Assembly (NCBI GenBank): GCA_965369865.1
Contig: CBDURU010000001.1
Location: 48,406 to 112,405 of the forward strand
From: an uncultured bacterium
Lineage (GTDB): Bacteria; JAJVIF01; JAPKYR01
Direction: 5' to 3'
DNA: 64,000 nt
In this document: piece by piece, positions 1 to 64,000 of the stretch
Layout of the letters: every line of letters starts with the position of its first letter
How positions within the stretch are numbered: position 1 is the first letter of the stretch
Position numbers and translations under genes: made by a program
The notes under the pieces: model-generated
The model's database searches: none
What the model saw: the letters and a program-made list of their open reading frames with translations, nothing else
Told to the model about the DNA's origin: nothing

Positions 1-3000
1 GGCTCGCACCCGGGGAATTCTATGCTGTGATCTACAACAATGACCGAAAAGAATTCACCGGGACCGAACCCGACCGCGGTTACGAGGGCCTTCCCGACAG
101 CGCCCTCAGACAAGTTCTTCGCTCTCCTCTATGGCTCAGAGAAAAATTCATCGACAGGCTTGTCGACCTTTACTATGACGATATCGATGTGGGCGATGAT
201 GCTGTACCTTTTTTTCGGGATGTCAATGATGATGAGCTGAGAGACCTTCTGGTCGGCAACCCGGATGGCGAAATCAAATGCTTCCTGGCTCCATATTTCA
301 GGGAAAATCAGGATTTTGAGACTGGCGATATTGGAACAAATGCAGTTGCGGAAGGGCATGGATTCAGTTTGACCGGGGCAGAAGATGGATCAATTACTGT
401 AATAACAGATGGAGAAATCGACGCGCAACTTCAAGATAACCTTAACCGCATAAAAGTGGAAGGGAACTCATGTCCAATCTTTGAGGATATCAACGGCGAT
501 TACCTGCCCGACCTTTTGATCGGCTCATCCGATGGCACCATCAGCGTTTATGAAAATTTCGGTACTAAAGAAAAATGGTGGTTCGTTTCATTCAATACTG
601 CAACCGACCGGAGATTCGATGACGATATCGGCTACCTTTCATCACCCCGCATAAAGGATGTCAACAACGATGGCATAAACGACATCGTGAGCGGCGCTAA
701 AGACGCGCAGGGATTAAGAATCTATTACGGTCCCGATTACACCGAACCAGTCGGTTTCAACTATGATTCCGCTAATGCAAACCGCTTCGATGGCGCTATC
801 GTCCCGGCGCTTGGTGACTTTAACGGCGATGGCCGATGCGACCACGCAATAGGTCTCGAAGACGGCAGCATTCAGGTTTTCATCACCGATCAGGGTAACG
901 TATCCCACTGCAGTGAAAATTTTTCAAGGGGAATAAATGTCCCGGGATTCGCAACTCCCTGTTCAGCCGATTTCGATGGCGATGAGATATGTGATCTTAT
1001 AGTTGGCGCGGGTGATGGGAAACTACATTTTTTCAAAGGCACTGGCGATGGATTTGAAATTCTCCATGATGTTTTTGATGGAATTGAATTTGGGGAATAC
1101 CCTTCACCTGCCGGATTCGATTTCAATCACGATTCCAGGACAGACCTCGTGGTCGGAAACCGCGCCGGTGAAATCAAAGTTTTCCTGGCGCCTGACTGGA
1201 TTGAGGTCGAACGCGGCCTTGGACTTGTTAACTCCGGAAATTTCACCTCCCCGGCCTTCGGCGACCTCACCGGCGACAATATTCCGGAACTCCTCATCGG
1301 TTCGATTGACGGGACCTTCCGTTATTACGAAGGCCGGGATGCATCGTGGACCGAGTGCTACTCATGGCAGTTCCATCAAATGTTCAGCGGTGGAGGAATT
1401 GAAGGTTACCTCGAACGGACACATGCCGAAGCGACCCTTTTCCGCGGTATGAATGATGACGAGGCACTGGACGCATTCCTCGAAATTTTTGAAAATTCGG
1501 CCGATGAATATTTCGATGAGGTTGTCTTCGCCTTCTCCAACATACAAACCGAAATGCTTCGAACGATGAGCCGTCTTAATAACGCCGATCTTCTCCTTGA
1601 GAATGCGCGTGCCATCTACGATTTCGCATCCCGGGTTAAATACGCAAATATCAGGGAAAAAGGGGATTACACAACCATCGAGTATGTCTCCGAAGATGGC
1701 GCACTCATGGAGATGCCTCGCGATATCTACTACTGGTGGGTTGTACATCCCGTGGTCGAGTATGAAATTCCAGCGCGTATCGACGCATCGTACTTTCGGC
1801 ATGACGCTGATTTTTACGGCATTACGGAAGAGGAATGGACACGAAAAGAAATCACCGCGGATGAATTCGAGCACACTCCGGATGCGTACTTCTGGCGGAC
1901 TTTCCTGCCGGTCGACAGGCGCTACGGTATGAACCTGCTCGATGTCGTCGAACCCGCTGAAAATATCAGGGAGGCGGCCTATTTGATCGCCGACTGGATC
2001 ACATATTCCGGTTCGAGAACGGGACGCTGGAACGAATACGGTTTGCAAAGCAGCGACCTTCAGCCTCTTGTCATCTACGAGAAAAATTATGGTTCCTGCG
2101 GCGAGCAGGCGATGATGGGTGTCGCATTTTCACGAACCGCGCTTATCCCGAACGCGCCTGTGGGATGCTCTGGCGAGGATCACGCATGGAACGAGTGGTG
2201 GATGGACGGGCAGTGGTATCAATGGGACCTCAGCCATGCAATTACAGGCCTTGGACATCCATGGAATGAGAGGCGCGGACATACCGGCACACCCCTCCTA
2301 TCAATTACACGACGCAGGGGGGATGGTCTCGTGCAAAATTCAACAACCCGTCCGGTCAATCCACCAGGCTCAAACTATAATCCCGATAATGCCCCAGGAT
2401 ATACCGAGGTCGGACGTGTGACGATCAGGGTGGTGGACGAAATTGAAGAACCTGTCGAGGGCGCTCTGGTGGTCATAAGAAGCAAGTGGAATAACTACTA
2501 CCGCACTTCTATCTGGGATTACACGGATCCCGAAGGTTATTGCTATCTGGAGCTTGGCAATCCTGCCACCGGTTCATGTGTTGTGGACGTCATCACGCCG
2601 CTTGGAAATACCGGCACCGAATATTTTATCGTCAGGGAAAATGAGGAGTGCGAATACACATACACACTACCGGGACGTTTTAACGGGAGAATTTTGGATT
2701 CTTCATCGTTCGGAACACGCGATTCCACTTTGAATAATCTCGAAGTCTCCATAAACGTAATTGAGGAAGAGCAAAGACCGCAAAATTTCTCGACCGGAAG
2801 GGGTACATCCCTTGTGGGCAGGAAATTGTACGATGTGGCAGGCTATTACGGCACACGCTGGTACTCTGAACCGAATGACAATAACTGTGGTGTCTATTCA
2901 GCGATGGTGTCGGCATCCGAATACGAACATTTCCTTGAAACACACGAGTTGCCCCTGGCAAAATGGACAAAAGACGATAATTACATCGAGTCATTCAGCC

Positions 3001-4703
3001 CGGATGCTGGCGATGTTTGCGTTTTTTATAATCCGAACCGCTATACACATGTTAGATTCACTGTCTCACTGGCCGCGCAAATGCCGTCCGGAAATCCCGC
3101 CATTGAACTTATATCCGCACCGATTTCGGCAAGGACCGGCGAGAGTGTTACGTTCGAAGGAAATGCCTCGGATAACCTCCATGTCGCTGCACTATACGTA
3201 TCATTTGATAACGGTATTGATTTCACAGATATAACCGACTCTTACGACAGGGGTACGGGGAATTTCACATACACATGGAACACCAGCGCGCAAGGCCCCA
3301 TCCTCTCTGGAGAATACCCTATTGTCTTTTGTGTTGGGGACTGCTCCGGCATGTCATCTCATACTGACAGGATATTTTTCACGCTCGAAGACGCAAGGGA
3401 ATTCCATGACCAGGTTATTTTTCAGGACAATCCCGATTCTCCCCTGCCTTTATCTTCCTGGATGCTGGGGCCATTCACTGTCGGGGATAACGAGCGTTTC
3501 CTCGGAATTCAATGCGAAAGCAACGAGCCTGGTTTCGATGCGGACCTTTTCCTCTTTCATGACGCAAACGGTAACCGCATGCTTGATGGTATGAACGAAC
3601 AAATTGCGTCATCGACATCCCCGACAGCGGTCGAGACCATCCTTCGCAATGATCCCCAACCGGGAGTTTACTGGATATTCTGCCAGGGATGGCGGGTCGA
3701 TGACCGGACAGATATCGACCTGTGGGAAGGCATCAGGAATTTACCGCCGGGGCAACTTCTGGCGCTTGACCCGATGGATATCGATAAAATGGTCGCGTAC
3801 GCGTTGATCGACCTTTCCCTTTCGTTCGAATTCAGCCCGGCTTTCATTATCGATATCAACCCGGCCAGTGAGCTATGTATCGCCAATCCTGAAATCACAG
3901 GCAGGTTCCGGGAAGGATTCAATATCGATACCGGTTCCTTCAGGATATCATCCGCGGGCGAAGACATTGCGGAAATTGTCCTTGTGGACGACGAAGGATT
4001 TATCATCTCGTTTGATGAATTGGCAATCGAGGAAGGCATCGAGTATCCGCTCCGGATCGAAGCATCGACAACAGACGGCCGGTATGACGTAGTTGAACTG
4101 ACATTAACCGGTACGGTGCCCGAACGGGTCAGTATTGAACATTCAATCACCGGGGATGCTGAAAATATTTCGGTTGCGGTCCAGCTTCTGGAAGATAGCG
4201 CATTGCTTGAAATGGCTCGCGCGAGAATAGATGAACTTCCATGGGTCGCGCTCGATCCGGATGAAACACTCGCATCGGCCGGTCGGGAAATTTCTCTCAC
4301 CGGATTGGAAGAAGGGGAGCATAATTTAACTGTCGAATACCGGATCATGGGCGACGTTCTCGAATCGAAAGAACTATCGTTTGATTTCAATCGGAATATT
4401 CAGCAGAAATTAATCAGCCTGTTGCCCGGTGACGGTTCGTCAGTTTACGACCATCGCTCGGTTCTTGTCGCTTACTTCTCCCTCGAGATCAGGGAGGACA
4501 TCGGTAATGTAGCTGTATTCCTCGACAACGTTGAAATTACCGCCTCAGCAATCATCACCGCCGACGGCATTTTCTACCTCCCGGAGGATTTATACACAAA
4601 AGGCGAACACACCTTTGGCGTGATCGTAACTTTAACCGACGGGACTGTCATTGAGGCAAGTTCAACGTTCACAATCCTGTCAATGGACGACGAAGAGGAA
4701 TAA
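1..4703 (+). CDS. Very large FG-GAP/VCBS-repeat protein with a transglutaminase-like Cys-His-Asp core; the 5' end is probably outside the window
   Basis: The ORF track gives 27..4703, but the frame stays open back to nt 3, so the GTG at 27 need not be the start. It has repeated FG-GAP-type motifs (FEDINGDYLPDLLIGSSDGTISVY, ADFDGDEICDLIVGAGDGKLHFF, GDLTGDNIPELLIGSIDGTFRYY). It has a transglutaminase-core signature YGSCGEQAMM...GEDHAWNEWW...WYQWD. Confidence 0.8.
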   Translation, partial: LAPGEFYAVIYNNDRKEFTGTEPDRGYEGLPDSALRQVLRSPLWLREKFIDRLVDLYYDDIDVGDDAVPFFRDVNDDELRDLLVGNPDGEIKCFLAPYFRENQDFETGDIGTNAVAEGHGFSLTGAEDGSITVITDGEIDAQLQDNLNRIKVEGNSCPIFEDINGDYLPDLLIGSSDGTISVYENFGTKEKWWFVSFNTATDRRFDDDIGYLSSPRIKDVNNDGINDIVSGAKDAQGLRIYYGPDYTEPVGFNYDSANANRFDGAIVPALGDFNGDGRCDHAIGLEDGSIQVFITDQGNVSHCSENFSRGINVPGFATPCSADFDGDEICDLIVGAGDGKLHFFKGTGDGFEILHDVFDGIEFGEYPSPAGFDFNHDSRTDLVVGNRAGEIKVFLAPDWIEVERGLGLVNSGNFTSPAFGDLTGDNIPELLIGSIDGTFRYYEGRDASWTECYSWQFHQMFSGGGIEGYLERTHAEATLFRGMNDDEALDAFLEIFENSADEYFDEVVFAFSNIQTEMLRTMSRLNNADLLLENARAIYDFASRVKYANIREKGDYTTIEYVSEDGALMEMPRDIYYWWVVHPVVEYEIPARIDASYFRHDADFYGITEEEWTRKEITADEFEHTPDAYFWRTFLPVDRRYGMNLLDVVEPAENIREAAYLIADWITYSGSRTGRWNEYGLQSSDLQPLVIYEKNYGSCGEQAMMGVAFSRTALIPNAPVGCSGEDHAWNEWWMDGQWYQWDLSHAITGLGHPWNERRGHTGTPLLSITRRRGDGLVQNSTTRPVNPPGSNYNPDNAPGYTEVGRVTIRVVDEIEEPVEGALVVIRSKWNNYYRTSIWDYTDPEGYCYLELGNPATGSCVVDVITPLGNTGTEYFIVRENEECEYTYTLPGRFNGRILDSSSFGTRDSTLNNLEVSINVIEEEQRPQNFSTGRGTSLVGRKLYDVAGYYGTRWYSEPNDNNCGVYSAMVSASEYEHFLETHELPLAKWTKDDNYIESFSPDAGDVCVFYNPNRYTHVRFTVSLAAQMPSGNPAIELISAPISARTGESVTFEGNASDNLHVAALYVSFDNGIDFTDITDSYDRGTGNFTYTWNTSAQGPILSGEYPIVFCVGDCSGMSSHTDRIFFTLEDAREFHDQVIFQDNPDSPLPLSSWMLGPFTVGDNERFLGIQCESNEPGFDADLFLFHDANGNRMLDGMNEQIASSTSPTAVETILRNDPQPGVYWIFCQGWRVDDRTDIDLWEGIRNLPPGQLLALDPMDIDKMVAYALIDLSLSFEFSPAFIIDINPASELCIANPEITGRFREGFNIDTGSFRISSAGEDIAEIVLVDDEGFIISFDELAIEEGIEYPLRIEASTTDGRYDVVELTLTGTVPERVSIEHSITGDAENISVAVQLLEDSALLEMARARIDELPWVALDPDETLASAGREISLTGLEEGEHNLTVEYRIMGDVLESKELSFDFNRNIQQKLISLLPGDGSSVYDHRSVLVAYFSLEIREDIGNVAVFLDNVEITASAIITADGIFYLPEDLYTKGEHTFGVIVTLTDGTVIEASSTFTILSMDDEEE

Positions 4704-4872
4704 TACCTTGGTTTTATTCCGGATTCCCATCGCCTTTAAAAAGACCTGACTGGATTACAAGTGAATAAAATTCGAGATAATTCAGCCTGGAATATCTTTC
4801 ATCATTTATCCATGCATCTTATGAACATGGTCATGATATACTTTGTCCTAATTGGCAGGGAGGTGAGACGAT

Positions 4873-6759
4873 ATGGCATTACTTAAAAGCATTGGACCCA
4901 TTATTGGATTCCATCTTTTTTTTATAATCCTGATCGTAGTAGGATTCATCCGCTTCAGGAAGCCGATATCGGGACCTCTGCTTTCAGTTGGATTTATCGG
5001 TCTCGCGATTTGTGTCTGGTTCTTTATGTTAACCACGTATATGTTACGTGACCTTATTAGTTTTGACAGCTACGTTAATTTAATGAGCCTGTTAATTACG
5101 CCAATCGGTATTTTGATGCCTGTAATAATTATTCTTATGCTGTTAATTCTCGGTATTGTGAAACGAGATCATAAACATTCCGGTGAGTTCATGTTAATTG
5201 GTGGTGTAGGAGCCCTTATCGCGTTCGTAATTGTGATGATGACTGCTCCAAGCTGGATCCACGATCCTGCAAAGGTGAACCGGACAACCCCGGCAAACAA
5301 CCAAGGTACAGGTTCTCTGGGTAGTGGTGATCTTATCTGGGTTCAGAGCGCCGGAGGAGTAGCTAACATTGAACAGGGTAACGGAATCACGACTCTTTCT
5401 GACGATTCTACAGTCGTGACAGGACAGTTTCGTGGAGTGGCCACATTCGGACCGCGTGAGCCGAACCAGCCGAACCAGACAGTCCTTTATTCCCTTGGAG
5501 GGAGCGACATATTCATTGCGCGATACAATCCGGACGGCTCCCTCGCATGGGCGAAACGGACGGGTGGTACTTCTGACTTTTATGAAGCAGGCAAAGGAAT
5601 TACATCTCTTTCGGACAATTCGGTTGTAGTGACAGGTTGGTTTACCGAATCGGCTACATTTGGACCGGGCGAGCCGAACCAGACAATCCTGACTTCTGCT
5701 GGAGATAGAGATATTTTTATCGCGCGATACAACGCGGACGGTACACTCGTCTGGGCGAAACAGGCCGGAGGGACTTCTGAATATAAAGGTGAAATGGGCA
5801 ATGGAATTACATCGCTTTCGGACGATTCGATAATTGTGACAGGAATGTTTTATGGAGCTGCCACATTCGGACCCGGTGAATCAAACCAGACAGTCCTGAC
5901 TTCCGCGGGTTTTGGCGATATCTTCATTGCGCGTTACAACCTGGACGGTACACTCGCCTGGGCAAAACTGGCCGGGGGAGCATTTGTTGATTACGGCAAT
6001 GCAATCACTGCGCTTTCGGATAATTCGACAGTCGTGACTGGGAGGTTTGAAATATCGGGAACATTCGGATCGGGCGAGCCTAACGAGACAATCCTGACTG
6101 CCGCCCGCTATAATGATATTTTCATCGCGCGTTACAATCCGGATGGCACACTCGCCTGGGCAAAACGCGCCGGAGGAGCGAAGTACGATGAGGGTAATGG
6201 AATCACGGCGCTTTCTGATGATTCGACAGTTATAACAGGACATTTTGCAGAATCCGCCACATTCGGACCCGGCGAGCCGAATATGACAGTCCTGGATTCC
6301 TCTGGCATTGGCGATATCTTTATCGCTCGTTATAACCCGGATGGCACACTCGCATGGGCGAAACGTACCGGAGGTGCTTATAACGATTATTTGGGTATCA
6401 ATGAAGAATGGGGATATGGAATCACAACGCTTTCAGGCGATTCGACTGTAGTAACAGGAATGTTTGCAGAAAAGGCCACATTCGGGGAGGGTGACCCGAA
6501 CCAGACAGTCCTGACCACCGCTGGAATGAGCGATATCTTCATTGCGTCGTACAATCCTGACGGTACACTAGCATGGGCTAAATGCGCCGGAGGAGGATAT
6601 TATGATTTTGGCTATGGCATCGCTACGCTTTCGGACGATTCGATAGTAGTGACAGGGCAAATTGGAGATTTAGCTATTTTCGGAGCGGGCGAGCCTAACG
6701 AGGTAGCCCCAACTTCTGCTGGAAATGACGATATCTTCATCGCGAGATTTGGACCCTAA
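4873..6759 (+). CDS. Membrane-anchored protein with ~8 SBBP-type beta-propeller repeats
   Basis: The ATG at 4873 is preceded by GGGAGGTGA. The first ~130 aa are hydrophobic helices. A ~57-aa unit then repeats (GITxLSDDSTVVTGxFxxxATFGPGEPNQTVLTSAGxxDIFIARYNPDGTLAWAKRxGG), which fits the Pfam SBBP beta-propeller repeat pattern as I recall it. Confidence 0.85.
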   Translation: MALLKSIGPIIGFHLFFIILIVVGFIRFRKPISGPLLSVGFIGLAICVWFFMLTTYMLRDLISFDSYVNLMSLLITPIGILMPVIIILMLLILGIVKRDHKHSGEFMLIGGVGALIAFVIVMMTAPSWIHDPAKVNRTTPANNQGTGSLGSGDLIWVQSAGGVANIEQGNGITTLSDDSTVVTGQFRGVATFGPREPNQPNQTVLYSLGGSDIFIARYNPDGSLAWAKRTGGTSDFYEAGKGITSLSDNSVVVTGWFTESATFGPGEPNQTILTSAGDRDIFIARYNADGTLVWAKQAGGTSEYKGEMGNGITSLSDDSIIVTGMFYGAATFGPGESNQTVLTSAGFGDIFIARYNLDGTLAWAKLAGGAFVDYGNAITALSDNSTVVTGRFEISGTFGSGEPNETILTAARYNDIFIARYNPDGTLAWAKRAGGAKYDEGNGITALSDDSTVITGHFAESATFGPGEPNMTVLDSSGIGDIFIARYNPDGTLAWAKRTGGAYNDYLGINEEWGYGITTLSGDSTVVTGMFAEKATFGEGDPNQTVLTTAGMSDIFIASYNPDGTLAWAKCAGGGYYDFGYGIATLSDDSIVVTGQIGDLAIFGAGEPNEVAPTSAGNDDIFIARFGP

Positions 6760-6956
6760 ATTCCCCAGGTGCCGGGTACAGACTAAGGGAGGCGAAACCG
6801 AACGTGTATGTGCCCGTTGAACACGTACCCGATTAAAAATAATTGCAGAAATAATATACGGGTTCCCGTGTTACGTTTCTTAAGGAATTCCTCGCGGTCC
6901 GGATCATCCCGGAAAACGCCCTGATGATTGTTACCTGCAACCGCAGATTGGTTCGA

Positions 6957-8303
6957 TCAACCTGTAACACTCCGTTCGGTAAACTTGATCCCCAACCCTT
7001 CAAGCTCATCGAGGATAGGATTGTATATATCAGGAAGTACCGGGATATGCACTCCTGTCAACTTAATCTCGCTATGGAGGATCATACGTGTCGCGACGGC
7101 AGCCGGAAGCCCGACAGTTCGCGCCATAGATGTATCGCCGTACGGAATTCCGAAATCTACCAGTGACGATGTAATCTTCTCTGTCCGGTCGGGAAACTCA
7201 GCTTCAAACTTGTGATGCATCGCAATCATATCCCGTTCCCCAGGTTCATATTGGAGTTTCTCAAGGAAAATTCCCACGAGAATATCCAGAGGGCTCATTT
7301 CCGCGGCTGGAAGCGGTTTTTCATTATCGAACAGTCCCAGCCAGGTCCATTTACCTATTACCGGAGGATCCGCTGGTATATTGAACTTCGTTGAAATTGC
7401 GGCTTCGAGGTTCCCGTCATTTGGGAATCCGCCAAGTTTAGCCATTAAATCACGATAAGTCATACCATCGAGACCGCTCAAGACCTCAATATCAAAAAGA
7501 CCCGCCTCAGAGAGTTTTTTCCATGTCACGCAATGCCCCAGATTACGAAACGTACCGCGGTACATTGTCCCGACATCTGTCAAGCCGTATACATCCTGGT
7601 ACGGCATACTGTCGCGATTGGCATACGCTTCAAATCCATCCTCAAGTTCTTCCAGCTTTACATGGTGGAAATAATCGAAAAGATTCTCACCGGGAATTTC
7701 AACAATTTTTCCATCCTCAAGGTATTTCGCTGAATTCTTCGCAGCAAGGACCACACCCCTCGGGCTCCATGAAAACTTGTATCCCCAAGGTGTTGTCTTC
7801 GCCTCAGGTGCGGGAAGCCCTCCGCAGTACGACCTAAAGCTGGTAATCTTCCCCCCCCTGGCTTCGACATCATGGATAACCCGCATCGCAGACATGTGAT
7901 CAATACCGGGATCGACACCAATCTCATTGAGAATGATAATACCGGCATCTTTCGCGGCCTGGTCCAGTTCTTTCATCTCATCGCTCACATAGCTGGTTGT
8001 GACCATGAGTTTTCCATGCCTGATCGCGGCTTTCGCGACTGCCGGGTGATGCATAGCGGGAAGAAGGCTGATTGCAAGATCGTGTTTCGCAACAAGTTCG
8101 TCCAGCCCATCTGGATTCTCTTCAATATCAAATTGCACTGCTAACCCGTTTGGACGGTCCCCGATCAATGCATGGGCTTTTGCAAGGGTCCGGGTTGCGA
8201 TAGTCAGAGAAAAACCTGGCACATCGAGGAGGTAATTTACGAGCGGACGGGTAACAAGTCCGGCTCCGAGAAGTAGAATTTGCTTGTCATTGTCTGAGGT
8301 CAT
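6957..8303 (-). CDS. Saccharopine dehydrogenase (L-glutamate-forming; SDH-domain homolog of AASS / LYS9-like)
   Basis: It has the Rossmann motif ILLLGAGLVTRP. It aligns by eye along its length with the C-terminal SDH domain of animal aminoadipate-semialdehyde synthase (ISLLP..HP.VAKA, GVDPGIDHM, YCGGLPAPE, YKFSWSPRGV, MARTVGLPAA). Confidence 0.85.
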   Translation of the reverse strand: MTSDNDKQILLLGAGLVTRPLVNYLLDVPGFSLTIATRTLAKAHALIGDRPNGLAVQFDIEENPDGLDELVAKHDLAISLLPAMHHPAVAKAAIRHGKLMVTTSYVSDEMKELDQAAKDAGIIILNEIGVDPGIDHMSAMRVIHDVEARGGKITSFRSYCGGLPAPEAKTTPWGYKFSWSPRGVVLAAKNSAKYLEDGKIVEIPGENLFDYFHHVKLEELEDGFEAYANRDSMPYQDVYGLTDVGTMYRGTFRNLGHCVTWKKLSEAGLFDIEVLSGLDGMTYRDLMAKLGGFPNDGNLEAAISTKFNIPADPPVIGKWTWLGLFDNEKPLPAAEMSPLDILVGIFLEKLQYEPGERDMIAMHHKFEAEFPDRTEKITSSLVDFGIPYGDTSMARTVGLPAAVATRMILHSEIKLTGVHIPVLPDIYNPILDELEGLGIKFTERSVTG

Positions 8304-8335
8304 TTTTAAAACTCCTTAAGAGAAAATTCAAAGGA

Positions 8336-9649
8336 TTATGCGTTCAGAAATTCGTTAAGGTACTCATACTCAGGTGTAAGCTTTCCGTGATATACGATCA
8401 CGGACCGCTTCAATGGCTCGGGTAAATCGAGTTGGTCGAAACCCACCGAAAAATCCGCTTTCACAAGGTCGGGAATAAAATTTCTCAGCGTGCCCGAGAA
8501 CCTTGTGCTCGCTTCCCTGGGAAGTTCGCACGGGAGGTTATCAACCGCGAGGATCACCGGACCGTTTCCTTTCACACCATCGATCGCCAGACCTGAATCG
8601 ACATCGTAAACGTAGATCGGGTTTCCCGAATCGGTCGCTTTCAAGGAAACTTCAATAGCCCCTTCGACATCAATCGAAATGTCGCCGATCACGATAAGTT
8701 TCGGATCGCCGGACGAATACATCTCCACAACTTGATCTTTAACCAGGAGACGCGGGTAATCATCGGTCCAGAAAATGCAGTTCATCAGGACAGTTAAATG
8801 GGGAATAAATTTACTGAAAACACCCCTGTATTTCTCTGGATTGTCATAGTAGTCCTGCAGCTCGAAAACCCCACCTTTTTCCAAAGGTTCAACCATGTCC
8901 TTTTCGTAGAAAACCACCTTATAGACTTGCTTGTTCGATGAGAATGTATCGGGATTGGGATTTAGCAGTTCGTCCGGTGAAATTTCAATTACCGGCAGGT
9001 TGTTAAGAATTTCCTGGGCGCCTTTCGATACATTTCCGTAGCCCGCGAATCCGATAACCACCGGATGAATTTCATCGGCAAGACCGTTCGAAGCGATTTC
9101 CTTCCCAACCGCTTCCAATGCGGTCTCGGCGAATGTAAGGCTGCGATATCCGGGTGCCTGCCTGACGCCGATAAACGGGTTATCGATTTTCATCTCGTTC
9201 AACCTTTGTCCGAGAGCCCAGAGAGTATCGATCATTCCGGCCTGCCCCGCTTCGCTCCCGAAAAATACCTGCCTTATTCCCTTCTCATCCGTGATTTTTT
9301 CGTAATCGAGAAGGTTGCACTCGAGCTGCATCAGCCGTTTGAGTATCGGCATATTGTGCTCCTGGCCCTTGATCACATGGGAGAAGAAAATGTAGGTTTT
9401 GCCCCTCAGGAAAAAGTCGACGGGCATCTCCTTGATGCCGATAATGACATCGCAACCCGCCAGATCCTTGTCGGTACGGGCGCCGATCGCCATATACTCG
9501 GCGTCGCTGAATGCACGGTTCGGCATTGGCTGAACTGAAATCCCAACCCCCTGTTCCCTGATAAGACGACCAGCGTCCATGGGAACAATCGGCACTCGCT
9601 TTTCCCATTCGTTCTTGTCCTCCAGACGTATCCCGATACGATTAACCAT
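8336..9649 (-). CDS. Lysine-ketoglutarate reductase-like enzyme (LKR-domain homolog of AASS; AlaDH/PNT fold)
   Basis: The N-terminus IGIRLEDKNEWEKRVPIVP and the motifs FFSHVIKGQEHNMPIL, DYEKITDEKG and GYGNVSKGAQEI match the LKR half of bifunctional AASS. It lies directly upstream of the SDH gene on the same strand (32-nt gap). Confidence 0.8.
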   Translation of the reverse strand: MVNRIGIRLEDKNEWEKRVPIVPMDAGRLIREQGVGISVQPMPNRAFSDAEYMAIGARTDKDLAGCDVIIGIKEMPVDFFLRGKTYIFFSHVIKGQEHNMPILKRLMQLECNLLDYEKITDEKGIRQVFFGSEAGQAGMIDTLWALGQRLNEMKIDNPFIGVRQAPGYRSLTFAETALEAVGKEIASNGLADEIHPVVIGFAGYGNVSKGAQEILNNLPVIEISPDELLNPNPDTFSSNKQVYKVVFYEKDMVEPLEKGGVFELQDYYDNPEKYRGVFSKFIPHLTVLMNCIFWTDDYPRLLVKDQVVEMYSSGDPKLIVIGDISIDVEGAIEVSLKATDSGNPIYVYDVDSGLAIDGVKGNGPVILAVDNLPCELPREASTRFSGTLRNFIPDLVKADFSVGFDQLDLPEPLKRSVIVYHGKLTPEYEYLNEFLNA

Positions 9650-9888
9650 AGTGACATCACCTTGCCTGGTGTTGATTCCTTAACCACAAGGGATGGAATT
9701 GTAGCATCACTATTGGGGACTATCAATATTTGGAAATTCAGGGATTTTGTATATATATACAGGATGCCGGGGATTTGATTAATCAGGCAGGCGGGACGCA
9801 TGCGCTACGGGTTTAAGAATTAGATGTCCGTCTTTGGTACTCGGTTTAACCGTAGGGGCGCCGCTTGCCGTGCCCTTGTCTCTGAGAT

Positions 9889-10305
9889 TTACTCTTCAGA
9901 CCATGCAACCGTACCCTTAATACCATCCACTTTGACAATTGATCCATTCGGGATCAATTCAATCAAATCTTCGACAGGCTCGCAGACCAAGGCAATTTCC
10001 GCGAGGATAGCTCCCTCGACAATATTCGGATCGGCTGGCTTACTTAAAACGATCGCGGCAGGCTGTTTTCCCATTCGTGCAAGTGACATAAGGACCACGC
10101 ATCCCCCCGATGACCCTTTTGTTTCAGGGTAGATCATTACTTTCCCGGTAATTGATTCCCCCTCGTGTTCATGGCCTTTCGCGATGATGACCCCGGTGTC
10201 CATGTCGACATCGCCAAGGAACGAGAAAGCGTTATGGCACACGAGGGCGGGGCCTTCGGCAAGTCTTTTTACAATTCCACGGGATTTTATTGATTTTTCA
10301 GGCAT
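9889..10305 (-). CDS. Aconitase X swivel-domain protein (AcnX small subunit, DUF126-type)
   Basis: The ORF track gives 9889..10371. I prefer the internal ATG at 10305 (MPEKSIKSRG...), which removes the overlap with the upstream gene. Its size (~138 aa) and its position after a DUF521-type gene are typical of two-subunit AcnX. Confidence 0.7.
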   Translation of the reverse strand: MPEKSIKSRGIVKRLAEGPALVCHNAFSFLGDVDMDTGVIIAKGHEHEGESITGKVMIYPETKGSSGGCVVLMSLARMGKQPAAIVLSKPADPNIVEGAILAEIALVCEPVEDLIELIPNGSIVKVDGIKGTVAWSEE

Positions 10306-10334
10306 TCGAAATTTCGAAATATTGCATTTCCAAT

Positions 10335-11600
10335 TTAAATTAATCTCCCCTCGACCGCGCACCTTAAGCAATCATCCAATCTCCGAAATCCGGTTTTGCA
10401 CCCGATCAGGTCGCCGACATATCTCGCCATCTTGGCTGAATCGGTCACCATCGCTTCGATCTGCGGCACCTTCAATCCGAATTCATTGCACGTCGAAATC
10501 CTCATATGGCTCTCGACAGGACATGTATCGGTTATCACGAGACCTCCGGCAGCTTCGATCGTCGATGTGAACCCTTGCCATGTCGCGAGCTGTTTTATCA
10601 TTCTACTTGTTGTGACCCACATTCGAACATCCGGATGCACATTAACGTCATTTTCCCGGAACCATTCAGCGACATAACGAATTTGATCCAAGTTGTAATG
10701 AGGACAGCCGATCTCGACAAAATCGATTTTTTCTCCTGTCTCGATATTCGTCATTTTATCGTATGCGTTTTTTATGTCATCGAGGGTTACTACGTGAGTT
10801 TCTTTCGGCTCAGAATCCTGGAATGCTTCCTCTAAAGAATTCACCTCGGCAGTATGTGGCGGTGCATGGAAAAGCGTCACCGATCCCGATGTTGCCAGCG
10901 CAGCTCCGAGTGCCAATAGGTTGGTCTCGGTCGGAATTCCCAGATTATCAAACACCGGGACCTCGCTTCCCACAATATTCCCTGCGTGAAATCCAAGGGC
11001 GGAGTAATCGGAATCATCACGAAGTTCATCCGGAGTCAAATTTACATTGAACAGGTGCGTACCCTTCCTGTTCTCATCGAGAAGGTAACCCATCAACGGA
11101 TATTTCCCGGTCACCGCGGAATAGCGTGTAAAAACCCCTCCTCGGTTGGTCCTGGCCCCGAGCACGGAGTTGTAATAAATTATCGCCGACGATTCTACCG
11201 AAATAATATTCGAACGCTTTGGCGGGATAAATCCGCATAGCTGTGGAGTGCAGGTGTAGGTTCCGCAGATTCCCATTTTTTTATGGGCGTCGACCACCTG
11301 GCTCTGGAGTTTGTAAATCGGTTCCGGAACGCCGCATTTATTCCATTGTTCGAGGTCACAGGCGAGTGTGGAGGTCGCGGTCGGGACTTTTACTTTCGCT
11401 CCGGTTTCGGCGTATTCGACAACATCCTCGACACTTCCCTTGTATATCGACATCTCGGCAGGATAAAAAGCATATGTGACATCGATGAATTTCTCCGCCT
11501 CGAATGCATCACCGAACTGCACGAGGTAATCCATTGCCTTCGCGATGGGATCGCCGTAGACTCCATCGAGCATTTTCTTTTCTTCGTCAGTGAGTTTCAT
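10335..11600 (-). CDS. Aconitase X catalytic-domain protein (AcnX large subunit, DUF521-type)
   Basis: The N-terminus MKLTDEEKKMLDG..G......AM..LV..G is the characteristic DUF521 start. It is 421 aa and paired with the swivel-domain gene. Confidence 0.7.
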   Translation of the reverse strand: MKLTDEEKKMLDGVYGDPIAKAMDYLVQFGDAFEAEKFIDVTYAFYPAEMSIYKGSVEDVVEYAETGAKVKVPTATSTLACDLEQWNKCGVPEPIYKLQSQVVDAHKKMGICGTYTCTPQLCGFIPPKRSNIISVESSAIIYYNSVLGARTNRGGVFTRYSAVTGKYPLMGYLLDENRKGTHLFNVNLTPDELRDDSDYSALGFHAGNIVGSEVPVFDNLGIPTETNLLALGAALATSGSVTLFHAPPHTAEVNSLEEAFQDSEPKETHVVTLDDIKNAYDKMTNIETGEKIDFVEIGCPHYNLDQIRYVAEWFRENDVNVHPDVRMWVTTSRMIKQLATWQGFTSTIEAAGGLVITDTCPVESHMRISTCNEFGLKVPQIEAMVTDSAKMARYVGDLIGCKTGFRRLDDCLRCAVEGRLI

Positions 11601-11692
11601 TTTAATAGTTCATGGCCCGGAGTGCCATGGAGCGGGAAATCATGCGCCGGAGTCACATGCCACAGTCACATGCCACAGTCGCATGCCACAAT

Positions 11693-13465
11693 TTACTCCA
11701 CCGTCATTATAATCTTTGACCTGTATCCTTCACAGTGATAAACCCGGTTCTGAGCAATTACTGTTTTTATTGCCGAACCCGGTGGGTCGAGTGTATTCGT
11801 ATGCGGTGCGAATTTCGGGACAGCGGACGATGCAACTTCCAGGCGGAGACGATGGCCTTTGAGAATTCGCACACCTGTCGCCCACATGTCGATTTTTACA
11901 TTCACTATCTCACCCGGACGGACAGGTTCCTGCTTCTCAAGTGAGTTTCTTAATGCAAGCCGAATATTTCCATCGTTCAACTGCCTTGATAAACCATCCG
12001 GATGCACATCGCAGAGTTTCGCGCAGAATTCGGTGTCTTCGGCAGATGATTTCACCCACAGGTCAGCCCACAATCGCCCGCAAATTACCAGGTCTTTTTC
12101 GAAAATATCCGACGTGTAACACAATACATCGTCACGCTCCTCAACCGGACGCGCATCGAATGGACCTCCGATCTGGAGCGACGCCGCGTCCATTAAATAT
12201 GGAGTCGGATTATCCGGATCGTAGGTGTATTCATCGTATGGGGTCAGGTCTTTATCAGGTATGTCAGTCTCATCAACCATGATATCCATCAGCTTTCCAT
12301 CACCATCGAGAGTGTTCGCTTTCCCACCGGAATAAAGATAAAAAATCCGTTCTTTAAAATCCGACGGCGGCCAGTCATCATGCTCAACCCAGACATTCGA
12401 TCCCATCTCGAATAATTGGCAGCGTTTCCGATCGCCCCAGTTTTCAGGTTTCCCGCACATGACCTTATCGAGCCAGTCCATGATGAAACCGTTCAGGTCG
12501 ATGATCTCATCCGGCCCGAAATCCACACCCTCTATGACAGAATTTGTATTCGTCGCGTGCGGCCACGGCCCAATCAGGAGATATTGTACGTCCTTCGATT
12601 TTGCAAGTACCCTCGCGTTCGGGAAATTGTTGTAGGTCGAAGGGCCGTCGTCATCGTACCAGCCGCAGATATGTAGCGCCGGTATATCGAGTTCGTCCAT
12701 CCGGTGCATGTAACATGCGGGTTTCCAGTAATCGTCTTTCAGATGATGGTCCATCCAGTCACGCCATGGTTTAGATTCAAACCCGACCTGTTCATCAATC
12801 CGGTTCAGCGGGCGGAAACCATACAGAGGTTCCCAGTCGTACTGCTCCACATGCTGGTTCGTGCGACCGTGCACCATCATCGCCCAGACGATCATGTTCC
12901 ACATCACCGATCCGTTCTGCCACGGGACATTCACGACCGGATCGGGAAGCGCGACAATCGGCACGATCGCTTTGACCGCGGGATGATGGCCGAATGTCTG
13001 TACCCAGACCGAATAGCCTTCATAAGACCTTCCCAGAAGTGCGATGCTGCCATCGCAGAAATCCTGCTCCGCAAGCCACTTCTGGGCGGCAAGACCATCG
13101 CGGGCCTCGTTGAAAAACGGTTCCCATTCGCCTCCCGAATCGTATCGTCCTCTCACATCCTGGATCGCGACAGCGTATCCGTTCGACGCGAACTCCCTGC
13201 ATAACGGAATTTTTTTAACTGGATCGTTGTTATTGTATGGAGTCCTTATGAGAATACAGGGAAACGGCCCGCCAGTATCGGGTAGATAGACATCGGTTGA
13301 GAGGCGTATCCCATCATCCGCGGGACATCCGAGATCGAGGAGAACTTTGATATCGTTAATTGGTCGCTTGGACACGGCAACACTCCGGAGAAAGGATTGC
13401 TTAAGGCTATGATTGTAGTGGATGAGGGGTACCGGGGCAAGGTTGGTGACGATCCCGATCATCAT
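11693..13465 (-). CDS. CocE/NonD-family hydrolase (X-Pro dipeptidyl-peptidase S15-like)
   Basis: Motifs are IRTPYNNND, GYAVAIQDVRGRYDSGGEW, GRSYEGY (nucleophile-elbow context) and a C-terminal beta-sandwich region. The start is set at the ATG at 13465 because GGAAGGAAG lies just upstream. The track ORF extends to 13498. Confidence 0.75.
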   Translation of the reverse strand: MMIGIVTNLAPVPLIHYNHSLKQSFLRSVAVSKRPINDIKVLLDLGCPADDGIRLSTDVYLPDTGGPFPCILIRTPYNNNDPVKKIPLCREFASNGYAVAIQDVRGRYDSGGEWEPFFNEARDGLAAQKWLAEQDFCDGSIALLGRSYEGYSVWVQTFGHHPAVKAIVPIVALPDPVVNVPWQNGSVMWNMIVWAMMVHGRTNQHVEQYDWEPLYGFRPLNRIDEQVGFESKPWRDWMDHHLKDDYWKPACYMHRMDELDIPALHICGWYDDDGPSTYNNFPNARVLAKSKDVQYLLIGPWPHATNTNSVIEGVDFGPDEIIDLNGFIMDWLDKVMCGKPENWGDRKRCQLFEMGSNVWVEHDDWPPSDFKERIFYLYSGGKANTLDGDGKLMDIMVDETDIPDKDLTPYDEYTYDPDNPTPYLMDAASLQIGGPFDARPVEERDDVLCYTSDIFEKDLVICGRLWADLWVKSSAEDTEFCAKLCDVHPDGLSRQLNDGNIRLALRNSLEKQEPVRPGEIVNVKIDMWATGVRILKGHRLRLEVASSAVPKFAPHTNTLDPPGSAIKTVIAQNRVYHCEGYRSKIIMTVE

Positions 13466-13762
13466 CTTCCTTCCTGGTGGATGACAACGCGCAGGCACAT
13501 CGGTCGTTCACCAGGAAGCAGTGCTTGATTGTCGGCGACCTTCAACATTGCCTAACTGGTCACATCGATGCCGTCGAGGAGTACATTCCGGGTGTTCGCA
13601 TCGTGTATGTTATCCATCGCTTCGATTGCCAGGTTCGCCCCCTCGGCGATGGTTCCCACAGTCTAATACCAATTTTAGATTCAGGGACACCTTTCCATGA
13701 ATTCAAAGCGTATAAGACCAATACCGTTAAATAAAAATTGATTGGACATATTTAGAATTTAG

Positions 13763-13802
13763 GGGGACACCTGCTTTTCGACAGGCGAAAAGAGGTGTCC
13801 CC
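13763..13802. other. Long near-perfect stem-loop (10 bp + 7 bp arms, 5-nt loop); a possible terminator of the hydrogenase operon or part of a repeated intergenic element
   Basis: GGGGACACCT-g-CTTTTCG-acagg-CGAAAAG-AGGTGTCCCC was read directly. It lies 117 nt downstream of the minus-strand protease gene. No clear U-run follows on either strand. Confidence 0.4.
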
Positions 13803-13918
13803 GATATTAGATTTACGTCGGCAAGCACGTTCGACCCGAAGATTTTCAAGGCGTGCGGGATGGAGATGTCTTACTGAGCAGGTTTGCGATCAATGAGTGT
13901 TCGTGTATTTCTCTGACC

Positions 13919-14401
13919 TCATTCTTGTGGGCATTTACGGAGGTCTCGAATCTCGCTCAGGATGCGGCTCGTGATGATCCCGACAGCGGTCTCGACCTCC
14001 GGGGACAGGCCTTCTCCCATATTAAAATCCTTCCCTTCAACACCATAAACGATTACCCTTCGCGGAAGCTGGCCCAGTGCGCGAGCGAAACCTATTGCCT
14101 CAGGGATGCTGAAAGCGTGGGTTGAGCATCGAAAGCTGTCAACCGGAATCTCCTCCTGAATCGCATCGAACCGGAATAGGTGCCCCGCGTCCGCGCTTGA
14201 GCGCACTGCATCGACGAGGATTACCGTGTCGGCGTTACCTAACAGTTCGATCAGTGTTGCCACTTCGCCATGGTTTTCATAAACCCGAACATCTTCGGGT
14301 GCTCGTTCACTTATCTCCCGGGCAATGACAAGCCCTACCGAGTCATCTCTGCGATGAGGATTCCCGACACCAATCACAAGAAGCCTACTGTCGTTATCCA
14401 T
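13919..14401 (-). CDS. [NiFe] hydrogenase maturation endopeptidase (HyaD/HybD/FrhD family)
   Basis: It has LVIGVGNPHRRDDSVGLVIA at the N-terminus, is 160 aa, and is the last gene of the hydrogenase operon. Confidence 0.85.
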   Translation of the reverse strand: MDNDSRLLVIGVGNPHRRDDSVGLVIAREISERAPEDVRVYENHGEVATLIELLGNADTVILVDAVRSSADAGHLFRFDAIQEEIPVDSFRCSTHAFSIPEAIGFARALGQLPRRVIVYGVEGKDFNMGEGLSPEVETAVGIITSRILSEIRDLRKCPQE

Positions 14402-14422
14402 GACAAGAATGGTACTATGGCT

Positions 14423-15712
14423 CTATTCGCGGTCTACTTTGAGGTTCAGGAAGTGGCACGAGCATGAGATGCACGGGTCGTAGTTGCGAATCAGCTGTTC
14501 ACACTGCCATTGGAGTTTGTCATCGGGCAAATTGATATTTTCCTCCACAAAATTCCGGAGGTCACTCTCAATCATCCCCTGGTTCTGAGAGGTGGGCGGG
14601 ATGATTTTAGCGTCGAGAATAATGCCTTTGTCATCGATCTTATAGCGATGGTAACAGGTTCCGCGTGGTGCTTCGGAGACGCCGTAGCCAACGCCCGCCC
14701 GGGGCGGGACATCGACGAAGGGTTTATCCGGCACCTCGTAATCCTCGATTATCCTTAAGCTCTCCTGAAGTGCGTACAGGCATTCCACGCTGCGAGCGAT
14801 TATGCTTTTGAATGGGTTGCCGCACACCGGTTCAAGGCCCGCCTTGGCAGCAAAGTCACGGGCTGTTGGGGTGAGCAGGTTGTAACAAAGATTGAAACGG
14901 GCAAGGGGACCTACATGGTAAATCCCATGCCCCTTGCGGATGCAATGCAGCGATGTGCTGTGCTCGACATGCTCCTCCTGGAAGTTGTCCTCAAACTTGT
15001 TAATCTCAGCAACGAGACCCTTGTTGGAAACTATCCAACCTTCATTGAACGGATACTCGTCTGGATGGCGCATGCACACAAACTCGTAATCCTGTTCGAA
15101 GTCTGGAAAGGGCAGAGAACCGGTCCAGAGAACGGTTTTCTTAGCTTCCTCAATTGCCCAATTTATCCTTTCCCTGAGAGGCTCGAGGTCCTTTTTCACC
15201 GGAACTTTGTAGAAACCGCCCACGCGAGGACTGATCGGGTGGATTTCCCTTCCGCCCAGGAGGATACAGATCTCGTTCCCCAGCTTTTTTAATTGCAAAC
15301 CGCGCTGGACAACTTCGGGGTGATCCTTGGCCATCTGGATCGCATCCTGGTAACCGAGGAAGTCGGGAGCGTGGAGCATGAAGATGTGCAGGTAGTGGCT
15401 TTCCAGCCACTCACCGCACACCAGAAGCCTGCGAAGCTCCCTGATGGGTCCCTCAACCGTGACCCCGCAAGCGTCTTCCATTGCCTGTGACGAGGCCATC
15501 TGGTACGTGACGGGACAGATGCCGCAGATTCGGGCGGTGATGTCGGGAGCTTCGGTATACTTACGGCCGCGCAGGAACCCCTCGAAGAACCTTGGCGCCT
15601 CGAAAATTTTCAGTTTGACGTCTTTGACAATATTGTCCTTGATTTTTATATACAAGGAGCCTTCACCTTCGACGCGTGCGAGGTAGTCCACCTTTATCGT
15701 TCTACTTTTCAT
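14423..15712 (-). CDS. [NiFe] hydrogenase large (alpha) subunit, group 3b-like
   Basis: The N-terminal Ni-binding motif is [10 protein letters not shown] and the C-terminal motif is DPCISCSCH. The start is set at the ATG at 15712 ([18 protein letters not shown]), giving an 11-nt overlap with the small-subunit stop. The track ORF extends to 15796. Confidence 0.9.
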
Positions 15713-16481
15713 ACGCTTCACTCTCCTTGCGGAAGGCATCAGCATAGGCGTTGAAGGTGCGGAAACTCCGCATAATGTCGCCACCCGAGACACCAAGCTT
15801 CTCCCATCTTTTGCTCAACGAGCTGGTGTTGGGTGTCTCTTTCGGACCGAAACAACCATAACAACCACGGTTATAGGCCGGACAGATAGCCCCGCACCCG
15901 GCTTGAGTGACGGGACCGAGGCATGGAGTGCCATGTGCGACCATCACGCAGGTAATTCCTTTCATCTTGCACTCCATACATACACTGTACCGTGGAATAT
16001 TCGGCTTGCGATCGTTGAGGTAAGCGCTTAACAGCTCAACGAGTTGGTATTTATTGATCGGGCAGCCTCGCAATTCGAAGTCAACATGAACGTGATCGGA
16101 AATGGGAGTCGACTTGCTTAGTGTTTCGATGTACTCCGGGACAGCATAAACAATCGACACAAAATCCTGAACATCTTTGAAGTTACGCAGGGCTTGAATT
16201 CCACCGGCAGTGGCACAGGCGCCAATAGTCACGAGGAGCTTGGACTTGCGGCGAATCTTGTGAATGTGCTCAGCATCGTGTGGTGTTGTTATTGAACCCT
16301 CAACCAGTGAGATATCATATGGCCCTTTTACTTCTGCACGAGTCGCCTCCGGGAAATACGCGAAAATGACCTCGCCGGCTACTGCTAGGAGTTCATCCTC
16401 GCAGTCCAAAAGGCTAAGCTGGCAACCGTCGCAGGATGCGAACTTCCAGACCGCGAGTTTAGGTTTTGCCCTTCGTGCCAT
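15702..16481 (-). CDS. [NiFe] hydrogenase small (delta) subunit, group 3-type
   Basis: It has the [12 protein letters not shown] motif, a short (~260 aa) small subunit with no Tat signal, and Cys-rich C-terminal clusters. Confidence 0.85.
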
Positions 16482-16482
16482 G

Positions 16483-17322
16483 TCAGATTTCTCTCCTTTC
16501 GAAGAATTCCCTTATCTCTCCCATGCAGAAAATCGGGCCATCCTTGCATATGAAATACGGTCCGAACTGACAGTGACCACAGTGACCGATCCCGCATTTC
16601 ATATTGCGTTCCATTGAAATGTAAATATTCTCATCATCAACTCCTCGCTTCTGCAGCTCGAGGAGCGTATAACGCATCATGACTTCAGGGCCGCAAATGA
16701 AGGCGGTGGTGCTGTAGGGGTCGAATAGTGCGTTAGGAATCAAGGCGGTCACCAATGCCACATTACCATGCCAATCGGCCCGAGCGGTATCGACGGTAAC
16801 TCTAACATCGAGGTCAAACCGCCCACGCCAGTGTTCGAGTTGCTTCCTATACAGCATCTCGCCGGGTGACCTTGCACCGTAGAGCAGGATGATTTTCCCG
16901 TACTTCTCGCGGTTAGCAAGCAGGTGGTAGATCGCCGGGCGTAAGGGTGCCAGACCGATGCCCCCTGTTACCATGACGATATCGTTCCCTTCAGCCTGCT
17001 CGAGCGGCCAGCCGGTTCCGAATGGACCGCGAACCCCAATGACACTTCCAGGATCTAACTTGCACAGCGAATTAGTCACCGCGCCAACAGCTCGAATGGT
17101 ATGTACCAGCTTCTCTGGTGTAGCCGGGTCGCTACTAATTGATATTGGGACTTCTCCTTTGCCAAAGGCATAAAGCATATTGAACTGCCCCGGGGTAAAG
17201 GAGGTTATTGTCTTTTTCGATGCGGATTCGATATCAAGGACAAAGGTATCGTGCGTCTCCCGCTTAATCTTCAGGACACGGTATTGAATAGTTACCATTG
17301 GCTCTGTCATGATTTCGGCCAT
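16483..17322 (-). CDS. Hydrogenase gamma subunit (FAD/NAD(P)-binding oxidoreductase with C-terminal Fe-S cluster; HydG/AsrB-like)
   Basis: It has a ferredoxin-reductase-type fold ([17 protein letters not shown]) and a C-terminal [10 protein letters not shown]...C cluster motif. Confidence 0.8.
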
Positions 17323-17335
17323 TTGTTACCACCTT

Positions 17336-17797
17336 TCAGGAGTGATCTCCGTAGATATCCAATAACTGCATTCTGGTTGCTTCGATCAGCTTGGACATCA
17401 TCTGGGAAGTTCGTTTCAGGAGCTCATAACCCATTTGATGGTTTTCTTCACATATCTCGCGTAAACGCAACCCGTCGACACAGATGGTTCGAGTCAATTC
17501 AATTGCTCTGACATCAAAACGGCACTGGTAAGGTGGAATCAGCCAGCAGTAACCCAGGACCTCGTTTTCACCGAGGGTTGAAACTATAATTGGGTCACGG
17601 TCGGGCGTGAAAACCTCAACTGCCACCTTGCCAAATAGAATCAGAAAGAAACAGGTGCCCGGGTCATCCTCGCGCATCAGGAAGTCACCGAGATTGTAGT
17701 TTATCCTCGTGCTGTGTTCAGCGATGGCTTCAATTTGTTGCGGCTCAAGACCGTTAAAGAACTGGTGTTCTGACAGGATGTTTATGATTTGATCCAA
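17336..17797 (-). CDS. Stand-alone cyclic-nucleotide-binding (Crp-effector-like) domain protein
   Basis: It is a 153-aa paralog of the C-terminus of the upstream gene (FFLILFGKVAVE..LGENEVLGYCWLIPPY..RAIELT..ATRMQLLDIYGDHS versus FYLIRFGTVAIE..IGEGELLGWSWFIPPY..RAVELT..ATRMQLLDVYGDHT). Confidence 0.75.
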   Translation of the reverse strand: MDQIINILSEHQFFNGLEPQQIEAIAEHSTRINYNLGDFLMREDDPGTCFFLILFGKVAVEVFTPDRDPIIVSTLGENEVLGYCWLIPPYQCRFDVRAIELTRTICVDGLRLREICEENHQMGYELLKRTSQMMSKLIEATRMQLLDIYGDHS

Positions 17798-17887
17798 CGG
17801 AATCCTCCTTTCAAAGTCTCATCTGCAAGATGCTTTTTCAACATTGTGTGGGTTTGTATGATGAGTAAGGATGTTATTACTGGTCTT

Positions 17888-19516
17888 TCATGTGTGGTCT
17901 CCGTAGACATCAAGTAGCTGCATTCTGGTTGCTTCCATCCGCTGCCCGATTACCTCAGAGATGTATCTGTTTATAAGGTAACCCAGGTGAGGATCCTTAT
18001 CGCATTCTTCCCTAAGCAGCTGGGCTTCCACAGCAATCGCTCTGGTGAGCTCAACAGCCCGGGCATCGAAATGCCACTTGTACGGGGGAATGAACCAAGA
18101 CCAGCCAAGCAATTCTCCCTCACCGATGGTTTGTACGATTATTGCACCACGCTCCGGTGCGAAGGTCTCTATTGCCACCGTGCCAAACCGGATCAGGTAG
18201 AAGCGATCGGCATCTTCTCCCGCGCGAATTATAAACTCGCCCGGGTTGAACCGTACTATTGACGAGCATTCTGTAATCAGGTCAAGGTATTCATCGCCTA
18301 AATCCCTGATTATTGGGTGTTCCGCCAGCATGCGCCTTACTGTTTCGAAACTCTTGTCCCTGCTTAGAACACAGGTCTTGCAGACAGGTTCGACCCATTG
18401 GATAGCCCGGACTTCCTCAGTGATGTCAATTCCAGCGGGGCACCAGGTTATACAGCGACCGCACCCAACACATCCTAAGGTGCCGAATTGATCCTGCCAT
18501 GTAGCCAGTTTGTGAGTCAGCCACTGACGATACCTGGACTTTGAGGACGTGCGCGTACTTCCTCCGTGTATGAAAGCGAAATCAACTGTGAAACAAGAAT
18601 CCCATCGTCGTATGCGCTCGGCAACCTGGCCTTTCAGATCGGTAATGTCCTCTGTAGTATTACAGAAACAGGTCGGGCAGACCATCGTGCAGTTCCCGCA
18701 GCTTAAGCACCGCTCTGCAACATCGTCCCAACGCCCATGCTCATAATTGTTATATAGCAAGTCTTTCAGGTTGGTTGTGTCCAATGTGCGGCCCATTTCT
18801 CCAATGGCTTTTTCGGTTAGCTGCTCCGCCGCCTGGTTCTCCGCTTCGCCTGCAGGACGGATTGGTACATCTTTTAATACTTTCGTACCCGCTTCGTTGC
18901 CGATCTCGACCAGGAAATAATGATGTTCCTTTTCCAATATCTCTGTAAGCGCAAGATCGAATCCCGACTTGGCCCTGGGTCCCGTATCCATTGATGCGCA
19001 AAAACAAGTGCCGCCAGGTTGTGTACAGTTCACTACGACAATTAATGCGTTTCCCCGTATTGATTCATAGATCTGGTCCTTGTAATCCCCGCTTGTGAAT
19101 ATCTTATCGTGAATTTCTATCGCATGAAGGTCGCAGGGGCGGACACCTATAAATGCATACTTGGGAACCTCTCCGTTCCCATGGATGAGATGAAATCCAT
19201 TACCTTTACGTTTTGCTTCCCATAAACTGGCAGTTGGAGGATGGAGAAACTGCTTCCAGGAATGCTGACCAACCGCGTAACCAAAAAACGCACCATCTTC
19301 TCGCTTTTCAAGACGATATGTGCCTGTATCCTGATTGTCAGTCATACCGATGGGAAGGTCGCTGATCGAGTTCAACTCACCATACACTATTGCCTCATCA
19401 CGGACTGTTGGGCCCACCACGGAATAGCCCATGTTGAGCAGGTTGTTGAGGAGATGCTGAAGGTCGCCAGCGTCCAGAACATAGGTTTCTCCAAGTTGAA
19501 TTGCTTGTTCTTCCAT
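17888..19516 (-). CDS. HydB/AsrA-like 4Fe-4S subunit fused to a C-terminal cyclic-nucleotide-binding domain
   Basis: It has two ferredoxin-type motifs, CLSCGNCTMVCPTCFC and CVGCGRCITWCPAGIDI. The last ~150 aa are a cNMP-binding-like beta-barrel. It is the first gene of the hydrogenase operon. Confidence 0.8.
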   Translation of the reverse strand: MEEQAIQLGETYVLDAGDLQHLLNNLLNMGYSVVGPTVRDEAIVYGELNSISDLPIGMTDNQDTGTYRLEKREDGAFFGYAVGQHSWKQFLHPPTASLWEAKRKGNGFHLIHGNGEVPKYAFIGVRPCDLHAIEIHDKIFTSGDYKDQIYESIRGNALIVVVNCTQPGGTCFCASMDTGPRAKSGFDLALTEILEKEHHYFLVEIGNEAGTKVLKDVPIRPAGEAENQAAEQLTEKAIGEMGRTLDTTNLKDLLYNNYEHGRWDDVAERCLSCGNCTMVCPTCFCNTTEDITDLKGQVAERIRRWDSCFTVDFAFIHGGSTRTSSKSRYRQWLTHKLATWQDQFGTLGCVGCGRCITWCPAGIDITEEVRAIQWVEPVCKTCVLSRDKSFETVRRMLAEHPIIRDLGDEYLDLITECSSIVRFNPGEFIIRAGEDADRFYLIRFGTVAIETFAPERGAIIVQTIGEGELLGWSWFIPPYKWHFDARAVELTRAIAVEAQLLREECDKDPHLGYLINRYISEVIGQRMEATRMQLLDVYGDHT

Positions 19517-20103
19517 TCACATACTCCTCCCAAACCATATCCTGTGATAATTAAAGTTGAATTCCGGTTCAATAAAATTTTTACAGTTCAAAACCTGGCA
19601 CTAACACGGTAACAATTGAACCATGATGAAACGCTGTCAGGTTGATAAAATAATCCCCCTGGGAGCTTTGGAGGCATGAAATAAGGCTAAAAAATCCCAG
19701 CCATTTCCTGATGCTGGGCAGCCCCCGTATGTACCCAATTTTCAAACTTCTTTGCAGCCTTACCCCTTAATTAGGAACATTACTCCAGGTTTTAAGCCTT
19801 GTCAATGGCTGGCTTGAGATTTTTTTCACAAAAAATCCACTTCGTGTCACATTTCTCAAGGGCTACGATTGTTAAGTAAAACTACTGAATCCAGGTTCAA
19901 TTACGATCTTCACAAGCAATGGAAGTTCACGTTTTTCATCCATGGATAAGGTTTGAGTCGCGTGGGTTTGTACCCACCGGAGATTGATGTATAATATTGA
20001 CCCCAGTAGAGTTGGCATTTGGGATCAAAATTCAGGAAAAGTATAATTAGAGTCTGACGGTATACAGCCTTCTTCAGGTTGCTAATTAGAAGAGGACAAT
20101 ACC

Positions 20104-21642
20104 ATGCAACTTCCAAGAATTGTTATGTCAGGGGCTTCAGGCTTTGTTGGGCGGCATCTCCTGGACGCCTTAAAGGGGAAATACAAAATTTTCGCTTTGG
20201 CCCGTCGTTCGCAACGCCGTTGCGGTGCTCCAATCCATCCCAATATTTTATGGCATCGTGTTGACATTGGAGATGTCGAGCCATTGGAGGCAATCTTTCA
20301 GAGGATTGTAAACGGCGGGGGTGCGGATATATTCATCCATCTTGCGGCATATTACGATTTCTCCGGAGAGGAACATCCAGAGTATTGGCGAACCAACGTA
20401 GATGGGCTGCGCAACATTCTGAATCTCTGCAAACAATTACGGCTGAAGAAATTTGTTTTCGCCAGTTCCACAGCCGCCTGCAATTTTACCCGCGCTGGTG
20501 AGGTCCTGAACGAAAACAGCCCTCCCGATGGTGAACATATCTATGCCAGAACCAAAAGGATTGGGGAGGAAATGCTCAGAGAATATTCTGAGTCTGTCCC
20601 CTCAACCATCGTTCGATTTGCTGCCTTATTCTCTGATTGGTGTGAATATCCACCCATATACATGTTTCTGGATAGCTGGCTCTCGAATATCTGGATATCC
20701 CGTATACTTGCGGGCAAGGGTAGGAGCTCCATCCCATATCTGCACATACGTGATGTAGTCTCCTTCATTGATAATCTTCTGAACCGGATGGATGATATTG
20801 AGCCCGGGGAGATTTTCATAGCCTCCCCCGATGGTGCAGTGACTCACCAACAGCTCTTTGATGCGGCAACATTGGCATTCTACGGACAAACGAAGAAAGC
20901 GATCCTCTTACCGAAGTTCTTGTGCCGCACTGGAATAATCTTTCGAAGGACCCTTGGGAGAATCACCGGATATCACCCTTTTGAGAATCCCTGGATGTGC
21001 AAGTACATCGACCTTCAGATGAATATGGATGTAAGCAGGACCCGGGAGCGCCTTGGCTGGCATCCGAGACCCCGGCTCGATATCCTGCGTCGAATCCCCT
21101 TTATCGTGGAAAATTTCAGGGCTGAACCGGGCGAATGGGTCCATAGGAATACAGCAGCCCTGAAAGCGGTCCCACAATTACTGCACCTGAAAATCCACAG
21201 CCTTTTGAAAGTCCATGAACGGGAGATCAAGGTAGCGATAACGGAACATATCCTGAGCCCGGAAGGCCAGAAAAAGTTTTCAAATTACCAGGATATGCCT
21301 GCCAAGGATCAAAAATGGGCTCGGAACCAGGTGTTCCTCCACTTGGCAAACGCTATTCGAGCCCAGGACAAATCCGTGTTCAAGGCGTATTGCCAGGAGC
21401 TTGCGGAACATCGATTCGAGCAGGGTTTCAGCCTGCAGAATGTATGCGACGCGCTTGTGGTTTGGAATGAAGTCTGTATACGTATTCTTGAAGAGGACCC
21501 CGCCTCGACTGACCTTCCCAAAAATGCGCTCAGGGACTACGTTTCAATGACCATCCAATTCGGTATCGATGAAGTTCAGGAGGTCTTCGAGCAGTTGGGG
21601 TCTGATGAATACCATCCATATTTGCTGGATATTGAAAGCTGA
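20104..21642 (+). CDS. NAD-dependent epimerase/dehydratase (extended SDR) with a ~180-aa C-terminal extension
   Basis: It has the N-terminal Rossmann motif VMSGASGFVGRHLLDAL and a YxxxK context (YARTKRIGE). The C-terminal third is unassigned. Confidence 0.7.
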   Translation: MQLPRIVMSGASGFVGRHLLDALKGKYKIFALARRSQRRCGAPIHPNILWHRVDIGDVEPLEAIFQRIVNGGGADIFIHLAAYYDFSGEEHPEYWRTNVDGLRNILNLCKQLRLKKFVFASSTAACNFTRAGEVLNENSPPDGEHIYARTKRIGEEMLREYSESVPSTIVRFAALFSDWCEYPPIYMFLDSWLSNIWISRILAGKGRSSIPYLHIRDVVSFIDNLLNRMDDIEPGEIFIASPDGAVTHQQLFDAATLAFYGQTKKAILLPKFLCRTGIIFRRTLGRITGYHPFENPWMCKYIDLQMNMDVSRTRERLGWHPRPRLDILRRIPFIVENFRAEPGEWVHRNTAALKAVPQLLHLKIHSLLKVHEREIKVAITEHILSPEGQKKFSNYQDMPAKDQKWARNQVFLHLANAIRAQDKSVFKAYCQELAEHRFEQGFSLQNVCDALVVWNEVCIRILEEDPASTDLPKNALRDYVSMTIQFGIDEVQEVFEQLGSDEYHPYLLDIES

Positions 21643-21646
21643 TTGC

Positions 21647-22030
21647 TCACTCGACAGGCCTGGCTCTCAGGCTCTGGCGATGGATAACATAAACCACTAT
21701 TCCCATCAGAGCGTCGGCAATACCGGAAAAAAGGACTACCCACCCCGATTCCCCCATGATGGTAATACTAAGAAGGAAGACGGTCGCGATCGCTTTTGCT
21801 GTCAGGAGCAACAGAACGCCCCTGTAACGGAAATGCTCGACCAGGTAACCAGTAGCCAGGACAATATGGAATATCCCTGCCTGACGGGGGAAAAAGAGTG
21901 GCTCGACATTCTCCCACCCGGCCAGCTGGAATCCCCAGGGAGGAGCCCAGAGCAAAACTATCCCGATAGCAAAACTATGCAATGCTATCAAAATAATGAT
22001 GTACCGTTCTATCCTAGCCATTTTGCTCAC
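21647..22030 (-). CDS. Small integral membrane protein (about 4 TM helices), function unknown
   Basis: It is 127 aa and predominantly hydrophobic. It is convergent with the SDR gene, with the stops 4 nt apart. Confidence 0.5.
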   Translation of the reverse strand: MSKMARIERYIIILIALHSFAIGIVLLWAPPWGFQLAGWENVEPLFFPRQAGIFHIVLATGYLVEHFRYRGVLLLLTAKAIATVFLLSITIMGESGWVVLFSGIADALMGIVVYVIHRQSLRARPVE

Positions 22031-22264
22031 CTTACGCGATATTAGGCCAGTCCTCCTCCTGAACGCCCGCCGTCCTGCTTGTCTGTTGACTTGAGGGTCC
22101 GAAGAATATCACGGACCAGCCGTAGCCAGCAAATGGACTGATCCAGGATCGCTGTTATGGATTCACCGGAGGCGTAAGCTCGACTTTCGCCAAAAATTTA
22201 TAGGGTTGAGCACCTCTATGGCATGGTTTGCTTATCAACAAAAAAGCCATGGAGGACTCAACCG

Positions 22265-22540
22265 ATGAGTATTATAACACTGTTTTCCGAATTCTCTCAA
22301 GCAAGGATAAGGCAAAAGCATAAAAACCTGGTTGTGCTTCCAAGGGGCGCGAAACTCGACGAGAGGAAGATGGCAAGGGCCCTTTCTAACTTGATTCTCA
22401 AACTTGTTCCAAAAGATAATGTTGTGAATCTTGTTATTGACGACACACTGGTCCGACGCTTCGGGCCGTATGTCGCGGGGCTTTGGGTGCAATGCGATGG
22501 GTTGTCCTGGCCATCGAACGTGATACGCCAGGGATCACAC
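22265..22540 (+). pseudogene. Possible N-terminal fragment of a DDE (IS701/IS4-like) transposase, truncated next to the tRNA
   Basis: The translation ...ARALSNLILKLVPKDNVVNLVIDDTLVRRFGPYVAGLWVQCDG resembles the region around the first catalytic Asp (hhhhDDT..+.G....G) of IS701-like transposases. The reading frame then runs into the antisense of the tRNA-Gln. Confidence 0.25.
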
Positions 22541-22599
22541 TTTCCGGGTCAATATATTGGAAACCCCCTGCTTAAGATCAGGGGGATTATTTGCGCTTA

Positions 22600-22670
22600 C
22601 TGGGGCGGATGGATTCGAACCATCGATACAGGCTCCAAAGGCCCGTGCCTTACCGCTTGGCGACGCCCCA
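22600..22670 (-). tRNA. tRNA-Gln (anticodon UUG)
   Basis: The reverse complement reads TGGGGCGTCGCCAAGCGGTAAGGCACGGGCCTTTGGAGCCTGTATCGATGGTTCGAATCCATCCGCCCCA(G). It has a 7-bp acceptor stem with U1:A72, a D-arm identical to E. coli tRNA-Gln, the anticodon loop CT-TTG-GA, the T-arm GATGG-TTCGAAT-CCATC and discriminator G. No CCA is encoded. Confidence 0.9.
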
Positions 22671-22951
22671 CCGGACAAATAAAACGTAACAGCGCTTAAT
22701 TCGGCTGTCAAGAGGCTGTCATAATATTATCCGGAATTCTCATCCCCTGTAAGTGGAATCTTTGCAGTACTGATGCGAATTCCGGAAAATATCTATTTTA
22801 CTCCCTGCTTGACTCATATTGACTGCTTTAATATACTTTCCGGGTCTGCGTAGGAATTAAATCTGATTAACCCGGTAGGCATGTGCGCGATCTGTGTGAG
22901 CAGCACATTTTTACATCTTAAAATCTCAGTGAGCCGACAGGAGGCTAAATA

Positions 22952-24328
22952 ATGAAACATCTACATCGAGTATTTAGTGGGACACTAATCATTGGTATCA
23001 TGCTTACAGTTTTTTTTATGATTCAAGGTTGCGGTGGCGGAGAGACAACAACTCCAACTCCCGATCCACCAACCGTGGCAAGCATCGCTGATTTAAAGGG
23101 AGCTTCCTGGCAGGATTATGTAGGCCTTGAGGTCGCAGTAACCGGGATTTTTGTGGTTGATCCTGTCCCGATGATCGTACAAAACATTGAAGACGTCATC
23201 ATGAACACGGGTAAGCTTTACGAGGATTACTTATTATTGAGCGGTGACGAAATAGCCAAAATTGTCCCTGAGGACGTCGGCGGAGCAAAAATTAAGGTCA
23301 CAGGTACTGTCATTGCTCGGGACCCCAAGGATGAAGATGATGACAAAGTGGAAGTACAGTTGAAAATATATGAAATTCAAGAAAGGCTCTATGTATTATA
23401 CCCGTATCACTGGCATCCTGAACTCTTCGAATTTGCTATTGAGGACAGGTATGCGGTCCTCTTCAGCGGCGGTATCAACGCCAACAGCAACTATTCACGC
23501 TATTGGAACGACCTGAAGTTCATGTACAGCACGCTGATAAATAACTGTAGTTTTGCCGCCGCTAATATTACGGTGCTCTACGCGAATGGTGTCGCTAAAG
23601 ATACCGATATGCCGGTCGATGATTCGGCGACACAGGCCAATCTTGAGGCCGCGTTCGCTGACCTGGAAGAAATCTCAGGCTCGACTGACACTATTTTCTT
23701 CTTCGCTACCAACCACGGTGGTGGGTTCTATGAAGATGAAACCCATCCCCACTGGTACGGGGGGCGTAGAGACACCAACGGCGATGAAGGTGCCGAAAAT
23801 ATCTCCGAAGCCACGTGGGGGATTGATTTCGACAGCGACGGGTCCACGAACGATTTCGTGGCTTGGGACGAGGAACTGTTCTCATGGGGCGGAGATATCT
23901 ATGATGACTCGTTCACAGCGATGTTCAACGAAAACCTCAACTACGATACGTTGATAGTCGTGCTCGAACAGTGCTTCAGTGGCGGCCTTATCCTCGATAT
24001 GGCACAGGGCCAGGGAGACATCATTGTGATGGCTGCCTCGGGACAGTATGAACCATCATGGGCGATGGCTCCCACTTACAGTTTCGATGAATTCTCATAC
24101 GATGTCACTTCCGCACTCAACGGTGCGAACCACCTCGGCACAATTGTCAATGCTGACACGAACGGCGACAGTGAAGTCACGATGGATGAAGTGTTCAATT
24201 ACGCCAGGTCTCACGACTCGGCTTCTGAAACACCTGAGTACGAAGACAGCGGCGATGGTGTAGCGACCTCGAACGCGCTGCCATCCGGAGCAGATGGTGC
24301 GCTTGGCGCTACCGTATCGTTTGATTAG
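22952..24328 (+). CDS. Lipoprotein with a clan-CD (legumain/gingipain-like) cysteine-peptidase domain and a C-terminal dockerin/EF-hand-like Ca-binding motif
   Basis: GGAGG lies upstream of the ATG. It has a signal peptide with lipobox MIQGC. The His motif is FFFATNHGGG and the Cys motif is VVLEQCFSGG, in the order and spacing typical of clan CD. It also has DTNGDSEVTMDEV near the C-terminus. Confidence 0.65.
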   Translation: MKHLHRVFSGTLIIGIMLTVFFMIQGCGGGETTTPTPDPPTVASIADLKGASWQDYVGLEVAVTGIFVVDPVPMIVQNIEDVIMNTGKLYEDYLLLSGDEIAKIVPEDVGGAKIKVTGTVIARDPKDEDDDKVEVQLKIYEIQERLYVLYPYHWHPELFEFAIEDRYAVLFSGGINANSNYSRYWNDLKFMYSTLINNCSFAAANITVLYANGVAKDTDMPVDDSATQANLEAAFADLEEISGSTDTIFFFATNHGGGFYEDETHPHWYGGRRDTNGDEGAENISEATWGIDFDSDGSTNDFVAWDEELFSWGGDIYDDSFTAMFNENLNYDTLIVVLEQCFSGGLILDMAQGQGDIIVMAASGQYEPSWAMAPTYSFDEFSYDVTSALNGANHLGTIVNADTNGDSEVTMDEVFNYARSHDSASETPEYEDSGDGVATSNALPSGADGALGATVSFD

Positions 24329-24362
24329 TATTGAGTCAGACTTAAATTTCTGAAACAACCGA

Positions 24363-24388
24363 CCCGGCATGCATGTGCCGGGTTTTTT
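24363..24388 (+). terminator. Rho-independent terminator
   Basis: The hairpin is CCCGGCA-tgcatg-TGCCGGG followed by TTTTTT. It starts 35 nt after the stop at 24328 and lies between convergent genes. Confidence 0.8.
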
Positions 24389-24411
24389 CATGTAAAAAAG
24401 CTTTGGTAAGG

Positions 24412-24882
24412 TTAAATTACCGATACGGTTATCAGGATCGTGCAATCAGGATTAGAAACACTTTCCTCTCCCGGAATTGATAGAAGGACCTTCCAGAAAT
24501 TATCATCCCGGATTACATCGGGCCCAAAACTATCAACTGTCGTACCGGATGACTCGTTGATTGCCACATCGTTGACTGATAACAACCAGGGTGCCATGCC
24601 CCAGTCATCGGCGGTTTGACCATCCTGAGGTCCATCCAGTATTAAAGCGTCAAACTGCAGTACCCGATTGCTGTTAAGATCGTAGTTAACGTCCCCAATA
24701 TCCTGGACAATATCGAAATCATCAAATTCATTCCACATTAAGTTTATGGCTGCACCGTTATTAACCTCAGACCTGATTATGGTTTCGATGGTAATTTTAA
24801 CATCGACACCCTGAGTCGCATCCGCTACTGCAGGTGCGGCATGAAGAAGGAAAAGGGCGATAAAAATGAGCAATTTCCGCAT
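24412..24882 (-). CDS. Small secreted protein, function unknown
   Basis: The internal ATG at 24882 gives the classic signal peptide MRKLLIFIALFLLHAAPAVA. The track ORF extends to 24948. Confidence 0.55.
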   Translation of the reverse strand: MRKLLIFIALFLLHAAPAVADATQGVDVKITIETIIRSEVNNGAAINLMWNEFDDFDIVQDIGDVNYDLNSNRVLQFDALILDGPQDGQTADDWGMAPWLLSVNDVAINESSGTTVDSFGPDVIRDDNFWKVLLSIPGEESVSNPDCTILITVSVI

Positions 24883-24948
24883 GTTTACCTCTGTCTGTTG
24901 AGATGCAGCTTCATACCGGTTTCGTAGCTTCAAACCACAACCTTCCAA

Positions 24949-25719
24949 CTACGCATGACCCATTATTTCCCTGGCCATTGTTAAATCTTCCGGTTTGTCC
25001 ACATCGAACCCGACCTCCGGGTACGGTGTGATTATGCTCCTCATCGTGGCGCCGAGAATCTGGGTTGCTTTATCCTCCAGACCTTTAATGTTTAACTGCC
25101 TCAGTGCGAATTTGACTATGAACGGCAGCCCGAACAGCCGCACAAGCTTCGCCGGCGACTTGCGATCCCGTATAACAGCCTCGATTTTATCACGGTTCCT
25201 GAGGACCTGCTCCGGTTCAAATACAAAAACATTTCCACCCGTATATGTGCCCTCTTTCAATTTTTGTGTCGTACGTTTTCCGCCGGGAAATTTCCTGTCG
25301 AATTCCTTAACATCAATTATCGGGTAATAAACCTGGGCATCGATTTTGTCAACTTCACCCGCAATAAACCTGAATGCCTCCGGGGTTATAAACGGGATAT
25401 CGCACGTGGTTGTCAGCACCCGCGGATGGCTTCTGAAGTGCTCGAGACCGGCCATGAAATTTTCGAGCATACTGTTTTTGTCCTGGAGGACCTCGTGTTC
25501 GCCCAGCCCGAACGTGGAACGCATGCGGTCTACATTTCCAATGCAGTAGATTTCATCAAAAACATCGCATTTACGGATCGCGTCGAGTACCCATGAAAGC
25601 ATCGGACGTCCGCCTATATCGATAAACGCGCGTTCCTTTTCCGGTTCCCCCGCATCCAGAATTTTATCGGGTGTGGAACCTCCCGCCAGAATCACTACCG
25701 GATATTTTTTACCAGTCAT
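24949..25719 (-). CDS. MobA-like NTP-transferase (nucleotidyltransferase) family protein
   Basis: It has the N-terminal YPVVILAGGS..... motif of sugar/cofactor nucleotidyltransferases and is 256 aa. Confidence 0.65.
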   Translation of the reverse strand: MTGKKYPVVILAGGSTPDKILDAGEPEKERAFIDIGGRPMLSWVLDAIRKCDVFDEIYCIGNVDRMRSTFGLGEHEVLQDKNSMLENFMAGLEHFRSHPRVLTTTCDIPFITPEAFRFIAGEVDKIDAQVYYPIIDVKEFDRKFPGGKRTTQKLKEGTYTGGNVFVFEPEQVLRNRDKIEAVIRDRKSPAKLVRLFGLPFIVKFALRQLNIKGLEDKATQILGATMRSIITPYPEVGFDVDKPEDLTMAREIMGHA

Positions 25720-25828
25720 TGTGCGCCCTCATCTCCAGGATTTTCATCAATTTTGATTCTACCGCTATTTAGGAAAAATTGGAATATAAATATTCAATGG
25801 ATGTGTTTGGTACCAGCTAAATTTCCCC

Positions 25829-28402
25829 CTACGGCGCATATCGCGCGATGAAGATATCTCTACTTCCGTTCGAATTCATGTTGGTCTCGTATGGTTCACC
25901 CTGACCAAATGTAGCTGACTCTTGAAATTCCCCAGTCAGAACTGTTGAATCATCTGTTAGCACGGTGATGCCATTTGGCTTATCATAATCAGGTCCTCCA
26001 GCTTGCTTCACCCATGCCAGACTGCCGTCAGGATCAAACCTTGCGATAAAAATTTCAGTTATCCCTGTAAAATTCAGTATAGTCTCATTCAACTCACCAA
26101 TACCAAATGTGGCATTTTTGGAAATAACTCCTGTAACAACGGTAGAATTATCAGAAAGCGTTATGATGCTGCGACCCTCGTCCATTGAAGAACCACCGGC
26201 TTGCTTGACCCATACCAGGCTACCGTCAGGATTGTATCGCGCGATGAAGATATCAGGAAAACCTCCTGAATCCAGAACGGTCTCATTTGGTTCACCAAGA
26301 CCAAATGTCGCTGATTGACTGAACTCTCCAGTAACAACGATTGAATCATCAGAATATGTAGCGATGCCGTAACCGCCATCAAAATGAGCTGCTCCACCGG
26401 CCTGCTTTACCCATACCAGGCTACCGTCAGGACTATATCGTGAGATGAAAATATCATTCCCTCCTGCCGATTCAAGTACAATCTCGTTTGGCTCACCCTG
26501 ACCAAATGTGGCTGAAGCCTCGAAGTATCCGGTGATGACTGTTGAATCGTCAGAAAGGGTAGTAATTGCTTTGCAAACATCCCAATCAGTACCACCGACT
26601 TGCTTCGCCCATGCCAGGGTGCCATCGGCATTGTACTTTGCAATGAACATATCGACTCCTCCTGCTGAATTCAGTGTGGTTTCGTTAGGTTCACCCTGGC
26701 CAAATGTGGCTGAAACACCAAGAGGATAGCCGAAGTATCCACTCACAACAGCTGAACTATCTGACTGCGTTGATATACAATAACCAATGTCCCCATTCGA
26801 ACCGCCAGCTTGTTTCGCCCATGCCAGACTCCCGTCAGGATCGTACCGCGCGATGAAGATATCATTACCTCCTGCCGAATTTAGAACGATCTCGTTTGGT
26901 TCACCCTGACCAAAAGTGGCTGAATCACTGAATCTACCACACACTACGGATGTATCATCAGAAAAAGAATCGATGCCATTGCCTCTATCCCAATCAATGC
27001 CACCGATTTGTTTCACCCATACTAGATTTCCGTCAGGATTATACCGTGCAATGAAAACATCAGAGTCTCCAGCCGAAATCAGAACGGTCTCGTTTGGTTC
27101 ACCCTGACCGAATGTGGCTGAATCAAGGAACCGTCCGGTCACGATAATTGAATTATCAGCAAGCGTAGTGATACTGTTGCCGTAATCCGATGAAGAGCCT
27201 CCGGCATGTTTTGCCCAGATAATATCCCCGTCAGTGTTATCAACAACCTCCAGATTGTAAGTCTGGTATGCCCTCAGATCGAGCCACGGGGCTTCATATG
27301 GATTATTTTCTATCGCTTCGACTCCAATCAGGCAAATGTAATTCCCAACCGACGTATGGTTATAGTTCGATACAGTTTTCTCAAAACGAGTGTAATCAGC
27401 TTCATTGCTGACCCAGGTTCCTGTGAGTACACCATCAAATAGCTCAGGGCACTCAATCAACGGAGCGTGATGTGTCAATTTCCCCTGCCAGTCATAGACG
27501 TCAATTAGGAGCCTGGTTAATCCTCCGGTAGTTCTAAGACCATAACCAATCTTCTGTTCAGTCACAACGACTTTCCATGGTTCAGGACAATTCGCATCGA
27601 TATCAAAATCAGTCAGCGGATCATCAACCGGCGTTTCTATCGGCGGCCACCAGTTCGCGTCGACCGCGTAGCCGATCACAAAAGACCCGGCTGGAAGTTG
27701 CAGCGAAAATGTCTGCACATCCCATGATCCGGCGTAAAACGCGTTACGATTATTCAGTGGATCGTCGGTTATGAAATATTTGTATCCATTGATGTCAGAA
27801 TCCGGGACCATCCACGTTGCCAGTTTTCCCTGGAAATATTTTTGTAAATCTCCAACAGGTGCCGTTATGGTTGATCCGTTATATAAGGCAGTGTAACCGT
27901 CAGGATTGAGAACCGCGCCATCGCCGAGAGCCGGATCGGATATCGACTTCCCCGCGACTGGAAATTCATGGCTTCCATTAAACATCATTATGCCGCGAAC
28001 ATCGAAGACCGAGTATAACAGGTCATCGAGCGGATGATCGATCTGAATATCGATATTCAGCTTGTCAGGTTCGGGGAAATCGAAACCTACAACTCTGAAG
28101 CAATCATCACAAGGGGCAATTTCAAGTAACTTCAGAATATTGAGGTGAATTTCTCCCTGACGTACCGGGACTACCTCAAACTGTGGACCGTCCGGATGGT
28201 TCGGGTCGACGAAAATGTAACCGTAATTCATGAGGTAATGACCGGTGCCATCAGAATTTGCGTCCAATTCTTCTCTGACTGTCAATTCTGGAGAGGGGAC
28301 AGAATCATCCGGAGAAACTGGTTGAGTCGAATTCCCGGAGCAGCCGCATAAAATCATCCCTGCGACCGCTATTAAAAATAAGCTGCGGATTGAAGGAATC
28401 AT
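25829..28402 (-). CDS. Lipoprotein: conserved ~330-aa N-terminal domain of unknown function plus ~8 SBBP beta-propeller repeats
   Basis: It has the lipobox ILCGCSG. Its N-domain is shared with the 53203..56601 protein (GEIHLNILKLLE..PC.DCF, YSVFDVRGIMMFNGSH, GYAVDANWW.PIETPVDDPLTDFD.DANCPEPWK). The C-terminal half carries DIFIARY.PDGSL.W.KQAGG repeats. Confidence 0.85.
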   Translation of the reverse strand: MIPSIRSLFLIAVAGMILCGCSGNSTQPVSPDDSVPSPELTVREELDANSDGTGHYLMNYGYIFVDPNHPDGPQFEVVPVRQGEIHLNILKLLEIAPCDDCFRVVGFDFPEPDKLNIDIQIDHPLDDLLYSVFDVRGIMMFNGSHEFPVAGKSISDPALGDGAVLNPDGYTALYNGSTITAPVGDLQKYFQGKLATWMVPDSDINGYKYFITDDPLNNRNAFYAGSWDVQTFSLQLPAGSFVIGYAVDANWWPPIETPVDDPLTDFDIDANCPEPWKVVVTEQKIGYGLRTTGGLTRLLIDVYDWQGKLTHHAPLIECPELFDGVLTGTWVSNEADYTRFEKTVSNYNHTSVGNYICLIGVEAIENNPYEAPWLDLRAYQTYNLEVVDNTDGDIIWAKHAGGSSSDYGNSITTLADNSIIVTGRFLDSATFGQGEPNETVLISAGDSDVFIARYNPDGNLVWVKQIGGIDWDRGNGIDSFSDDTSVVCGRFSDSATFGQGEPNEIVLNSAGGNDIFIARYDPDGSLAWAKQAGGSNGDIGYCISTQSDSSAVVSGYFGYPLGVSATFGQGEPNETTLNSAGGVDMFIAKYNADGTLAWAKQVGGTDWDVCKAITTLSDDSTVITGYFEASATFGQGEPNEIVLESAGGNDIFISRYSPDGSLVWVKQAGGAAHFDGGYGIATYSDDSIVVTGEFSQSATFGLGEPNETVLDSGGFPDIFIARYNPDGSLVWVKQAGGSSMDEGRSIITLSDNSTVVTGVISKNATFGIGELNETILNFTGITEIFIARFDPDGSLAWVKQAGGPDYDKPNGITVLTDDSTVLTGEFQESATFGQGEPYETNMNSNGSRDIFIARYAP

Positions 28403-28525
28403 TTGTAAAACCTCCTATGCTATCCACGTTAATATAAGAGTATTATACCATTAACGAACTTATTTTCCTTAAATATTATATCTGTTAGACCTGTTCGGGA
28501 TTGCCAATCAAGGACTGGATTAACC

Positions 28526-29446
28526 CTACCCTATCCTCATTCCCTGCCCGACGGGCCTTGCCAGAACCACACTTTCACCGGCTATGGGACTATAGCTGTC
28601 GCGTGCTTTAAACGCATCCGTCATGGATGGGTACCATGCAAAAAAAGTGGAACCGGAACCCGACATCAGTGCATGCCCCGCGTGATTTCTCAGGTTTTCA
28701 TGTATAGCCTTAAGTTCGGGATGGTAATTGATAACAGGATTTTCAAAATCATTATGAAACAGGTAAGAGAAATCGCCATATCCTATTCCTGTCAGCCAGC
28801 TTTCAAGAACTGAAAGATGCTCAATCCAAAGGCTGTCCCACTTTCGAACTTCCGTTTCACGCGCTGAGTCGATAGCGTCATAGGCCGGTCCGGTTTCAAC
28901 CTTTACCGGCGGCAATACAAGCAGAAACGCACCCTCAGGGAATTTCCGATCCAGGCCTTCAGGCAATGGCTCCAGGATCTCACCCTTTCCACGGACCAGG
29001 ACAGTCCCACCCTGCAGGCAAAATGGTATGTCGCTCCCGATTTCCGCAGCTAATTTGAATAATAATTCGGATGGTTTTTCCGGACACCAGAGCTTCCGAA
29101 GGGCAATCAATGTTGCCGCTGCATTTGAACTTCCACCTGCCAGACCACCCATCGGAGGTATATTCTTAACAATATGGATTTTCAGCCCGTAATCTGTCAG
29201 GTTAATTGATTTCGCGAGTATTTCCGCCGCTTTCCAGACAAGGTTCCTGTCATCGGTCGGGATTTCAGGATCGTTACAGGTTATCCGGATACCGCAATTG
29301 CCGTTACGCGTTTCATCAAAAGTAAGCGTGTCAGCGAGGTCTATGGACTGCATAATACTGATGATGTCGTGGAATCCATCGGGACGTTTACCGTAGACCT
29401 TGAGAAAAAGGTTCAGTTTCGCGTAGGATTTAACGGATAGAATCAT
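28526..29446 (-). CDS. ispE: 4-diphosphocytidyl-2-C-methyl-D-erythritol kinase
   Basis: It has KLNLFLKV..KRPDGFHDI and the GHMP-kinase motif PMGGGLAGGSSNAAA, and is 306 aa. Confidence 0.9.
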   Translation of the reverse strand: MILSVKSYAKLNLFLKVYGKRPDGFHDIISIMQSIDLADTLTFDETRNGNCGIRITCNDPEIPTDDRNLVWKAAEILAKSINLTDYGLKIHIVKNIPPMGGLAGGSSNAAATLIALRKLWCPEKPSELLFKLAAEIGSDIPFCLQGGTVLVRGKGEILEPLPEGLDRKFPEGAFLLVLPPVKVETGPAYDAIDSARETEVRKWDSLWIEHLSVLESWLTGIGYGDFSYLFHNDFENPVINYHPELKAIHENLRNHAGHALMSGSGSTFFAWYPSMTDAFKARDSYSPIAGESVVLARPVGQGMRIG

Positions 29447-29636
29447 TGATCTACGGCCTCACTCAATGGATTCGATTCAAAAAACTCCTGTTCAGGATTG
29501 GCACTGAAGCTCTGTCATGGATATACTTACAGGAAAATTAATCGGGAACACCCGGGCATTATTTTAACATTATATGTTTTGGATTCAATTCATGCAATTA
29601 AACCAGTACAGGCCAAACGGATAATTAAACTCAATC

Positions 29637-32600
29637 GTGGATGAATTTCTGATTGAAAAATTTAAATTCGACCCACTTGTCGCGGATTTTATCGCCAATC
29701 CTGAAACGCTGCATCTCTGGACATCCGTCGGCCTTATCGCGCTCATTCTCGGGGTCGCATACCTCATAAGGATCGATCTGGATCCGCTGATTTTTGGACG
29801 CCGCCAGAGCTTCAGTTCCCTGATAGAACGACTCGCATTTTACCCGATTATTATCGGTCTGCTGATTTGGGTCTACTCTGGATCCTGGAATTGGCCCAGC
29901 CCGGTTCCCGACGGGTTGTTCCTTAACAAGTTCACGCTTGGAATTGGCGCCATTCTGGTCCTTATCCTTGGACGCGCGATAGTCCACTTCATATTGACCG
30001 AGAAAAATCGCTGGGATTTCTTCGACCAGCTACCCTTCTACCTGATGGTCGAATTTCAGTTTGCCGTTCCACTTGTCTATTATTACATGCTGGAACGCAA
30101 CGGCCTGATGCCCAAGGAGCAGCTCGGGTTTGCCTTCGCGTGTGTTTTTATCGCCTGCTTGATTATCAGCTGGCTCCTCGGTAGAAAAGTACATTTTCCA
30201 AGAAGCCCTGTCTCGAAATGGCTTTTGTTATTTATCGCTTACATGCTGTTGACGGTAATTTTTATGCCGTACCGTCTCGGGGCCGTGAAAAATATCATTC
30301 AATGGGTCGCGTTCGCATCCTGTTTCCTTGTGGGATTTGCCTACATCCCCGACAAACGCAGGCGGGATGTTATCCTTCTCACCGCGGTAATCGCGGCCCT
30401 TGTGTCGACACTATGGGGATTCTGGAAATACTTCGATGTTCCACTGAACATATTCGGTATGATCAACGATTACTACCCGGATGGCCATGACCTCGCCGGG
30501 CTGCCTTTTTACTTCAAAACCCCCAGCGCAGGACGGTATTTTCTTCTGGCAGGATTTTTCGCGAACCCGAACTACTATGGCGAATACGTTGCCCTGACCC
30601 TTTTCATCGGACTTGGACTCCTCCTTAAAACCGATTCTCCTAAATTACGGACATTTTTATCCATCGTTCTGGCGATCAACGCTTTCGAGTTGGTCGCGCT
30701 GTACAACCGTGCCGGCTGGTTCGGGGTTTTCGTCGGCGCCGGTTTTGTCCTGATCTTGCTACTCTGGACCAGGATTCCAATATTCAAACGGGTTTCAAAA
30801 ATCGGTTTGATAGCCGGGCTGATCACACTGGTCGTTGTATTGCTGCTCACCAGTACAGTGTTTAATAAAAGAGAAGCCGACTCCGAAACGCCGCTCGCCG
30901 CCACGCCTCTGGAACGTCTTAAAAGCATGACGGATTTCGAGGGCGATGAAACGTTCCGCAACCGCCAGACCATGTGGCGTGCGTCCATAATGATGGTGAC
31001 GGATGAGGAGCATGTCCCGGAACGGCTAACTTTCGGAGGTGGGTTCGGATTCTTCGAGATCGAATACCTGATCTACCAGACAAAGGTCCTTGAGACATAC
31101 AATTTCGAGGAATGGTTCCATAACGTTATACCTACCTTCCGTGCACATAACGACCACCTGCAGATGCTTGTCGAAGCCGGGATTATCGGGACGTTTTTCT
31201 ATGCGATGTTTTTCATCTCATTTTTCGTAATGGGATTCAGATTTTTAAAGGAGGAGGAGGACCCGGCAAGGAAATTTTACGCGCTGGGAATAATGGGTGC
31301 GACGATGTGCCTCCTAGCGATAGCGTGTTTCTCATTCCCCCTTCATAAAATTCAGCACGGGGGGCTGATTCTCACAGCTATGGGACTGCTAGTTGCCGAA
31401 ATCGTCGAAAGGAATCAATTAAGGAAGCAGCGGTCAATAGACGAAGAAGCAAATGGCAACCAGAACAAGGAACAAGACACAGCGGCAAAACGAAAGAAGA
31501 AAAAGAAAAAGCAGAAGGAATCCACACCACTGAGAGCCGTCACGAGAGTGCCTGTTGAGAGCAAACAGAGATTTTCAGTTGAGTTTTATAATACAGTTCA
31601 AAAGAAAATTAAACCCGAACTCGCATTCCCGGTAATAATAATTGTCCTGCTTCTTTGTATCTGGGGTGTCTACACCCAGGTCATCAATTTCAAGAGCCAT
31701 TACTTTGTAGTGAAGGGAATAGCGGAACTCAGGAAAGTAGAGTATGCACAAACCCCGGAACAGAAACAGACCCAGGCACAGGTTGCGGCTAACTACTTCT
31801 GGCGGGCATATAAACTCGATCCCACCAACGGCAGGGCTGAATTTTTCCACGGTTTCTCTCTCATTAAGAAAAACCTCTACCAGGATGTTGTCGCCGGTAC
31901 GGCACATATTGAGGAGGGGCAGGAGCTTTATCCCCAGTCGGATACATTCTACGCACTCGCCATGGGCTACGAAGCCCGCTACAAACTTGCCAACGAACAA
32001 ATTCAAATGAGGCTTGCACGGATTGAATCGTTAAATACGGATTTCGAAAACGAAACGGATACCCAGGCACTCAGGAATATTCAGGCGAATATCGAAGAAC
32101 TGAACGATGATATCCGGACACTTGAGGACGACGCCAGAATGAGCCATGGGATGGCGATTGACTCCTATATGACCGCGGCACGCTATTACCCGGTCAAAAT
32201 TGAATATTACAAGGAATTAATAAGGCTGCTTGAGGATGAGGGCCGTTGGGAGGAAATCGTTTTCTGGTCGGAGCGCGCGCTGATTGTGGATGAGTGGTTA
32301 CTGAAAAAACCCCAAATCCGGTGGAGATTCTACCTCTGGCTGGGACGGGCTTTTAAAATCCTTGGGGCGGCCGAACTGCAACTTGGTAATATCGAAGAAG
32401 GTTTCAAGTACTGGCAGGATGCCGAAAAAATCCTGCTTGAGGGCCTGGAGATATCCAACGCGGTTTATTTCACCTACTATGAACTCGCCCAGGTTTACGA
32501 GGCCTTAGGTGATTATTTCGCCGATACCGGCAATTCTACAAGGGCTATGTCGTTCTACGAAAAAGCCCGCGATATGTACATCCAGACTTTTAATAAAAAA

Positions 32601-32816
32601 GACAATGTTCAGCAGGGTGATGCTCCGTTTAATTACTCCTACTTCCTGCTCGGCCGTATTTACGAGAAACTTGGGAACATTGACAGGGCGGTTCACTACT
32701 ACAATTTAGTGTTGACCGAGGCCCTTTATAGTTCGAGAACCGAAACGTATCAGAGAGCACGGGGTAAAATTCAGGAACTTACCGGCGAGTGGGTGGGGGA
32801 ACCACCACCAGGTTGA
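29637..32816 (+). CDS. O-antigen-ligase-like (Wzy_C) polytopic membrane protein fused to a C-terminal TPR domain
   Basis: It has about 12 hydrophobic segments, the motifs FFANPNYYGEY and FRAHNDHLQMLVEAGIIG (the Wzy_C signature), a Lys-rich linker AAKRKKKKKKQKES, and then TPR-like repeats (YELAQVYEALGDY..., LLGRIYEKLGNIDRAVHYYNLVL). The start is uncertain (GTG at 29637). Confidence 0.75.
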   Translation: MDEFLIEKFKFDPLVADFIANPETLHLWTSVGLIALILGVAYLIRIDLDPLIFGRRQSFSSLIERLAFYPIIIGLLIWVYSGSWNWPSPVPDGLFLNKFTLGIGAILVLILGRAIVHFILTEKNRWDFFDQLPFYLMVEFQFAVPLVYYYMLERNGLMPKEQLGFAFACVFIACLIISWLLGRKVHFPRSPVSKWLLLFIAYMLLTVIFMPYRLGAVKNIIQWVAFASCFLVGFAYIPDKRRRDVILLTAVIAALVSTLWGFWKYFDVPLNIFGMINDYYPDGHDLAGLPFYFKTPSAGRYFLLAGFFANPNYYGEYVALTLFIGLGLLLKTDSPKLRTFLSIVLAINAFELVALYNRAGWFGVFVGAGFVLILLLWTRIPIFKRVSKIGLIAGLITLVVVLLLTSTVFNKREADSETPLAATPLERLKSMTDFEGDETFRNRQTMWRASIMMVTDEEHVPERLTFGGGFGFFEIEYLIYQTKVLETYNFEEWFHNVIPTFRAHNDHLQMLVEAGIIGTFFYAMFFISFFVMGFRFLKEEEDPARKFYALGIMGATMCLLAIACFSFPLHKIQHGGLILTAMGLLVAEIVERNQLRKQRSIDEEANGNQNKEQDTAAKRKKKKKKQKESTPLRAVTRVPVESKQRFSVEFYNTVQKKIKPELAFPVIIIVLLLCIWGVYTQVINFKSHYFVVKGIAELRKVEYAQTPEQKQTQAQVAANYFWRAYKLDPTNGRAEFFHGFSLIKKNLYQDVVAGTAHIEEGQELYPQSDTFYALAMGYEARYKLANEQIQMRLARIESLNTDFENETDTQALRNIQANIEELNDDIRTLEDDARMSHGMAIDSYMTAARYYPVKIEYYKELIRLLEDEGRWEEIVFWSERALIVDEWLLKKPQIRWRFYLWLGRAFKILGAAELQLGNIEEGFKYWQDAEKILLEGLEISNAVYFTYYELAQVYEALGDYFADTGNSTRAMSFYEKARDMYIQTFNKKDNVQQGDAPFNYSYFLLGRIYEKLGNIDRAVHYYNLVLTEALYSSRTETYQRARGKIQELTGEWVGEPPPG

Positions 32817-32935
32817 TGAACTTCCTGGATTAAATCCGAATCGTATGTTTCGGGATATTTACCAATGGAGTTTCCTTTTTAGACCGTGGTGCTATGCTAT
32901 ACTATAATACAATTCTCAACGTGAGGTGATTACCA

Positions 32936-33631
32936 ATGACCCGTATTCCGGTGTTTCTAACAATAATTGTTGTAATCATGATGTTGAATGTCACGGCGAG
33001 CGCCGATGAGCTTACCGCTATCGATATATTCGATGGGATGATCTACTACGAAAGCGATCAGCTTACTACAACCCCATCGATCAGGGATTATGAGTGCATG
33101 ATTACCGCGACCTCTGTTCGCGCAGGTGGCAGGACACAGGAAATTGTTGAGAAGTCGCTTTATTTCATGGTGCCCGCTTTCCAGCTACAACTTTTTGAGG
33201 ACAAACCGGTTTTTTATTTCGATCATAACCTTCTGATTGTCCTCCTCGAAAGCCATGAACTCACCAGGCAGCGAGACGAGATCATTGAAGATGTGCCTTG
33301 TTACTCGATACGTTTAACTCCGCTGGACCCTGCATTTGCACACTATTATAAAACTTATTATGTAGCCCAGGACGATTTCCGTCACATCAGGACAGTTGTT
33401 AAAGAATCAGATTACCGGTACGACAACCTCTCAACAGAGATCAATTACACGTATGAAACTGTCGGGATTTTTAACCTCCTGAGCCAGACAGTCGCTGAAA
33501 TCAATGATGAAAACGACAACCTACTGGCTACCGTAACAACCGATTACACCGATTATGAATTTGGAATCGGGCTGGACATAGACTTTTTCACCAATTATCT
33601 CGAGGGTACCGATCCCACTATACCCCATTAA
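32936..33631 (+). CDS. Secreted protein of unknown function (possibly LolA-like fold)
   Basis: It has the signal peptide MTRIPVFLTIIVVIMMLNVTASA. I recognise no catalytic motif. Confidence 0.5.
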   Translation: MTRIPVFLTIIVVIMMLNVTASADELTAIDIFDGMIYYESDQLTTTPSIRDYECMITATSVRAGGRTQEIVEKSLYFMVPAFQLQLFEDKPVFYFDHNLLIVLLESHELTRQRDEIIEDVPCYSIRLTPLDPAFAHYYKTYYVAQDDFRHIRTVVKESDYRYDNLSTEINYTYETVGIFNLLSQTVAEINDENDNLLATVTTDYTDYEFGIGLDIDFFTNYLEGTDPTIPH

Positions 33632-33663
33632 TTAACATCCGCCGGACCGTTTGCATTCAACTC

Positions 33664-34365
33664 ATGACCGAACAAGAATCCCAGACTGTCTGTATCATCC
33701 CAGCCTTTGATGAGGCTCCTACAGTCGCGGATATCGCCAGGATCGCGGTCGAACATCCTTTAATCGGCCGCGTTTTTGTAATCGATGACGGCTCAACTGA
33801 TGATACATCTGAAAAAGCACGGGCGGTCGATGGAGTTAACCTCATCGTTCACAATGTAAACGGCGGTAAAGGAAAGGCCATGCGCACCGGCCTGGATGCG
33901 ACTGATGAACCAATCGTCCTATTTCTTGACGCGGACCTGGTCGGTTTGAAACCTCACCATATCACCGACCTTATGAAACCTGTCCTCGATGGTGATGCGG
34001 ACATGTCCGTCGGGCTTTTCAGAGGCGGACGCCTTCACACCGATCTCGCGCATATGATCACCCCCTCACTCTCCGGCCAGAGGACAGTCCAAAGATCGGT
34101 GATCGAAAATATGGACATGGACTCGGTTGGATTCGCGATTGAAAGGGCACTGACAGAACTCTGGGAAACAGGAAAAATCAAAGTTAAAGATGTCATCTGG
34201 AAAGGCGTCACACATCGAACCAAAGAGGAGAAACGCGGGTACATCGAAGGCGTCAGGCAGCGAATAGGAATGTTTTCGGAGATACTTAAATTCGAAGGGA
34301 AACGCATCGGGAGACGCCTGAAAAACGGCAAAACCACTCACTCTGAACGGTCGGACAAACCGTAA
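33664..34365 (+). CDS. Family-2 glycosyltransferase
   Basis: It has CIIPAFDEAPTV, VIDDGSTDDT and FLDADL (DxD), the GT-A/GT2 signatures. Confidence 0.8.
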   Translation: MTEQESQTVCIIPAFDEAPTVADIARIAVEHPLIGRVFVIDDGSTDDTSEKARAVDGVNLIVHNVNGGKGKAMRTGLDATDEPIVLFLDADLVGLKPHHITDLMKPVLDGDADMSVGLFRGGRLHTDLAHMITPSLSGQRTVQRSVIENMDMDSVGFAIERALTELWETGKIKVKDVIWKGVTHRTKEEKRGYIEGVRQRIGMFSEILKFEGKRIGRRLKNGKTTHSERSDKP

Positions 34366-34582
34366 AATGCGCATCCTGCAAATGACCCTTGTAAAATGTG
34401 CATTCTGCGCATGATTCAAAATTCCTCCCGGTTAACCTCGATACTCATTTTCTTCCAGTCACCTTTCCTGAAAAGTCAGAAATAATTCCAGCAAAATGGT
34501 GAGCACATACCATGCTCGTTTTTAGAGCGACGGCTGGATTATCTAGCATCGAAGTAAGGTTGGTATGCTGTAAATTCATGAG

Positions 34583-37552
34583 TTATTTGGCTAAGGCCTT
34601 GGAAACCCTATCCAATTTTCTATGGACGAGTAAAGTATCCTCCGATTTTTCTCCCAGAGCTTTTTTAAGTGTTTTGTAAGCCTTCTGTAAATTGCTTTTC
34701 GCCTTAAGTAATTTTCCTTGCACTTCGTATAAGCTTCCTCTATGGCTAAGGCAAATACCTAAGTGTGCTTTTTCTTTGATGTCAGGAGATGCAAGAATTC
34801 GAAGAGCTTGGTCATTATAATTTAGAGACTCTTCGAACTCTCCAACTTTCATTAGACTAGCAGCTAAATTGTCAAACCTAATTCCAACGTATTCATGCTC
34901 AGGACCATAGTTATGAACTTCGACCTCAAGGGCATGTCGATATAAGTGGGAAGCAATATGAAAATCTTCTTGGATTAAATGCAATTTTGCCAAATCAGAA
35001 TAAAGAACACTCATAACATCATTATCTTTCTCGCCTTTCGAAATAAATTCATTAATTTTGCAGTTGATTTTATTCATTAGGTTTATAGTCTCCAAATTGC
35101 TTTCAAGAGTAGATGCATATTGTATGTTTTGCTTTCCAAATTTTTTAACTAGATCATTAGCTTTCAAAAATTGATCTAAAGCTTTATCATAATCACCTTC
35201 TGCGCGATAAACGCATCCTAGATTATTGAAATGCAAAATTAGTTGAGATCTATTTATTGTATTCTCTTGTTGTTCTGAATCCGCTTTTATTGCTTTAGTA
35301 AGTAAAATTTTTGCAGCCCTTAACATTCCAGCATGCTTGTAAGCAACACTTAAGTTTGACAGTTTAAATGATATGTTTTGCATGTTTAGAAAACCAGCTT
35401 GTACGAGGAGCCTTAGAGATTTCTTGTGAAGTTTGATGGCCCCGGCTGGATTTCCCTGTTGTCGAATGACAACCGCTAAATCAGATAGACTACCAATTGT
35501 TATTTCATGAGAAGCACCTAGGTGTTTTCTAGATAAATGATAAGATCTGGCAAAGGTTTTTTTCGCCAAATGTAGCTCGTCGGACTCCAGGTAACATAAA
35601 CCGATGTTTTTTAAGCAGATAATGTATTCATGGTCTTCCTCCCCTTTTTGTTGCCTATAAATCTCAAGGGCTTTCTGAGATAACACTAATGCTTCATTAA
35701 ATCGCTCTAGTTTTCTTAACACCCCAGCAAGATTATCCGCAGATGTAGCATATTCAACTTGGTCACATCCACGGAAATGTTGCGAAATGTTAAGTGCATT
35801 TTCAAAGCAATCCAAAGCAGAATTAAGTTTAAAGGATTGGTCAAGTAATAATCCTGCAAAATTTAATAATCTTACATTGATTGCTTCAGCCAGTTTAATA
35901 TGAGAAAGATGTTTTGAAATAGATAATACGTGCGGTAAAATTCTGATTTTAGATTTATGATTGAGAGTCGTATCTGCAATGAAATTATCCAGAATCTTCG
36001 CAGATGCCCATGCATATGTAAGAAATGTTTCTTTATCGAGTTGACCTAGAACAACGTCTTGTAGAAGTCTATGGATTGAGAGATTATCAGAGTTTTCCAG
36101 TTGGAATCGATCCACCAAGGATAAAGCACGCAAATTCTTAATAAGTGTATTTAATAAAATATCATCTTGAGCCTGTTCTTCTAAAAACGAAGGTAAATAT
36201 TCTTTTCCTTTTTTAATAATTGCTAGTGGGATGTCTTCAGGGGCAAAGAAAGCAAGTAAAAACAAGAGACTAGTACTTCCATCATCAAGAGATTTAATTG
36301 ATGATAACCAAGTTGTGGCAACGGTTGAATGGTAATCGTCAACTTGCCTAACCTGCTCCAATATTTTTGTACGGTTTACGATCAAGATATCATATAATTT
36401 CCCTAGTGATATTCCAGAGAGTTTTGCATATGCAACTGACTGCTCTAAAGCTAGTGGGAGATCTTTTAATTCATCAGCTATTTTATCTGCAGCTTTAAGA
36501 TCATCAGAACCGGTTCTTTGCACAATGAATCTGACAGACTCCTCCCGTTTCCACGGAGTAACAAGAATCTCGTGACCGATGTGGCTCCAGTCTGGACTCA
36601 GGGATGTGATTATCACATTCCCACGTAAGCCCTGAGGAATGAATTCTTTTATTGACTGCTGATCAGGTGCATTATCATAGATAATGAGCCAGCTTTTATG
36701 TTGCCTTAGCCAATCGAGCACACTTTTCATAATTTCATAGTGTGGTAGATTAAAATCAATCATAAATTTGATATTTGGGAAGTATTCCTTGCTAAGGTTC
36801 TGGGCTAGATCGATAAATTGAACAGGAATGCTAGCTGGGAATTCGGAATTGATCCACCATACAATTTTATATTCGTGAGCGTAGTGATAGGCGTACTCAA
36901 GAGCGATTTGCGTCTTACCAATGCCGGCTCCTGAATGGAGTACCTGGGTGACTGCAGCAGGAGTTCCAGATGTTAGACCTTCATGCAGGTGATGGAGAAT
37001 TTCATCTCTACCAGTGAAACTAAGATTGCGATTATAAGGCACATGCCAGATTTTTGGTACTGCAAAAGGATCTGAGGGTTCATCAGTTTCAGGTATAGCT
37101 GTACTGAATGGGCAAACTGGTTCATCATCCGGTTTTTTAATACCTTTAACCGTTGATTCAACCTTTAGTGCAAGCTCAGTTCTGTTAATGGTCCCAACAA
37201 GATCACTGTATATAATTGTTCTGAGCAATCCTTTGGGCTTATAGTCGGCAACCCTAAAAGGCATTATAATTGATTTGCCAGTTTCATTTTGCTTATCATT
37301 GAAAGCATTCCACTCATCCATACACTGTTCAGATTGTTGATAATCAGGGGAAAGAAGCGCGATCATCCGATCGGCCTTTTCTACGGCATCTCCCATATGC
37401 TTTCTGAAAGATTGACCATGCGCAAAGTCATATTTATCAAAGATTGTCTCACGATCACATTTTTTCCGAACAAACCATTCTATCCATTTGGCTTTAGGTG
37501 TGTCTTTGTGGCTATAACTTATAAAAATAATTTCCTTTCCATTTTTAACCAT
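34583..37552 (-). CDS. TIR - NB-ARC (STAND P-loop NTPase) - TPR protein; candidate antiviral/abortive-infection sensor
   Basis: The TIR part is IIFISYSHKD...LLSPDYQQSEQCMDEW (the conserved Glu context). Walker A is GAGIGKTQIA (nt ~36911-36931) and Walker B is WLIIYDNA. The NB-ARC GLPL-like motif is LKDLPLALEQ. About 500 aa of TPR repeats follow. The gene is much more AT-rich than both flanks. Confidence 0.85.
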   Translation of the reverse strand: MVKNGKEIIFISYSHKDTPKAKWIEWFVRKKCDRETIFDKYDFAHGQSFRKHMGDAVEKADRMIALLSPDYQQSEQCMDEWNAFNDKQNETGKSIIMPFRVADYKPKGLLRTIIYSDLVGTINRTELALKVESTVKGIKKPDDEPVCPFSTAIPETDEPSDPFAVPKIWHVPYNRNLSFTGRDEILHHLHEGLTSGTPAAVTQVLHSGAGIGKTQIALEYAYHYAHEYKIVWWINSEFPASIPVQFIDLAQNLSKEYFPNIKFMIDFNLPHYEIMKSVLDWLRQHKSWLIIYDNAPDQQSIKEFIPQGLRGNVIITSLSPDWSHIGHEILVTPWKREESVRFIVQRTGSDDLKAADKIADELKDLPLALEQSVAYAKLSGISLGKLYDILIVNRTKILEQVRQVDDYHSTVATTWLSSIKSLDDGSTSLLFLLAFFAPEDIPLAIIKKGKEYLPSFLEEQAQDDILLNTLIKNLRALSLVDRFQLENSDNLSIHRLLQDVVLGQLDKETFLTYAWASAKILDNFIADTTLNHKSKIRILPHVLSISKHLSHIKLAEAINVRLLNFAGLLLDQSFKLNSALDCFENALNISQHFRGCDQVEYATSADNLAGVLRKLERFNEALVLSQKALEIYRQQKGEEDHEYIICLKNIGLCYLESDELHLAKKTFARSYHLSRKHLGASHEITIGSLSDLAVVIRQQGNPAGAIKLHKKSLRLLVQAGFLNMQNISFKLSNLSVAYKHAGMLRAAKILLTKAIKADSEQQENTINRSQLILHFNNLGCVYRAEGDYDKALDQFLKANDLVKKFGKQNIQYASTLESNLETINLMNKINCKINEFISKGEKDNDVMSVLYSDLAKLHLIQEDFHIASHLYRHALEVEVHNYGPEHEYVGIRFDNLAASLMKVGEFEESLNYNDQALRILASPDIKEKAHLGICLSHRGSLYEVQGKLLKAKSNLQKAYKTLKKALGEKSEDTLLVHRKLDRVSKALAK

Positions 37553-37578
37553 AAAAACACCAATATCTGTACTGAACT

Positions 37579-38985
37579 CTAACCCCTTGCGGCCATCTCT
37601 ACTTCCGCGTATTCGGCGGTGAAATGCCTTAATACCGGGGGTTCGTAGGTCAGGCGTATGCCTTTCAATTCGTCTCGTTTTTCGTACACGGTTTTGATAG
37701 TATCAATAACATAATCCATTTGGGTTTGCGTGTAGACACGACGCGGGATCGCCATCCGGACGAATTCGAAACGTGCGGTACGTTCCTTGCCGGTCTCCGG
37801 GTCGCGTCCCGCGAGGATTGTCCCGATCTCGCACACTCGCACTCCACCCTCAATGTAAACCGCGTTCTGAAAAGCAATGCCCGGATATAATTTCCGGGGC
37901 ATATCGGGCATTGCTTTTGTAATGTTTAAATAAACAGCGTGGCCGCCGGTCGGCCAGAAAATCGGTACTCCCGCCTTACGGAGCCTGGCTCCAAGGTAAC
38001 GGGTTTGCCCGATACGCCATGTCAGGTAGTGCTCATCCATTCCTTCCCGTAAGCCGACCGCAAGCGCCGCGATATCCCGTCCGGCCTGGCCGCCGTAAGT
38101 CGGGAAACCCTCGAACAACGTTGCCATGGTCGCGAGTTTCCGGTAAAGCTCCTCATCGCGGCAGACGATGAGTCCGCCGATATTAACAAGCCCGTCCTTC
38201 TTGCTCGACATCATCGCCCCGTCGACATAACTGAACATCTCTTTGACGATTTCCGGAATTGTTTTTTCCGCGTAGCCTTCCTCGCGGGTTTTTATAAAGT
38301 ATGCGTTTTCGGAAAACCGGGCCGCGTCGAAAAACAAGGGGATTTCGTAGCCCCCGCAAACCTTGCTGATTTCCCGTATGCAATTCATGCTGACAGGTTG
38401 GCCGGCAGCGGTGTTCGCGGTGATTGTCAGGATTACGAGCGGTACATTGTCGATCCCGGCATCCTCAATCGCCCTTGTTAATTTGTCAGGATCGATATCA
38501 CCCTTGAACGGGCTGTCACTTTCGGAATCGAGCGCTTCATCGCATATGCAGTCCACCCCGACCCCTCCCGCCCACTGGATGTGTCCGGATGTCGTATCGA
38601 AATGCCCGTTTCCGGGCACGACCGGCCTTTTATCGGATTCGAGGAGTACTGTCAGCACAAGATGCTCGGCGCCGCGACCCTGGTGGGCGGGAAGCACATA
38701 CGGCATGCCGAAAATTTCCTTCGCCGTACGGTTAAGTTCCTCCCATGATTTCGAGCTTGCGTAAGATTCATCCCCCCGCATGATCGCTGCCCACTGCTCA
38801 TCGCTCATCGCTCCGGTGCCGGAGTCGGTGAGGAGATCGATCGTAATTTTTCTGGCGGGAACATTAAAAATGTTGCCTTTCGCGTCCCGCCACAGGATTT
38901 TTTCACGTTCCTCGCGCTTAGTGATCGGGACTTTCTCGACTGCCTTTATTTTAAACGGCTCGAACGGGTATGAAATCTCCGGCAT
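37579..38985 (-). CDS. Beta-eliminating lyase: tryptophanase / tyrosine phenol-lyase family (PLP-dependent)
   Basis: It aligns along its length with TnaA/TPL (DLLTDSGTGAMSD, HQGRGAE, PLP-lysine context MSSKKDGLVNIGG, RLTIPRRVYT-like MAIPRRVYT). I cannot separate Trp from Tyr specificity by eye. Confidence 0.85.
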   Translation of the reverse strand: MPEISYPFEPFKIKAVEKVPITKREEREKILWRDAKGNIFNVPARKITIDLLTDSGTGAMSDEQWAAIMRGDESYASSKSWEELNRTAKEIFGMPYVLPAHQGRGAEHLVLTVLLESDKRPVVPGNGHFDTTSGHIQWAGGVGVDCICDEALDSESDSPFKGDIDPDKLTRAIEDAGIDNVPLVILTITANTAAGQPVSMNCIREISKVCGGYEIPLFFDAARFSENAYFIKTREEGYAEKTIPEIVKEMFSYVDGAMMSSKKDGLVNIGGLIVCRDEELYRKLATMATLFEGFPTYGGQAGRDIAALAVGLREGMDEHYLTWRIGQTRYLGARLRKAGVPIFWPTGGHAVYLNITKAMPDMPRKLYPGIAFQNAVYIEGGVRVCEIGTILAGRDPETGKERTARFEFVRMAIPRRVYTQTQMDYVIDTIKTVYEKRDELKGIRLTYEPPVLRHFTAEYAEVEMAARG

Positions 38986-39151
38986 GCTTCACTCCTCGAA
39001 AGTGCTGAACAATCCGAAATGATTGTACTCTTTGGGGGGGAGTAGGCGCAAGGGGTGTAATACTGCAACCAGTGCTGAATGGTAAAGCGAATTATATTAA
39101 AGATGCAGGAATTTGCTTATTTACATATTAAATTCTTTGCCAGGGTATAGG

Positions 39152-41659
39152 TCAAGGATTGTACCTCGCGACGAAAATATTAAAACCTGCGCCGGAAGTC
39201 AGTAATGTCTCGTATGGTTCGCCCTCTCCGAATAAGGCAAAGCCTGAGAACCTACCTGTAACTACTGTAGAGTCATCCGAAAGTGCTGTGATCCCATAAC
39301 CATAATCTCTTTTGCTCCCGCCGGCACGTTTCACCCATACGAGCATTCCATCCGGGTCATACCTCGCAACGAAAACATCATAGTCCCCGTCGGAAGTGAG
39401 CACGGTCTGGTTTGGATCACCCTTCCCGAATGTGGGTGAATCTTTGAACCCCCCTGACAAAACGGTCGAGTTGTCTGAAAGCGTTGTGATTCCATTACCC
39501 AAGCTCCAATCAGGATCGACAGCGCCTTTCGCCCAAGCAAGTGTTCCGTCCGGGTTGAATCGCGCGATAAAAATACCACCTGAACTTATGAAATTCAGCA
39601 CAGTCTCATTAGGTCCACCCTCTCCGAATGTGGCTGATCCTCCAGACCGACCTGTTACTACGGTGGAGTCGTTGGAAAGCGATGTTATTCCATAACCACG
39701 GTCAAAACCAATCCCTCCAGCACGTTTCGCCCACGCGAGTGTTCCGTCCTGGTTATACTGCGCGACGAAGATGTCATTTCCGTCAAAACCTCCATGGAAG
39801 GAAAAGAGCACAGTCTGATTCGTTTCGTCCTTCCCGAATGTGGCTGGTCCGATGTACGACCCTGTTACAACAGTCGAGTTGTCTGACAGGGCGGTAATTG
39901 CATAACCGATATCCCCTGGATATGTACTGCCGCCAGCGCTTTTTGCCCAGGCAAGCGTTCCGTCCGGATTGTACCTCGCAACGAAAATATTATCGTTATT
40001 TCCCCCTGAAGTGAGTTGTGTCTGATTTGGTTCACCCTCCCCGAATGTAGCTGATCCCCTGAAGTATCCTGTTATTACAGTCGAGTCATCTGAAAGCGCG
40101 GTAATTCCATAACCGATATCCCCTGGATATGTGCTGCCGCCAGCGCTTTTCGCCCATGCAAGCGTTCCATCCGGGTTATATCGCGCGACGAAAATATTAC
40201 AATTTTCTGAGGAAGTCAGTATGGTCTCATTCGCTTCACCCTTACCGAATGTGGTCCATCCTCTGAAACGCCCTGTTACCACGGTTGAGTCGTCCGAAAG
40301 CGATGTAATTCCATAACCCTCGTCCTCAACGCCCCCGCCAGCGCTTTTCGCCCATGCAAGTGTGCCGTCCGGGTTGTACCTTGCGACGAAAATATCCTGC
40401 AAGCTAACGGAAATCAGCACAGTCTGATTGGGTTCCCCTTTTCCAAAAATAGCTGTTGCGTAAAAAATGCCGGTTACTACAATCGAGTTGTCCGATAGTG
40501 TTGTGATTGCATAACCTTTTGCCATATCCCCGCCTGCGCTTTTCGCCCAGATCAGATTACCGTCTTCTTCCAAAGTAGTTCCATATTCGACCTGCCATGC
40601 ATCAATCTGCCCTGAAAATTCATCAACTTCGGTGTCAACTACCCGTATGAGTAATGGAGAATCATCAGCAGTGCCACCCAAATCATTTAAAATTGTTCCG
40701 GTATATTCTGTGCTGTTTTCCTCACCAGTAGATTGGGTTAATTCAACAACTCCGTTGAATAAACCAGGCGCTTCAACGGTGACTTTGTTGATAGTTGAAA
40801 TCCCCTGATGATCATACACTATAACCTTGATTGATTCAGACCCACCAGACTCAGGCCATGAGTCCATACTTGCATTAACAAAGTACGCCTCATTACAATT
40901 CGCTTCAGGAGGAAAGTCGTTCACCGGGTCGTCCCATGTGTCGATCTCCATCCAGCACGCATCGACCGCATAGCCGAATTTTAAATCCCCAGGCGGTACA
41001 TGAAGCCTTGCGCGACGGTGATCCTCCTCACCGGATTCTATCATACGCCGAGGATTTTCCCGGCCAAATGCGATGAATGGGTTTAAAGTTGCCGAGAAAT
41101 CATAGCCGATCGACATGATTCCAGGGAAGTATGTCAAAATTGGTGTATTTTCGTTGTACGGAAAATCGGTTGGGTTGAAAAGTGTCGTGAATCCAGCCGG
41201 ATTCATAATCCGGGGATTACTTCCATTGAAAGAGACCCTCTTACCGCTACCAGGGAAAGTATAGTCGGCATCGGTAATAAAAATAAACCGCATATCGAAT
41301 ACAGTGTATTGCGGGAGATCGGGTAGCGGGTGTTTCAATTTTATATCGCAGGAAAAATTATTGCTATCATAGATTATGAAATCGCTGAACCAGATGCAAT
41401 CAGGACACAGCTCTATGAAAGGCAGGATGTTCAGGTGCATCGCGAGATCGCGGTTCGGTATTACTTCGACTGTCTGCCGATCTTCGGATATGCTGACTTC
41501 GCCGACATTCAGGAGAATGCGGTTATCGCTGACAGTCGTCCGGTCATTGGGCTGGGGGGCGTTATCCGGGAGCAAGGCAGGATTCTCACCACCGGACGAG
41601 CAACCGATAACAATCAGCAATGTGATTGTGATTAGGAGTACCAGTGAATGCGCTTTCAT
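39152..41659 (-). CDS. Lipoprotein: conserved N-terminal domain (second subfamily) plus ~8 SBBP beta-propeller repeats
   Basis: The start is set at the ATG at 41659 (MKAHSLV...IVIGCSSG lipobox), with GGAGGG upstream. The N-domain is about 70 percent identical by eye to that of 56860..59304. The C-terminal half carries NIFVARYNPDGTLAWAKSAGG repeats. Confidence 0.85.
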   Translation of the reverse strand: MKAHSLVLLITITLLIVIGCSSGGENPALLPDNAPQPNDRTTVSDNRILLNVGEVSISEDRQTVEVIPNRDLAMHLNILPFIELCPDCIWFSDFIIYDSNNFSCDIKLKHPLPDLPQYTVFDMRFIFITDADYTFPGSGKRVSFNGSNPRIMNPAGFTTLFNPTDFPYNENTPILTYFPGIMSIGYDFSATLNPFIAFGRENPRRMIESGEEDHRRARLHVPPGDLKFGYAVDACWMEIDTWDDPVNDFPPEANCNEAYFVNASMDSWPESGGSESIKVIVYDHQGISTINKVTVEAPGLFNGVVELTQSTGEENSTEYTGTILNDLGGTADDSPLLIRVVDTEVDEFSGQIDAWQVEYGTTLEEDGNLIWAKSAGGDMAKGYAITTLSDNSIVVTGIFYATAIFGKGEPNQTVLISVSLQDIFVARYNPDGTLAWAKSAGGGVEDEGYGITSLSDDSTVVTGRFRGWTTFGKGEANETILTSSENCNIFVARYNPDGTLAWAKSAGGSTYPGDIGYGITALSDDSTVITGYFRGSATFGEGEPNQTQLTSGGNNDNIFVARYNPDGTLAWAKSAGGSTYPGDIGYAITALSDNSTVVTGSYIGPATFGKDETNQTVLFSFHGGFDGNDIFVAQYNQDGTLAWAKRAGGIGFDRGYGITSLSNDSTVVTGRSGGSATFGEGGPNETVLNFISSGGIFIARFNPDGTLAWAKGAVDPDWSLGNGITTLSDNSTVLSGGFKDSPTFGKGDPNQTVLTSDGDYDVFVARYDPDGMLVWVKRAGGSKRDYGYGITALSDDSTVVTGRFSGFALFGEGEPYETLLTSGAGFNIFVARYNP

Positions 41660-41842
41660 CCTGAAACCCTCCATTCTTAGGAAAAGGCATTTAAACTCGG
41701 GTACAATATTACACTAATGAATCAGAGTTTGAATAGAGATAAATTGTAGCCCAGGTTATTTTGGAAGTCAACCAAATTTAAGGGGGTCAGGATTTGAGTT
41801 TGAATCGTTGACAAGCACGTTCGACCCTAAGATTGGCTGGGA

Positions 41843-44137
41843 TTGGTAGAAAATTATGTCTCACTCGGCTTGTCAAGGCCATTCTTTAGGGTTTTAATTA
41901 ATTTACGTACATGTTATTATTTCATTCGTACAAGAACAGGGAATCCGGCTTCACATGGAGCCAACCCGCAGGGAGTCACAGAGATAGAAAAAGCAGGCGA
42001 AAATTCTACGATTAATCCGTTTTTTGTTGAAGAGCCGAGGATGGTATACGGTCCTGAGGCCGGCGACTGGCTGGAGCAATTCTGGCACCCTGAGCGACCC
42101 AATTATTATCTGCAGTTGTCGCAACCCCCGGATTATTACAGGGCACAGGAATGTTCAGTTTTTCTGCTGGTCCATGTAAAAGACATCTGGCCTCCAGGGG
42201 TGCTTATGGTCGGGGACAGGGGTATCCAACTGGATAGAATTATCGATGGTGAGTTGATCGTTGAGCCGTATCCCGGAGTGGCGGAAGGCGCTGGGATCTG
42301 GATTGATAATGAGCCCTGGGCCGAGGATGAATGGGACTCATGGGCGGACCCTAACATGGGATATCGCATCGCCGAGGACGCTAAACCCAGGGGGGATGAG
42401 TTTATAATAATATTTGAGATGGACGCGTTACTGGCTGATCCCGGCCTTGATGAGGTTAAGGTGCGTGTTACCGACTTCCACGAAAATTGGACAAGGACGG
42501 ATAATGTGCTGGACCAGCAGGGCGGTGAATATGTTGTACGCGACTTGATGTTCAGGGATAATAACAGGTATCCGGATGACAATGATCCCTGTTATTACCC
42601 TAACAATCAACCTCCGTACAGGAGAGTTGAATGCGACGGTTATGTAATGCCAAGGCCGGGCGGGACAACAGCCCTTGATGTGGTTGCGATCGTGTCATCT
42701 TATCATCCACCCGACAGTATCCCGGTCGATATTAGCGCACCTACTGACGAACCAGTGACTGGTGGTGGAGCGGAACAAGTAACTGCTCTATTGTACCGCC
42801 TGAATAAAAGCGCGTGTCCGAGTGAATGGCTGGAAATTTGGAGTGACAGCACGTGTGCCGGTGCTATTTACAGTTCATGTGTTGAAATATACTGCCGTTA
42901 TGCTACCGGGCGGGTATTCTATAATTGCCCTGAGGATCCACCGATGGTGGCTGCTACGGATAATGGGTACACCACAGTGTCATCACCTGCAAATCCTGTT
43001 GATTATTCGGAAACGCCGTTCTTGTATGTCAGCAGCAGCGATCACCTGATCGACGACCCAGGCGGGGATTATAAGGACTGGGCAAGTGCTATGGCGAGTG
43101 GTGTACAGATTAGTGGAAGTCCAATTCAGGATGCGAATATTTGGCACCATGCAGGTATGATTTTATCTGCTAGTTACGGAAATGGATTCCGGGGTTTATA
43201 TGAAACTGAACTCGAGCAAAGTCCTGAATGGACTTTTGGGGGTGGGTGCAGTATAGAGAACCAGTATTACGCAAACTATAAAGACAACGTATTAACTTAT
43301 GGGTTTGAATTGGTTAAAGCTGAATGTGATGGATATGAAGCGCACTATGCAATTCAAAGCCAGGCAGATGTAATGTTTGTTCTTGCGCACGGTGAAGTGT
43401 TCGGTAGGCCTGCAGGAAGGAACATGTATGGTGAATGGGAGGAATCAAATACCCATGCAATTCCTCCAGGTACAGATATACTTGGGAATCCATGGGTCGA
43501 TCAACCGTATTTATTCTATTTCCCGGAAAGCCCGTTACCACCTTATGACGAAACTGGTAATAAGAATGATATTATTGTCTGGGATGATTGGCCTGGTTAT
43601 CTTGGGCCAAATCCAGATTCGGATTGGCTTGTCTTGATGGCGTGCCTTCAGCTTGGTGATCCCAGTACTCTTGCCCAATGTAATGCCTGGCTTTCATATC
43701 GCCACCTTATCCAAAATTCGAGTATCAGATCCGTATTGGGCCATAGGGATTTACATAATGGTGGTGCATATTCTGTAGGGATTGGTAATAATCCATTGCA
43801 TCCAAATCTTTTTACTGGGACTTGGGAGGATGCTTTTATTGTTATGTTCTGCGGTTATCTGGAGTCAGGAGACTATCAACCTCACCCAACGGAACGGTGG
43901 TTGAATTACGATCCATCAGTTGAATATGGGGCAATGTGTTACATGGAAGCTGCATGGTTGTATTATTATTACTATGAAACAATGTGCGGCCCGTGGGAGG
44001 AAGATCATGTTTTCCAGGATACTACTACAATTATTACTGCAAGTGCAGTTGATTTGAATTATCGATACATTTTAGAAAAAGTACGTACTGCCGGTATACC
44101 AGAAGATGATTGGCCGGTAAGAATACATGTACTTTGA
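41843..44137 (+). CDS. A1: uncharacterised protein, the full-length member of the 'A' family (shared N-module, unique middle, C-terminal His/Cys caspase-fold-like module)
   Basis: It is a 764-aa ORF. The real start may be the ATG at 42041 (MVYGPEAGDW). The N-module at 42127-42513 is shared with A2/A3. The putative dyad is VLAHGE (His codon 43388-43390) and LVLMACLQLG (Cys codon 43643-43645). No signal peptide is evident. Confidence 0.7.
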   Translation: MVENYVSLGLSRPFFRVLINLRTCYYFIRTRTGNPASHGANPQGVTEIEKAGENSTINPFFVEEPRMVYGPEAGDWLEQFWHPERPNYYLQLSQPPDYYRAQECSVFLLVHVKDIWPPGVLMVGDRGIQLDRIIDGELIVEPYPGVAEGAGIWIDNEPWAEDEWDSWADPNMGYRIAEDAKPRGDEFIIIFEMDALLADPGLDEVKVRVTDFHENWTRTDNVLDQQGGEYVVRDLMFRDNNRYPDDNDPCYYPNNQPPYRRVECDGYVMPRPGGTTALDVVAIVSSYHPPDSIPVDISAPTDEPVTGGGAEQVTALLYRLNKSACPSEWLEIWSDSTCAGAIYSSCVEIYCRYATGRVFYNCPEDPPMVAATDNGYTTVSSPANPVDYSETPFLYVSSSDHLIDDPGGDYKDWASAMASGVQISGSPIQDANIWHHAGMILSASYGNGFRGLYETELEQSPEWTFGGGCSIENQYYANYKDNVLTYGFELVKAECDGYEAHYAIQSQADVMFVLAHGEVFGRPAGRNMYGEWEESNTHAIPPGTDILGNPWVDQPYLFYFPESPLPPYDETGNKNDIIVWDDWPGYLGPNPDSDWLVLMACLQLGDPSTLAQCNAWLSYRHLIQNSSIRSVLGHRDLHNGGAYSVGIGNNPLHPNLFTGTWEDAFIVMFCGYLESGDYQPHPTERWLNYDPSVEYGAMCYMEAAWLYYYYYETMCGPWEEDHVFQDTTTIITASAVDLNYRYILEKVRTAGIPEDDWPVRIHVL
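42127..42513 (+). repeat. Shared N-module of the A family, copy in A1
   Basis: 42181-42496 matches 45448-45763 with no mismatch that I can find by eye (316 nt). Flanking identity is slightly lower. Confidence 0.9.
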
Positions 44138-44158
44138 GGACCTGAGAGGAGTATAATC

Positions 44159-45316
44159 ATGAATATTATTAAAATATACAAACTATTAGTAATTAATGTT
44201 TATACATTATTATTCCTTACTTTAACTTCAACAGCTCATTCCACAACAATACTAAGTGAAATAAGTACGGAGAATATGCAACCGTATAGAATTATCCCGG
44301 GAACTATTTCCAATGAATTCTGGATAGTAGGCCAGGCAAAAGGATTAGGATTGCTTGTGGAAGATCAACAGGGAGCCTGGTCATTTACACAGTATCCCAT
44401 AGGCTCAGTATGGGATGCAGTGGGACCTGATAATAATGGCAGGATTTGGTGTTCAAGTTTTGTAACGGGAATTGGAACAGCCATACAAGTTTTTAATTGC
44501 AATACAAAGGATGTAATCCAAAATGTTAATATTGGCCCTGATTATGTAACGACAGGAATTACACTTTCTATTAATGAGGACTATGTGTATCTACTGGGTT
44601 GGGATTGGCCAAGATTTGGTGAACCGGGAAGTTGGGTATCCAGTTTCGGTCACCCAAATGCAGGCATTGTATGGGAAATTAATATATCTTCATTTGAAGT
44701 TTCCCCAGATATTGGTGTTGTTGGAGTATTTCCGTATACAATATATTACGCTGGAAGCCAAGAAACAGATAAACTCCTAGTTTACACTCTCGCACGGGAT
44801 GATGTAGGTCGAGAAGGTGGGGAATGTATTGACATCCTGGCAGTGGATAGAAGTTTCCCACGCTTAGGAGGGCTCCCGGCATGCTTTACAAATGAATATC
44901 TATACTGCAATGACCTAGTAAAATGGTCAGATGAAGATCCGCTTATAGCACTGTGTAATCGTTCGGTAGATAATATGGGGGATAGTGAAGATTTCTCCGA
45001 TGGATTATGGATCATCGATACAGAATTAGAAGAAGTTGTTCAGACATACCGTATATATGACATCGCGGACAGGATCAGGGGAGTTCAGCATCTTTGTGTG
45101 AGTGAAGTCCGTCCGGGGATCGCATATATGAGTCTTGGTTTTGGTGGTCTTGACGCAGAGACCGCGGTTTTTGATATGGCTACCGGACAGGTTATCGAGC
45201 ACATTCAAACCGGTCTTGTTTTCACTCCGGAATTTATTTATGAATTACCAGATGGCAGACTTATTGTCACTGGCGGCAGGACAAAAAATATAGTCATCAT
45301 CGACCCGTTACATTGA
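44159..45316 (+). CDS. B1: exported YVTN-like beta-propeller protein (divergent member of the 'B' family)
   Basis: It starts 21 nt after the A1 stop, with GAGAGGAG upstream. It has the N-terminal signal/anchor LLVINVYTLLFLTLTSTAHS and blade-like repeats ending ...LPDGRLIVTGGRTKNIVIIDP. Confidence 0.7.
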   Translation: MNIIKIYKLLVINVYTLLFLTLTSTAHSTTILSEISTENMQPYRIIPGTISNEFWIVGQAKGLGLLVEDQQGAWSFTQYPIGSVWDAVGPDNNGRIWCSSFVTGIGTAIQVFNCNTKDVIQNVNIGPDYVTTGITLSINEDYVYLLGWDWPRFGEPGSWVSSFGHPNAGIVWEINISSFEVSPDIGVVGVFPYTIYYAGSQETDKLLVYTLARDDVGREGGECIDILAVDRSFPRLGGLPACFTNEYLYCNDLVKWSDEDPLIALCNRSVDNMGDSEDFSDGLWIIDTELEEVVQTYRIYDIADRIRGVQHLCVSEVRPGIAYMSLGFGGLDAETAVFDMATGQVIEHIQTGLVFTPEFIYELPDGRLIVTGGRTKNIVIIDPLH

Positions 45317-45382
45317 TTCGTTGCAGTCCCTGAATGGCTCGAGCAGTTCTGGCATCCTGAGTTACCCAATTATTATCTGCAG

Positions 45383-47131
45383 TTGACGCAGCACCCGGAT
45401 TATTACAGGGCACAGGATTGTTCAGTTTTTCTGCTGGTCCATGCAAAAGACATCTGGCCTCCAGGGGTGCTTATGGTCGGGGACAGGGGTATCCAACTGG
45501 ATAGAATTATCGATGGTGAGTTGATCGTTGAGCCGTATCCCGGAGTGGCGGAAGGCGCTGGGATCTGGATTGATAATGAGCCCTGGGCCGAGGATGAATG
45601 GGACTCATGGGCGGACCCTAACATGGGATATCGCATCGCCGAGGACGCTAAACCCAGGGGGGATGAGTTTATAATAATATTTGAGATGGACGCGTTACTG
45701 GCTGATCCCGGCCTTGATGAGGTTAAGGTGCGTGTTACCGACTTCCACGAAAATTGGACAAGGTCGGATAATGTGCTTGAGGACATTGATGGCCTTTATA
45801 CTGTAACTAAAGTGGGGATAATCGAACAAAATTACCAGGGAACGACTGTTCTGGCGGACTTCTGCGGCGTGCCGGTATGTAATAGAGTAGCCGGTGAATA
45901 CACTCTTGATTATGTAGCTCAGGTAGTAACTTCGGATTACATTGAACCGCCTGACTTCTTATGGAGCGTTATAAATTCTCCACTGCATGAGGGCAGTGTC
46001 GGCTTAGTTGAAATAAATGTTCCCATTTATCGTCTGGATCCTGAATTGGACAGGTATGAAATATACAATGAACTGTTTCCCCCTCATGGCTATCAATGCA
46101 ATGTTCATTATTATTCTCGCGGGCTGGAATTATTAATCCCTCCCGGCGAAGTCGCCCCGGTTGTCATTGATGACTGGCGAGAATCGGTTCAGCCAATGCA
46201 CGAGGAAGACTATGGTACATGTCCGCATCTGTATTTGAGCGATAGGGACCATTTACTTGGTATCGAAGGTGATCCTAATAATGATCAATGGAAAGACTAT
46301 TCAATAGCAATGGCAATTGACTCAGATATCCGTGATTTCTATGACAAAGCTCTTAATTCAATGTATTTTGGTAGCTCTGAAAGAGGGATATTTTATGGCT
46401 GCAATGTTTTGATAGGTGATAAGGACAGCTATGCTGAAGATGTACTCGACAGCGGTGTTGAAAGGCTTAAAATCGATGTTGAAGAAAAGGAGGCGGATAT
46501 TGGTATTCAAAGTCGAGGTGACGCATATTTTGTAATTGGGCATAGTTATGAAACAGGTAATCCTCCCGGGCAAGTACAAGGGATTTGGGAGTTTATACCT
46601 TCGGCAAACCATAACGCCCCTGGCGATTGGAAGTATGTTGTTTCTAGAGATGATTTTGCAACCAGTGGAGATCTCGATCGGGAAGTAAACTGGTTGATTT
46701 CTCAAGCTTGTCATTTACTTGGTCCATCTTCGTATCAATATTGGCAGGCTCTAATACCGAATCAGTTGGATGCAATTTGTGGTTTTCGTTGCGCCAATAT
46801 CAGGGAACTTCTGCCGGAATTTAGCAAGCTTGAAGAAGAAGGACCAAGCGCTTTCTTCGGAGGTTTTTCAACCAGGTTAACCAGTAATGAGGGGGCTCAT
46901 GAAAGTTATTGGAAGTACGATAATCAAATCCCTAATGATCGCGCCATTATTGCGTGGATGGAGAACGCATGCGAATGGGCACGCATATTGAAATCAGAAG
47001 TTCGTAACCGTGAATACATGATGGAGAATGCTGCCGCAATTGATGAACTATACATTTATGAAATCGAATGGACTTCAAGCCCTTATGATTGGCCGCTCTT
47101 TGGTGAAAGCTTATACATTGTCAGATACTAG
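45383..47131 (+). CDS. A2: 'A'-family paralog lacking its own canonical 5' end
   Basis: Homology to A1 begins at ~45329, upstream of any in-frame start. The first candidates are TTG at 45383 and ATG at 45473. The putative dyad is FVIGHS (His 46541-46543) and LISQACHLLG (Cys 46709-46711). Confidence 0.65.
   Translation: MTQHPDYYRAQDCSVFLLVHAKDIWPPGVLMVGDRGIQLDRIIDGELIVEPYPGVAEGAGIWIDNEPWAEDEWDSWADPNMGYRIAEDAKPRGDEFIIIFEMDALLADPGLDEVKVRVTDFHENWTRSDNVLEDIDGLYTVTKVGIIEQNYQGTTVLADFCGVPVCNRVAGEYTLDYVAQVVTSDYIEPPDFLWSVINSPLHEGSVGLVEINVPIYRLDPELDRYEIYNELFPPHGYQCNVHYYSRGLELLIPPGEVAPVVIDDWRESVQPMHEEDYGTCPHLYLSDRDHLLGIEGDPNNDQWKDYSIAMAIDSDIRDFYDKALNSMYFGSSERGIFYGCNVLIGDKDSYAEDVLDSGVERLKIDVEEKEADIGIQSRGDAYFVIGHSYETGNPPGQVQGIWEFIPSANHNAPGDWKYVVSRDDFATSGDLDREVNWLISQACHLLGPSSYQYWQALIPNQLDAICGFRCANIRELLPEFSKLEEEGPSAFFGGFSTRLTSNEGAHESYWKYDNQIPNDRAIIAWMENACEWARILKSEVRNREYMMENAAAIDELYIYEIEWTSSPYDWPLFGESLYIVRY
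45394..45780 (+). repeat. Shared N-module of the A family, copy in A2
   Basis: See the A1 copy. The offset is a constant 3267 nt with no indels. Confidence 0.9.
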
Positions 47132-47147
47132 TCCTTTGAGGTGAACT

Positions 47148-48320
47148 ATGAATCAAAGATTAAAAAAAGCAGTCAAACTGGGCCTTGTGCTTATGGCTGG
47201 CATACTGGGTATTTGCGCTCTTGTTTGGGCTGCAAGTCAGTCGTTCTCGTATGGACAACCGGGCGCAGTGCAAGCTTTGTTGAATGATGACGGTAGTCGA
47301 CTGTATGTTTCGTACTACAGAGACAACAAAGTTGTAGAGATAGATACGGAAACGATGCAACAGGTTCGTCAATTTCAAATCGAATGGCCGGCCTATATGG
47401 AGTTATCTGAGGATGAGTTATATTTGTATGCAATAAGCAGGGCTGTCACAGCCAGTATTAAAAGGATGCGCTTGTCTGACGGCAACATTGATCAGATAAT
47501 TCTGGAAGGTGATGTTATTTCGCTATCGTATGATCCTGACGGTAATCGTTTGTGGGTTGTTCACCGAACATGGCCAATGGATGGAGATGTAATGAATGGT
47601 CCAGCCCCCCCGCCATCGTATGCTGGAATACTGACGGAAATTGACACAACAGATTTTGCAATTTCACAAAATCTTGCTATTGAATCATATCCCATTTCGG
47701 TGTGGTATTCACAGTATTCCGATAAAGTTTATGTAATGCATGGCTTGGTCAGGACTGAACCAGCCGGTTTTGAGACGGAAGGGGGAGGTTTTGTCACAAC
47801 GGGAGTCGCGTTATTGTGCAACCCAATTACCATTTATGGCTTGGATCAGGATAGATTGTACTGTATTGGTGAGGTGATGGGCGGGTTCTACAATGATGAT
47901 GTAATGCCTGCACAATTGGATAAATGGGACGACGATGGGAGATATATGGCAGTTCCATCTTCATCATATGGAATCCCATCGTTTTCCATGCGAGTTATTG
48001 ACACATACGATGACTCAGTTGCATTTGATTTGATATTCCCGACTTATTTTGATTCTCCATTGCCGGTTAATTTCGTAAAGAAAGTTACCGGAAATACTGA
48101 TTTCTGGGTTATGGTAAGTGGAGATATACCGTATGAAAATTTACCGGAAGGAAGTTGGGTGGTTGTACGGGTTAATACCGATACGCTCGAGCATGAAATT
48201 TATACTATAGATCAAGTAAATGCGAGATTATTCGGTAATTTTGCTGTGTCGCCTGACGGCAATACTTTATATTTAACTGTTCCACACACCGGCGAAATCA
48301 TCGTCTGGTCGCCGGATTGA
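47148..48320 (+). CDS. B2: exported YVTN-like beta-propeller protein
   Basis: It starts 16 nt after the A2 stop, with GAGGTG upstream. It has the signal/anchor LGLVLMAGILGICALVWAA and YVTN-like blades (DGSRLYVSYYRDNKVVEIDTETMQ..., SPDGNTLYLTVPHTGEIIVWSPD). Confidence 0.75.
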   Translation: MNQRLKKAVKLGLVLMAGILGICALVWAASQSFSYGQPGAVQALLNDDGSRLYVSYYRDNKVVEIDTETMQQVRQFQIEWPAYMELSEDELYLYAISRAVTASIKRMRLSDGNIDQIILEGDVISLSYDPDGNRLWVVHRTWPMDGDVMNGPAPPPSYAGILTEIDTTDFAISQNLAIESYPISVWYSQYSDKVYVMHGLVRTEPAGFETEGGGFVTTGVALLCNPITIYGLDQDRLYCIGEVMGGFYNDDVMPAQLDKWDDDGRYMAVPSSSYGIPSFSMRVIDTYDDSVAFDLIFPTYFDSPLPVNFVKKVTGNTDFWVMVSGDIPYENLPEGSWVVVRVNTDTLEHEIYTIDQVNARLFGNFAVSPDGNTLYLTVPHTGEIIVWSPD

Positions 48321-50002
48321 TTGTTTTATCACTGGTGCTTATGGTCGGGGACAGGGGTATCCAACTGGATAGAATTATCGATGGCGAGTTGATCATTGAG
48401 CCATATCCCGGAGTGGCGGAAGGCGCTGGGATCTGGATTGATAATGAGCCTTGGGCCGAGGATGAATGGGACTCATGGGCGGACCCTCACATGGAATATC
48501 GCATCGCCGAGGACGCTAAACCCAGGGGGGATGAGTTTATTATAATTATTGCTATGGACGCTTTACTTTCTGATCCCGGTCTTGAGGAGGTTAAGGTGCG
48601 TGTTACCGACTTCCACGAAAATTGGACAAGGACGGATAATTTGCTGGAGGACATTGATGGCCTTTATACTGTAACTGAAGTGGGGATAATCGAACAAAAT
48701 TACCAGGGAACGACTGTTCTGGCGGACTTCTGCAGCGTGCCTGTATGTGATAGAGTAGCTGGGATATACACTCTTGATTATGTAGCTCAGGTTGTAACAT
48801 CGGATTACATTGAACCACCTGATTTCTTATGGAGCGTTATAAATTCTCCAACGCATGAGGGCAGTGCTGGTTTAGCGGAAATAAATGTACCAATTTATCG
48901 TCTGGACCCTGAATTGGACAGGTATGAAATATACAATGAACTCTTTCCCCCTCATGGCTATCAATGCAATGTTCATTATTATTCTCGCGGGTTGGAATTA
49001 TTAATTCCTCCCGGTGAAGTCGCCCCGGTTGTCATTGATTTCTGGCGGTATTCTGTTCAACCAATGCACGAGGAAGACTATGATACCTGTCCGCATCTGT
49101 ATTTGAGCGATAGGGACCATTTAATTGGTCAGGAGGGTGATTTTGATGAAGATAGTTGGAAAGATTTCTCTATTGCCGTAGCAAACGATACAGAACTATG
49201 GCTCACATATAAACACGTAATTGACTACGCATGGTTTGGTTCAAGTGAGCGAGGTGGATTCCTCCCTATTTCCTGTGATCCGGACAAAGGTTTTAAACAG
49301 GATTATACAGTTGATGTTCTTGATTGCGGTGTTGAAAGAGTCCAGATTGATGTAGAGACTAAAACAGCTGATATTGGGATCCAAAGCAGAGGGGATGCAT
49401 ATTTCATATTTAGCCATGGTTGGCCACCTCCAATGATTGGGTATGAGCAATTAACACAGATTACCAGTCTAAGTCCTTTCCCTAATCCTGATCCGAATCT
49501 TCCTGATCGAATACCATTATCTGATTGGAAATATGTAAGTGGTCTTGCAACAGAGGTTGACTGGTTAATTTGCTCTGCATGCTTCCTTCTAAACGACGCA
49601 TCTTATCAAATATGGCAGCAATTACTTATCCCCAATTCGGTTGATGGGATCTGTGGCTTTAAGGATTTCAATTTTCGTAACATGTTGCCATTACATAGCT
49701 ATCCTAATCATCCAGGGCAAGAATTTTATCAAGCGTTTTCTGAGCGTCTTACAGACTATGAAGGCCCACATCATTATTTGTGGGGGTGTCAACCATCTTC
49801 AGTTCCAGCAGTTACTGCTTGGATGGAGAATGCATGTGTTTGGGCGATGCATATTTCAGCTGGATTTCATCCCGGGCAAGCCTGGCATGGTCTTATGTCC
49901 TGCGCGGCAGTTGATGGTGAATACCGTTATGTCCTGCGTACTCGTCGTCCCGATTGTTGGTGGGAACCGGATCCCTCATTTGAAATAAATGTCTTGCATT
50001 GA
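48317..50002 (+). CDS. A3: 'A'-family paralog, further 5'-truncated
   Basis: Homology to A1/A2 begins only at 48335 (..VLMVGDRGIQL). Candidate starts are TTG at 48317, which overlaps the B2 stop, or ATG at 48341. The putative dyad is FIFSHG (His 49415-49417) and LICSACFLL (Cys 49580-49582). Confidence 0.65.
   Translation: MIVLSLVLMVGDRGIQLDRIIDGELIIEPYPGVAEGAGIWIDNEPWAEDEWDSWADPHMEYRIAEDAKPRGDEFIIIIAMDALLSDPGLEEVKVRVTDFHENWTRTDNLLEDIDGLYTVTEVGIIEQNYQGTTVLADFCSVPVCDRVAGIYTLDYVAQVVTSDYIEPPDFLWSVINSPTHEGSAGLAEINVPIYRLDPELDRYEIYNELFPPHGYQCNVHYYSRGLELLIPPGEVAPVVIDFWRYSVQPMHEEDYDTCPHLYLSDRDHLIGQEGDFDEDSWKDFSIAVANDTELWLTYKHVIDYAWFGSSERGGFLPISCDPDKGFKQDYTVDVLDCGVERVQIDVETKTADIGIQSRGDAYFIFSHGWPPPMIGYEQLTQITSLSPFPNPDPNLPDRIPLSDWKYVSGLATEVDWLICSACFLLNDASYQIWQQLLIPNSVDGICGFKDFNFRNMLPLHSYPNHPGQEFYQAFSERLTDYEGPHHYLWGCQPSSVPAVTAWMENACVWAMHISAGFHPGQAWHGLMSCAAVDGEYRYVLRTRRPDCWWEPDPSFEINVLH
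48335..48650 (+). repeat. Shared N-module of the A family, 5'-truncated copy in A3
   Basis: It aligns with 42200-42515 at a constant offset of 6135 nt. I count roughly 15-20 mismatches by eye. Confidence 0.85.
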
Positions 50003-50016
50003 TTTTGGAGATCACA

Positions 50017-51162
50017 ATGAAAACAAAAACATTCATAATCTTAGGTATAGTAATCACTGCAATTGTTGTTGGCGGAATTCTGTATGAAATAACGATGAAT
50101 CCTGGAATAATCGCAAGCAGTAACGGCTATTATTACGGTCTTTCTAATCCTGTTACAGCAGCGATCAACTCAAACGGCGACCACCTGTATGTCTCATTTC
50201 CTTCCCATAACAAGGTTTTGGAAATAGATATCCCAAGCATGCAGGAACTCAGGCGATTTGATATAGATGATGCAGGATACCTTCATCTGGATCAGAGTGA
50301 AAATTTACTCTACTGTATTTCTTCCGGGTATCCCAGCTACCTAAACAGGATCAATTTATCTTCGGGACAAACTGAGCGGATTCAAATAACTGCGCTGGCT
50401 ACTGACTTCTGTTTCCATCCGGATGGACAAACGATCTGGGTGATAAGTCAAACGTGGCCCGGGGAAGGAGAATGGTATGTGCCTTCTGAAGCATACAAGC
50501 ATCCAGAGAGTGGTATGATTACTGAAGTGGATGTTCAGAATTTTGAGATTATTCAATCTGCTACAATAAAGCCGTTACCGGTTTGTATTATGTACTCATC
50601 ATATACTGAGATGTTGTATATCTGGCATGCTTATACTTCAGTTGAAAGCGAACCAGGACAAAATTACATTACTCGTAATGGTAATGTTATTTACGAAACT
50701 GACCCGTCTAGGTTGAATCAAGGTCGTCACTTTATTACAGGTCCTGAAATAGGCCTTCCGGGAGGTCCAAGGGTTGAATTATGGTCAGATGACGGAAGGT
50801 ACCTTGCAGTTCCCAGTCCCGCAATAGGCGAGCCGCCACACTCATTAATGGTATTTGACCTTGAGTCATGGGATTATGCAAGTGAAATTTCAGTTTTAAT
50901 GGGCAATGATCTACCGTTTGGCACTCGTTTTTTACATGTTGTACCGAACCAAAATATCATCTGGGCAACCGGTTTCGGAGGATTCTCAGAGAATCCTCTT
51001 GATAGACCTGTTATCAGAATTAATAGAGTAACAGAAGAAATTGAAGTTTTTCCTGTACATGGAGTTCCTCGATGGGGTGATTTCACTGTGTCTCCTGATG
51101 GCTCAACGCTTTACTTGACCAGCCCTAACACTAATGAAATCATCGTCTGGTCGCCGGATTGA
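50017..51162 (+). CDS. B3: exported YVTN-like beta-propeller protein
   Basis: ATG at 50017 with GGAG 6 nt upstream (the track start is TTG at 49999). It has the anchor FIILGIVITAIVVGGIL and ends ...SPDGSTLYLTSPNTNEIIVWSPD. Confidence 0.75.
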   Translation: MKTKTFIILGIVITAIVVGGILYEITMNPGIIASSNGYYYGLSNPVTAAINSNGDHLYVSFPSHNKVLEIDIPSMQELRRFDIDDAGYLHLDQSENLLYCISSGYPSYLNRINLSSGQTERIQITALATDFCFHPDGQTIWVISQTWPGEGEWYVPSEAYKHPESGMITEVDVQNFEIIQSATIKPLPVCIMYSSYTEMLYIWHAYTSVESEPGQNYITRNGNVIYETDPSRLNQGRHFITGPEIGLPGGPRVELWSDDGRYLAVPSPAIGEPPHSLMVFDLESWDYASEISVLMGNDLPFGTRFLHVVPNQNIIWATGFGGFSENPLDRPVIRINRVTEEIEVFPVHGVPRWGDFTVSPDGSTLYLTSPNTNEIIVWSPD

Positions 51163-51212
51163 TCGTCACAGGCGGCGAGAGCGAAAAAATCCTCGTCATC
51201 GATCCGACGTAG
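51162..51212 (+). pseudogene. Relic of an ancestral last beta-strand of the B family, located after the B3 stop
   Basis: It translates as IVTGGESEKILVIDPT*. Compare the B1 C-terminus IVTGGRTKNIVIIDPLH*. Confidence 0.45.
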
Positions 51213-51296
51213 TGATATAATGGTTTCTCTAATACAGCGACAAGCACGTTCGGCTGGAAGCCAGGCATTGCTTGTCACCGACATCCAGGTCACAAG

Positions 51297-52463
51297 ATGC
51301 GAAAACATGTACGTCTGATAGTTATCGTTTTATCCGCTATGATTTGCATAACAGGCATTTATGCAATCGTTAAAGCCACACGAGAATTTTATTCCTATGG
51401 GCAGCAGGGGGCAACGGACATCGAAATTACAAATAATGGTGAACTGCTATATGTTACATATTTTGAAGATAACGCCGTCGTGGAGATCGATGCAAATACA
51501 ATGTTAGAGGTTAGAAGATTTTCGGTTCCCATGCCAACGACAATTTATCTTGATAGCGACGAAGAATATATTTACGCAAGTAGCGATACCTGGCCGGGTG
51601 GAGTATATAGAATACAATTGATCGATGGTCAATCTTCTTCCTTAACGCTGGAAGGCGAAATATATGATTTGGCAATAGATAAACAAAATAACAGATTATG
51701 GGCTGTTCATTTAATTTGGCCTCAGTTTGATGAGTTATTTAGTGAGACAGAGGCATATCTCCATCCGAATACTGGGAGGTTGACTGAGATAGACCTGGAT
51801 AATTTCCAGGTAACCAGAGAGCTTGAAATAGAGCCATTGCCTACAGCGGTATGGTATTCACAATATAGTAATAAAGTATATGTTGTTCATCATTTACGTA
51901 GATTTGAGCCATATGACCCGTCATCTTACGGGTCAATGGAGAGTATGAAATATTTCGGTAATCCCATTACCATTTATGGATTGGATCAGGAAAATTTACA
52001 CAAAATTGGGGAGAATTTTGTCGGTCATCATGATAAGTCTTTAATTATACCATACCATATTGGTAATTGGGACGATAGTGGTCGTTATCTCGTTGTTCCA
52101 AGCCCCATATCTGGCCGTCCCGAATTTTCTTTGGAAGTTATTGATACAGTTGATGATTCAATTGAAAATTATATTTCATTTCCTGGTTATCCTCCAGGTG
52201 ATCTTATGACAACAAAATATATTCAAAAGGTACCAAATATTGATGTATTATGGTCTACAATTTTATTCGGTCGTCCTGATCCTGAAATTTATGAAGGAAA
52301 TAGATTCATTGCTCGGGTAAATACAGTAACATTAGAATATGAGATATTCACGATTGATAATGTTAATTATAGCTTCGGAGATTTTGCTGTGTCACCTGAC
52401 GGCAATACTTTATATTTAACTGTTCCCAATACCGGCGAAATCATCGTCTGGTCTCCGGATTAA
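51297..52463 (+). CDS. B4: exported YVTN-like beta-propeller protein (no A gene in front)
   Basis: It has the anchor LIVIVLSAMICITGIYAIV. It is about 45 percent identical by eye to B2, and the last ~90 nt are nearly identical to B2. Confidence 0.75.
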   Translation: MRKHVRLIVIVLSAMICITGIYAIVKATREFYSYGQQGATDIEITNNGELLYVTYFEDNAVVEIDANTMLEVRRFSVPMPTTIYLDSDEEYIYASSDTWPGGVYRIQLIDGQSSSLTLEGEIYDLAIDKQNNRLWAVHLIWPQFDELFSETEAYLHPNTGRLTEIDLDNFQVTRELEIEPLPTAVWYSQYSNKVYVVHHLRRFEPYDPSSYGSMESMKYFGNPITIYGLDQENLHKIGENFVGHHDKSLIIPYHIGNWDDSGRYLVVPSPISGRPEFSLEVIDTVDDSIENYISFPGYPPGDLMTTKYIQKVPNIDVLWSTILFGRPDPEIYEGNRFIARVNTVTLEYEIFTIDNVNYSFGDFAVSPDGNTLYLTVPNTGEIIVWSPD

Positions 52464-52545
52464 TTGTTTTATCACAGGGGCTTATGGAACCCATCGGCAG
52501 ACCCCTCTCCGGTGCCCCACACATCCCCTTGTTAAATTAAAAATG

Positions 52546-52835
52546 GACCCATATCACATAGATATGGGCCTACCGATTAACAAAAATTATATCCTGAAAA
52601 AAATTAACAATCCATCCGTAGAACTGCACGGCAGTGCGTCTCAAAGAAACTCCCGATGAATCACGGGTTGAAACGCGCGATAAAAATATCGTCAAGTCCG
52701 GCCGAGGTCAGCAATGTCTCGTTGGATTCGTAAAGCCCGAATATGGCTGATTCATTGAAATAGCCTGCCACAACCATCGAATCGTCCGACAGTACTTCGA
52801 TCCCATATCCTTCATCCCTGAAAGATCCGCCCGCC
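52546..52835. repeat. Direct repeat, copy 1 (terminator hairpin plus the 3' end of an SBBP gene)
   Basis: GACCCATATCACATAGATATGGGCCTACCGATTAACAAAA...CACGGCAGTGCGTCTCAA...GTACTTCGATCCC is shared with 56768-57035. Copy 1 has a ~25-nt insertion after ATATCC. Confidence 0.85.
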
Positions 52836-52838
52836 AGG
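52661..52838 (-). pseudogene. 3'-terminal fragment (~59 codons) of an SBBP lipoprotein gene, a duplicate of the 3' end of 56860..59304
   Basis: The reverse-strand translation is ...DEGYGIEVLSDDSMVVAGYFNESAIFGLYESNETLLTSAGLDDIFIARFNP*. It has no upstream body and is nearly identical at the nt level to 56860-57035. Confidence 0.8.
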
Positions 52839-52840
52839 AT

Positions 52841-53008
52841 ATGTATGAAGATAACAAGAGCAACTGGGCTATTGAAGTCTTGAAATGAGGTGTAGAGTTA
52901 GTTGAAGTCGAGGTTGAAGATAAAACGGCTGATATAGGTTTCCAAAGCAGGGGAGATGTTTACTTCCTGATTGCACATGGTTCTACGATAGAGGTTGAAG
53001 GAAATTAG
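52841..53008 (+). pseudogene. Relic of a fourth 'A'-family gene (region around the putative catalytic His) with an in-frame TGA
   Basis: It translates as ..YEDNKSNWAIEVLK*GVELVEVEVEDKTADIGFQSRGDVYFLIAHGSTIEVEGN*. Compare A3 ..VLDCGVERVQIDVETKTADIGIQSRGDAYFIFSHG. The TGA sits where A3 has Cys and A2 has Ser. Confidence 0.7.
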
Positions 53009-53202
53009 GTTGTAGATTTGGTCTTCGAAGCTTGCCTGGTTGTCGGGTTTCGAATGCATGTATCCACCCTCTCGCCTTTCCCGTTCGGTTTATACTGGAC
53101 ATTATTTTCATTTCTCGCCTGAATGCAGGTGCCCATTGTATTTTGCGCCGGTTGCATGCTATTCTATATATTCATTCACGTTTCATTTTGGAGGTTTTTG
53201 GT

Positions 53203-56200
53203 ATGGCTCTCTCAATCCGCTCAATGCTCATAACTGCATTATTGGTGGTGGTTATTTCCGGATGTTCCGGGCATGACGCTCCATCTGCTCCGAACATCAC
53301 AGGTGAAACAGGAACTGGTCAAGAATTAACGGACACTGTCCGGGATGGTGCCGTGTTTCAAGGTAACCACTACTGCATGCTTTACAACGTTATAAACATT
53401 GATATGTCAGACCCTGACGATGTAAAGATGGAAGTAATTCCGGTACGACTTGGAGAAATCCACCTGAACATTCTGAAGCTTCTGGAAGTTGGCCCGTGTA
53501 CTGACTGCTTCAAGCTGGTTGGATTTAACCTTATCGAACCTGGTGTTCTGGATGTCGATATCGAAATCACGCACCCGTTCGACAATCTTGATTACTCTGT
53601 TTTCGATGTTCGCGGGATCATGATGTTCAACGGATCCCATTTATTCCCCGCATCAGGGATGTCAATTTCAGATCCGGCTCTCGGGGATGGCGCACTCATG
53701 AATGCCGATGGTTATACAGCACTTTACAACGGATCGACATTCGGACAGGCCGACGATCTGATGACATATTTCCCCGGCAAATTCTCGACACCAACAATTC
53801 CAGACGCGTATTTAAACGGTTACATCCGTCACAACACGGAAATCACACGTAATGCTTTCTTCGCTGGTGATTCGGTCACTCAAACTTACAGGTTAAAGAT
53901 GCCCACAACCCAGTTCGTACTCGGCTACGCGGTCGACGCTAACTGGTGGACGCCAATTGAAACACCAGTCGATGATCCGCTTACCGATTTCGACCTGGAT
54001 GCGAATTGCCCCGAGCCGTGGAAACTGAACAATGACATTACTGATATCGGTGACGGGCTTACAACTGACGGTGGGGAGGCCAAACTATCGATATTCGTTT
54101 TCGACTGGCAGGGAAAAGAATCGCACGCTGCTCCCGTCATTGAATGTCCGGAATTGTTTGATGGCACAAAGGAGATGGTTTTTAAAGCGGACGGTGACGG
54201 ATATACTCAATATGACATCACGCTGACAAACGAACTCCTTGCCGATGTCGGTGAGTACCTGTGCCTTGCTAAAGTCGAGGACAATGATAACGCCGGCGCT
54301 CCGGACTGGCTTGATCTGAGCGCGTACAGGACTGTAACCCTGACAGTTGTGGAGCAAATGCATCCCCCGATAGCGATGGCTGATTTCGTTCCCGATCCGC
54401 CCGTACTGGGTGAAGATGTGACATTTTCGGATGACGGCTCCTACGATCCGGACGGCGGAATTCTGACCAAATTCGAATGGGACTGGGAAAACGACGGTAT
54501 CTTCGATGAGGAGGGTGCTGAGGTAACACATTCGTGGGACGTCGCGAGTGTTTATTATGTGCAGTACAGGGTCACCGACGATGAAGGTGAGACAAATACG
54601 CTTGATGAACCGCTTGAAATATCCTTTGGATTTGTCCCGCCGGTAGCGATAGCCGAATTCGAGGCTCTGGAATTTGCCATTTGTGAACCGGTGTATTTTT
54701 ACGGTAGCGAGTCTTATGACCCGGATGGCGGTGAAATTGTCAAGTACGAATGGGACTGGGAAAACGACGGCACGTTCGATGATGAAGGCGCCAATTTGCA
54801 ACACATTTGGTATATCCCCGACACATATGATGTCCAGTTAAGAGTAACCGATGACGAGGGTCAGACTGATATCCTTGACGAACCCCTTCAAGTGAGCCGA
54901 GTCCAGTGTGAACCTGTCGCAATCGCGTCGGCTGATAAACTCGAGGTTGGAAAATGGGAACCAATAACATTCACTGGCGAGGATTCACACGATAATGATT
55001 GTGACGGTGAGTCAATTGTTAAATGGGAGTGGGACTGGGAAAACGACGGTACGTTCGACGAAACCGGCATGGTCAAATCCCATTCTTACAATGCGTACGG
55101 CTACCACGATGTGATGCTTAGGGTAACCGACAACGAGGGCAGTTCGGATACTCTTTCAACAGCATTACAAATAAATGTCATCGAGGATACCTGGGTAAAC
55201 ACTTGGGGAGGAGGAAGTAACGACTACGTTTATGACGCGACAACTGATGGCCTAACCAACATCTATTCGTGTGGAGTATTCAGTGGTACTGGCGTTGATT
55301 TTGATCCCGGCGAGGGAGAGTTGTTAAAGGATTCAAATGGTGATGTTGACTCTTATCTGTGCAAGTACAATTCGCAGGGAGAACTTCTCTGGGTCGGGAC
55401 ATGGGGGAGCAGCGGTTACGATCCGGCAAATTCGATTGATTGCGCCTGGGAAGCCGGTGGCAAGTTTATATATGTGACGGGATCATTCACAGGCACAGTT
55501 GATTTCGATCCGGGATCATCCGTATACAACAGAACTACTGTCGGAGATACAGACGCTTTTCTCAGCAAATTCGACCTTGACGGCAATCACATCTGGACCA
55601 CTTCCTGGGGTGGCAACATGTGGACTCATGGCGTCAATGTAACCAGGGTCGTTGACCCGGAGGGTGTTGCGGTATGTGGTGATTTCTACGGCACAACGGA
55701 GTTTGATCCTGGCGATGGCTGGTGGGAACGGACGTCCCATGGTGGATGCGATTTCTATTTATCCTGGTTTGACACTGATGGAAATTTCGAATACGGGTGG
55801 GCCTGGGGAGGCACACACGATGATTATGCATACGGTCTGGATTGCGATTACGAGGGTTGTGTTTACATGACCGGCACATTTAGGAAATATGTTGATTTCT
55901 TCCCCGGGTCGTCCGGTCATAAGTATACGTCAAATGGCGAAGGCGATATCTTCATACTGAAGCGTAAAAAAGTTGGTGATCCCTGGCTATGGAACCACGG
56001 CATGGCTGTTATCGGCGGGACCGGCGATGATGTCGGCTATGATCTTTGCATTCAAAGTCTGGATGTTTACGTGACCGGATATTTTGGGGATTCCGTTGAT
56101 TTTGATGCTTCGGCCGGCGGTAATGATATCAAAATCGCAAATGGGAAACAGGATGCATTTTTAACCAGGTATTCTCTTACTTTGGATTATGACTGGTCTC

Positions 56201-56601
56201 AGACGTGGGGCAGTAGTGTTTATTCAGCTGATGATGTGGGTTTGGGACTGGGCTTCACTTATGGTGGGATACATGTCACTGGCACATTCGAAAATAACGC
56301 CAGCGGGAGTCCGGTCGATTTTGATCCCGGCGCTGGTGTGCATTACCTGACCTCAAACGGCATGCGTGACATCTTTATCAGTAAGTTTTATACGGGTGGT
56401 GGCTTTGCCTGGGCATCATCGATAGGCTGCTCGTTCCATGATTACGGGTATTCAATAACAACGCTGGATACCCCAATCGTTTGCGGAAGTTTTCAAGGCA
56501 AGCCGGATTTCGATCCGGATCCGTTTGAGGAATACTACAAGGAATCCAACGGCAATTACGACGCATTCATGGTAAAGCTCGACAATGACGGCGGATTGTA
56601 A
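53203..56601 (+). CDS. Lipoprotein: conserved N-terminal domain plus 4 PKD domains plus degenerate SBBP-like beta-propeller repeats
   Basis: The start is set at the ATG at 53203 (MALSIRSMLITALLVVVISGCSG lipobox), with GGAGG upstream. The track ORF starts at 53032. It has four FEWDWENDG.FDE.G....H.W......V.LRVTDDEG repeats. The C-terminal half carries D.FL.K....G...W..TWGG repeats. Confidence 0.85.
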   Translation: MALSIRSMLITALLVVVISGCSGHDAPSAPNITGETGTGQELTDTVRDGAVFQGNHYCMLYNVINIDMSDPDDVKMEVIPVRLGEIHLNILKLLEVGPCTDCFKLVGFNLIEPGVLDVDIEITHPFDNLDYSVFDVRGIMMFNGSHLFPASGMSISDPALGDGALMNADGYTALYNGSTFGQADDLMTYFPGKFSTPTIPDAYLNGYIRHNTEITRNAFFAGDSVTQTYRLKMPTTQFVLGYAVDANWWTPIETPVDDPLTDFDLDANCPEPWKLNNDITDIGDGLTTDGGEAKLSIFVFDWQGKESHAAPVIECPELFDGTKEMVFKADGDGYTQYDITLTNELLADVGEYLCLAKVEDNDNAGAPDWLDLSAYRTVTLTVVEQMHPPIAMADFVPDPPVLGEDVTFSDDGSYDPDGGILTKFEWDWENDGIFDEEGAEVTHSWDVASVYYVQYRVTDDEGETNTLDEPLEISFGFVPPVAIAEFEALEFAICEPVYFYGSESYDPDGGEIVKYEWDWENDGTFDDEGANLQHIWYIPDTYDVQLRVTDDEGQTDILDEPLQVSRVQCEPVAIASADKLEVGKWEPITFTGEDSHDNDCDGESIVKWEWDWENDGTFDETGMVKSHSYNAYGYHDVMLRVTDNEGSSDTLSTALQINVIEDTWVNTWGGGSNDYVYDATTDGLTNIYSCGVFSGTGVDFDPGEGELLKDSNGDVDSYLCKYNSQGELLWVGTWGSSGYDPANSIDCAWEAGGKFIYVTGSFTGTVDFDPGSSVYNRTTVGDTDAFLSKFDLDGNHIWTTSWGGNMWTHGVNVTRVVDPEGVAVCGDFYGTTEFDPGDGWWERTSHGGCDFYLSWFDTDGNFEYGWAWGGTHDDYAYGLDCDYEGCVYMTGTFRKYVDFFPGSSGHKYTSNGEGDIFILKRKKVGDPWLWNHGMAVIGGTGDDVGYDLCIQSLDVYVTGYFGDSVDFDASAGGNDIKIANGKQDAFLTRYSLTLDYDWSQTWGSSVYSADDVGLGLGFTYGGIHVTGTFENNASGSPVDFDPGAGVHYLTSNGMRDIFISKFYTGGGFAWASSIGCSFHDYGYSITTLDTPIVCGSFQGKPDFDPDPFEEYYKESNGNYDAFMVKLDNDGGL
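54364..55185 (+). repeat. Four tandem PKD-domain coding repeats (~270 nt each)
   Basis: The nt-level core TGGGACTGGGAAAACGACGG recurs at about 54478, 54753 and 55030, with the WDWENDG / RVTD.EG protein motifs. Confidence 0.8.
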
Positions 56602-56757
56602 GTCTGAATCCTGTCATTAATTCTTTTTTATTGAGGCTCGATCTCGATAACATAGCCGCTTTCTCCCAAGAGCTGTAACCCGGGGAATGCCTTACAGCGA
56701 CTGAATCGGTAAACCTACATCTATCTGATGTGGATGCCATGGCATCGGAAATTCTGA

Positions 56758-56790
56758 TTAAAAAACAGACCCATATCACATAGATATGGG
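56758..56790 (-). terminator. Rho-independent terminator of the 56860..59304 gene (hairpin shared with the copy at 52548-52568)
   Basis: The minus strand reads CCCATATC-tatgt-GATATGGG followed by TCTGTTTTTT. It lies 70 nt downstream of the stop. Confidence 0.65.
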
Positions 56791-57035
56791 CCTACCGATT
56801 AACAAAATTTATATCCGTATAACATCACGGCAGTGCGTCTCAACGAGACTCCCGATGAATCATGGATTGAAACGCGCGATAAAAATATCGTCAAGTCCGG
56901 CCGAGGTCAGCAATGTCTCGTTGGATTCGTAAAGCCCGAATATGGCTGATTCATTGAAATAGCCTGCCACAACCATCGAATCGTCCGACAGTACTTCGAT
57001 CCCGAATCCTTCATCCCTATAGGAACCGCCTGCGC
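56768..57035. repeat. Direct repeat, copy 2 (functional gene end plus terminator)
   Basis: It has the same sequence as copy 1 with a few substitutions, including synonymous changes in the last codons (CCA/CCG Pro, AAT/AAC Asn). Confidence 0.85.
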
Positions 57036-59304
57036 TTTTCGTCCAGACAAGTGTTCCGTTGATACTGTACCGCGAAATTAAAATATCGCCCTGCCCAGGG
57101 TCCGTCATCCAGTACCTGCCTGTCAGAACAGTAGAGTCGTCCGACAACGTTTTGATTTCAAAGCCATAATCGCTGCTGCTCCCACCCGTACGTTTCGCCC
57201 ATACGAGCGTTCCGTCCATGTTGAAGCGTGCGATGAAAATATCGACACCCCCCGCGGAAAAAAGCACCGTGTAGTTGGTTTCACCCTTCCCGAATGTGAC
57301 TGATCCGGTGAACTCACCTGTCACAACAACCGAATTGTCCGAAAGCGCTGTGATTCCATTACCCATAACATAACAGCCCGGGCTGCCCTGGCCGCATTTC
57401 ACCCATGCGAGTGTTCCGTCCGCGTTGTACCGAGCGATAAAAACGTCAGTGTCGGCATCGGTCGTCGGGAGCACAGTCTCATTTGTTTCACCCTCCCCGA
57501 AAATAGCCGGGCCGAAATAATGACCTGTCACTACTGTCGAGTCGTCGGAAAGCACAGTGACTTCGCGCCCCCTGTCAGCGCTGCTACCGCCGCCGCGTTT
57601 CGCCCATGCGAGCGTTCCGTCCGGATTATACCTTGCGACGAAAGCATCAGTGTTGCCCGCGGAAGTGATAACAGTCTGATTGGGTTCACCCTGCCCGAAT
57701 GTTGCTGATTCCCTGAAGGTGCCTGTCACCACTATTGAATCATCCGATAACGTGATGATTCCAAAACCACCATCGTTATCGGACCCACCGGCGCTTGTCA
57801 CCCATGCGAGTGTTCCACCCGGATTGAAACGAGCGATGTAAACGTCACCTCGTCCGACCGGTGTGAGTGAAGTCTGATTGGGTTCCCCCTGGCCGAAAAT
57901 AGTAGGAGTGGAATAGAACCAGCCTGTTGCTACAGTCGAGTTGTCCGACAGGGCTGTGATTCCCCAGCCGTAATCGGTGATGCTCCCACCGGCACGTTTC
58001 GCCCAGGCGAGAGTTCCATCCGGATTGTAACGCGCGAAGAAAACATCCCTGTGACCGGCGGACGTGAGCACAGTCTGATTGGGTTCGCCCTTCCCAAATA
58101 TACTCGAGGTCCTGATGTGGCCGGTTATAACAACGGAATCATCCGAAAGTGAAGTGATGGCTGTAGCCTTGTCGAGATCGCTCCCACCGCCACTTTTCGC
58201 CCATATTAGATTGCCCTCAGTCGATGTAAATAACACCTGCCAGGCATCGATCTGACCTGAGAATTCATCGACACCCGTGTCGACAACACGTAAGAGGATC
58301 GGGGAGTCGTTAATAGTGCCGCCTGAATCATTAAAAATCGTTCCCGTATATTCTGCATAGTTTTCCCCTGCAACCGACTGGGTTAATTCAACAACTCCGT
58401 CGAACAGGCCGGGCGCTTCAACCGAGACATTGTTAACAGTTGAAATCCCCTGGTGATCGTACACTGTAACCTGGATCGGTTCGGAGCCGCCGGAATCGGG
58501 CCATGAGTCCATCCTGGCAAAAACCTGGCATGCTTCCAGGCAATTTGATTCCATAGGGAAGTCGTTCACCGGGTCGTCCCACGTGTCAATTTCCATCCAG
58601 GATGCATCTACCGCATATCCGAATTTCAACGGTCCGGCAGGGACATTCAACCTGGCACGTCGATGGTCTTCTTCTCCTGAACTTATCATACATCGCGGAT
58701 TTTGCTTTCCAAAAGCAAGGAACGGGTTCAGGGTTGCAGAAAAATCGTCGCCAAACGATGCGATTCCCGGGAAATAAGTAATTATTGGTGTCGCTTCGTT
58801 GTAGGGAAAATCCGTTGGATTGAAAAGGGTTGTGTATCCCGATGGATTCATAATCCTGGGATTGGTTCCATCGAAGGAGATTTTCTTTCCGCTGACAGGG
58901 AACGTGTAATCGGCATCGGTGATGAAAATAAAGCGCATGTCGAAAATCGTATACTGGGGAAGGTTTGGTAGTGGGTGTTTGAGCTTGATGTCACAAGAGA
59001 AGTTGCTTGCGTCGTAGATTTCAAAATCACTGAACCACAAGCAGTCGGGGCATTGTTCGATGAAGGGCAGGATGTTGAGATGCATCGCGACATCCCGGTT
59101 CGGTATTACTTCCACCGTCTGGCGATCGGCGGAAATATACACATCGCCAATGTTAAGGAACAGCCGATTGGTTTGGACAGAGACACTTACATCAGGGGGA
59201 TTTTCATCTGCCGGGGGTAAGGCAGGTGTTCCCCCTCCGGACGAGCAACCGATTAAAACAAGTAACGTTAAAACTGTAAAGCTGATTGGGATTCGGGTTC
59301 TCAT
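56860..59304 (-). CDS. Lipoprotein: conserved N-terminal domain (second subfamily) plus ~8 SBBP beta-propeller repeats
   Basis: It has the lipobox LVLIGCSSG. It is a close paralog of 39152..41659 (VEVIPNRD.AMHLNILPFIE.CPDC.WFSDF, EEDHRRARL, KFGYAVDA.WMEIDTWDDPVNDFP). Confidence 0.85.
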   Translation of the reverse strand: MRTRIPISFTVLTLLVLIGCSSGGGTPALPPADENPPDVSVSVQTNRLFLNIGDVYISADRQTVEVIPNRDVAMHLNILPFIEQCPDCLWFSDFEIYDASNFSCDIKLKHPLPNLPQYTIFDMRFIFITDADYTFPVSGKKISFDGTNPRIMNPSGYTTLFNPTDFPYNEATPIITYFPGIASFGDDFSATLNPFLAFGKQNPRCMISSGEEDHRRARLNVPAGPLKFGYAVDASWMEIDTWDDPVNDFPMESNCLEACQVFARMDSWPDSGGSEPIQVTVYDHQGISTVNNVSVEAPGLFDGVVELTQSVAGENYAEYTGTIFNDSGGTINDSPILLRVVDTGVDEFSGQIDAWQVLFTSTEGNLIWAKSGGGSDLDKATAITSLSDDSVVITGHIRTSSIFGKGEPNQTVLTSAGHRDVFFARYNPDGTLAWAKRAGGSITDYGWGITALSDNSTVATGWFYSTPTIFGQGEPNQTSLTPVGRGDVYIARFNPGGTLAWVTSAGGSDNDGGFGIITLSDDSIVVTGTFRESATFGQGEPNQTVITSAGNTDAFVARYNPDGTLAWAKRGGGSSADRGREVTVLSDDSTVVTGHYFGPAIFGEGETNETVLPTTDADTDVFIARYNADGTLAWVKCGQGSPGCYVMGNGITALSDNSVVVTGEFTGSVTFGKGETNYTVLFSAGGVDIFIARFNMDGTLVWAKRTGGSSSDYGFEIKTLSDDSTVLTGRYWMTDPGQGDILISRYSINGTLVWTKSAGGSYRDEGFGIEVLSDDSMVVAGYFNESAIFGLYESNETLLTSAGLDDIFIARFNP

Positions 59305-59545
59305 TCTGAGGACCTCCCATGAAGTGGTATGAAATAATATTCACCTTAAAATTGCATTCATAAATCAGGATTTTTACACACCTTCAATATAAGCTACAGG
59401 TTTTCCTTCGTCAATACCGATTTAAGTGTTAATATGGTTGATTTAACCCCCTCCGATAAGTACCATTCTGACCTTATCAGCTCCCGTTCAGGGGTGCGCA
59501 ATTTTTTGATATCCAGACCGGGTTACCGCATCGGATTTTTTTCAC

Positions 59546-61870
59546 ATGGCAAACCATAACAATATAGCCAGAAAACCGGGAATTGCTAAAAGCACTCTGG
59601 TTCTCGGTATTATTGTTGGGTTAATCGTTGTGGCTGCCAGTCTGTTTATCATCGGTTGTCACTTGATATGGCCAGGGATCGGGGTAGACGGGTTCTTCCA
59701 GTGGGTACTCGAAGCCTGCCTTACAGCCCGGTACAACCGTATCGTGGCAGGGCAACCGGTCTGGCCCTGGACTTTTTGGATATTCTTTTATGGATTCCTT
59801 GCGCTCCTGGTCTTTGTCCTTTTAATCGTCCTATACCTTACACTGGGTGAGCGGAAACTTATCGGTTGGTTTCAGATCAGGCAGGGACCGAATCGTGTCG
59901 GGCCATGGGGACTCCTGCAGCCGTTTGCCGACATGGTCAAGCTTCTCATCAAGGAAGATATCGTTCCGTACAAAGCCGACCATGCGCTTCATCTCCTTGC
60001 ACCGCTAATAATTTTCGTCCCGACACTGCTCGCGTTTGTCGCGATCCCATTTGCGTCGGGAACGGTTGAACTCAGGCAGGAAATTGTCTCGCCTACATTC
60101 GACAGTATGCTTGTCGAGTGGATCGGTGCGGAGGATTTCGAAGCACGCGGGTTCGATTCAATCGGGTTCGTTGAAGCTTCGGTCATGATCGAAGAGGAAC
60201 AGGGCAACCATAAGATATGGTGGGTCGACCGTGAACTGGATCACGAGCCGGTGTTCATTCCTACCGACGAGTATGGAATGGATCCAGACAACCGCTTCAG
60301 GAATGCGAGTCCGATCAGGCTCTTTGTTAAACCTGAAACCCCTGGACAAGGCGAACCCGAGGAAAGGACTTACTGGACAATTTACGACTATGAAACGAGC
60401 GGCAGGGCCTACGATATTCTTGAGATGGACTGGGGCGGATCGGGCGACCATGACAGGATCATAGAAATCGGTTTGCAGGGTGGTTTAATCGATAGCGTTG
60501 AAAAGGAAATGGTCAGGATCCTGGAAACAACAGGTCCCGACATACCAACGGACGAGCAATATGACTTCGCCGGTATTCCTCCCAAGCGATATTTTGAAAA
60601 CCTGTGGGGGAATTATGGTGACGCGATCGGGATCAACAGCCGTTCATTCGATGCAGCCAGCATGGTCCCGGCATTTGCGCGGCCCAGTGGAGTTGGAGCT
60701 GTGTCCCGGGATGTGTATACCCCGGACTGGGAATACTCCTGCTGGATGCATCGCAACGTCGATCTTGATGAAGGGAAAGCAAGCCTGATTTTCGCGGCCG
60801 AAGAATTCGATATTGAAAACGATGACTGGTCCACGGCAGAGGGCGCTGTAAGTATCCAGCGAATTCCCGGCGGCGGCTATAAGGTTATGACATCGGGTGG
60901 GAATTCAGCGACCCTTTCCATTGCTGGAGATAAAATCGATGTACTGATCGGCGATGAACCTGTCACTCTAAAATTAAAGGACAGCCAGCTCTACACCGTT
61001 TACGTGATGGGTAAAGACCTTGGGGTTGGGATTGTCTACATCCTGGCTGTGACCTCGATCGCCGTACTCGGCATATTCATGGCGGGATTCGGCTCGAATA
61101 ACAAGTGGAGCATGTACGGCGCGATACGGTCGGCCGCCCAGATGATTTCATATGAGATCCCGATGGTGCTCGCGATACTCGGTCCGGTTCTCATGACCGG
61201 AAGCCTTTCGACTGTAGCCCTGGTCGAAAGCCAGAGAAATACATGGTTCGTCATCCCGCAGTTTCTTGCATTCTTTGTTTTCCTGGTGGCAATGACAAGC
61301 GAAGTCAACCGTGCTCCATTCGATCTTCCCGAAGCCGAATCGGAACTCGTGGCGGGATTCCATACCGAGTATTCCGGGCTTAAATTCGGTTTCTTCTTCC
61401 TTGCTGAATACGCGAACATGTTCCTCGCCGCCACAATAATGACCGTACTGTTTTTCGGTGGATGGAAGGGGCCGTTCGAGATACCGTTTATCGGTGAATT
61501 CGCATCGAGCTTTATCTGGTTTACTATGAAAAGTGTTTTCTGGCTTGCGGTATTCATCTGGTTCAGGGCGACTTTCCCGAGGTTCCGGATCGACCACATG
61601 ATGGATTACGCCTGGAAGGTCCTCCTTCCCATTGCAATGGTAAATGTCATTATCACCGCTTACTTCACGTTCTCAGACTGGAATTTCATGATCTGGAAGG
61701 AAAATAACTGGAGGATTTATGATTCGTACATCCTGCCGTTATTTGTCAATACTTATACTAACCTGTACGCAATTCCGATTATCGTAATCGTCCTGGGCCT
61801 CCTGATATGGGATACCTGGGGTCGGTACAATGATTTGAAGAGGGAAGCGTTAAAGAAGAAATCCGATTAG
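59546..61870 (+). CDS. nuoH: NADH-quinone oxidoreductase subunit H with a ~315-aa insertion and N- and C-terminal extensions
   Basis: The canonical motifs are LGERKLIGWFQIRQGPNRVGPWGLLQPFADMVKLL and, after the insertion, GSNNKWSMYGAIRSAAQMISYEIP, EVNRAPFDLPEAESELVAGFHTEYSG and RATFPRFR. It is 774 aa versus the ~330-370 aa typical of NuoH. Confidence 0.9.
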   Translation: MANHNNIARKPGIAKSTLVLGIIVGLIVVAASLFIIGCHLIWPGIGVDGFFQWVLEACLTARYNRIVAGQPVWPWTFWIFFYGFLALLVFVLLIVLYLTLGERKLIGWFQIRQGPNRVGPWGLLQPFADMVKLLIKEDIVPYKADHALHLLAPLIIFVPTLLAFVAIPFASGTVELRQEIVSPTFDSMLVEWIGAEDFEARGFDSIGFVEASVMIEEEQGNHKIWWVDRELDHEPVFIPTDEYGMDPDNRFRNASPIRLFVKPETPGQGEPEERTYWTIYDYETSGRAYDILEMDWGGSGDHDRIIEIGLQGGLIDSVEKEMVRILETTGPDIPTDEQYDFAGIPPKRYFENLWGNYGDAIGINSRSFDAASMVPAFARPSGVGAVSRDVYTPDWEYSCWMHRNVDLDEGKASLIFAAEEFDIENDDWSTAEGAVSIQRIPGGGYKVMTSGGNSATLSIAGDKIDVLIGDEPVTLKLKDSQLYTVYVMGKDLGVGIVYILAVTSIAVLGIFMAGFGSNNKWSMYGAIRSAAQMISYEIPMVLAILGPVLMTGSLSTVALVESQRNTWFVIPQFLAFFVFLVAMTSEVNRAPFDLPEAESELVAGFHTEYSGLKFGFFFLAEYANMFLAATIMTVLFFGGWKGPFEIPFIGEFASSFIWFTMKSVFWLAVFIWFRATFPRFRIDHMMDYAWKVLLPIAMVNVIITAYFTFSDWNFMIWKENNWRIYDSYILPLFVNTYTNLYAIPIIVIVLGLLIWDTWGRYNDLKREALKKKSD

Positions 61871-61907
61871 TGCTGGAAAATGTCCTGCCTGATTTGATAT
61901 AGAAATA

Positions 61908-62519
61908 ATGCCGACAAATAAACCGAATGAATCGTTTGCCAGGTGGATTTCCAAAGTTGCGATGCCGCTCTGGGGAATTCGTGCCGGCCTGTATATTACC
62001 GCCCAGCACCTGTTCCGTAAGAAAATTACGGTCCAGTATCCCGAGCAGCGTCTGGAGATAGATCCATCATACCGCGCGAAGATTTCTCTTCTGATTGAGC
62101 CGGGCAGTCACGCCGATATCTGCATAAGCTGTAAACAGTGTGAAAATATCTGCCCGGTTGGTTGCATAACGATCATTCCGAAAGTCGACGAGAATAAAAA
62201 ACGCCATGTCGGCACTTTCGATATCGATTTGTCAAGATGCCTTTTCTGTGGAATGTGCGAGGAAATTTGTCCTGAAAATTGCATCGTTCTCGACGAAGTG
62301 TTTGATTATTCTTCATACTCCCGCGACGGGCTGTATCTCACAGTCAGTGGGCTGACGCGGGATGCATCCGAGGATGAATGGCGTGCGATGGTCGAGGTGA
62401 AGGAAGCCAAGAAACGGGAAGCCGAAGCGAAGAAAAGGGCACGAGAAGAAGCTAAGAAAAAGCAGGAAGAAGAAGATGCGAGGAATAAAACTGAAGAAGG
62501 AGAGCAGAGTACAGAGTAA
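61908..62519 (+). CDS. nuoI: NADH-quinone oxidoreductase subunit I (2x[4Fe-4S]) with a Lys/Glu-rich C-terminal tail
   Basis: It has CISCKQCENICP and CLFCGMCEEICP, and the tail EAKKREAEAKKRAREEAKKKQEEEDARNK. Confidence 0.9.
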   Translation: MPTNKPNESFARWISKVAMPLWGIRAGLYITAQHLFRKKITVQYPEQRLEIDPSYRAKISLLIEPGSHADICISCKQCENICPVGCITIIPKVDENKKRHVGTFDIDLSRCLFCGMCEEICPENCIVLDEVFDYSSYSRDGLYLTVSGLTRDASEDEWRAMVEVKEAKKREAEAKKRAREEAKKKQEEEDARNKTEEGEQSTE

Positions 62520-63190
62520 TGGGCACAGGCGCAGAACAACCTGATGTTTGGACGTACTTTAAGTGGCTATGGCTTAACGGTTTCGGTCTGGCGCAGCCGC
62601 ACTGGTGGTTTTTCATCCTCTCGTTCGTGATTATCGCAAGCGGTATCGGGACAGTAATCGCGAGAAACCTCCTTCATGCTGCGATGTTCCTCGCACTATG
62701 CTGCATCGGAATTGCAGGAATTTTTATTCTCCTGAATGCTGAATTCCTCGCTGCAGTCCAGGTTCTTGTATACGTGGGCGGCATCGTTACCTTGATTATT
62801 TTCGCGATCATGTTGTCGGAAAGCATCACCGGCAAAAAAGCGGTTACACATAATAAGCAAAGTATTACAGCGCTGGGTATATCGATCATGATGGGAATTG
62901 TCATGATCGTCATTCTTTTTTACAACCAGGACGGATATTTTGTCGGACTTGAACGGTGGGCGCTAACGGCGGACCGAAACCCGTTTCCAAATGTCAGTAA
63001 CGCCCAGATGATCGGCCGCAGCCTGATGTCCACCTACACCCTCATATTCTGGATCGCGAGCATCATCCTGACGATCGCGATGATCGGCGCCCTGATCCTC
63101 GCGAAAGCTGAGGATGAGACCGATATAGCGGAACTTGATAAAAATTTTGATTCAGTGGAAGAATCCAGTGGACTGGAGGTAAACGAATGA
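62519..63190 (+). CDS. nuoJ: NADH-quinone oxidoreductase subunit J
   Basis: It sits between nuoI and nuoK. It has 5 TM segments and the motif FLAAVQVLVYVGGIVTLIIF. Confidence 0.8.
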   Translation: MGTGAEQPDVWTYFKWLWLNGFGLAQPHWWFFILSFVIIASGIGTVIARNLLHAAMFLALCCIGIAGIFILLNAEFLAAVQVLVYVGGIVTLIIFAIMLSESITGKKAVTHNKQSITALGISIMMGIVMIVILFYNQDGYFVGLERWALTADRNPFPNVSNAQMIGRSLMSTYTLIFWIASIILTIAMIGALILAKAEDETDIAELDKNFDSVEESSGLEVNE

Positions 63191-63546
63191 GCCCCGCAGA
63201 TCCTCCGATTCATTTCTATATTTACCTTGCCACTATTCTATTTGTAATCGGGATTTTCGGGTGCCTGGCAAGACGCAACGCGATCGCGATCCTTATGTCT
63301 CTCGAGCTTATGTTCAACGCGTGCAATATCGTGCTTGTCGCGTTCTGCCAGAGACATGGGGTTACGTATACGTTGCAGGCTTTTTCAAGGGCACAGGATA
63401 TCGAGAGCCCTGTGGGTCAGATTTATGCAATTTTCGTAATCATTATCGCTGCCGCGGAAGCGGCTGTGGGACTTGCGCTTGCGATAGCGGCATACAGGCA
63501 TTACAAGTCGATTAATATGGATAATATAAATCTGCTGAAGTGGTGA
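63187..63546 (+). CDS. nuoK: NADH-quinone oxidoreductase subunit K
   Basis: It has RRNAIAILMSLELMFNA..N and IIIAAAEAAVGLALAIA. It overlaps nuoJ by 4 nt. It is 119 aa, with a ~15-aa longer TM2-TM3 loop than usual. Confidence 0.85.
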   Translation: MSPADPPIHFYIYLATILFVIGIFGCLARRNAIAILMSLELMFNACNIVLVAFCQRHGVTYTLQAFSRAQDIESPVGQIYAIFVIIIAAAEAAVGLALAIAAYRHYKSINMDNINLLKW

Positions 63547-63631
63547 TAGAGCGGAATATTAAAGATTGTTGGTCGGTTACAGGCAATATCGAAGCCAGTC
63601 CCCATTTTTCTGACCGGCAGACAATAACGAA

Positions 63632-64000
63632 ATGTTCAATGCACTGTTAACAAATCCGGAAACTCTCGCGCACTGGATCATCATCCTGCCTTTCATGAGT
63701 TTCGTGTTTATCGTCCTGAAACTAACTGTAAACATTGACAGGACGTTTAATAAACCGAAGGCTCTACCAAAAGAACCGGTTGTTGGGAAACTTCCGCGTC
63801 GTGGCTGGACCAGCTTCCTGCCGGGAATATTCCTGGTACTTATCGCGTTCGTCTTGCTTGCATATAAAACAGGAAACCTAAGTTTAGCAGTGGTTCCTGA
63901 TACTTTGAGCAACCCACTCAATACACTTGCGGATTCCCTTTTTGAACTACGCCACTGGCTCATTTTCGGAATTCCTGTCCTGTATATTATCGCTTTCCCG
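63632..64000 (+). CDS. Partial ORF (3' end outside the window); membrane protein, possibly the N-terminus of NuoL by position
   Basis: The ATG at 63632 opens a frame that I read to the window end with no stop. It has two hydrophobic segments (HWIIILPFMSFVFIVL, FLPGIFLVLIAFVLLAY). It is not in the ORF track because it has no stop. The NuoL assignment rests on gene order only. Confidence 0.4.
   Translation, partial: MFNALLTNPETLAHWIIILPFMSFVFIVLKLTVNIDRTFNKPKALPKEPVVGKLPRRGWTSFLPGIFLVLIAFVLLAYKTGNLSLAVVPDTLSNPLNTLADSLFELRHWLIFGIPVLYIIAFP

Follow-up and report, generated by a model that had tools for sequence, protein, structure and literature searches.

Introduction

Bacterial proteins that combine a TIR domain, an AP-ATPase module and tetratricopeptide repeats (TPRs), the fxsT-type proteins, have been described by comparative genomics (PMC7159879; bioRxiv 10.1101/2020.01.06.895854). 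This bacterial TIR/NB-ARC/TPR family is very large and is the closest prokaryotic counterpart of the plant TIR-NLRs and TNPs; the literature searched yielded no tested bacterial TIR/AP-ATPase/TPR protein. The plant TNPs (TIR-NBARC-TPR) likewise carry TPRs, and the cell death caused by one of them, ZmTNP-IIa, requires both the TIR glutamate and the P-loop; the similarity between bacterial proteins and plant TNPs is reported to be confined to the nucleotide-binding domain (PMC9806590). The plant TIR-NLRs RPP1 and Roq1 combine TIR and NB-ARC modules with LRR sensors. In the Avs (AVAST) proteins, which comprise Avs1-5 and Avs7-24, phage core proteins are recognised by TPR-like sensors, and this binding causes effector oligomers to form; some members have TIR or SIR2 NADase heads (PMC13581612). 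Two other systems resemble single parts of such proteins: SPARTA (TIR-APAZ with a short Ago), in which an NADase is activated by ligand-driven tetramerisation and the sensor is a guide-RNA-loaded Argonaute, and Streptomyces AfsR, a transcription activator with an N-terminal DNA-binding SARP and C-terminal TPRs.

Here we analyse a TIR/NB-ARC/TPR gene in a 64-kb stretch of DNA (the window) from a marine-sediment Planctomycetota bacterium; to our knowledge, phage defence in this phylum is almost unstudied. The gene is a good but ordinary further example of a large family that is already annotated and catalogued. It is also a clean test case, in that one gene was inserted between mapped boundaries and a natural relative has no copy, and its natural substitutions in the nucleotide pocket could reveal how much of an ATP cycle such receptors need.

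The gene and its insertion site

The gene (P0001, positions 34583-37552, minus strand) runs from an ATG start to a TAA stop and encodes 989 residues; it is intact, the ORF check showing a 2970-nt frame that is uninterrupted by stops or frameshifts at 37% G+C. The upstream neighbour on the same strand is a core gene for a tryptophanase-like β-eliminating lyase (tnaA, 37579-38985, minus strand), and the 26 nt that the initial annotation counted between its stop and the start of the TIR gene are correct. Downstream lies a convergent family-2 glycosyltransferase (GT2) gene (33664-34365, plus strand), a core gene that the gene-less relative L001 has too. No terminator-like site was found between tnaA and the TIR gene, and a promoter scan gave no signal above chance. 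A search for RNA sequencing runs that might show transcription returned none.

The composition of the gene sets it apart from its surroundings. Its G+C content is 0.371 and its GC3 0.299, compared with 0.543 and 0.629 for tnaA, a G+C of 0.509 for the GT2 gene, a GC3 of ~0.55 for the core genes and a G+C of 0.474 for the whole window. It has the lowest G+C among all 2970-nt windows of the 64 kb (mean 0.474, sd 0.031), and its codon usage departs from that of the core genes by ~4 SD (RSCU distance 0.624 versus 0.331 ± 0.070), so that the compositional deviation first estimated by hand counts holds when calculated over windows. That estimate was right about the AT-rich gene (37.1% G+C) and slightly high for tnaA, which varies between 51 and 59% in 300-nt windows and not between 55 and 60%.

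Comparison with L001, a Planctomycetota MAG whose collinear flanks are 92.7% identical at the nucleotide level (97% amino acid identity for tnaA), delimits a segment of ~3.16 kb (34441-37596) that is absent from this relative. Besides the gene and the 142 nt that follow it, the segment takes in the 26-nt spacer and the final five codons and stop of tnaA. The equivalent site in L001 is occupied by 439 nt of repeat DNA of unrelated sequence. BLAST blocks between the window and L001 stop at 34385 and 37593, and local alignment carries the flank homology to ~34440. Whether the altered last five codons of tnaA belong to the insert is doubtful: the protein ends ELARKG in L002, another locus with tnaA, EMAARG in the window and ELVRNN in L001, which suggests that the L001 end is the derived version, and the segment boundary on this side is therefore uncertain by ~18 nt. 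Because L001 lacks the gene despite its similar, collinear flanks, the segment is a true single-gene accessory segment. Together with the compositional island, this empty site supports the horizontal acquisition proposed at the outset, and we conclude that the TIR/NB-ARC/TPR gene arrived by horizontal transfer and stands alone as an accessory gene.

A search for direct or inverted terminal repeats bracketing the segment gave none that was convincing, and hallmarks of a genomic island or mobile element (integrase, tRNA target, terminal repeats, target-site duplication) were sought at the flanks and not found. An imperfect 29-nt tandem duplication (34362-34419) lies by one edge, within the flank shared with L001; the window has two tandem copies of this motif, both on one side, and L001 has one. 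On these grounds we rejected a site-specific insertion flanked by the motif. The flanking genes encode a GHMP kinase, a Wzy-TPR protein, a product without assignment, GT2, the tnaA product and a β-propeller protein, and Pfam and PADLOC detected no integrase or partner gene among them, as the initial annotation had stated. PADLOC matched none of the ten neighbouring genes, and a defence island is therefore unsupported. The neighbours of tnaA vary, the gene standing without a TIR gene in L001 and beside other genes in L002 and L003. The ORF after tnaA in L002 encodes 1062 residues, has no Pfam match and is unrelated to the Wzy-TPR protein of the window, and labelling the tnaA site a defence hotspot was not upheld.

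Domain architecture and family membership

Within the STAND proteins, the gene product falls in the AP-ATPase/NB-ARC clade and is NLR-like, with all its parts in a single chain. Pfam, profile searches and Foldseek all bear out the tripartite layout of TIR domain, NB-ARC-type nucleotide-binding oligomerisation module (NOD) and TPRs that had been read from the sequence, and each of the motifs named at that stage, SEQCMDEW (containing E80), GAGIGKT, WLIIYDNA and LPLAL, is found in the 989 residues. The C-terminal TPR region, the presumed sensor (residues ~528-989; 34586-35971, minus strand), has Pfam matches to TPR_12 (seven stretches, E 5e-41), TPR_10, TPR_NPHP3 and, weakly, TPR_MalT, and its repeats span about 450 residues.

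The family to which the protein belongs has more than 3,000 clusters at 50% identity (E<=1e-30), most of which share the TIR plus NOD layout, and the nearest relative among 1.84 billion representatives is 39% identical across these two domains. The fxsT-type proteins, with hundreds of collinear relatives, agree with the window protein in domain order, in the NOD and DUF7779 family and in TPR_12-type repeats; identity to them is just 31-39%, and the window gene differs in having no Fxs partners in its flanks, three substituted pocket residues, a planctomycete host and a foreign composition. Its score against NCBIfam NF040586 ("FxSxx-COOH system tetratricopeptide repeat protein") is 343.1 bits, the best stretch placing residues 174-509 on profile positions 3-335, and the layout typical of this model (NB-ARC-type NOD, winged helix DUF7779, then TPR_12 repeats) is present.

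This match raises the question of whether the protein is the FxsT of an FxSxx-COOH/VMAP-type conflict system: its cue or partner would then be a small peptide that undergoes radical-SAM modification and is encoded at another locus, and phage proteins would not be sensed directly. The score passes the equivalog cutoff of 300 bits, PGAP labels plasmid and MAG homologs fxsT, and in actinobacteria a TIR-AP-ATPase-TPR gene lies downstream of FxSxx peptide-processing systems (Kaur et al. 2020; PMC7159879). The genomic setting points the other way: a single gene was acquired, with no companion as judged from the empty site in L001; the flanking genes include no FxsA precursor, FxsB radical-SAM/SPASM maturase, peptidase or small peptide; five metagenomic homologs have no Fxs partner beside them; and a plasmid homolog has no adjacent Fxs gene, the Nif11-type peptide and radical-SAM maturase ~6 kb from it being non-Fxs. 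Against the FxsC N-terminal model the protein reaches only 30 bits, the cutoff being 130. Judged from these gene neighbourhoods and scores, we consider a peptide-linked role very unlikely.

The protein was also compared with catalogued defence systems. Avs proteins share with it the logic of effector, STAND module and TPR-like sensor in a single chain, and the initial annotation had called it Avs-type; as a statement of membership this does not hold, since PADLOC returned no match to Avs, bNACHT or TIR-NLR models. The PADLOC-DB 2.0 run, whose library does not include the Avs7-24 families defined in 2026, recognised the protein as no defence system. Its matches to bSEFIR (2.6e-7), TPR, SAVED_TIR, PDC-S66 and ThsB (1.3e-3) are weak and all run through the TIR or TPR parts, and at E<=0.1 there was none to Rst_TIR-NLR, the E. 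coli P4-satellite protein (Rousset 2022, PMC9122126), a model whose presence in PADLOC 2.0 is uncertain. The NACHT module that characterises bNACHT proteins was matched in neither Pfam nor PADLOC. Judged from these searches, the protein is a member of neither Avs nor bNACHT.

The nucleotide-binding module

The NOD (residues ~171-527; 35972-37042, minus strand) is composed of a P-loop NBD, a helical domain and a winged helix, the last matching Pfam DUF7779 over residues 419-509 (E 8e-11). A search of the PDB with the single NOD sequence gave nothing, whereas a profile built from 15 sequences matched AfsR, NRC1, Roq1, Apaf-1 and ZAR1. Pfam NB-ARC (PF00931) is matched by 13 of the 15 homolog NODs, and the window protein's own NOD falls short of E 0.01. 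The AF2 model containing the NOD has a pLDDT of 88.8, and its top Foldseek matches are CED-4, RPP1 and Apaf-1, all three at E ~1e-13, together with NRC and ZAR1; the alignment with RPP1 extends over 560 columns of the 530-residue model (E 4e-13), at a sequence identity between plant TIR-NLRs and the window protein of about 15%. By profile and fold, the NOD thus groups with CED-4, Apaf-1, plant NLRs and AfsR. The Avs proteins belong to another STAND clade, with Avs3 at Foldseek rank 44 (E 2e-6).

AfsR (PDB 8k60 and 8jke) is the closest solved relative of the NOD in sequence, matching the profile across ~250 residues (E 5e-13). A regulatory placement of this module had been named beforehand as evidence against an immune role; the kinship with a regulator is real, and the immune reading survives it because the output domain of AfsR is a DNA-binding SARP, here replaced by a TIR domain, and because the clade also holds plant NLRs. 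An AfsR/MalT-type STAND ATPase that controls transcription or metabolism, for instance through the adjacent tryptophanase gene, would fit the AfsR match, the weak TPR_MalT match and the same-strand position 26 nt past the end of tnaA, but the protein has no DNA-binding domain, its place next to tnaA is not shared by L001, L002 or L003, and composition indicates an origin distinct from that of tnaA. We give this regulatory role hardly any credence.

The nucleotide pocket includes Walker A (S207-T214; 36911-36934), Walker B (W288-N294; 36671-36691), the sensor-1 position (T316-S317-L318; 36599-36607) and the MHD-like H494 (36071-36073), all on the minus strand. The P-loop reads S-G-A-G-I-G-K-T, compared with a family form of G-L-G-G-[IV]-G-K-T. 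The motif GAGIGKT noted earlier is therefore present, but in that shortened form it masks a substitution, the first glycine of GxxxxGKT being a serine. Three near-invariant pocket residues, the first P-loop glycine, the sensor-1 arginine and Tyr386, are not kept: S207 stands in place of a glycine found in 146 of 147 representatives (G207S), L318 in place of the arginine of "TSR" found in 137 of 147 (R318L), and L386 in place of a tyrosine found in 144 of 147 (Y386L). The P-loop lysine K213, T214, the Walker B aspartate D293, H494 and a GLPL-type motif are retained, and K213, D293 and H494 are invariant in the family. About 70 further positions differ from a consensus shared by at least 85% of homologs.

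These substitutions lower confidence in a canonical ATPase cycle and leave the homology untouched. Because the first P-loop glycine, the sensor-1 arginine and Tyr386 are lost, the nucleotide cycle is probably non-canonical, with weak or absent hydrolysis, and the switch may be impaired. Carried further, this would describe a decaying or inert acquired gene, its frame still open and its nucleotide switch broken by G207S, R318L and Y386L so that no signal is given. The near-invariance of the three sites among diverse representatives, the ~70 additional departures from consensus and the distance to the nearest relative (only 39% identity over TIR and NOD) are consistent with decay, as is the dispensability of the gene, which follows from its absence in L001. 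Against it stand the open 2970-nt frame at 37% G+C, the retention of E80, K213, D293, H494 and the GLPL-type motif, the confident AF2 models of both modules, and identical copies in two independent samples. Moreover, degenerate Walker motifs occur in Avs proteins that are active, and KpAvs8 is an example of their compatibility with function (PMC13581612). On balance we regard decay as unlikely, though not negligible.

The TIR domain

The TIR domain (residues ~7-136; 37145-37534, minus strand) is delimited by Pfam, AF2 and Foldseek, with a TIR_2 match over residues 9-121 (E 2e-25) and a model pLDDT of 90.5. Its glutamate E80 (codon 37313-37315, minus strand) aligns with the TLR "SEWCxYE" glutamate and with that of "WCxxE". 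The catalytic-type glutamate proposed from the motif is thus present after alignment; it is kept in 56 of 56 aligned homologs, and 134 of 140 representatives have E at this position. NADase activity and cell death by TIR proteins depend on the conserved glutamate (PMC9806590). The features expected of an enzymatic TIR, namely the TIR fold and a conserved glutamate on the αC helix, are found in the protein. Foldseek matches the TIR model to SPARTA TIR-APAZ, AbTir, RPS4, RPP1, TIR-STING and SARM1, the best structural match being SPARTA (8i87, 8spo; TM 0.73-0.75, rmsd 2.6 Å, identity 14%), whose sensor is not of the STAND/TPR type. Since the glutamate is conserved family-wide, an enzyme fits this domain, and we predict that it is an NADase.

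Two observations leave room for a different output. The best fold matches also take in the scaffold TIRs TLR1/6/10, MyD88, TRAM and MAL, beside the SPARTA NADase, and a glutamine lies four residues ahead of E80, where 120 of the 137 relatives with a residue at the site have F or Y; this change at an aromatic site may impair the enzyme. The domain could then be a non-enzymatic scaffold, or a Thoeris-like signal generator for a separate receptor, with the protein serving kin or self-nonself recognition or developmental cell death instead of phage defence; comparative-genomics papers do associate such NLR-like proteins with programmed cell death and with bacteria of multicellular type. We hold this to be quite improbable. 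The glutamate is conserved across the family as in an enzyme, the NADase TIRs (SPARTA, AbTir, RPP1, TIR-STING and SARM1) match the model as well as the scaffold TIRs do, and neither the acquired unit nor the flanks contain a candidate receiver gene.

Proposed function

The function that we consider moderately probable is that of an acquired NLR-like conflict sensor whose TIR NADase would be assembled on ligand binding, a model drawn from plant TIR-NLR resistosomes, Avs proteins and SPARTA. At rest the protein would be a monomer, kept closed by the NOD and its winged helix with bound nucleotide. The TPR superhelix would bind a foreign protein, probably phage-encoded, upon which the NOD would open and then oligomerise. 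The oligomer would pair TIR domains, so that an NAD+ site could form around E80, and the resulting cleavage would either deplete NAD+ or yield an ADPR-type signal. The infected cell would then cease to grow, as in abortive infection. We know of no EDS1-type downstream pathway in bacteria. The antiphage function itself we infer from these analogies.

A stronger version of this conflict-sensor model, which we rate as rather improbable, is that the protein is a working immune receptor and would be the first bacterial TIR/AP-ATPase/TPR protein shown to protect against phage, oligomerising without a normal ATP cycle after the loss of the glycine and the arginine.

Homolog neighbourhoods and occurrence in metagenomes

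Counting against the proposed function, a search of 50,697 phage records gave no homolog, and only seven occur among 2.9 million viral contigs. At five metagenomic loci the homologs are single genes amid housekeeping genes, by toxin-antitoxin modules, a resolvase or an integrase; one homolog-bearing genome has three tandem paralogs, and another homolog resides on a conjugative plasmid, adjoining a restriction endonuclease and a recombinase. Such single-gene placement, mobile neighbours and tandem paralogs are typical of conflict genes.

The gene of the window recurs in environmental samples. In the metagenome X3, gene variants are 88-98% identical to the window copy, a 98% identical contig crosses the junction between tnaA and the TIR gene, and contigs with L001-like flanks end at 34389 and 37593. 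A cold-seep metagenome from a separate study (X2) contains both junctions and parts of the gene with zero differences.

Composition and genomic context of the TIR gene

The TIR gene is an uninterrupted open reading frame of 989 codons (ORF scan) on the minus strand at 34583–37552, and starts 26 nt past the stop of tnaA (37579–38985, minus strand), which encodes a tryptophanase-like beta-eliminating lyase of 468 residues. A family-2 glycosyltransferase gene (GT2, 33664–34365) lies on the other side, convergent with the TIR gene. The G+C content of the gene is 0.371 (GC3 0.299), compared with 0.474 for the window, 0.543 for tnaA (GC3 0.629) and 0.509 for GT2, and is the lowest among all 2970-nt windows of the 64 kb (mean 0.474, sd 0.031). 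Its RSCU distance of 0.624 lies ~4 SD from that of the core genes (0.331 ± 0.070), and only the genes at 41.8–52.5 kb are as deviant in codon usage. The computed values therefore agree with the hand counts of G+C in the initial annotation, as does the spacing from tnaA on the same strand; the compositional deviation is real, and the gene is of foreign origin.

Genomes retrieved with the tnaA protein show that the host belongs to a lineage of Planctomycetota MAGs. In one related locus, L001 (DAOVJF010000028), the DNA on both sides of the segment is 92.7% identical to the window and the gene order is the same (propeller protein, tnaA, GT2, 231-aa ORF, Wzy-TPR protein, GHMP kinase), with the TIR gene absent from the collinear site, where 439 nt (5118–5556) replace window 34386–37592. 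Because local alignment extends the shared right flank to ~34440, the variable segment spans ~34441–37596. At the tnaA edge, the last five codons of that gene (37579–37596) read EMAARG in the window, ELVRNN in L001 and ELARKG in L002, another tnaA locus; the edge of the segment therefore reaches into this core gene, and since the more distant L002 reads ELARKG, the L001 version is probably derived. Inspection of the flanking genes and a repeat search gave no integrase, tRNA, terminal repeat or target duplication at the segment ends, and the acquired unit is one gene, as expected from the earlier remark that neither an integrase nor a partner gene is present. The TIR gene is thus a true single-gene accessory segment. 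The region is covered at 29x in metagenome X1, probably the sample of origin; in X2, a cold-seep metagenome from a separate study, fragments of the gene and the two junctions all occur without a single difference; in X3, L001-like flank contigs end at 34389 and 37593, while another contig, 98% identical, crosses the tnaA/TIR junction. Together with the L001 empty site, these contigs establish that the gene is carried by some close relatives and missing from others.

Further variation was seen around the site. L001 also lacks window 41877–56717 (14.8 kb), its bases 1–793 corresponding to window 57493–56718 and 835–5117 to window 41876–37593; the missing stretch includes low-G+C genes at 44.1–52.5 kb with deviant codon usage. 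The filler of the L001 empty site (5131–5540) is a dispersed short repeat, with two 78-nt copies at 98.7% identity and a GGGCTAATATA triplet, that recurs at window 13763–13871 (~90–92% identity), has an assembler word depth of hundreds to thousands in metagenomes X1–X4 versus ~29 for the genome, and resembles MITEs or REP elements. At the GT2 stop (34362–34419) is an imperfect 29-nt tandem duplication containing ATGCGCAT; the motif occurs in the window only as these two copies and in L001 as one copy at the same place, and a related motif, ATGCGCAGGATGCGCAT, lies directly downstream of tnaA in the relative L003. In L002 (tnaA 83% identical), the TIR-gene position after tnaA is taken by a 1062-aa ORF (2182–5370) that matches nothing in Pfam, and queA comes next; this ORF is unrelated to the window Wzy-TPR protein.

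Domain structure of P0001

The product, P0001, is composed of an N-terminal TIR_2 domain (residues 9–121, Pfam E 2e-25), a nucleotide-binding module (NOD; NBD-HD-WHD, ~171–527) that includes a DUF7779 winged helix (419–509, Pfam), and seven stretches of Pfam TPR_12; the motif strings first read from it are correct. The NOD itself falls below the Pfam NB-ARC threshold, and 13 of 15 homolog NODs match that model. Searched against solved structures, a 15-sequence NOD profile matched AfsR (5e-13), NRC1, Roq1, Apaf-1 and ZAR1, and the AlphaFold2 model of residues 1–530 (pLDDT 88.8) matched CED-4, the TIR-NLR RPP1, Apaf-1, NRC and ZAR1 at E ~1e-13. The RPP1 match covers both TIR and NB-ARC, because 560 columns are aligned. 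Profile, homolog and predicted-fold comparisons place the NOD with NB-ARC proteins; despite the AfsR match, a regulator of the AfsR/MalT type is most improbable.

The TIR-only model (pLDDT 90.5) is most similar to SPARTA TIR-APAZ (TM 0.73–0.75), and further matches AbTir, RPS4, RPP1, TIR-STING and SARM1. E80, the catalytic-type Glu, is confirmed by alignment, being invariant in 56 homologs and Glu in 134 of 140 diverse representatives. Scaffold TIRs (TLRs, MyD88) are also matched, and E80 lines up with the Glu in the 'SEWCxYE' motif of TLRs; a scaffold or signal-generating TIR, acting in a non-phage conflict or in cell death, is nonetheless quite unlikely.

An altered nucleotide pocket

Comparison with 147 representatives reveals substitutions at conserved positions. 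These include S207, which replaces the first P-loop Gly (SGAGIGKT in P0001, GLGG[IV]GKT in the family; G in 146/147); L318, in place of the sensor-1 Arg of the 'TSR' motif, the plant RNBS-B 'TTR' (R in 137/147); L386, in place of Tyr (144/147); and Q76, four residues before E80, where 120 of the 137 representatives with a residue there have F or Y. When ATP is bound to an NB-ARC protein, its gamma-phosphate is in contact with the sensor-1 Arg; given the loss of this residue, P0001 may bind nucleotide but cycle abnormally. Also seen are retained K213, T214, D293, N294, the GLPL-type 'LPLALEQ' and the MHD-like H494. That the gene is decaying or inert, as the substitutions might suggest, is unlikely though worth keeping in view: an Avs8 with degenerate Walker motifs is reported to be active (PMC13581612), so pocket substitutions alone do not mean lost function.

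Family and proposed function

With residues 1–530 as the query, an exhaustive HMMER search of 1.84 billion representatives yielded 3,091 relatives at E<=1e-30 and 25,473 at the looser cutoff of E<=1e-3; among the top 150, most are collinear over TIR and NOD. The closest has only 39% identity, and P0001 is a lone lineage inside a very large family. Comparative-genomic studies have repeatedly reported the TIR/AP-ATPase/TPR architecture (PMC7159879; bioRxiv 10.1101/2020.01.06.895854; PMC9806590), and AP-ATPases figure in a 2026 survey of 589 prokaryotic STAND clades, the majority of which have TPR-like sensors (PMC13581612). Its altered pocket apart, P0001 is a well documented but ordinary family member. 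PADLOC 2.0 matched no Avs, bNACHT or TIR-NLR model, giving weak matches to the TIR and TPR parts only, and Avs3 ranked only 44th in the structure search with the 1–530 model. The PADLOC result puts P0001 outside the Avs and bNACHT families as currently defined; of the Avs-type logic proposed initially, the logic is shared but the membership is not.

We favor, with some reserve, an NLR-like conflict sensor as the best-supported reading. By analogy with RPP1/Roq1, Avs proteins and SPARTA, the TPR superhelix would bind a foreign protein, the NOD would open and then oligomerise, and paired TIR domains would build an NAD+ site around E80, with NAD+ cleavage leading to arrest of the infected cell. 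Counting against this reading are the pocket substitutions, the lack of a defence-island context (PADLOC on 10 neighbouring genes) and of a known-defence-system call for P0001 (PADLOC 2.0), the absence of phage-borne homologs from 50,697 phage records, only 7 homolog loci in IMG/VR, and a search for transcripts that turned up none.

Homolog contexts and the Fxs name

P0001 scores 343 bits against the NCBIfam equivalog NF040586, 'FxSxx-COOH system tetratricopeptide repeat protein' (cutoff 300), a name that PGAP also applies to MAG and plasmid homologs. In actinobacteria, a TIR-AP-ATPase-TPR gene lies downstream of FxSxx peptide-processing systems (Kaur et al., PMC7159879). Although P0001 exceeds the cutoff, a role as an Fxs component is very unlikely: the acquired unit is a single gene, no radical-SAM or peptide partner was found in the flanking genes, Fxs partners are absent beside five metagenomic homologs, and the plasmid homolog has none, its sole peptide-maturation genes being a Nif11-type pair ~6 kb off. 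Judged on the acquired unit, its flanks and these contexts, the name is thus an over-extension for P0001.

Homologs occur as lone genes amid housekeeping genes, adjoining toxin-antitoxin modules, a resolvase fragment or an integrase. In a 5.4-Mb genome (L037, 5628–13016), three tandem TIR-NOD-TPR paralogs of 776, 817 and 823 aa form an NLR-like local expansion. The best plasmid homolog (L039, 33% identity), on the conjugative plasmid pPAES01 (NC_011061.1, 1–9346), adjoins a restriction endonuclease, a recombinase and a diversity-generating retroelement (Avd and reverse transcriptase).

What the first reader, a model, noticed from the sequence alone, without database searches (positions are those of the whole stretch)
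41843..53008. Tandem array of an undescribed two-gene module (His/Cys 'A' protein plus exported beta-propeller 'B' protein), laid out like a polymorphic-effector locus with orphan cassettes
The gene order is A1-B1-A2-B2-A3-B3-B4, followed by an A relic. Each A is followed tightly by a B: a 21-nt gap, a 16-nt gap, then a gap of 14 nt at most (the two track ORFs overlap by 4 nt). The B genes have Shine-Dalgarno sequences, and the whole array is on one strand. Only A1 has its own 5' region. A2 keeps homology upstream of any usable start codon. A3 starts even deeper in the protein. A fourth copy is reduced to a fragment with a nonsense codon. All retained copies still share a near-identical block with A1, while their C-terminal halves differ. 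This is the architecture known from CDI/Rhs/other polymorphic toxin loci: a main gene followed by 5'-truncated orphan toxin-immunity pairs that can be recombined into the expression site. Here, though, neither family resembles any toxin, immunity or secretion component I recognise. The partner genes are also unusually large (~385 aa), and they are exported or membrane-anchored YVTN-like propellers rather than small immunity proteins. The array is noticeably more AT-rich than the neighbouring housekeeping genes. It sits between two paralogous surface-lipoprotein genes.
Basis: partly seen in the sequence, partly recalled or inferred. Interest (0 to 1): 0.85.

Follow-up and report, generated by a model that had tools for sequence, protein, structure and literature searches.

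The report
Truncated lipoprotein–propeller gene cassette array
This is a tandem array of an unannotated two-gene module, a lipoprotein-family gene with an invariant His/Cys domain followed by an exported seven-bladed propeller gene; it is laid out like the spare toxin–immunity cassettes of bacterial competition systems, but all three copies of the first gene here lack their export signal.

Summary
A1-B1-A2-B2-A3-B3-B4 and an A relic lie on the + strand with the stated gaps. A1, A2 and A3 share a 95-97% identical DNA block and then drop abruptly to 16-47% protein identity.

- In all 11 contexts I could read, A is followed by B.
- At least three other genomes show a full-length A-B pair followed by 5'-truncated A-B cassettes, orphan B genes or A relics.
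- B identity tracks the identity of the adjacent A His/Cys domain (Mantel r=0.93). The shared 5' block instead groups by genome (r=-0.08).
- A2's C-terminal part and B2 have 80% and 77% identical counterparts in another genome. This is the mosaic pattern of polymorphic toxin-immunity loci.

One correction is needed. A1 is not a main gene. Full-length relatives are about 1100-aa lipoproteins, and A1 lacks their first ~420 residues and the lipobox.

A has no Pfam, NCBIfam, PADLOC or PDB relative. Cys601 is invariant (69/69) and His516 nearly so, but the fold is unresolved. B is a seven-bladed propeller with a signal peptide or membrane anchor.

Best reading (about 0.5): a new lipoprotein effector/periplasmic immunity cassette system, held here as an orphan and immunity archive. 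Toxicity is untested.

The parts
41675..41941 (+). Region upstream of A1 with no homology to family members. It takes the place of the ~420-codon N-terminal part and lipoprotein signal found in full-length A genes. It contains a motif at 41805-41838 that is shared with 13815-13848.
   Evidence: The tblastn match of P0004 and P0005 starts at 41942/41960, at query residue 417/412.
41942..44137 (+). A1, a 5'-truncated A gene. The maximal ORF runs from the TTG at 41843 and the first in-frame ATG is at 42041. It has no signal peptide. It consists of Ig-like beta-sandwich domains followed by a C-terminal His516/Cys601 domain.
42065..42513 (+). Near-identical recombination block in A1. It ends at the family-wide motif VKVRVTDxxxNWxRS.
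   Evidence: It is 97.1% identical to 45332-45780, and its 42199-42513 part is 94.6% identical to 48334-48648. Motif conservation is 47-50 of 50 sequences.
44159..45316 (+). B1, an exported beta-propeller of the B1 type with a cleavable Sec signal peptide.
45332..47131 (+). A2, an orphan A copy. Its homology starts 16 nt after the B1 stop and in the same frame as B1. The first possible start is the TTG at 45383, which has no Shine-Dalgarno sequence.
   Evidence: Its His/Cys C-terminal domain is 80% identical to that of L004 Atr.
47148..48320 (+). B2, a seven-bladed beta-propeller with an N-terminal transmembrane or signal helix (B2 type).
   Evidence: The AF2 model has pLDDT 80. Foldseek matches seven-bladed propellers at E about 1e-12. 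It is 77% identical to L004 Bb.
48317..50002 (+). A3, an orphan A copy truncated further into the gene than A2. Its homology starts at 48334. Its TTG start overlaps the B2 stop (TTGA).
50017..51162 (+). B3, a B2-type propeller. Its ATG is preceded by GGAGA.
51162..51212 (+). Relic of the 3' end of a B1-type gene, reading IVTGGESEKILVIDPT*.
   Evidence: The tblastn match to B1 residues 370-383 has E=4.6e-4.
51297..52463 (+). B4, an orphan B2-type propeller with no A partner. A promoter-like site lies at 51193-51221.
52464..52487 (+). Stump of a deleted A copy. It matches the junction between the B2 stop and the A3 start.
52546..52834 (-). Duplicate, 96-98% identical, of the 3' end plus terminator hairpin of the SBBP lipoprotein gene at 56860-59304.
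52853..52978 (+). A relic covering the strand that carries the catalytic His. It has an in-frame stop. Weak similarity with further stops continues to about 53164.

Best explanation
The locus is an archive of cassettes from a previously undescribed, polymorphic two-gene system.

**Shown from sequence**
- In its complete form, seen in other genomes, gene A encodes a lipoprotein of about 1100 aa.
- That protein has a lipobox signal, an N-terminal region of about 440 aa and Ig-like beta-sandwich domains.
- It ends in a C-terminal domain of about 300-380 aa with an invariant Cys and a near-invariant His-Gly.
- Gene B, 14-36 nt downstream, encodes an exported or membrane-anchored seven-bladed beta-propeller.
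- B co-diversifies with that C-terminal domain.

**Inferred**
- The C-terminal domain is a thiol hydrolase, either a peptidase or an amidase, and acts as an effector outside the cytoplasm.
- B binds it and neutralises it in the producer's periplasm, so B works like an immunity protein.
- The 5'-truncated A copies with their B genes are displaced or spare cassettes.
- Recombination could move a cassette into an expression gene. The near-identical 5' block would serve as one homology arm. The conserved 3' end of B plus the junction stump would serve as the other.
- Orphan B genes are kept as protection against effectors made by other strains.

**In this window**
All three A copies lack the signal peptide and N-terminal region. 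The locus probably supplies four immunity-like B proteins and three silent or cytoplasmically harmless A cassettes, not an active effector.
For: **Adjacency**
- A is followed by B in 11 of 11 contexts, including a distant family member.

**Recurrent array architecture**
- L001 has a full-length A, B, a 95-aa A relic, then B.
- L004 has a full-length A, B, a truncated A starting at the B stop, B, then a 76-nt stump.
- L006 has B, a truncated A, B, then a stump.
- L005 has A followed by three B genes.

**Mosaic pattern**
- A1 against A2 is 95-100% identical, then falls abruptly to 16-47%.
- A2 against L004 Atr is 41-47% in the 5' part but 67-90% in the C-terminal part.

**Co-variation**
- Mantel r=0.93 (p=2e-4) for B identity against the adjacent A His/Cys domain.
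- r=-0.08 for B identity against the 5' block.

**Selection**
- dN/dS is about 0.06 for A2 against L004 Atr and 0.08 for B2 against L004 Bb. Synonymous sites are saturated.
- The truncated A ORFs are intact over 561-944 codons.

**Candidate catalytic residues**
- Cys601 is present in 69 of 69 sequences, His516 in 58 of 64 and Gly517 in 54 of 64.
- Ser506 and Asp509 are also conserved.

**Localisation**
- Full-length A proteins have a lipobox (..CGCSSGG). B proteins have signal peptides or a transmembrane helix.

**Orphan B genes**
- B genes stay intact where the A partner is deleted or decayed: B4 and the second B of L001.

**Precedents in the literature**
- Tsi1 is a partial beta-propeller that gives periplasmic immunity to the Cys/His amidase Tse1 (PMC3391265).
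- Orphan cassettes, C-terminal caspase-like toxin domains and secreted immunity proteins occur in polymorphic toxin systems (PMC3482391).
- SitA proteins are lipoprotein toxins (PMC5562445).
Against: - No toxicity, binding or secretion data exist.
- A matches no known toxin, peptidase or trafficking family.
- The fold of the His/Cys domain is unresolved. AF2 pLDDT is below 50 there and Foldseek found nothing.
- All C-terminal variants are homologous. Across distant family members the C-terminal domain is the conserved part and the N-terminal regions vary. This is the reverse of the classic pattern of a constant N-terminus with unrelated C-termini.
- No delivery apparatus is consistently linked to the module.
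- B is large (about 385 aa), and one relative carries an extra C-terminal extension. Both are unusual for an immunity protein.
- In this genome no A copy has an export signal.
Confidence: 0.5

Rival explanations
1. A is a variable surface protein and B is a dedicated partner, with no toxin involved. A would be a surface lipoprotein, either a protease or an adhesin. Its exposed C-terminal domain would diversify under pressure from phages, predators or grazers. B would be a periplasmic chaperone, maturation factor or inhibitor that has to fit that domain. The truncated copies would be silent cassettes for surface variation by gene conversion.
For: - A sits among at least five paralogous surface lipoprotein genes.
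- All C-terminal variants are one homologous domain.
- The shared blocks show ongoing gene conversion.
- No toxin family matches.
Against: - Intact orphan B genes that lack an A partner are hard to explain if B only serves its own A. Examples are B4, the second B of L001 and the B-B-B run in L005.
- The invariant Cys and near-invariant His point to catalysis and not only to binding.
Confidence: 0.2
2. B is a targeting or receptor-binding subunit and not a neutraliser. Like the lectin propellers of Streptomyces umbrella toxin particles, exported B propellers would assemble with A and set target specificity. Extra B genes would widen the range of targets.
For: - B is a seven-bladed propeller of the YVTN/lectin-like kind with a cleavable signal peptide in the B1 type.
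- B genes outnumber A genes in several loci.
- The umbrella toxin precedent is in PMC13274773.
Against: - B co-varies tightly with the A C-terminal domain and not with the constant part. In umbrella particles the lectins attach through conserved parts.
- B2-type proteins appear to be membrane-anchored.
Confidence: 0.1
3. A and B form a polymorphic self/non-self recognition pair. The A C-terminal domain and B would be a matching ligand-receptor pair used for kin discrimination, and the cassettes would supply new specificities.
For: - The pair co-varies allele by allele.
- Both proteins are extracytoplasmic.
- All variants are homologous, as in known allorecognition pairs.
Against: - The invariant Cys/His dyad suggests an enzyme.
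- B1-type proteins look soluble and periplasmic, not surface-displayed.
- Nothing here can test this reading.
Confidence: 0.1
4. The array is debris from unequal crossing-over. Tandem paralogs of an ordinary two-gene operon would have been scrambled by illegitimate and homologous recombination. The truncated A copies would be pseudogenes with no role as cassettes.
For: - There are many relics and stumps.
- A1, A2 and A3 all lack signal peptides and convincing starts.
- The region shows other segmental duplication.
Against: - The truncated ORFs of 561-944 codons are free of stops in 43% GC DNA, in several genomes.
- dN/dS is low between truncated copies from different genomes.
- The same layout recurs independently with different truncation points.
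Confidence: 0.1

Closest known systems
CDI (CdiA-CT/CdiI) and Rhs loci with orphan toxin-immunity modules
   Same: - A main gene is followed by 5'-truncated copies.
- Each truncated copy keeps a block of near-identical sequence and is followed directly by a partner gene.
- Identity breaks sharply next to a conserved motif.
- The C-terminal part plus its partner behave as a unit shared across genomes.
   Different: - There is no TPS domain, FHA or YD repeat, PAAR, VENN or PxxxxDPxGL motif, and no CdiB or T6SS genes (Pfam finds nothing).
- A is a lipoprotein.
- All C-terminal variants are one homologous domain family.
- The partner is a 385-aa exported propeller, not a small cytoplasmic protein.
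Neisseria MafB/MafI islands and other Sec-dependent polymorphic toxins (Zhang et al. 2012, PMC3482391)
   Same: - The toxin is exported by the Sec pathway and has a lineage-specific N-terminal region.
- Alternative C-terminal cassettes lie downstream together with their immunity genes.
   Different: - The protein families are unrelated.
- Maf immunity proteins are cytoplasmic.
Myxococcus SitA/SitI lipoprotein toxins
   Same: - The polymorphic effectors carry a lipobox signal.
- They are encoded next to a cognate protective gene.
   Different: - SitA toxins are nucleases delivered by TraAB outer-membrane exchange, and their immunity proteins are cytoplasmic.
- No homology to SitA was found here, and no TraAB link is known for this module.
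T6SS Tse1/Tsi1 (Tae1/Tai1)
   Same: A Cys/His hydrolase effector acts in the periplasm and is neutralised by a periplasmic immunity protein built like a (partial) beta-propeller (PMC3391265).
   Different: - Tse1 is a small NlpC/P60 enzyme with the Cys before the His, and it is delivered by the T6SS.
- Here the His comes 57-85 residues before the Cys.
- Here the protein is a large lipoprotein and B is a full seven-bladed propeller.
- There is no sequence relationship.
Clan CD (caspase/gingipain/CHAT-like) cysteine peptidases, including 'Tox-Caspase'
   Same: - The motif context matches: a hydrophobic strand followed by His-Gly, then a second hydrophobic strand followed by (Ala/Ser)-Cys, in the order His then Cys.
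- The domain lies at the C-terminus, as in Tox-Caspase toxins.
   Different: - Nothing significant supports the link. Pfam finds nothing, hhalign against caspase-3 gives 0.2% probability, and the AF2 model is unreliable in this domain.
- This is a resemblance only.

Membership tests
Polymorphic toxin-immunity system (sensu Zhang/Aravind 2012) | A constant N-terminal part combined with variable C-terminal modules generated by recombination | tested here: met
   Within each genome the 5' block is 90-99% identical while the C-terminal domains are 25-44% identical. C-terminal modules are orthologous across genomes at 80%. Caveat: all C-terminal variants are homologous to each other.
Polymorphic toxin-immunity system (sensu Zhang/Aravind 2012) | A cognate partner gene lies immediately downstream and co-varies with the C-terminal module | tested here: met
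   The partner is adjacent in 11 of 11 contexts. Mantel r=0.93, p=2e-4.
Polymorphic toxin-immunity system (sensu Zhang/Aravind 2012) | Standalone or orphan 5'-truncated cassettes lie downstream of a full-length gene | tested here: met
   This is seen in L001, L004 and L006. In the window itself only truncated copies are present.
Polymorphic toxin-immunity system (sensu Zhang/Aravind 2012) | The C-terminal module is toxic and the partner neutralises it | not testable with these tools
   This needs expression and rescue experiments.
Polymorphic toxin-immunity system (sensu Zhang/Aravind 2012) | A recognised trafficking domain or a linked secretion system | tested here: inconclusive
   A lipobox signal is present in full-length homologs. 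No known pre-toxin domain was found. T2SS/T4P-like genes are nearby in only 2 loci.
CDI / Rhs | TPS, FHA or YD repeats; PAAR; VENN or PxxxxDPxGL demarcation motifs | tested here: not met
   Pfam gives no hits for any of 16+41 family members at E<=1-10. A different conserved motif, VKVRVTDxxxNWxRS, sits at the A1/A2 breakpoint.
Clan CD cysteine peptidase | Caspase-hemoglobinase fold with a His-Gly and Cys dyad at the ends of adjacent strands | tested here: inconclusive
   The dyad is conserved and its sequence context fits. However, AF2 pLDDT is below 50 in this domain, Foldseek, Pfam and PDB find nothing, and hhalign gives 0.2% probability.
Seven-bladed (YVTN/WD40-like) beta-propeller (B) | Seven four-stranded blades | tested here: met
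   The AF2 model has pLDDT 80 and pTM 0.79. Foldseek gives E down to 5e-13 against seven-bladed propellers. Sequence matches to the YVTN, YncE and PD40 models are all below their cut-offs.
Bacterial lipoprotein (A) | A signal peptide ending in a lipobox Cys | tested here: met
   By inspection, the full-length homologs P0004, P0005, P0027, P0031, P0034, P0041, P0057 and others carry ..(C/I/V)(G/S)C(S/K/Q).. after a hydrophobic stretch. A1, A2 and A3 in the window do not meet this feature.

The most novel reading that the evidence does not exclude
A and B form a new class of extracytoplasmic, polymorphic enzyme-partner system that is not a conventional toxin-immunity pair. One version would be a surface-anchored thiol hydrolase whose allele-specific propeller partner governs self/non-self recognition or target choice. 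Recombination cassettes would reprogram that specificity in an uncultured bacterial lineage. A second possibility is that the His/Cys domain turns out to be a new thiol-hydrolase fold.
Probability: 0.2. Interest if true: 0.85.

Novelty: new variant of a known kind. Interest (0 to 1): 0.62.

Why it matters
If the inference holds, three things follow.
- It would add a new effector family, a conserved Cys/His domain with no detectable relatives.
- It would add a new type of large, propeller-shaped periplasmic immunity protein.
- It would show lipoprotein-anchored delivery with orphan cassettes in uncultured diderm bacteria from lake sediment and similar habitats.

The module is also a clean natural data set of cognate protein pairs. 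Across the 11 pairs compared, co-variation is r=0.93, which makes it useful for studying the evolution of binding specificity.

The window shows a genome that keeps four partner genes but no exportable effector. That fits the idea that immunity genes outlive their toxins.

Tried and rejected
**Family and structure searches that found nothing**
- Pfam, NCBIfam and PADLOC scans of A1-A3 and of 57 family members, including distant ones, gave no family.
- PDB profile searches with four different A alignments gave nothing meaningful.
- The AF2 model of A1 resolves only the Ig-like sandwich domains. The His/Cys domain is below pLDDT 50, and Foldseek returned only generic Ig-like hits.
I treat this as a lead and not as evidence.

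**Collection scans that found nothing**
- An exact-match scan and a protein scan of JGI metagenome contigs were both empty. I therefore could not look for recombinant variants or for a full-length copy from the same population.
- The viral contig scan found no relatives.
- There is no plasmid relative and no Rfam match in the locus.
- Looking up A1's own contig failed because that exact product is not on record.

**Ideas considered and rejected**
- The N-terminus of A is not related to the flanking SBBP lipoproteins beyond the lipobox.
- Stop-codon readthrough from B into A is not supported. The truncated A is in frame with the preceding B in 2 of 3 cases, which is not beyond chance.
- The L,D-transpeptidase and NlpC/P60 folds do not fit the order and spacing of the His and Cys. 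This rests on my own knowledge of those families.

Full report
**1. The observation**

ORF listing confirms the layout on the + strand:
- A1: 41843-44137
- B1: 44159-45316
- A2: 45383-47131
- B2: 47148-48320
- A3: 48317-50002
- B3: 49999-51162, with its likely ATG at 50017
- B4: 51297-52463

The A-to-B gaps are 21, 16 and 14 nt. B1, B2 and B3 have clear Shine-Dalgarno sequences.

A self-comparison of the DNA and an alignment of the three copies show the shared block.
- 42065-42513 matches 45332-45780 at 97.1%.
- 42199-42513 matches 48334-48648 at 94.6%.
- A2 and A3 share a further stretch, 45466-46296 against 48334-49164, at 91.9%.

In A2 and A3 the homology begins 14-16 nt after the stop of the preceding B gene. 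In A2 it begins upstream of any start codon. Protein identity between A1 and A2 is 95-100% across the block. It then drops abruptly to 16-47% just after the motif VKVRVTDFHENWTR(S/T)DN.

The A relic is real. It lies at 52853-52978, is 55% identical to A2, and has an in-frame stop. The array is AT-richer than its flanks: GC 0.434 against 0.48-0.49, with B4 at 0.373. The flanking genes are paralogous SBBP/DUF5122 lipoproteins.

**2.

The A family is small and unannotated, with ten hits in 5.8 billion proteins for A1. It includes full-length members of 1095-1143 aa. These begin with a lipoprotein signal (for example ...LALCCGCSSGG) and an N-terminal region of about 440 aa.

A1 matches these proteins only from about residue 417, which is window position 41942. 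Upstream of that point lies unrelated AT-rich sequence and a divergently transcribed lipoprotein gene. So A1 is itself 5'-truncated and has no signal peptide.

No other protein carrying the near-identical block appeared in the search. As far as the databases show, this organism therefore has no full-length copy.

The locus also holds further fossils:
- the last 16 codons of a B1-type gene directly after the B3 stop, at 51162-51212;
- a 24-nt stump of an A3-like junction after the B4 stop;
- a 96-98% identical copy of the 3' end and terminator of the lipoprotein gene at 56860-59304, lying at 52546-52834 on the minus strand.

**3. Related loci**

In every context I could read, an A gene is followed 14-36 nt later by a B gene.

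| Locus | Layout |
|---|---|
| L001 | full-length A (1109 aa), B, 95-aa A C-terminal relic, B |
| P0004 contig | 397-aa gene (no DNA held, not compared), full-length A (1143 aa), B |
| L002, L003, L007 | A cut by the contig end, then B |
| L004 | full-length A (1095 aa), B, truncated A (894 aa) starting at the B stop, B, 76-nt A stump |
| L005 | A followed by three B copies |
| L006 | B, truncated A (944 aa), B, 58-nt stump |
| P0026 contig | full-length A (1125 aa), 388-aa gene |
| L011 | distant family member P0041 (1231 aa), then a B1-type propeller (E=7e-63) |

The two-gene module and the array layout, with truncated copies, orphan B genes and terminal stumps, therefore recur independently. 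The truncation points differ between genomes.

**4. Mosaic structure and co-variation**

I compared eleven A-B pairs.
- B identity correlates with identity of the adjacent A His/Cys domain: Mantel r=0.93, p=2e-4.
- B identity does not correlate with the 5' block: r=-0.08.
- The 5' block groups by genome. The window copies are 0.90-0.99 identical to each other and the two L004 copies are 0.82.

A2 and the truncated A of L004 are only 41-47% identical in the 5' part but 67-90% identical in the C-terminal part. Their B partners are 77% identical.

A2 and A3 diverge only from the start of the His/Cys domain. The unit that travels with B is therefore that domain.

Truncated A copies and B genes from different genomes show low dN/dS, about 0.06 and 0.08, with synonymous sites saturated. 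The truncated ORFs are intact over 561-944 codons.

**5. The proteins**

*A.* It has no Pfam, NCBIfam, PADLOC or PDB relative, even when 57 members and several profiles are used.
- A full HMMER scan of 1.84 billion representatives finds 88 clusters. Many full-length members are lipoproteins.
- In the most distant members only the C-terminal domain matches the profile.
- Within that domain Cys601 is invariant (69/69). His516 (58/64) with Gly517, Ser506, Asp509 and several other residues are nearly invariant.
- The sequence context is a hydrophobic strand then His-Gly, followed 57-85 residues later by a hydrophobic strand then (Ala/Ser)-Cys. From my own knowledge, this recalls clan CD peptidases.
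- I could not confirm that resemblance. AF2 models the N-terminal Ig-like sandwich domains well but the His/Cys domain poorly. Foldseek gives only Ig-like hits. hhalign against caspase-3 aligns only the His strand, at 0.2% probability.

*B.* It is a seven-bladed beta-propeller: AF2 pLDDT 80 and Foldseek E about 1e-12.
- The B1 type has a cleavable signal peptide. The B2 type has an N-terminal transmembrane or signal helix.
- The two B types are homologous but only about 16% identical.
- Each pairs with its own A type.

**6. Interpretation**

The layout matches what is known from CDI, Rhs and Maf loci:
- modules made of a C-terminal domain plus a partner gene;
- orphan copies that retain a homology block;
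- a conserved motif at a breakpoint.

Both proteins are extracytoplasmic. That would suit an effector acting on the cell envelope and a periplasmic protector. Intact B genes persist where the A partner has decayed, as orphan immunity genes do.

The literature offers precedents:
- secreted immunity proteins and C-terminal caspase-like toxin domains in polymorphic toxin systems (PMC3482391);
- a propeller-like periplasmic immunity protein for a Cys/His amidase (PMC3391265);
- lipoprotein toxins (PMC5562445).

I therefore favour a new lipoprotein effector/propeller immunity cassette system, with confidence of about 0.5. In this window it is reduced to an archive of three signal-less A cassettes and four B genes.

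Steps that are shown:
- gene adjacency;
- the mosaic pattern;
- co-variation;
- residue conservation;
- export signals;
- the propeller fold.

Steps that are inferred:
- enzymatic activity;
- toxicity;
- neutralisation by B;
- cassette exchange;
- the delivery route.

Points against:
- all C-terminal variants are homologous, and the C-terminal domain is the conserved core of the wider family;
- no delivery system is linked to the module;
- B is large.

The rival explanations are scored separately in the report:
- surface variation with a dedicated partner;
- B as a targeting lectin, as in umbrella toxins (PMC13274773);
- a recognition pair;
- recombination debris.

**7. Novelty and score**

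Both families are undescribed, rare and confined to uncultured bacteria. The source MAGs are labelled only 'bacterium' and come from Lac Pavin sediment and other metagenomes. The organisational logic, however, is that of a known kind of system. I rate it a new variant of a known kind, with interest 0.62.

Noticed in passing
window 41805-41838, 13815-13848, 51239-51252: A motif, CGTyGrCAAGCACGTTCGACCCkAAGATT, is shared by the region upstream of A1 and an intergenic region at 13.8 kb. Its 14-nt core also lies upstream of B4. Three matches were found against 0.03 expected by chance. Upstream of A1 and at 13.8 kb the similarity resumes about 50 nt downstream (ATGTCTyACT). It could be a shared promoter or leader, or a small repeat element.
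   Followed up: partly
window 52546-52819 and 56768-57018: These are direct repeats of about 270 bp, 96-98% identical. Each contains the 3' end and terminator hairpin of an SBBP lipoprotein gene. They bracket a ~4-kb segment that holds the A relic and the PKD-SBBP lipoprotein gene (53204-56601), which suggests a segmental insertion or duplication.
   Followed up: partly
window 34583-37552 (-): A 989-aa protein with TIR, DUF7779 and TPR domains sits in a 34-39% GC patch just upstream of the locus. It looks like a horizontally acquired defence or conflict gene, with weak PADLOC hits to TIR models.
   Followed up: partly
window 4873-6759, 25829-28402, 39152-41674, 53204-56601, 56860-59304: At least five paralogous SBBP/DUF5122 beta-propeller lipoproteins share a ..GCS(S/G)G.. 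lipobox. The genes at 39152 and 56860 are 64% identical. In related MAGs the A-B module also lies next to genes of this kind (L007, L011).
   Followed up: partly
window 53032-53203: The listed ORF of the downstream lipoprotein starts at a TTG at 53032. The signal peptide and lipobox begin at the ATG at 53204 (MALSIRSML...ISGCSG). The upstream part overlaps decayed A-relic sequence and is probably not coding.
   Followed up: no
full-length A homologs (P0004 residues ~310-345; profile positions 130-162): The N-terminal region that is missing from the window's copies carries a conserved pattern, C-x-C...H...E...C (CWCGMD..HHDY.Q.EDF..C). It may be a metal or disulfide site. Its function is unknown.
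   Followed up: no
L001 754-3315 and the P0026 contig: Two of the related loci have type II secretion or type IV pilus genes within a few kb upstream of the full-length A gene: a secretin in L001 and an MshE-like ATPase on the P0026 contig. There are too few cases to tell whether this is chance.
   Followed up: no

Follow-up and report, generated by a model that had tools for sequence, protein, structure and literature searches.

An array of alternating A and B genes

The window (the whole 64-kb stretch of DNA that was analysed) contains a tandem array of genes of two families, which we call A and B, in the order A1-B1-A2-B2-A3-B3-(B remnant)-B4-(A remnant) (Table 1). Both families are rare, with 85 cluster representatives among 1.84 billion and no Pfam match, and neither Pfam nor PADLOC gave a match to any toxin, immunity or defence family at the locus. 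At all the loci with DNA, a B gene lies within 13-55 nt 3' of every A gene or overlaps it by a few bases.

Table 1. Features of the A/B array, in coordinates of the window
Feature	Position	Strand	Remarks
A1, 5'-truncated lipoprotein-family copy	41843..44137	+	ORF from TTG 41843; Mid and C-terminal modules of type I
A1 shared front block	42065..42513	+	97.1% identical to 45332-45780; exact core 42178-42496; 3' end at conserved motif ...VKVRVTDFHENWTR/[ST]DN
319-nt identical stretch, A1 copy	42178..42496	+	= 45445-45763, dS = 0
B1, secreted YVTN-type beta-propeller (predicted)	44159..45316	+	B1 type, cognate to A1; GGAG Shine-Dalgarno-like motif upstream
A2, 5'-truncated copy	45332..47131	+	homology starts 15 nt past B1 stop; Mid and C-terminal modules of type III
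319-nt identical stretch, A2 copy	45445..45763	+	
831-nt A2/A3 block, A2 side	45466..46296	+	= 48334-49164; N-block and Mid
B2, secreted YVTN-type beta-propeller (predicted)	47148..48320	+	cognate to A2
A3, most truncated copy	48334..50002	+	homology starts 13 nt past B2 stop; ATG 48341
B3, secreted YVTN-type beta-propeller (predicted)	50017..51162	+	cognate to A3; alternative start TTG 49999
3' remnant of a B1-type gene (VTGGESEKILVIDPT*)	51165..51212	+	mark of a deleted cassette
B4, intact secreted beta-propeller (predicted)	51297..52463	+	orphan B without intact A
B2/A3 junction repeat (TTGTTTTATCAC.GG.GCTTATGG)	52464..52487	+	start of a lost A copy
pseudo-A4, decayed fragment of an A C-terminal domain	52787..53083	+	in-frame stops; IGFQSRGDVYFLIAHG motif kept

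The full-length relatives of A, found in related metagenomic loci, are lipoproteins of ~1100 aa, whose lipobox reads L.CGCSSG, IIGCSG or the like; read by eye, the pattern [LVI]-x-[GAS]-C is present in P0016 (LLCGC/SS), P0035 (LIIGC/SG), P0067 (LLSGC/K) and P0028 (FLVCGC/Q). In a tblastn search with these relatives, the homology of A1 begins at ~41942-41969, that is at ~residue 412-431 of ~1100, and neither the signal peptide nor the N-terminal 400 aa of A is present anywhere in the 64-kb window. As the window holds no full-length signal-bearing A gene, the expression site is assumed and not seen. The truncated copies abut the stop codon of the preceding B gene, at a depth which varies: they start at ~residue 183 in the comparison loci L001 and L004 and at 463 and 512 in the window; in L002 the start coincides exactly with the NWxRxxN motif. 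Trailing 5'-truncated A genes which keep homology to the constant region are found, with their partner genes, in the window (A1-A3 and pseudo-A4) and in L001, L002, L003 and L004; in L001 and L003 a full-length A leads and the truncated copies trail.

Within a genome the N-terminal block (N-block) of A is constant, and the variable part starts after the motif VKVRV.D...NW.R[ST].N. It is made of a beta-sandwich, the Mid module, which has conserved cysteines, and of an alpha/beta C-terminal domain of ~290 aa. The C-terminal modules of 44-46 diverse members all align, with invariant S347, D350 and C413 and a near-invariant H357-G (A2 numbering). This means that the variation takes place inside one fold, with no alternation of unrelated toxin folds on the A scaffold among these members. 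The structure model of A is confident (pLDDT 87). Compared with the PDB by Foldseek, it has no match at E<=0.001; the best match is PAD2 (E=0.04, TM 0.10), and no caspase/gingipain-like peptidase of clan CD is among the best 50, while the His-Gly...Cys order after beta-strands is present in the domain; membership of clan CD was therefore not supported. Comparison of A with the PDB by sequence and with Pfam gave no match either. Since Foldseek found no related structure, the enzymatic activity of A is a guess made from the conserved residues only.

The B proteins are complete, with ~390 aa and a signal peptide, and are probably YVTN-type beta-propellers, as judged from profile similarity and blade motifs. 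The B profile matches the solved structures 1L0Q, a surface-layer YVTN propeller (E=1.8e-9), and 5C2V_B (1.5e-7), as well as Lp49 and, at 5e-4, YncE; distant database matches are annotated YVTN, with PF10282, and single B sequences stay below the Pfam thresholds. The Shine-Dalgarno-like motif upstream is clear for B1-B3 and weak for B4. An intact B is kept where A has decayed, both in the window (B4 with pseudo-A4) and in L003, whose second B stands beside an A remnant of 152 aa.

The A genes are mosaics made by recombination

A1 and A2 share an identical stretch of 319 nt, 3 nt more than the 316 nt given in an earlier note on this DNA, which was right about the identity and slightly short on the length. 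As that note had also claimed, the stretch has no synonymous mismatch (0 of 62 synonymous sites). It is nested in an ungapped A1/A2 block of 449 nt, and all 13 mismatches of this block lie in the flanks of the exact run; were they spread uniformly across the 449 sites, such a clean run would be expected with P~1e-6. The front block has only three copies in the window, and that of A3 is 94-95% identical to the other two: 48334-48648 is 94.6% identical to A1, with 17 mismatches (8 synonymous), in agreement with the first estimate of about 95 percent. The exact 100% identity of A1 and A2 may have been inflated slightly by assembly.

The rest of A1 had been described as unalignable with A2 and A3. 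This is true of the nucleotides but not of the proteins, which align over their full length with 23-30% identity and in which A1 keeps the same invariant residues. The second long block proposed for A2 and A3 is real but is not separate: it is continuous with the front block, and the similarity runs unbroken and ungapped over 831 nt (91.9% identity; 92% for the N-block and Mid module of A3 compared to A2), up to the vicinity of the conserved P.LY.SD.DHL motif. Past this block the identity falls to 45-65%, so that A2 and A3 do diverge in the C-terminal module, as had been said, and A3 has there a type of its own (42% amino-acid identity to A2).

The sliding identity along pairs of A genes gives step-like profiles and not a uniform divergence. 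In a recombination breakpoint test (max-chi2, 1000 permutations) every breakpoint has P<0.001: for A1/A2 and A1/A3 it falls at ~42509, where the p-distance rises, from left to right, from 0.03-0.05 to 0.57-0.58, and for A2/A3 at ~46270-46296, where it rises from 0.07 to 0.47. The synonymous divergence per module follows the same steps, from 0 to 0.15-0.24 and then to saturation. For A1/A2, dS is 0 in the N-block and 0.21 in the pre-block; in the N-block it is 0.15 for A1/A3 and 0.15 for A2/A3, and in the Mid module of A2/A3 it is 0.24, while the remaining comparisons of modules among the A copies are saturated (pS 0.75-0.83). In the shared blocks omega is 0.18-0.28, which indicates purifying selection: these blocks evolve as coding sequence.

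A second homogenised tract is made of the 3' ends of B2 and B4 and of the junction. The last ~30 codons of B4 have 88-93% nucleotide identity to B2, and the rest of B4 is saturated. The homogenised tracts of A end at the conserved motifs NWTR[ST].N and P.LY.SD.D.L.

Front blocks follow the genome, variable modules follow the type

We compared 11 A/B pairs from seven loci. The N-blocks group by genome (92-100% identity in the window, 83% in L001, 27-69% between loci), and the Mid and C-terminal modules cluster by type, whichever genome they come from. Compared to A1 of the same window, A2 has 100% identity in the N-block and 23% in the C-terminal domain; compared to the A2-type copy of L001, which comes from another metagenome, it has 45% in the N-block and 81% in the C-terminal domain, with 76% for the partner B. 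Over the 11 pairs, the similarity of the A C-terminal domains and that of the cognate B proteins are tightly correlated (Mantel r=0.93, P=1e-4). A front block which goes with the genome, together with a C-terminal domain which co-varies with the downstream B across genomes, shows that recombination has taken place.

The variable part of an A gene and the B gene behind it are passed on as a unit, in old "types" common to several genomes, while recent gene conversion or homologous recombination has made the front blocks of A alike within each genome. The step of dS at the breakpoint and the incongruent histories of the modules make gene conversion or cassette exchange the right reading of the mosaic, and on this point the earlier note is confirmed. 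Three findings go beyond it: every A copy is 5'-truncated, each has a co-varying cognate B, and the region as a whole is built like an orphan-cassette array.

A putative effector/immunity array and the alternatives

The A/B units are probably stored "orphan" cassettes, with the shared front block of A as the likely upstream homology arm and the homogenised 3' end of B with the junction as the likely downstream one. By means of these arms a cassette could replace part of an expressed full-length A, or become fused to it. For the explanation taken as a whole, namely a chromosomal array of two-gene (A+B) cassettes, stored as orphans and coding for putative effector/immunity pairs, we find the chances evenly balanced. 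That the C-terminal domain of A would be a Cys/His-dependent effector enzyme of the envelope and B its cognate periplasmic immunity protein or inhibitor, in a new polymorphic toxin/immunity system, has, in our opinion, somewhat less than an even chance; we infer the toxicity of A and the immunity conferred by B. Still more tentatively, this may be an undescribed effector/immunity system belonging to uncultured bacteria of sediments, Planctomycetota MAGs among them, with a Cys/His lipoprotein of new fold, a secreted propeller of seven-blade type as antidote and silent cassettes with two arms.

Bacteria store and swap toxin/antidote cassettes in such layouts, and the layout of the array matches that of the orphan toxin/immunity cassettes at CDI, Rhs and MafB loci. 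The MafB proteins of Neisseria (Jamet et al. 2015) are reportedly secreted and, like full-length A, have a signal peptide and an N-terminal region which is conserved, with alternative C-terminal cassettes downstream; these 3' cassettes are said to be promoterless, to carry an immunity gene each and to be able to recombine into the expressed gene. The C-terminal domains of MafB have unrelated folds and the MafI immunity proteins are small and cytoplasmic; MafB/MafI and A/B are different protein families. The silent copies of pilE/pilS, too, are 5'-truncated, have conserved blocks in common with the expression copy and are homogenised by gene conversion, but pilS cassettes have no cognate second gene. 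Each A/B cassette has a complete B gene, with signal peptide and ribosome-binding site, and A has enzyme-like invariant residues; silent-cassette variation of the pilS/vls type was rejected on account of this complete B gene.

As described in PMC4927057 (where Poole 2011 and Koskiniemi 2014 are cited), orphan cdiA-CT/cdiI and rhs-CT/rhsI arrays adjoin CDI and Rhs loci downstream. Like the A/B array, they are made of tandem, same-strand, 5'-truncated 3' ends of effector genes, each followed by its cognate partner gene (PMC4927057); in both, the truncated copies keep homology to the constant part, the variable part begins at a short conserved motif, and the partner gene outlasts a decayed effector fragment. 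However, the proteins are unrelated, and A is devoid of CdiA/FHA, Rhs/YD, VENN and PxxxxDPxGL elements. The A/B array differs also by its lipoprotein scaffold, by variable C-terminal modules which are one homologous fold, and by a partner which is a secreted beta-propeller of ~390 aa and not a small immunity protein; in the window it has no full-length gene, and no transposase or integrase between the cassettes. The SitA proteins of myxobacteria resemble A in that they are polymorphic, are anchored as lipoproteins, vary in their C-terminal module and have a cognate gene beside their own (PMC5562445, PMC8546572). SitA toxins are mostly nucleases, SitI immunity is cytoplasmic and delivery uses TraAB outer-membrane exchange (same sources), whereas B is secreted and we found neither sequence similarity to SitA nor a link to TraAB. 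The umbrella particles of Streptomyces also pair a polymorphic toxin with diversified beta-propellers encoded nearby, but there the propellers are lectin targeting subunits and not immunity proteins (PMC11062931, PMC13274773); the families are unrelated, the hosts Gram-positive, and truncated cassette arrays are not described in these papers. Because these propellers are targeting subunits, we do not take the immunity role of B for granted.

Several points go against the toxin/immunity reading. Classical polymorphic toxins exchange unrelated toxin folds, while the C-terminal modules of A are all homologous with the same invariant residues. A B protein of ~390 aa is unusually large for an immunity protein, and a role as targeting or lectin subunit would suit a diversified beta-propeller just as well. 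Within the 64-kb window, the array has no secretion or delivery apparatus linked to it. If the toxin/immunity reading is nevertheless true, the array would enlarge the known repertoire of bacterial antagonism by an effector fold and a class of immunity proteins (secreted beta-propellers) that are both new, and by a lipoprotein-based delivery scaffold, in lineages without cultured representatives, where hardly any competition genes have been annotated. Regardless of function, it is a clean natural case of cassette exchange, with conversion tracts ending at conserved motifs, and it unifies ~85 clusters of "hypothetical" proteins as one family, with Ser347, Asp350, His357 and Cys413 (A2 numbering) as candidate active site. 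Effector and partner co-diversify tightly, and their cognate and non-cognate combinations are ready material for studying how protein-protein specificity evolves.

It is rather unlikely that the array is instead a surface-variation system, in which the exposed C-terminal half of the A lipoprotein would be switched from silent cassettes, evading phages, predators or other recognition, with B a co-adapted periplasmic chaperone, anchor or export factor and not an antidote. The lack of 5' end and signal peptide in the A copies, their common conserved recombination block and the lipoprotein nature of their full-length relatives are in keeping with it, as are the conserved cysteines of the Mid module, which suggest an extracytoplasmic fold, and a genome in which surface lipoproteins carrying propeller or PKD domains abound. 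But Ser, Asp and Cys residues invariant across the family, with a near-invariant His-Gly, point to an enzyme more than to a purely antigenic surface; an intact B beside a decayed A fits poorly with a dedicated chaperone; and a full B gene with its ribosome-binding site in each silent cassette is unlike pilS, vls and msp2.

We give a similarly low probability to independent paralogous enzyme/partner pairs, where A1-A3 would be short proteins made from an internal ATG and the identical block a by-product of conversion, without any switching. The ORFs of A1-A3 are all intact, the shared blocks have an omega of ~0.2, and several A-family members of 550-640 aa start near the N-block in other metagenomes. 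A1 has an internal ATG at 42206, and the candidate starts of A2 are TTG 45383 and ATG 45473; both ATGs follow at 4 nt a Shine-Dalgarno-like GGGGTG, which resembles the GAGGTG of other genes here, so that A1 and A2 might be translated on their own. The motif of A3 is poorer (CTGGTG), however, and the truncation points vary by copy and by genome while always abutting a B stop, as displacement would leave them and not as a defined isoform would. A short A would also have no signal peptide, even though its partner B is secreted and A has conserved cysteines, and the short copies of L001 and L003 come behind a full-length A.

An assembly artefact, either a collapsed or consensus repeat giving the identical block or a chimera of strain variants giving the tandem order, is very improbable. 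It is true that the contig is metagenomic and that an exact repeat of 319 nt exceeds usual k-mer and read lengths. The copies are nevertheless tied in tandem by unique junctions, between the B1 stop and the 5' end of A2 (45317-45444, with 11 differences from A1) and between the B2 stop and A3, and closely spaced SNPs were resolved by the assembler on either side of the block. An array of this build, with a homogenised 5' part, a diverged 3' part and B, and truncated trailing copies, is found again in the independent assemblies L001, L002, L003 and L004, and a step from ~97% to ~40% identity is impossible by repeat collapse. Finally, plain tandem duplication and drift, with a front block under much stronger constraint, could invoke the conservation of the block-end motif VKVRV.D...NW.R across the family, but its probability is close to nil: it is refuted by the absence of synonymous change beside a saturated dS in the same gene pair, across a supported breakpoint, and by the incongruent identities of the modules across genomes, where the front block is conserved less well than the C-terminal domain (45% against 81%).

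The A genes are a mosaic produced by recombination

When the three neighbouring, 5'-truncated copies of the large lipoprotein gene family A (A1, A2 and A3) are compared in codon-aligned sliding windows, their identity follows step functions. A1 and A2 share 319 nt without any mismatch (42178-42496 and 45445-45763; the earlier note had counted 316 nt), inside an ungapped block of 449 nt which is 97.1% identical. All 13 mismatches of this block lie in its flanks, and P~1e-6 for so long a clean run if they fall at random. A3 matches the block from 48334 with 17 differences (94.6% identity, announced as about 95%), and no further copy was found in the window beyond these three. A2 and A3 are 91.9% identical over 831 ungapped nt (45466-46296 and 48334-49164), beyond which their identity drops to 45-65%, the divergence that had been described. 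The coordinates and percentages of the earlier note for the shared blocks were essentially right. The second block of about 90% which it reported between A2 and A3 is real, but it is continuous with the first one. Its statement that A1 cannot be aligned with A2 and A3 is true of the DNA only: the A1 protein aligns with both from end to end (23-30% identity) and has the same invariant residues.

The maximum chi2 breakpoint is at about 42509 for A1/A2 and A1/A3 (p-distance 0.03-0.05 to the left, 0.57-0.58 to the right) and at about 46270-46296 for A2/A3 (0.07 and 0.47); every breakpoint exceeded all 1000 permutations. Synonymous divergence was estimated per module (Nei-Gojobori). In the shared front block of A (the N-block), dS is 0 for A1/A2 (0 of 62 synonymous sites) and 0.15 for A1/A3 and A2/A3; it is 0.21 in the A1/A2 pre-block, 0.24 in the following beta-sandwich module (Mid) for A2/A3, and saturated in the remaining comparisons (pS 0.75-0.83). 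Omega is 0.18-0.28 in the shared blocks, which means that they evolve as coding sequence. Sliding windows, breakpoints and dS per module exclude a uniform divergence along the genes. Hence, we concluded that the A genes are a mosaic, and that recombination, as first proposed, is supported rather than duplication and drift. The conversion tracts stop at motifs conserved in the whole family, VKVRV.D...NW.R[ST].N and P.LY.SD.D.L.

A second homogenised tract joins two of the B genes, which encode secreted YVTN-type beta-propellers. It spans the 3'-terminal ~30 codons of both B2 and B4 with 24 nt downstream (48231-48344 and 52374-52487), at 88-93% nucleotide identity (~91%). At third codon positions the identity is 79-85%, compared with 25-45% in the rest of the two genes, where divergence is saturated. 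Together with the junction, this tract suggests a downstream homology arm.

Layout of the array and of related loci

The A and B genes form a compact array between 41.8 and 53.1 kb of the window, all on the + strand. The sequence just behind the B3 stop codon encodes the C-terminal end of a B1-type propeller; it is hence what remains of a cassette lost by deletion between B3 and B4.

Features of the A/B array in the window, and A 5' junction fragments after the last B gene of two related metagenomic loci (own coordinates)
Feature	Position	Strand	Remark
A1	41843-44137	+
B1	44159-45316	+
A2	ORF 45383-47131	+	homology from 45332
B2	47148-48320	+
A3	homology from 48334; end 50002	+
B3	50017-51162	+
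B1-type gene remnant	51165-51212		last 16 codons; reads VTGGESEKILVIDPT*; directly 3' of B3 stop
B4	51297-52463	+	orphan B
B2/A3 junction repeat	52464-52487		3' of B4
A pseudogene fragment	52787-53083		in-frame stops; 3' of B4; continues into TTG ORF 53032-56601
Junction fragment, L001	13875-13950		76 nt; 96% identical to same A 5' junction
Junction fragment, L004	5424-5481		90% identical

The stop codon of B1 (TGA, 45314-45316) is in frame with A2, whose homology begins 15 nt further on, and read-through would give a B1-A2 fusion; B2 and A3, unlike this pair, are out of frame with each other. An SD-like GGGGTG precedes an ATG in A1 and A2, which may be translated on their own; the motif resembles that of B1-B3 and other genes (GAGGTG or GGAG). 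The TTG ORF behind the array is over-extended, and the true start of its PKD lipoprotein gene is probably near 53200. The GC skew of the + strand is +0.12 to +0.17 over 42000-50000, among the highest of the window.

In the related loci, an A gene always has a B gene close behind it. L001 holds a full-length A (1095 aa), a B, an A truncated at residue 183 which begins directly after the B stop, and a B. L003 holds a full-length A, a B, a 152-aa A remnant and an intact B, and L004 a B, an A truncated at residue ~183, a B and a junction fragment. In L002, a B1-like gene is followed by an A2-like copy, which sets in precisely with the NWRRTENIL motif behind the B stop, and by a B2-like gene. The junction fragment behind the last B is common to L001, L004 and the window. 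In L003 an 84% direct repeat (12936-13099 and 14589-14752) flanks the orphan unit (A remnant and second B); it duplicates codons 1-18 (MHPAFISIDPFHMLQFRS) of the ORF containing the downstream ispD and looks like the trace left by a tandem duplication or insertion.

In identity matrices, the N-block clusters by genome (identities of 83% within L001 and 92-100% within the window, against 27-69% between loci), and the front block of A is thus homogenised within each genome; the Mid and C-terminal modules cluster by type, across genomes. The C-terminal domain and the B protein reach 81% and 76% between the window's A2 and the second A of L001, 58% and 56% between A2 and the A of L002, 50% and 48% between A1 and the A of locus L007, and 70% and 75% between the first A of L001 and the A of locus L005. 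Over 11 cognate pairs, similarity of the A C-terminal domain is correlated with that of B (Mantel r=0.93, P=1e-4). This correlation and the grouping by type show that each B forms one co-inherited, co-diversifying cassette with the variable half of its A.

Two rare protein families

Scans of A with Pfam, NCBIfam-style and PADLOC models gave no match, Pfam found 0 families in all 46 aligned members, and sequence-profile searches of the PDB gave 0 matches at E<=10. Searched against 5.8 billion proteins, A2 matched only the three copies of the window and two metagenomic proteins; an A profile gave 85 matches in 1.84 billion cluster representatives. Genome matches were a Lake Pavin sediment MAG ("bacterium") and a Planctomycetota MAG. 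Full-length relatives (P0006-P0009, P0016, P0018, P0028, P0035, P0067 and others) have ~1000-1280 aa and begin with a lipoprotein signal, e.g. LLCGC|SS, LIIGC|SG or LLSGC|K. The window copies align with them only from residue about 412-431 (A1), 463 (A2) and 512 (A3). The N-terminal ~400 aa are absent from the window (tblastn with seven full-length relatives matched only unrelated lipoprotein signal peptides), and no full-length expression copy was seen there. This means that A1, A2 and A3 are all 5'-truncated and have no signal peptide.

From 10 aligned sequences AlphaFold gave no usable model (pLDDT 52); the A2 model from 46 sequences is confident (pLDDT 87, pTM 0.82) and predicts a beta-rich N-block, the Mid beta-sandwich and, at the C-terminus, an alpha/beta domain of ~290 aa. 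Among 44 diverse members S347, D350 and C413 (A2 numbering) are invariant, and H357 (89%), the next Gly (82%), D275, G328 and M496-E497 nearly so; H357 and C413 each come after beta-strands (DSSP on the model). Foldseek found no significant match of the model in PDB or BFVD. The best one was PAD2 (E=0.04, TM 0.10), and we took the likeness to PAD2/PAD4 as noise (E 0.04-0.2, TM 0.1). A clan-CD (caspase-like) protease, prompted by the HG...C motif, was dropped since neither Foldseek nor the sequence profile retrieved a PDB chain in its favour. The most fitting label for the C-terminal domain is putative Cys/His enzyme, and no solved structure is detectably similar to it.

The B proteins have an N-terminal signal sequence. 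Scans with Pfam, NCBIfam-style and PADLOC models gave nothing above threshold for them, the only signals being PD40 and InvH noise. A profile of B retrieves solved YVTN-type propellers (1L0Q, E=1.8e-9; hydrazine synthase beta, 1.5e-7; also Lp49 and YncE), and distant database relatives carry YVTN propeller annotation.

A possible store of cassettes and its surroundings

Judging from these comparisons, the locus is an orphan-cassette, polymorphic-toxin-like array made of two unannotated, very rare protein families. In cdiA-CT/cdiI and rhs-CT/rhsI, displaced 3' ends are still homologous to the constant region and able to recombine with the full-length gene; the orphan cassettes also keep their immunity genes (PMC4927057). 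By analogy, the array of the window would be a store of orphan cassettes. This is suggested by truncation points which differ in depth and in every case lie next to a B stop codon, by the full-length A heading the arrays in L001 and L003, by intact B genes outlasting decayed A genes, and by truncated A genes without a signal peptide, though conserved cysteines and a secreted partner indicate an extracytoplasmic protein. More tentatively, the C-terminal domain of A might be an effector enzyme acting in the envelope, and B its periplasmic immunity or inhibitor protein. Classical polymorphic toxins have differing folds, whereas the C-terminal modules here are all of one fold. Moreover, in umbrella toxin particles a diversified propeller is the targeting subunit, and B could likewise be one; it could also be the chaperone of a variable surface protein. 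That the tandem copies or the identical block are an assembly artefact is unlikely: unique junction sequences link the A copies in tandem and independent assemblies have the same anatomy, although a search for further contigs carrying A2, which would support the assembly independently, had no match on record.

The window is chromosomal (IspE, NuoH/I, NiFe hydrogenase, tryptophanase, and many SBBP and PKD lipoproteins are encoded). Beside the array we found no tRNA, integrase, transposase or reverse transcriptase, nor any flanking mobile-element gene, and the only inverted-repeat pair seems to be due to chance. Scans for promoter and terminator consensus sequences were uninformative (37 promoter-like sites, 29 expected). 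The 1558-aa ORF at the window start (27-4703) had no NCBIfam match. Upstream of the array and divergent from it, a DUF5122/SBBP-type propeller protein gene (39152-41674, - strand) contains 198-nt internal tandem repeats, 64-84% identical; three more SBBP/delta-60 lipoprotein genes are at 4873-6759, 25829-28402 and 56860-59304. The gene at 34583-37552 (- strand) encodes a 989-aa protein similar to an FxSxx-COOH-system TPR protein (E=4e-102), with a TIR-like FxsC match at its N-terminus. This region may be an acquired island, as its GC content is the lowest of the window (0.39-0.42).
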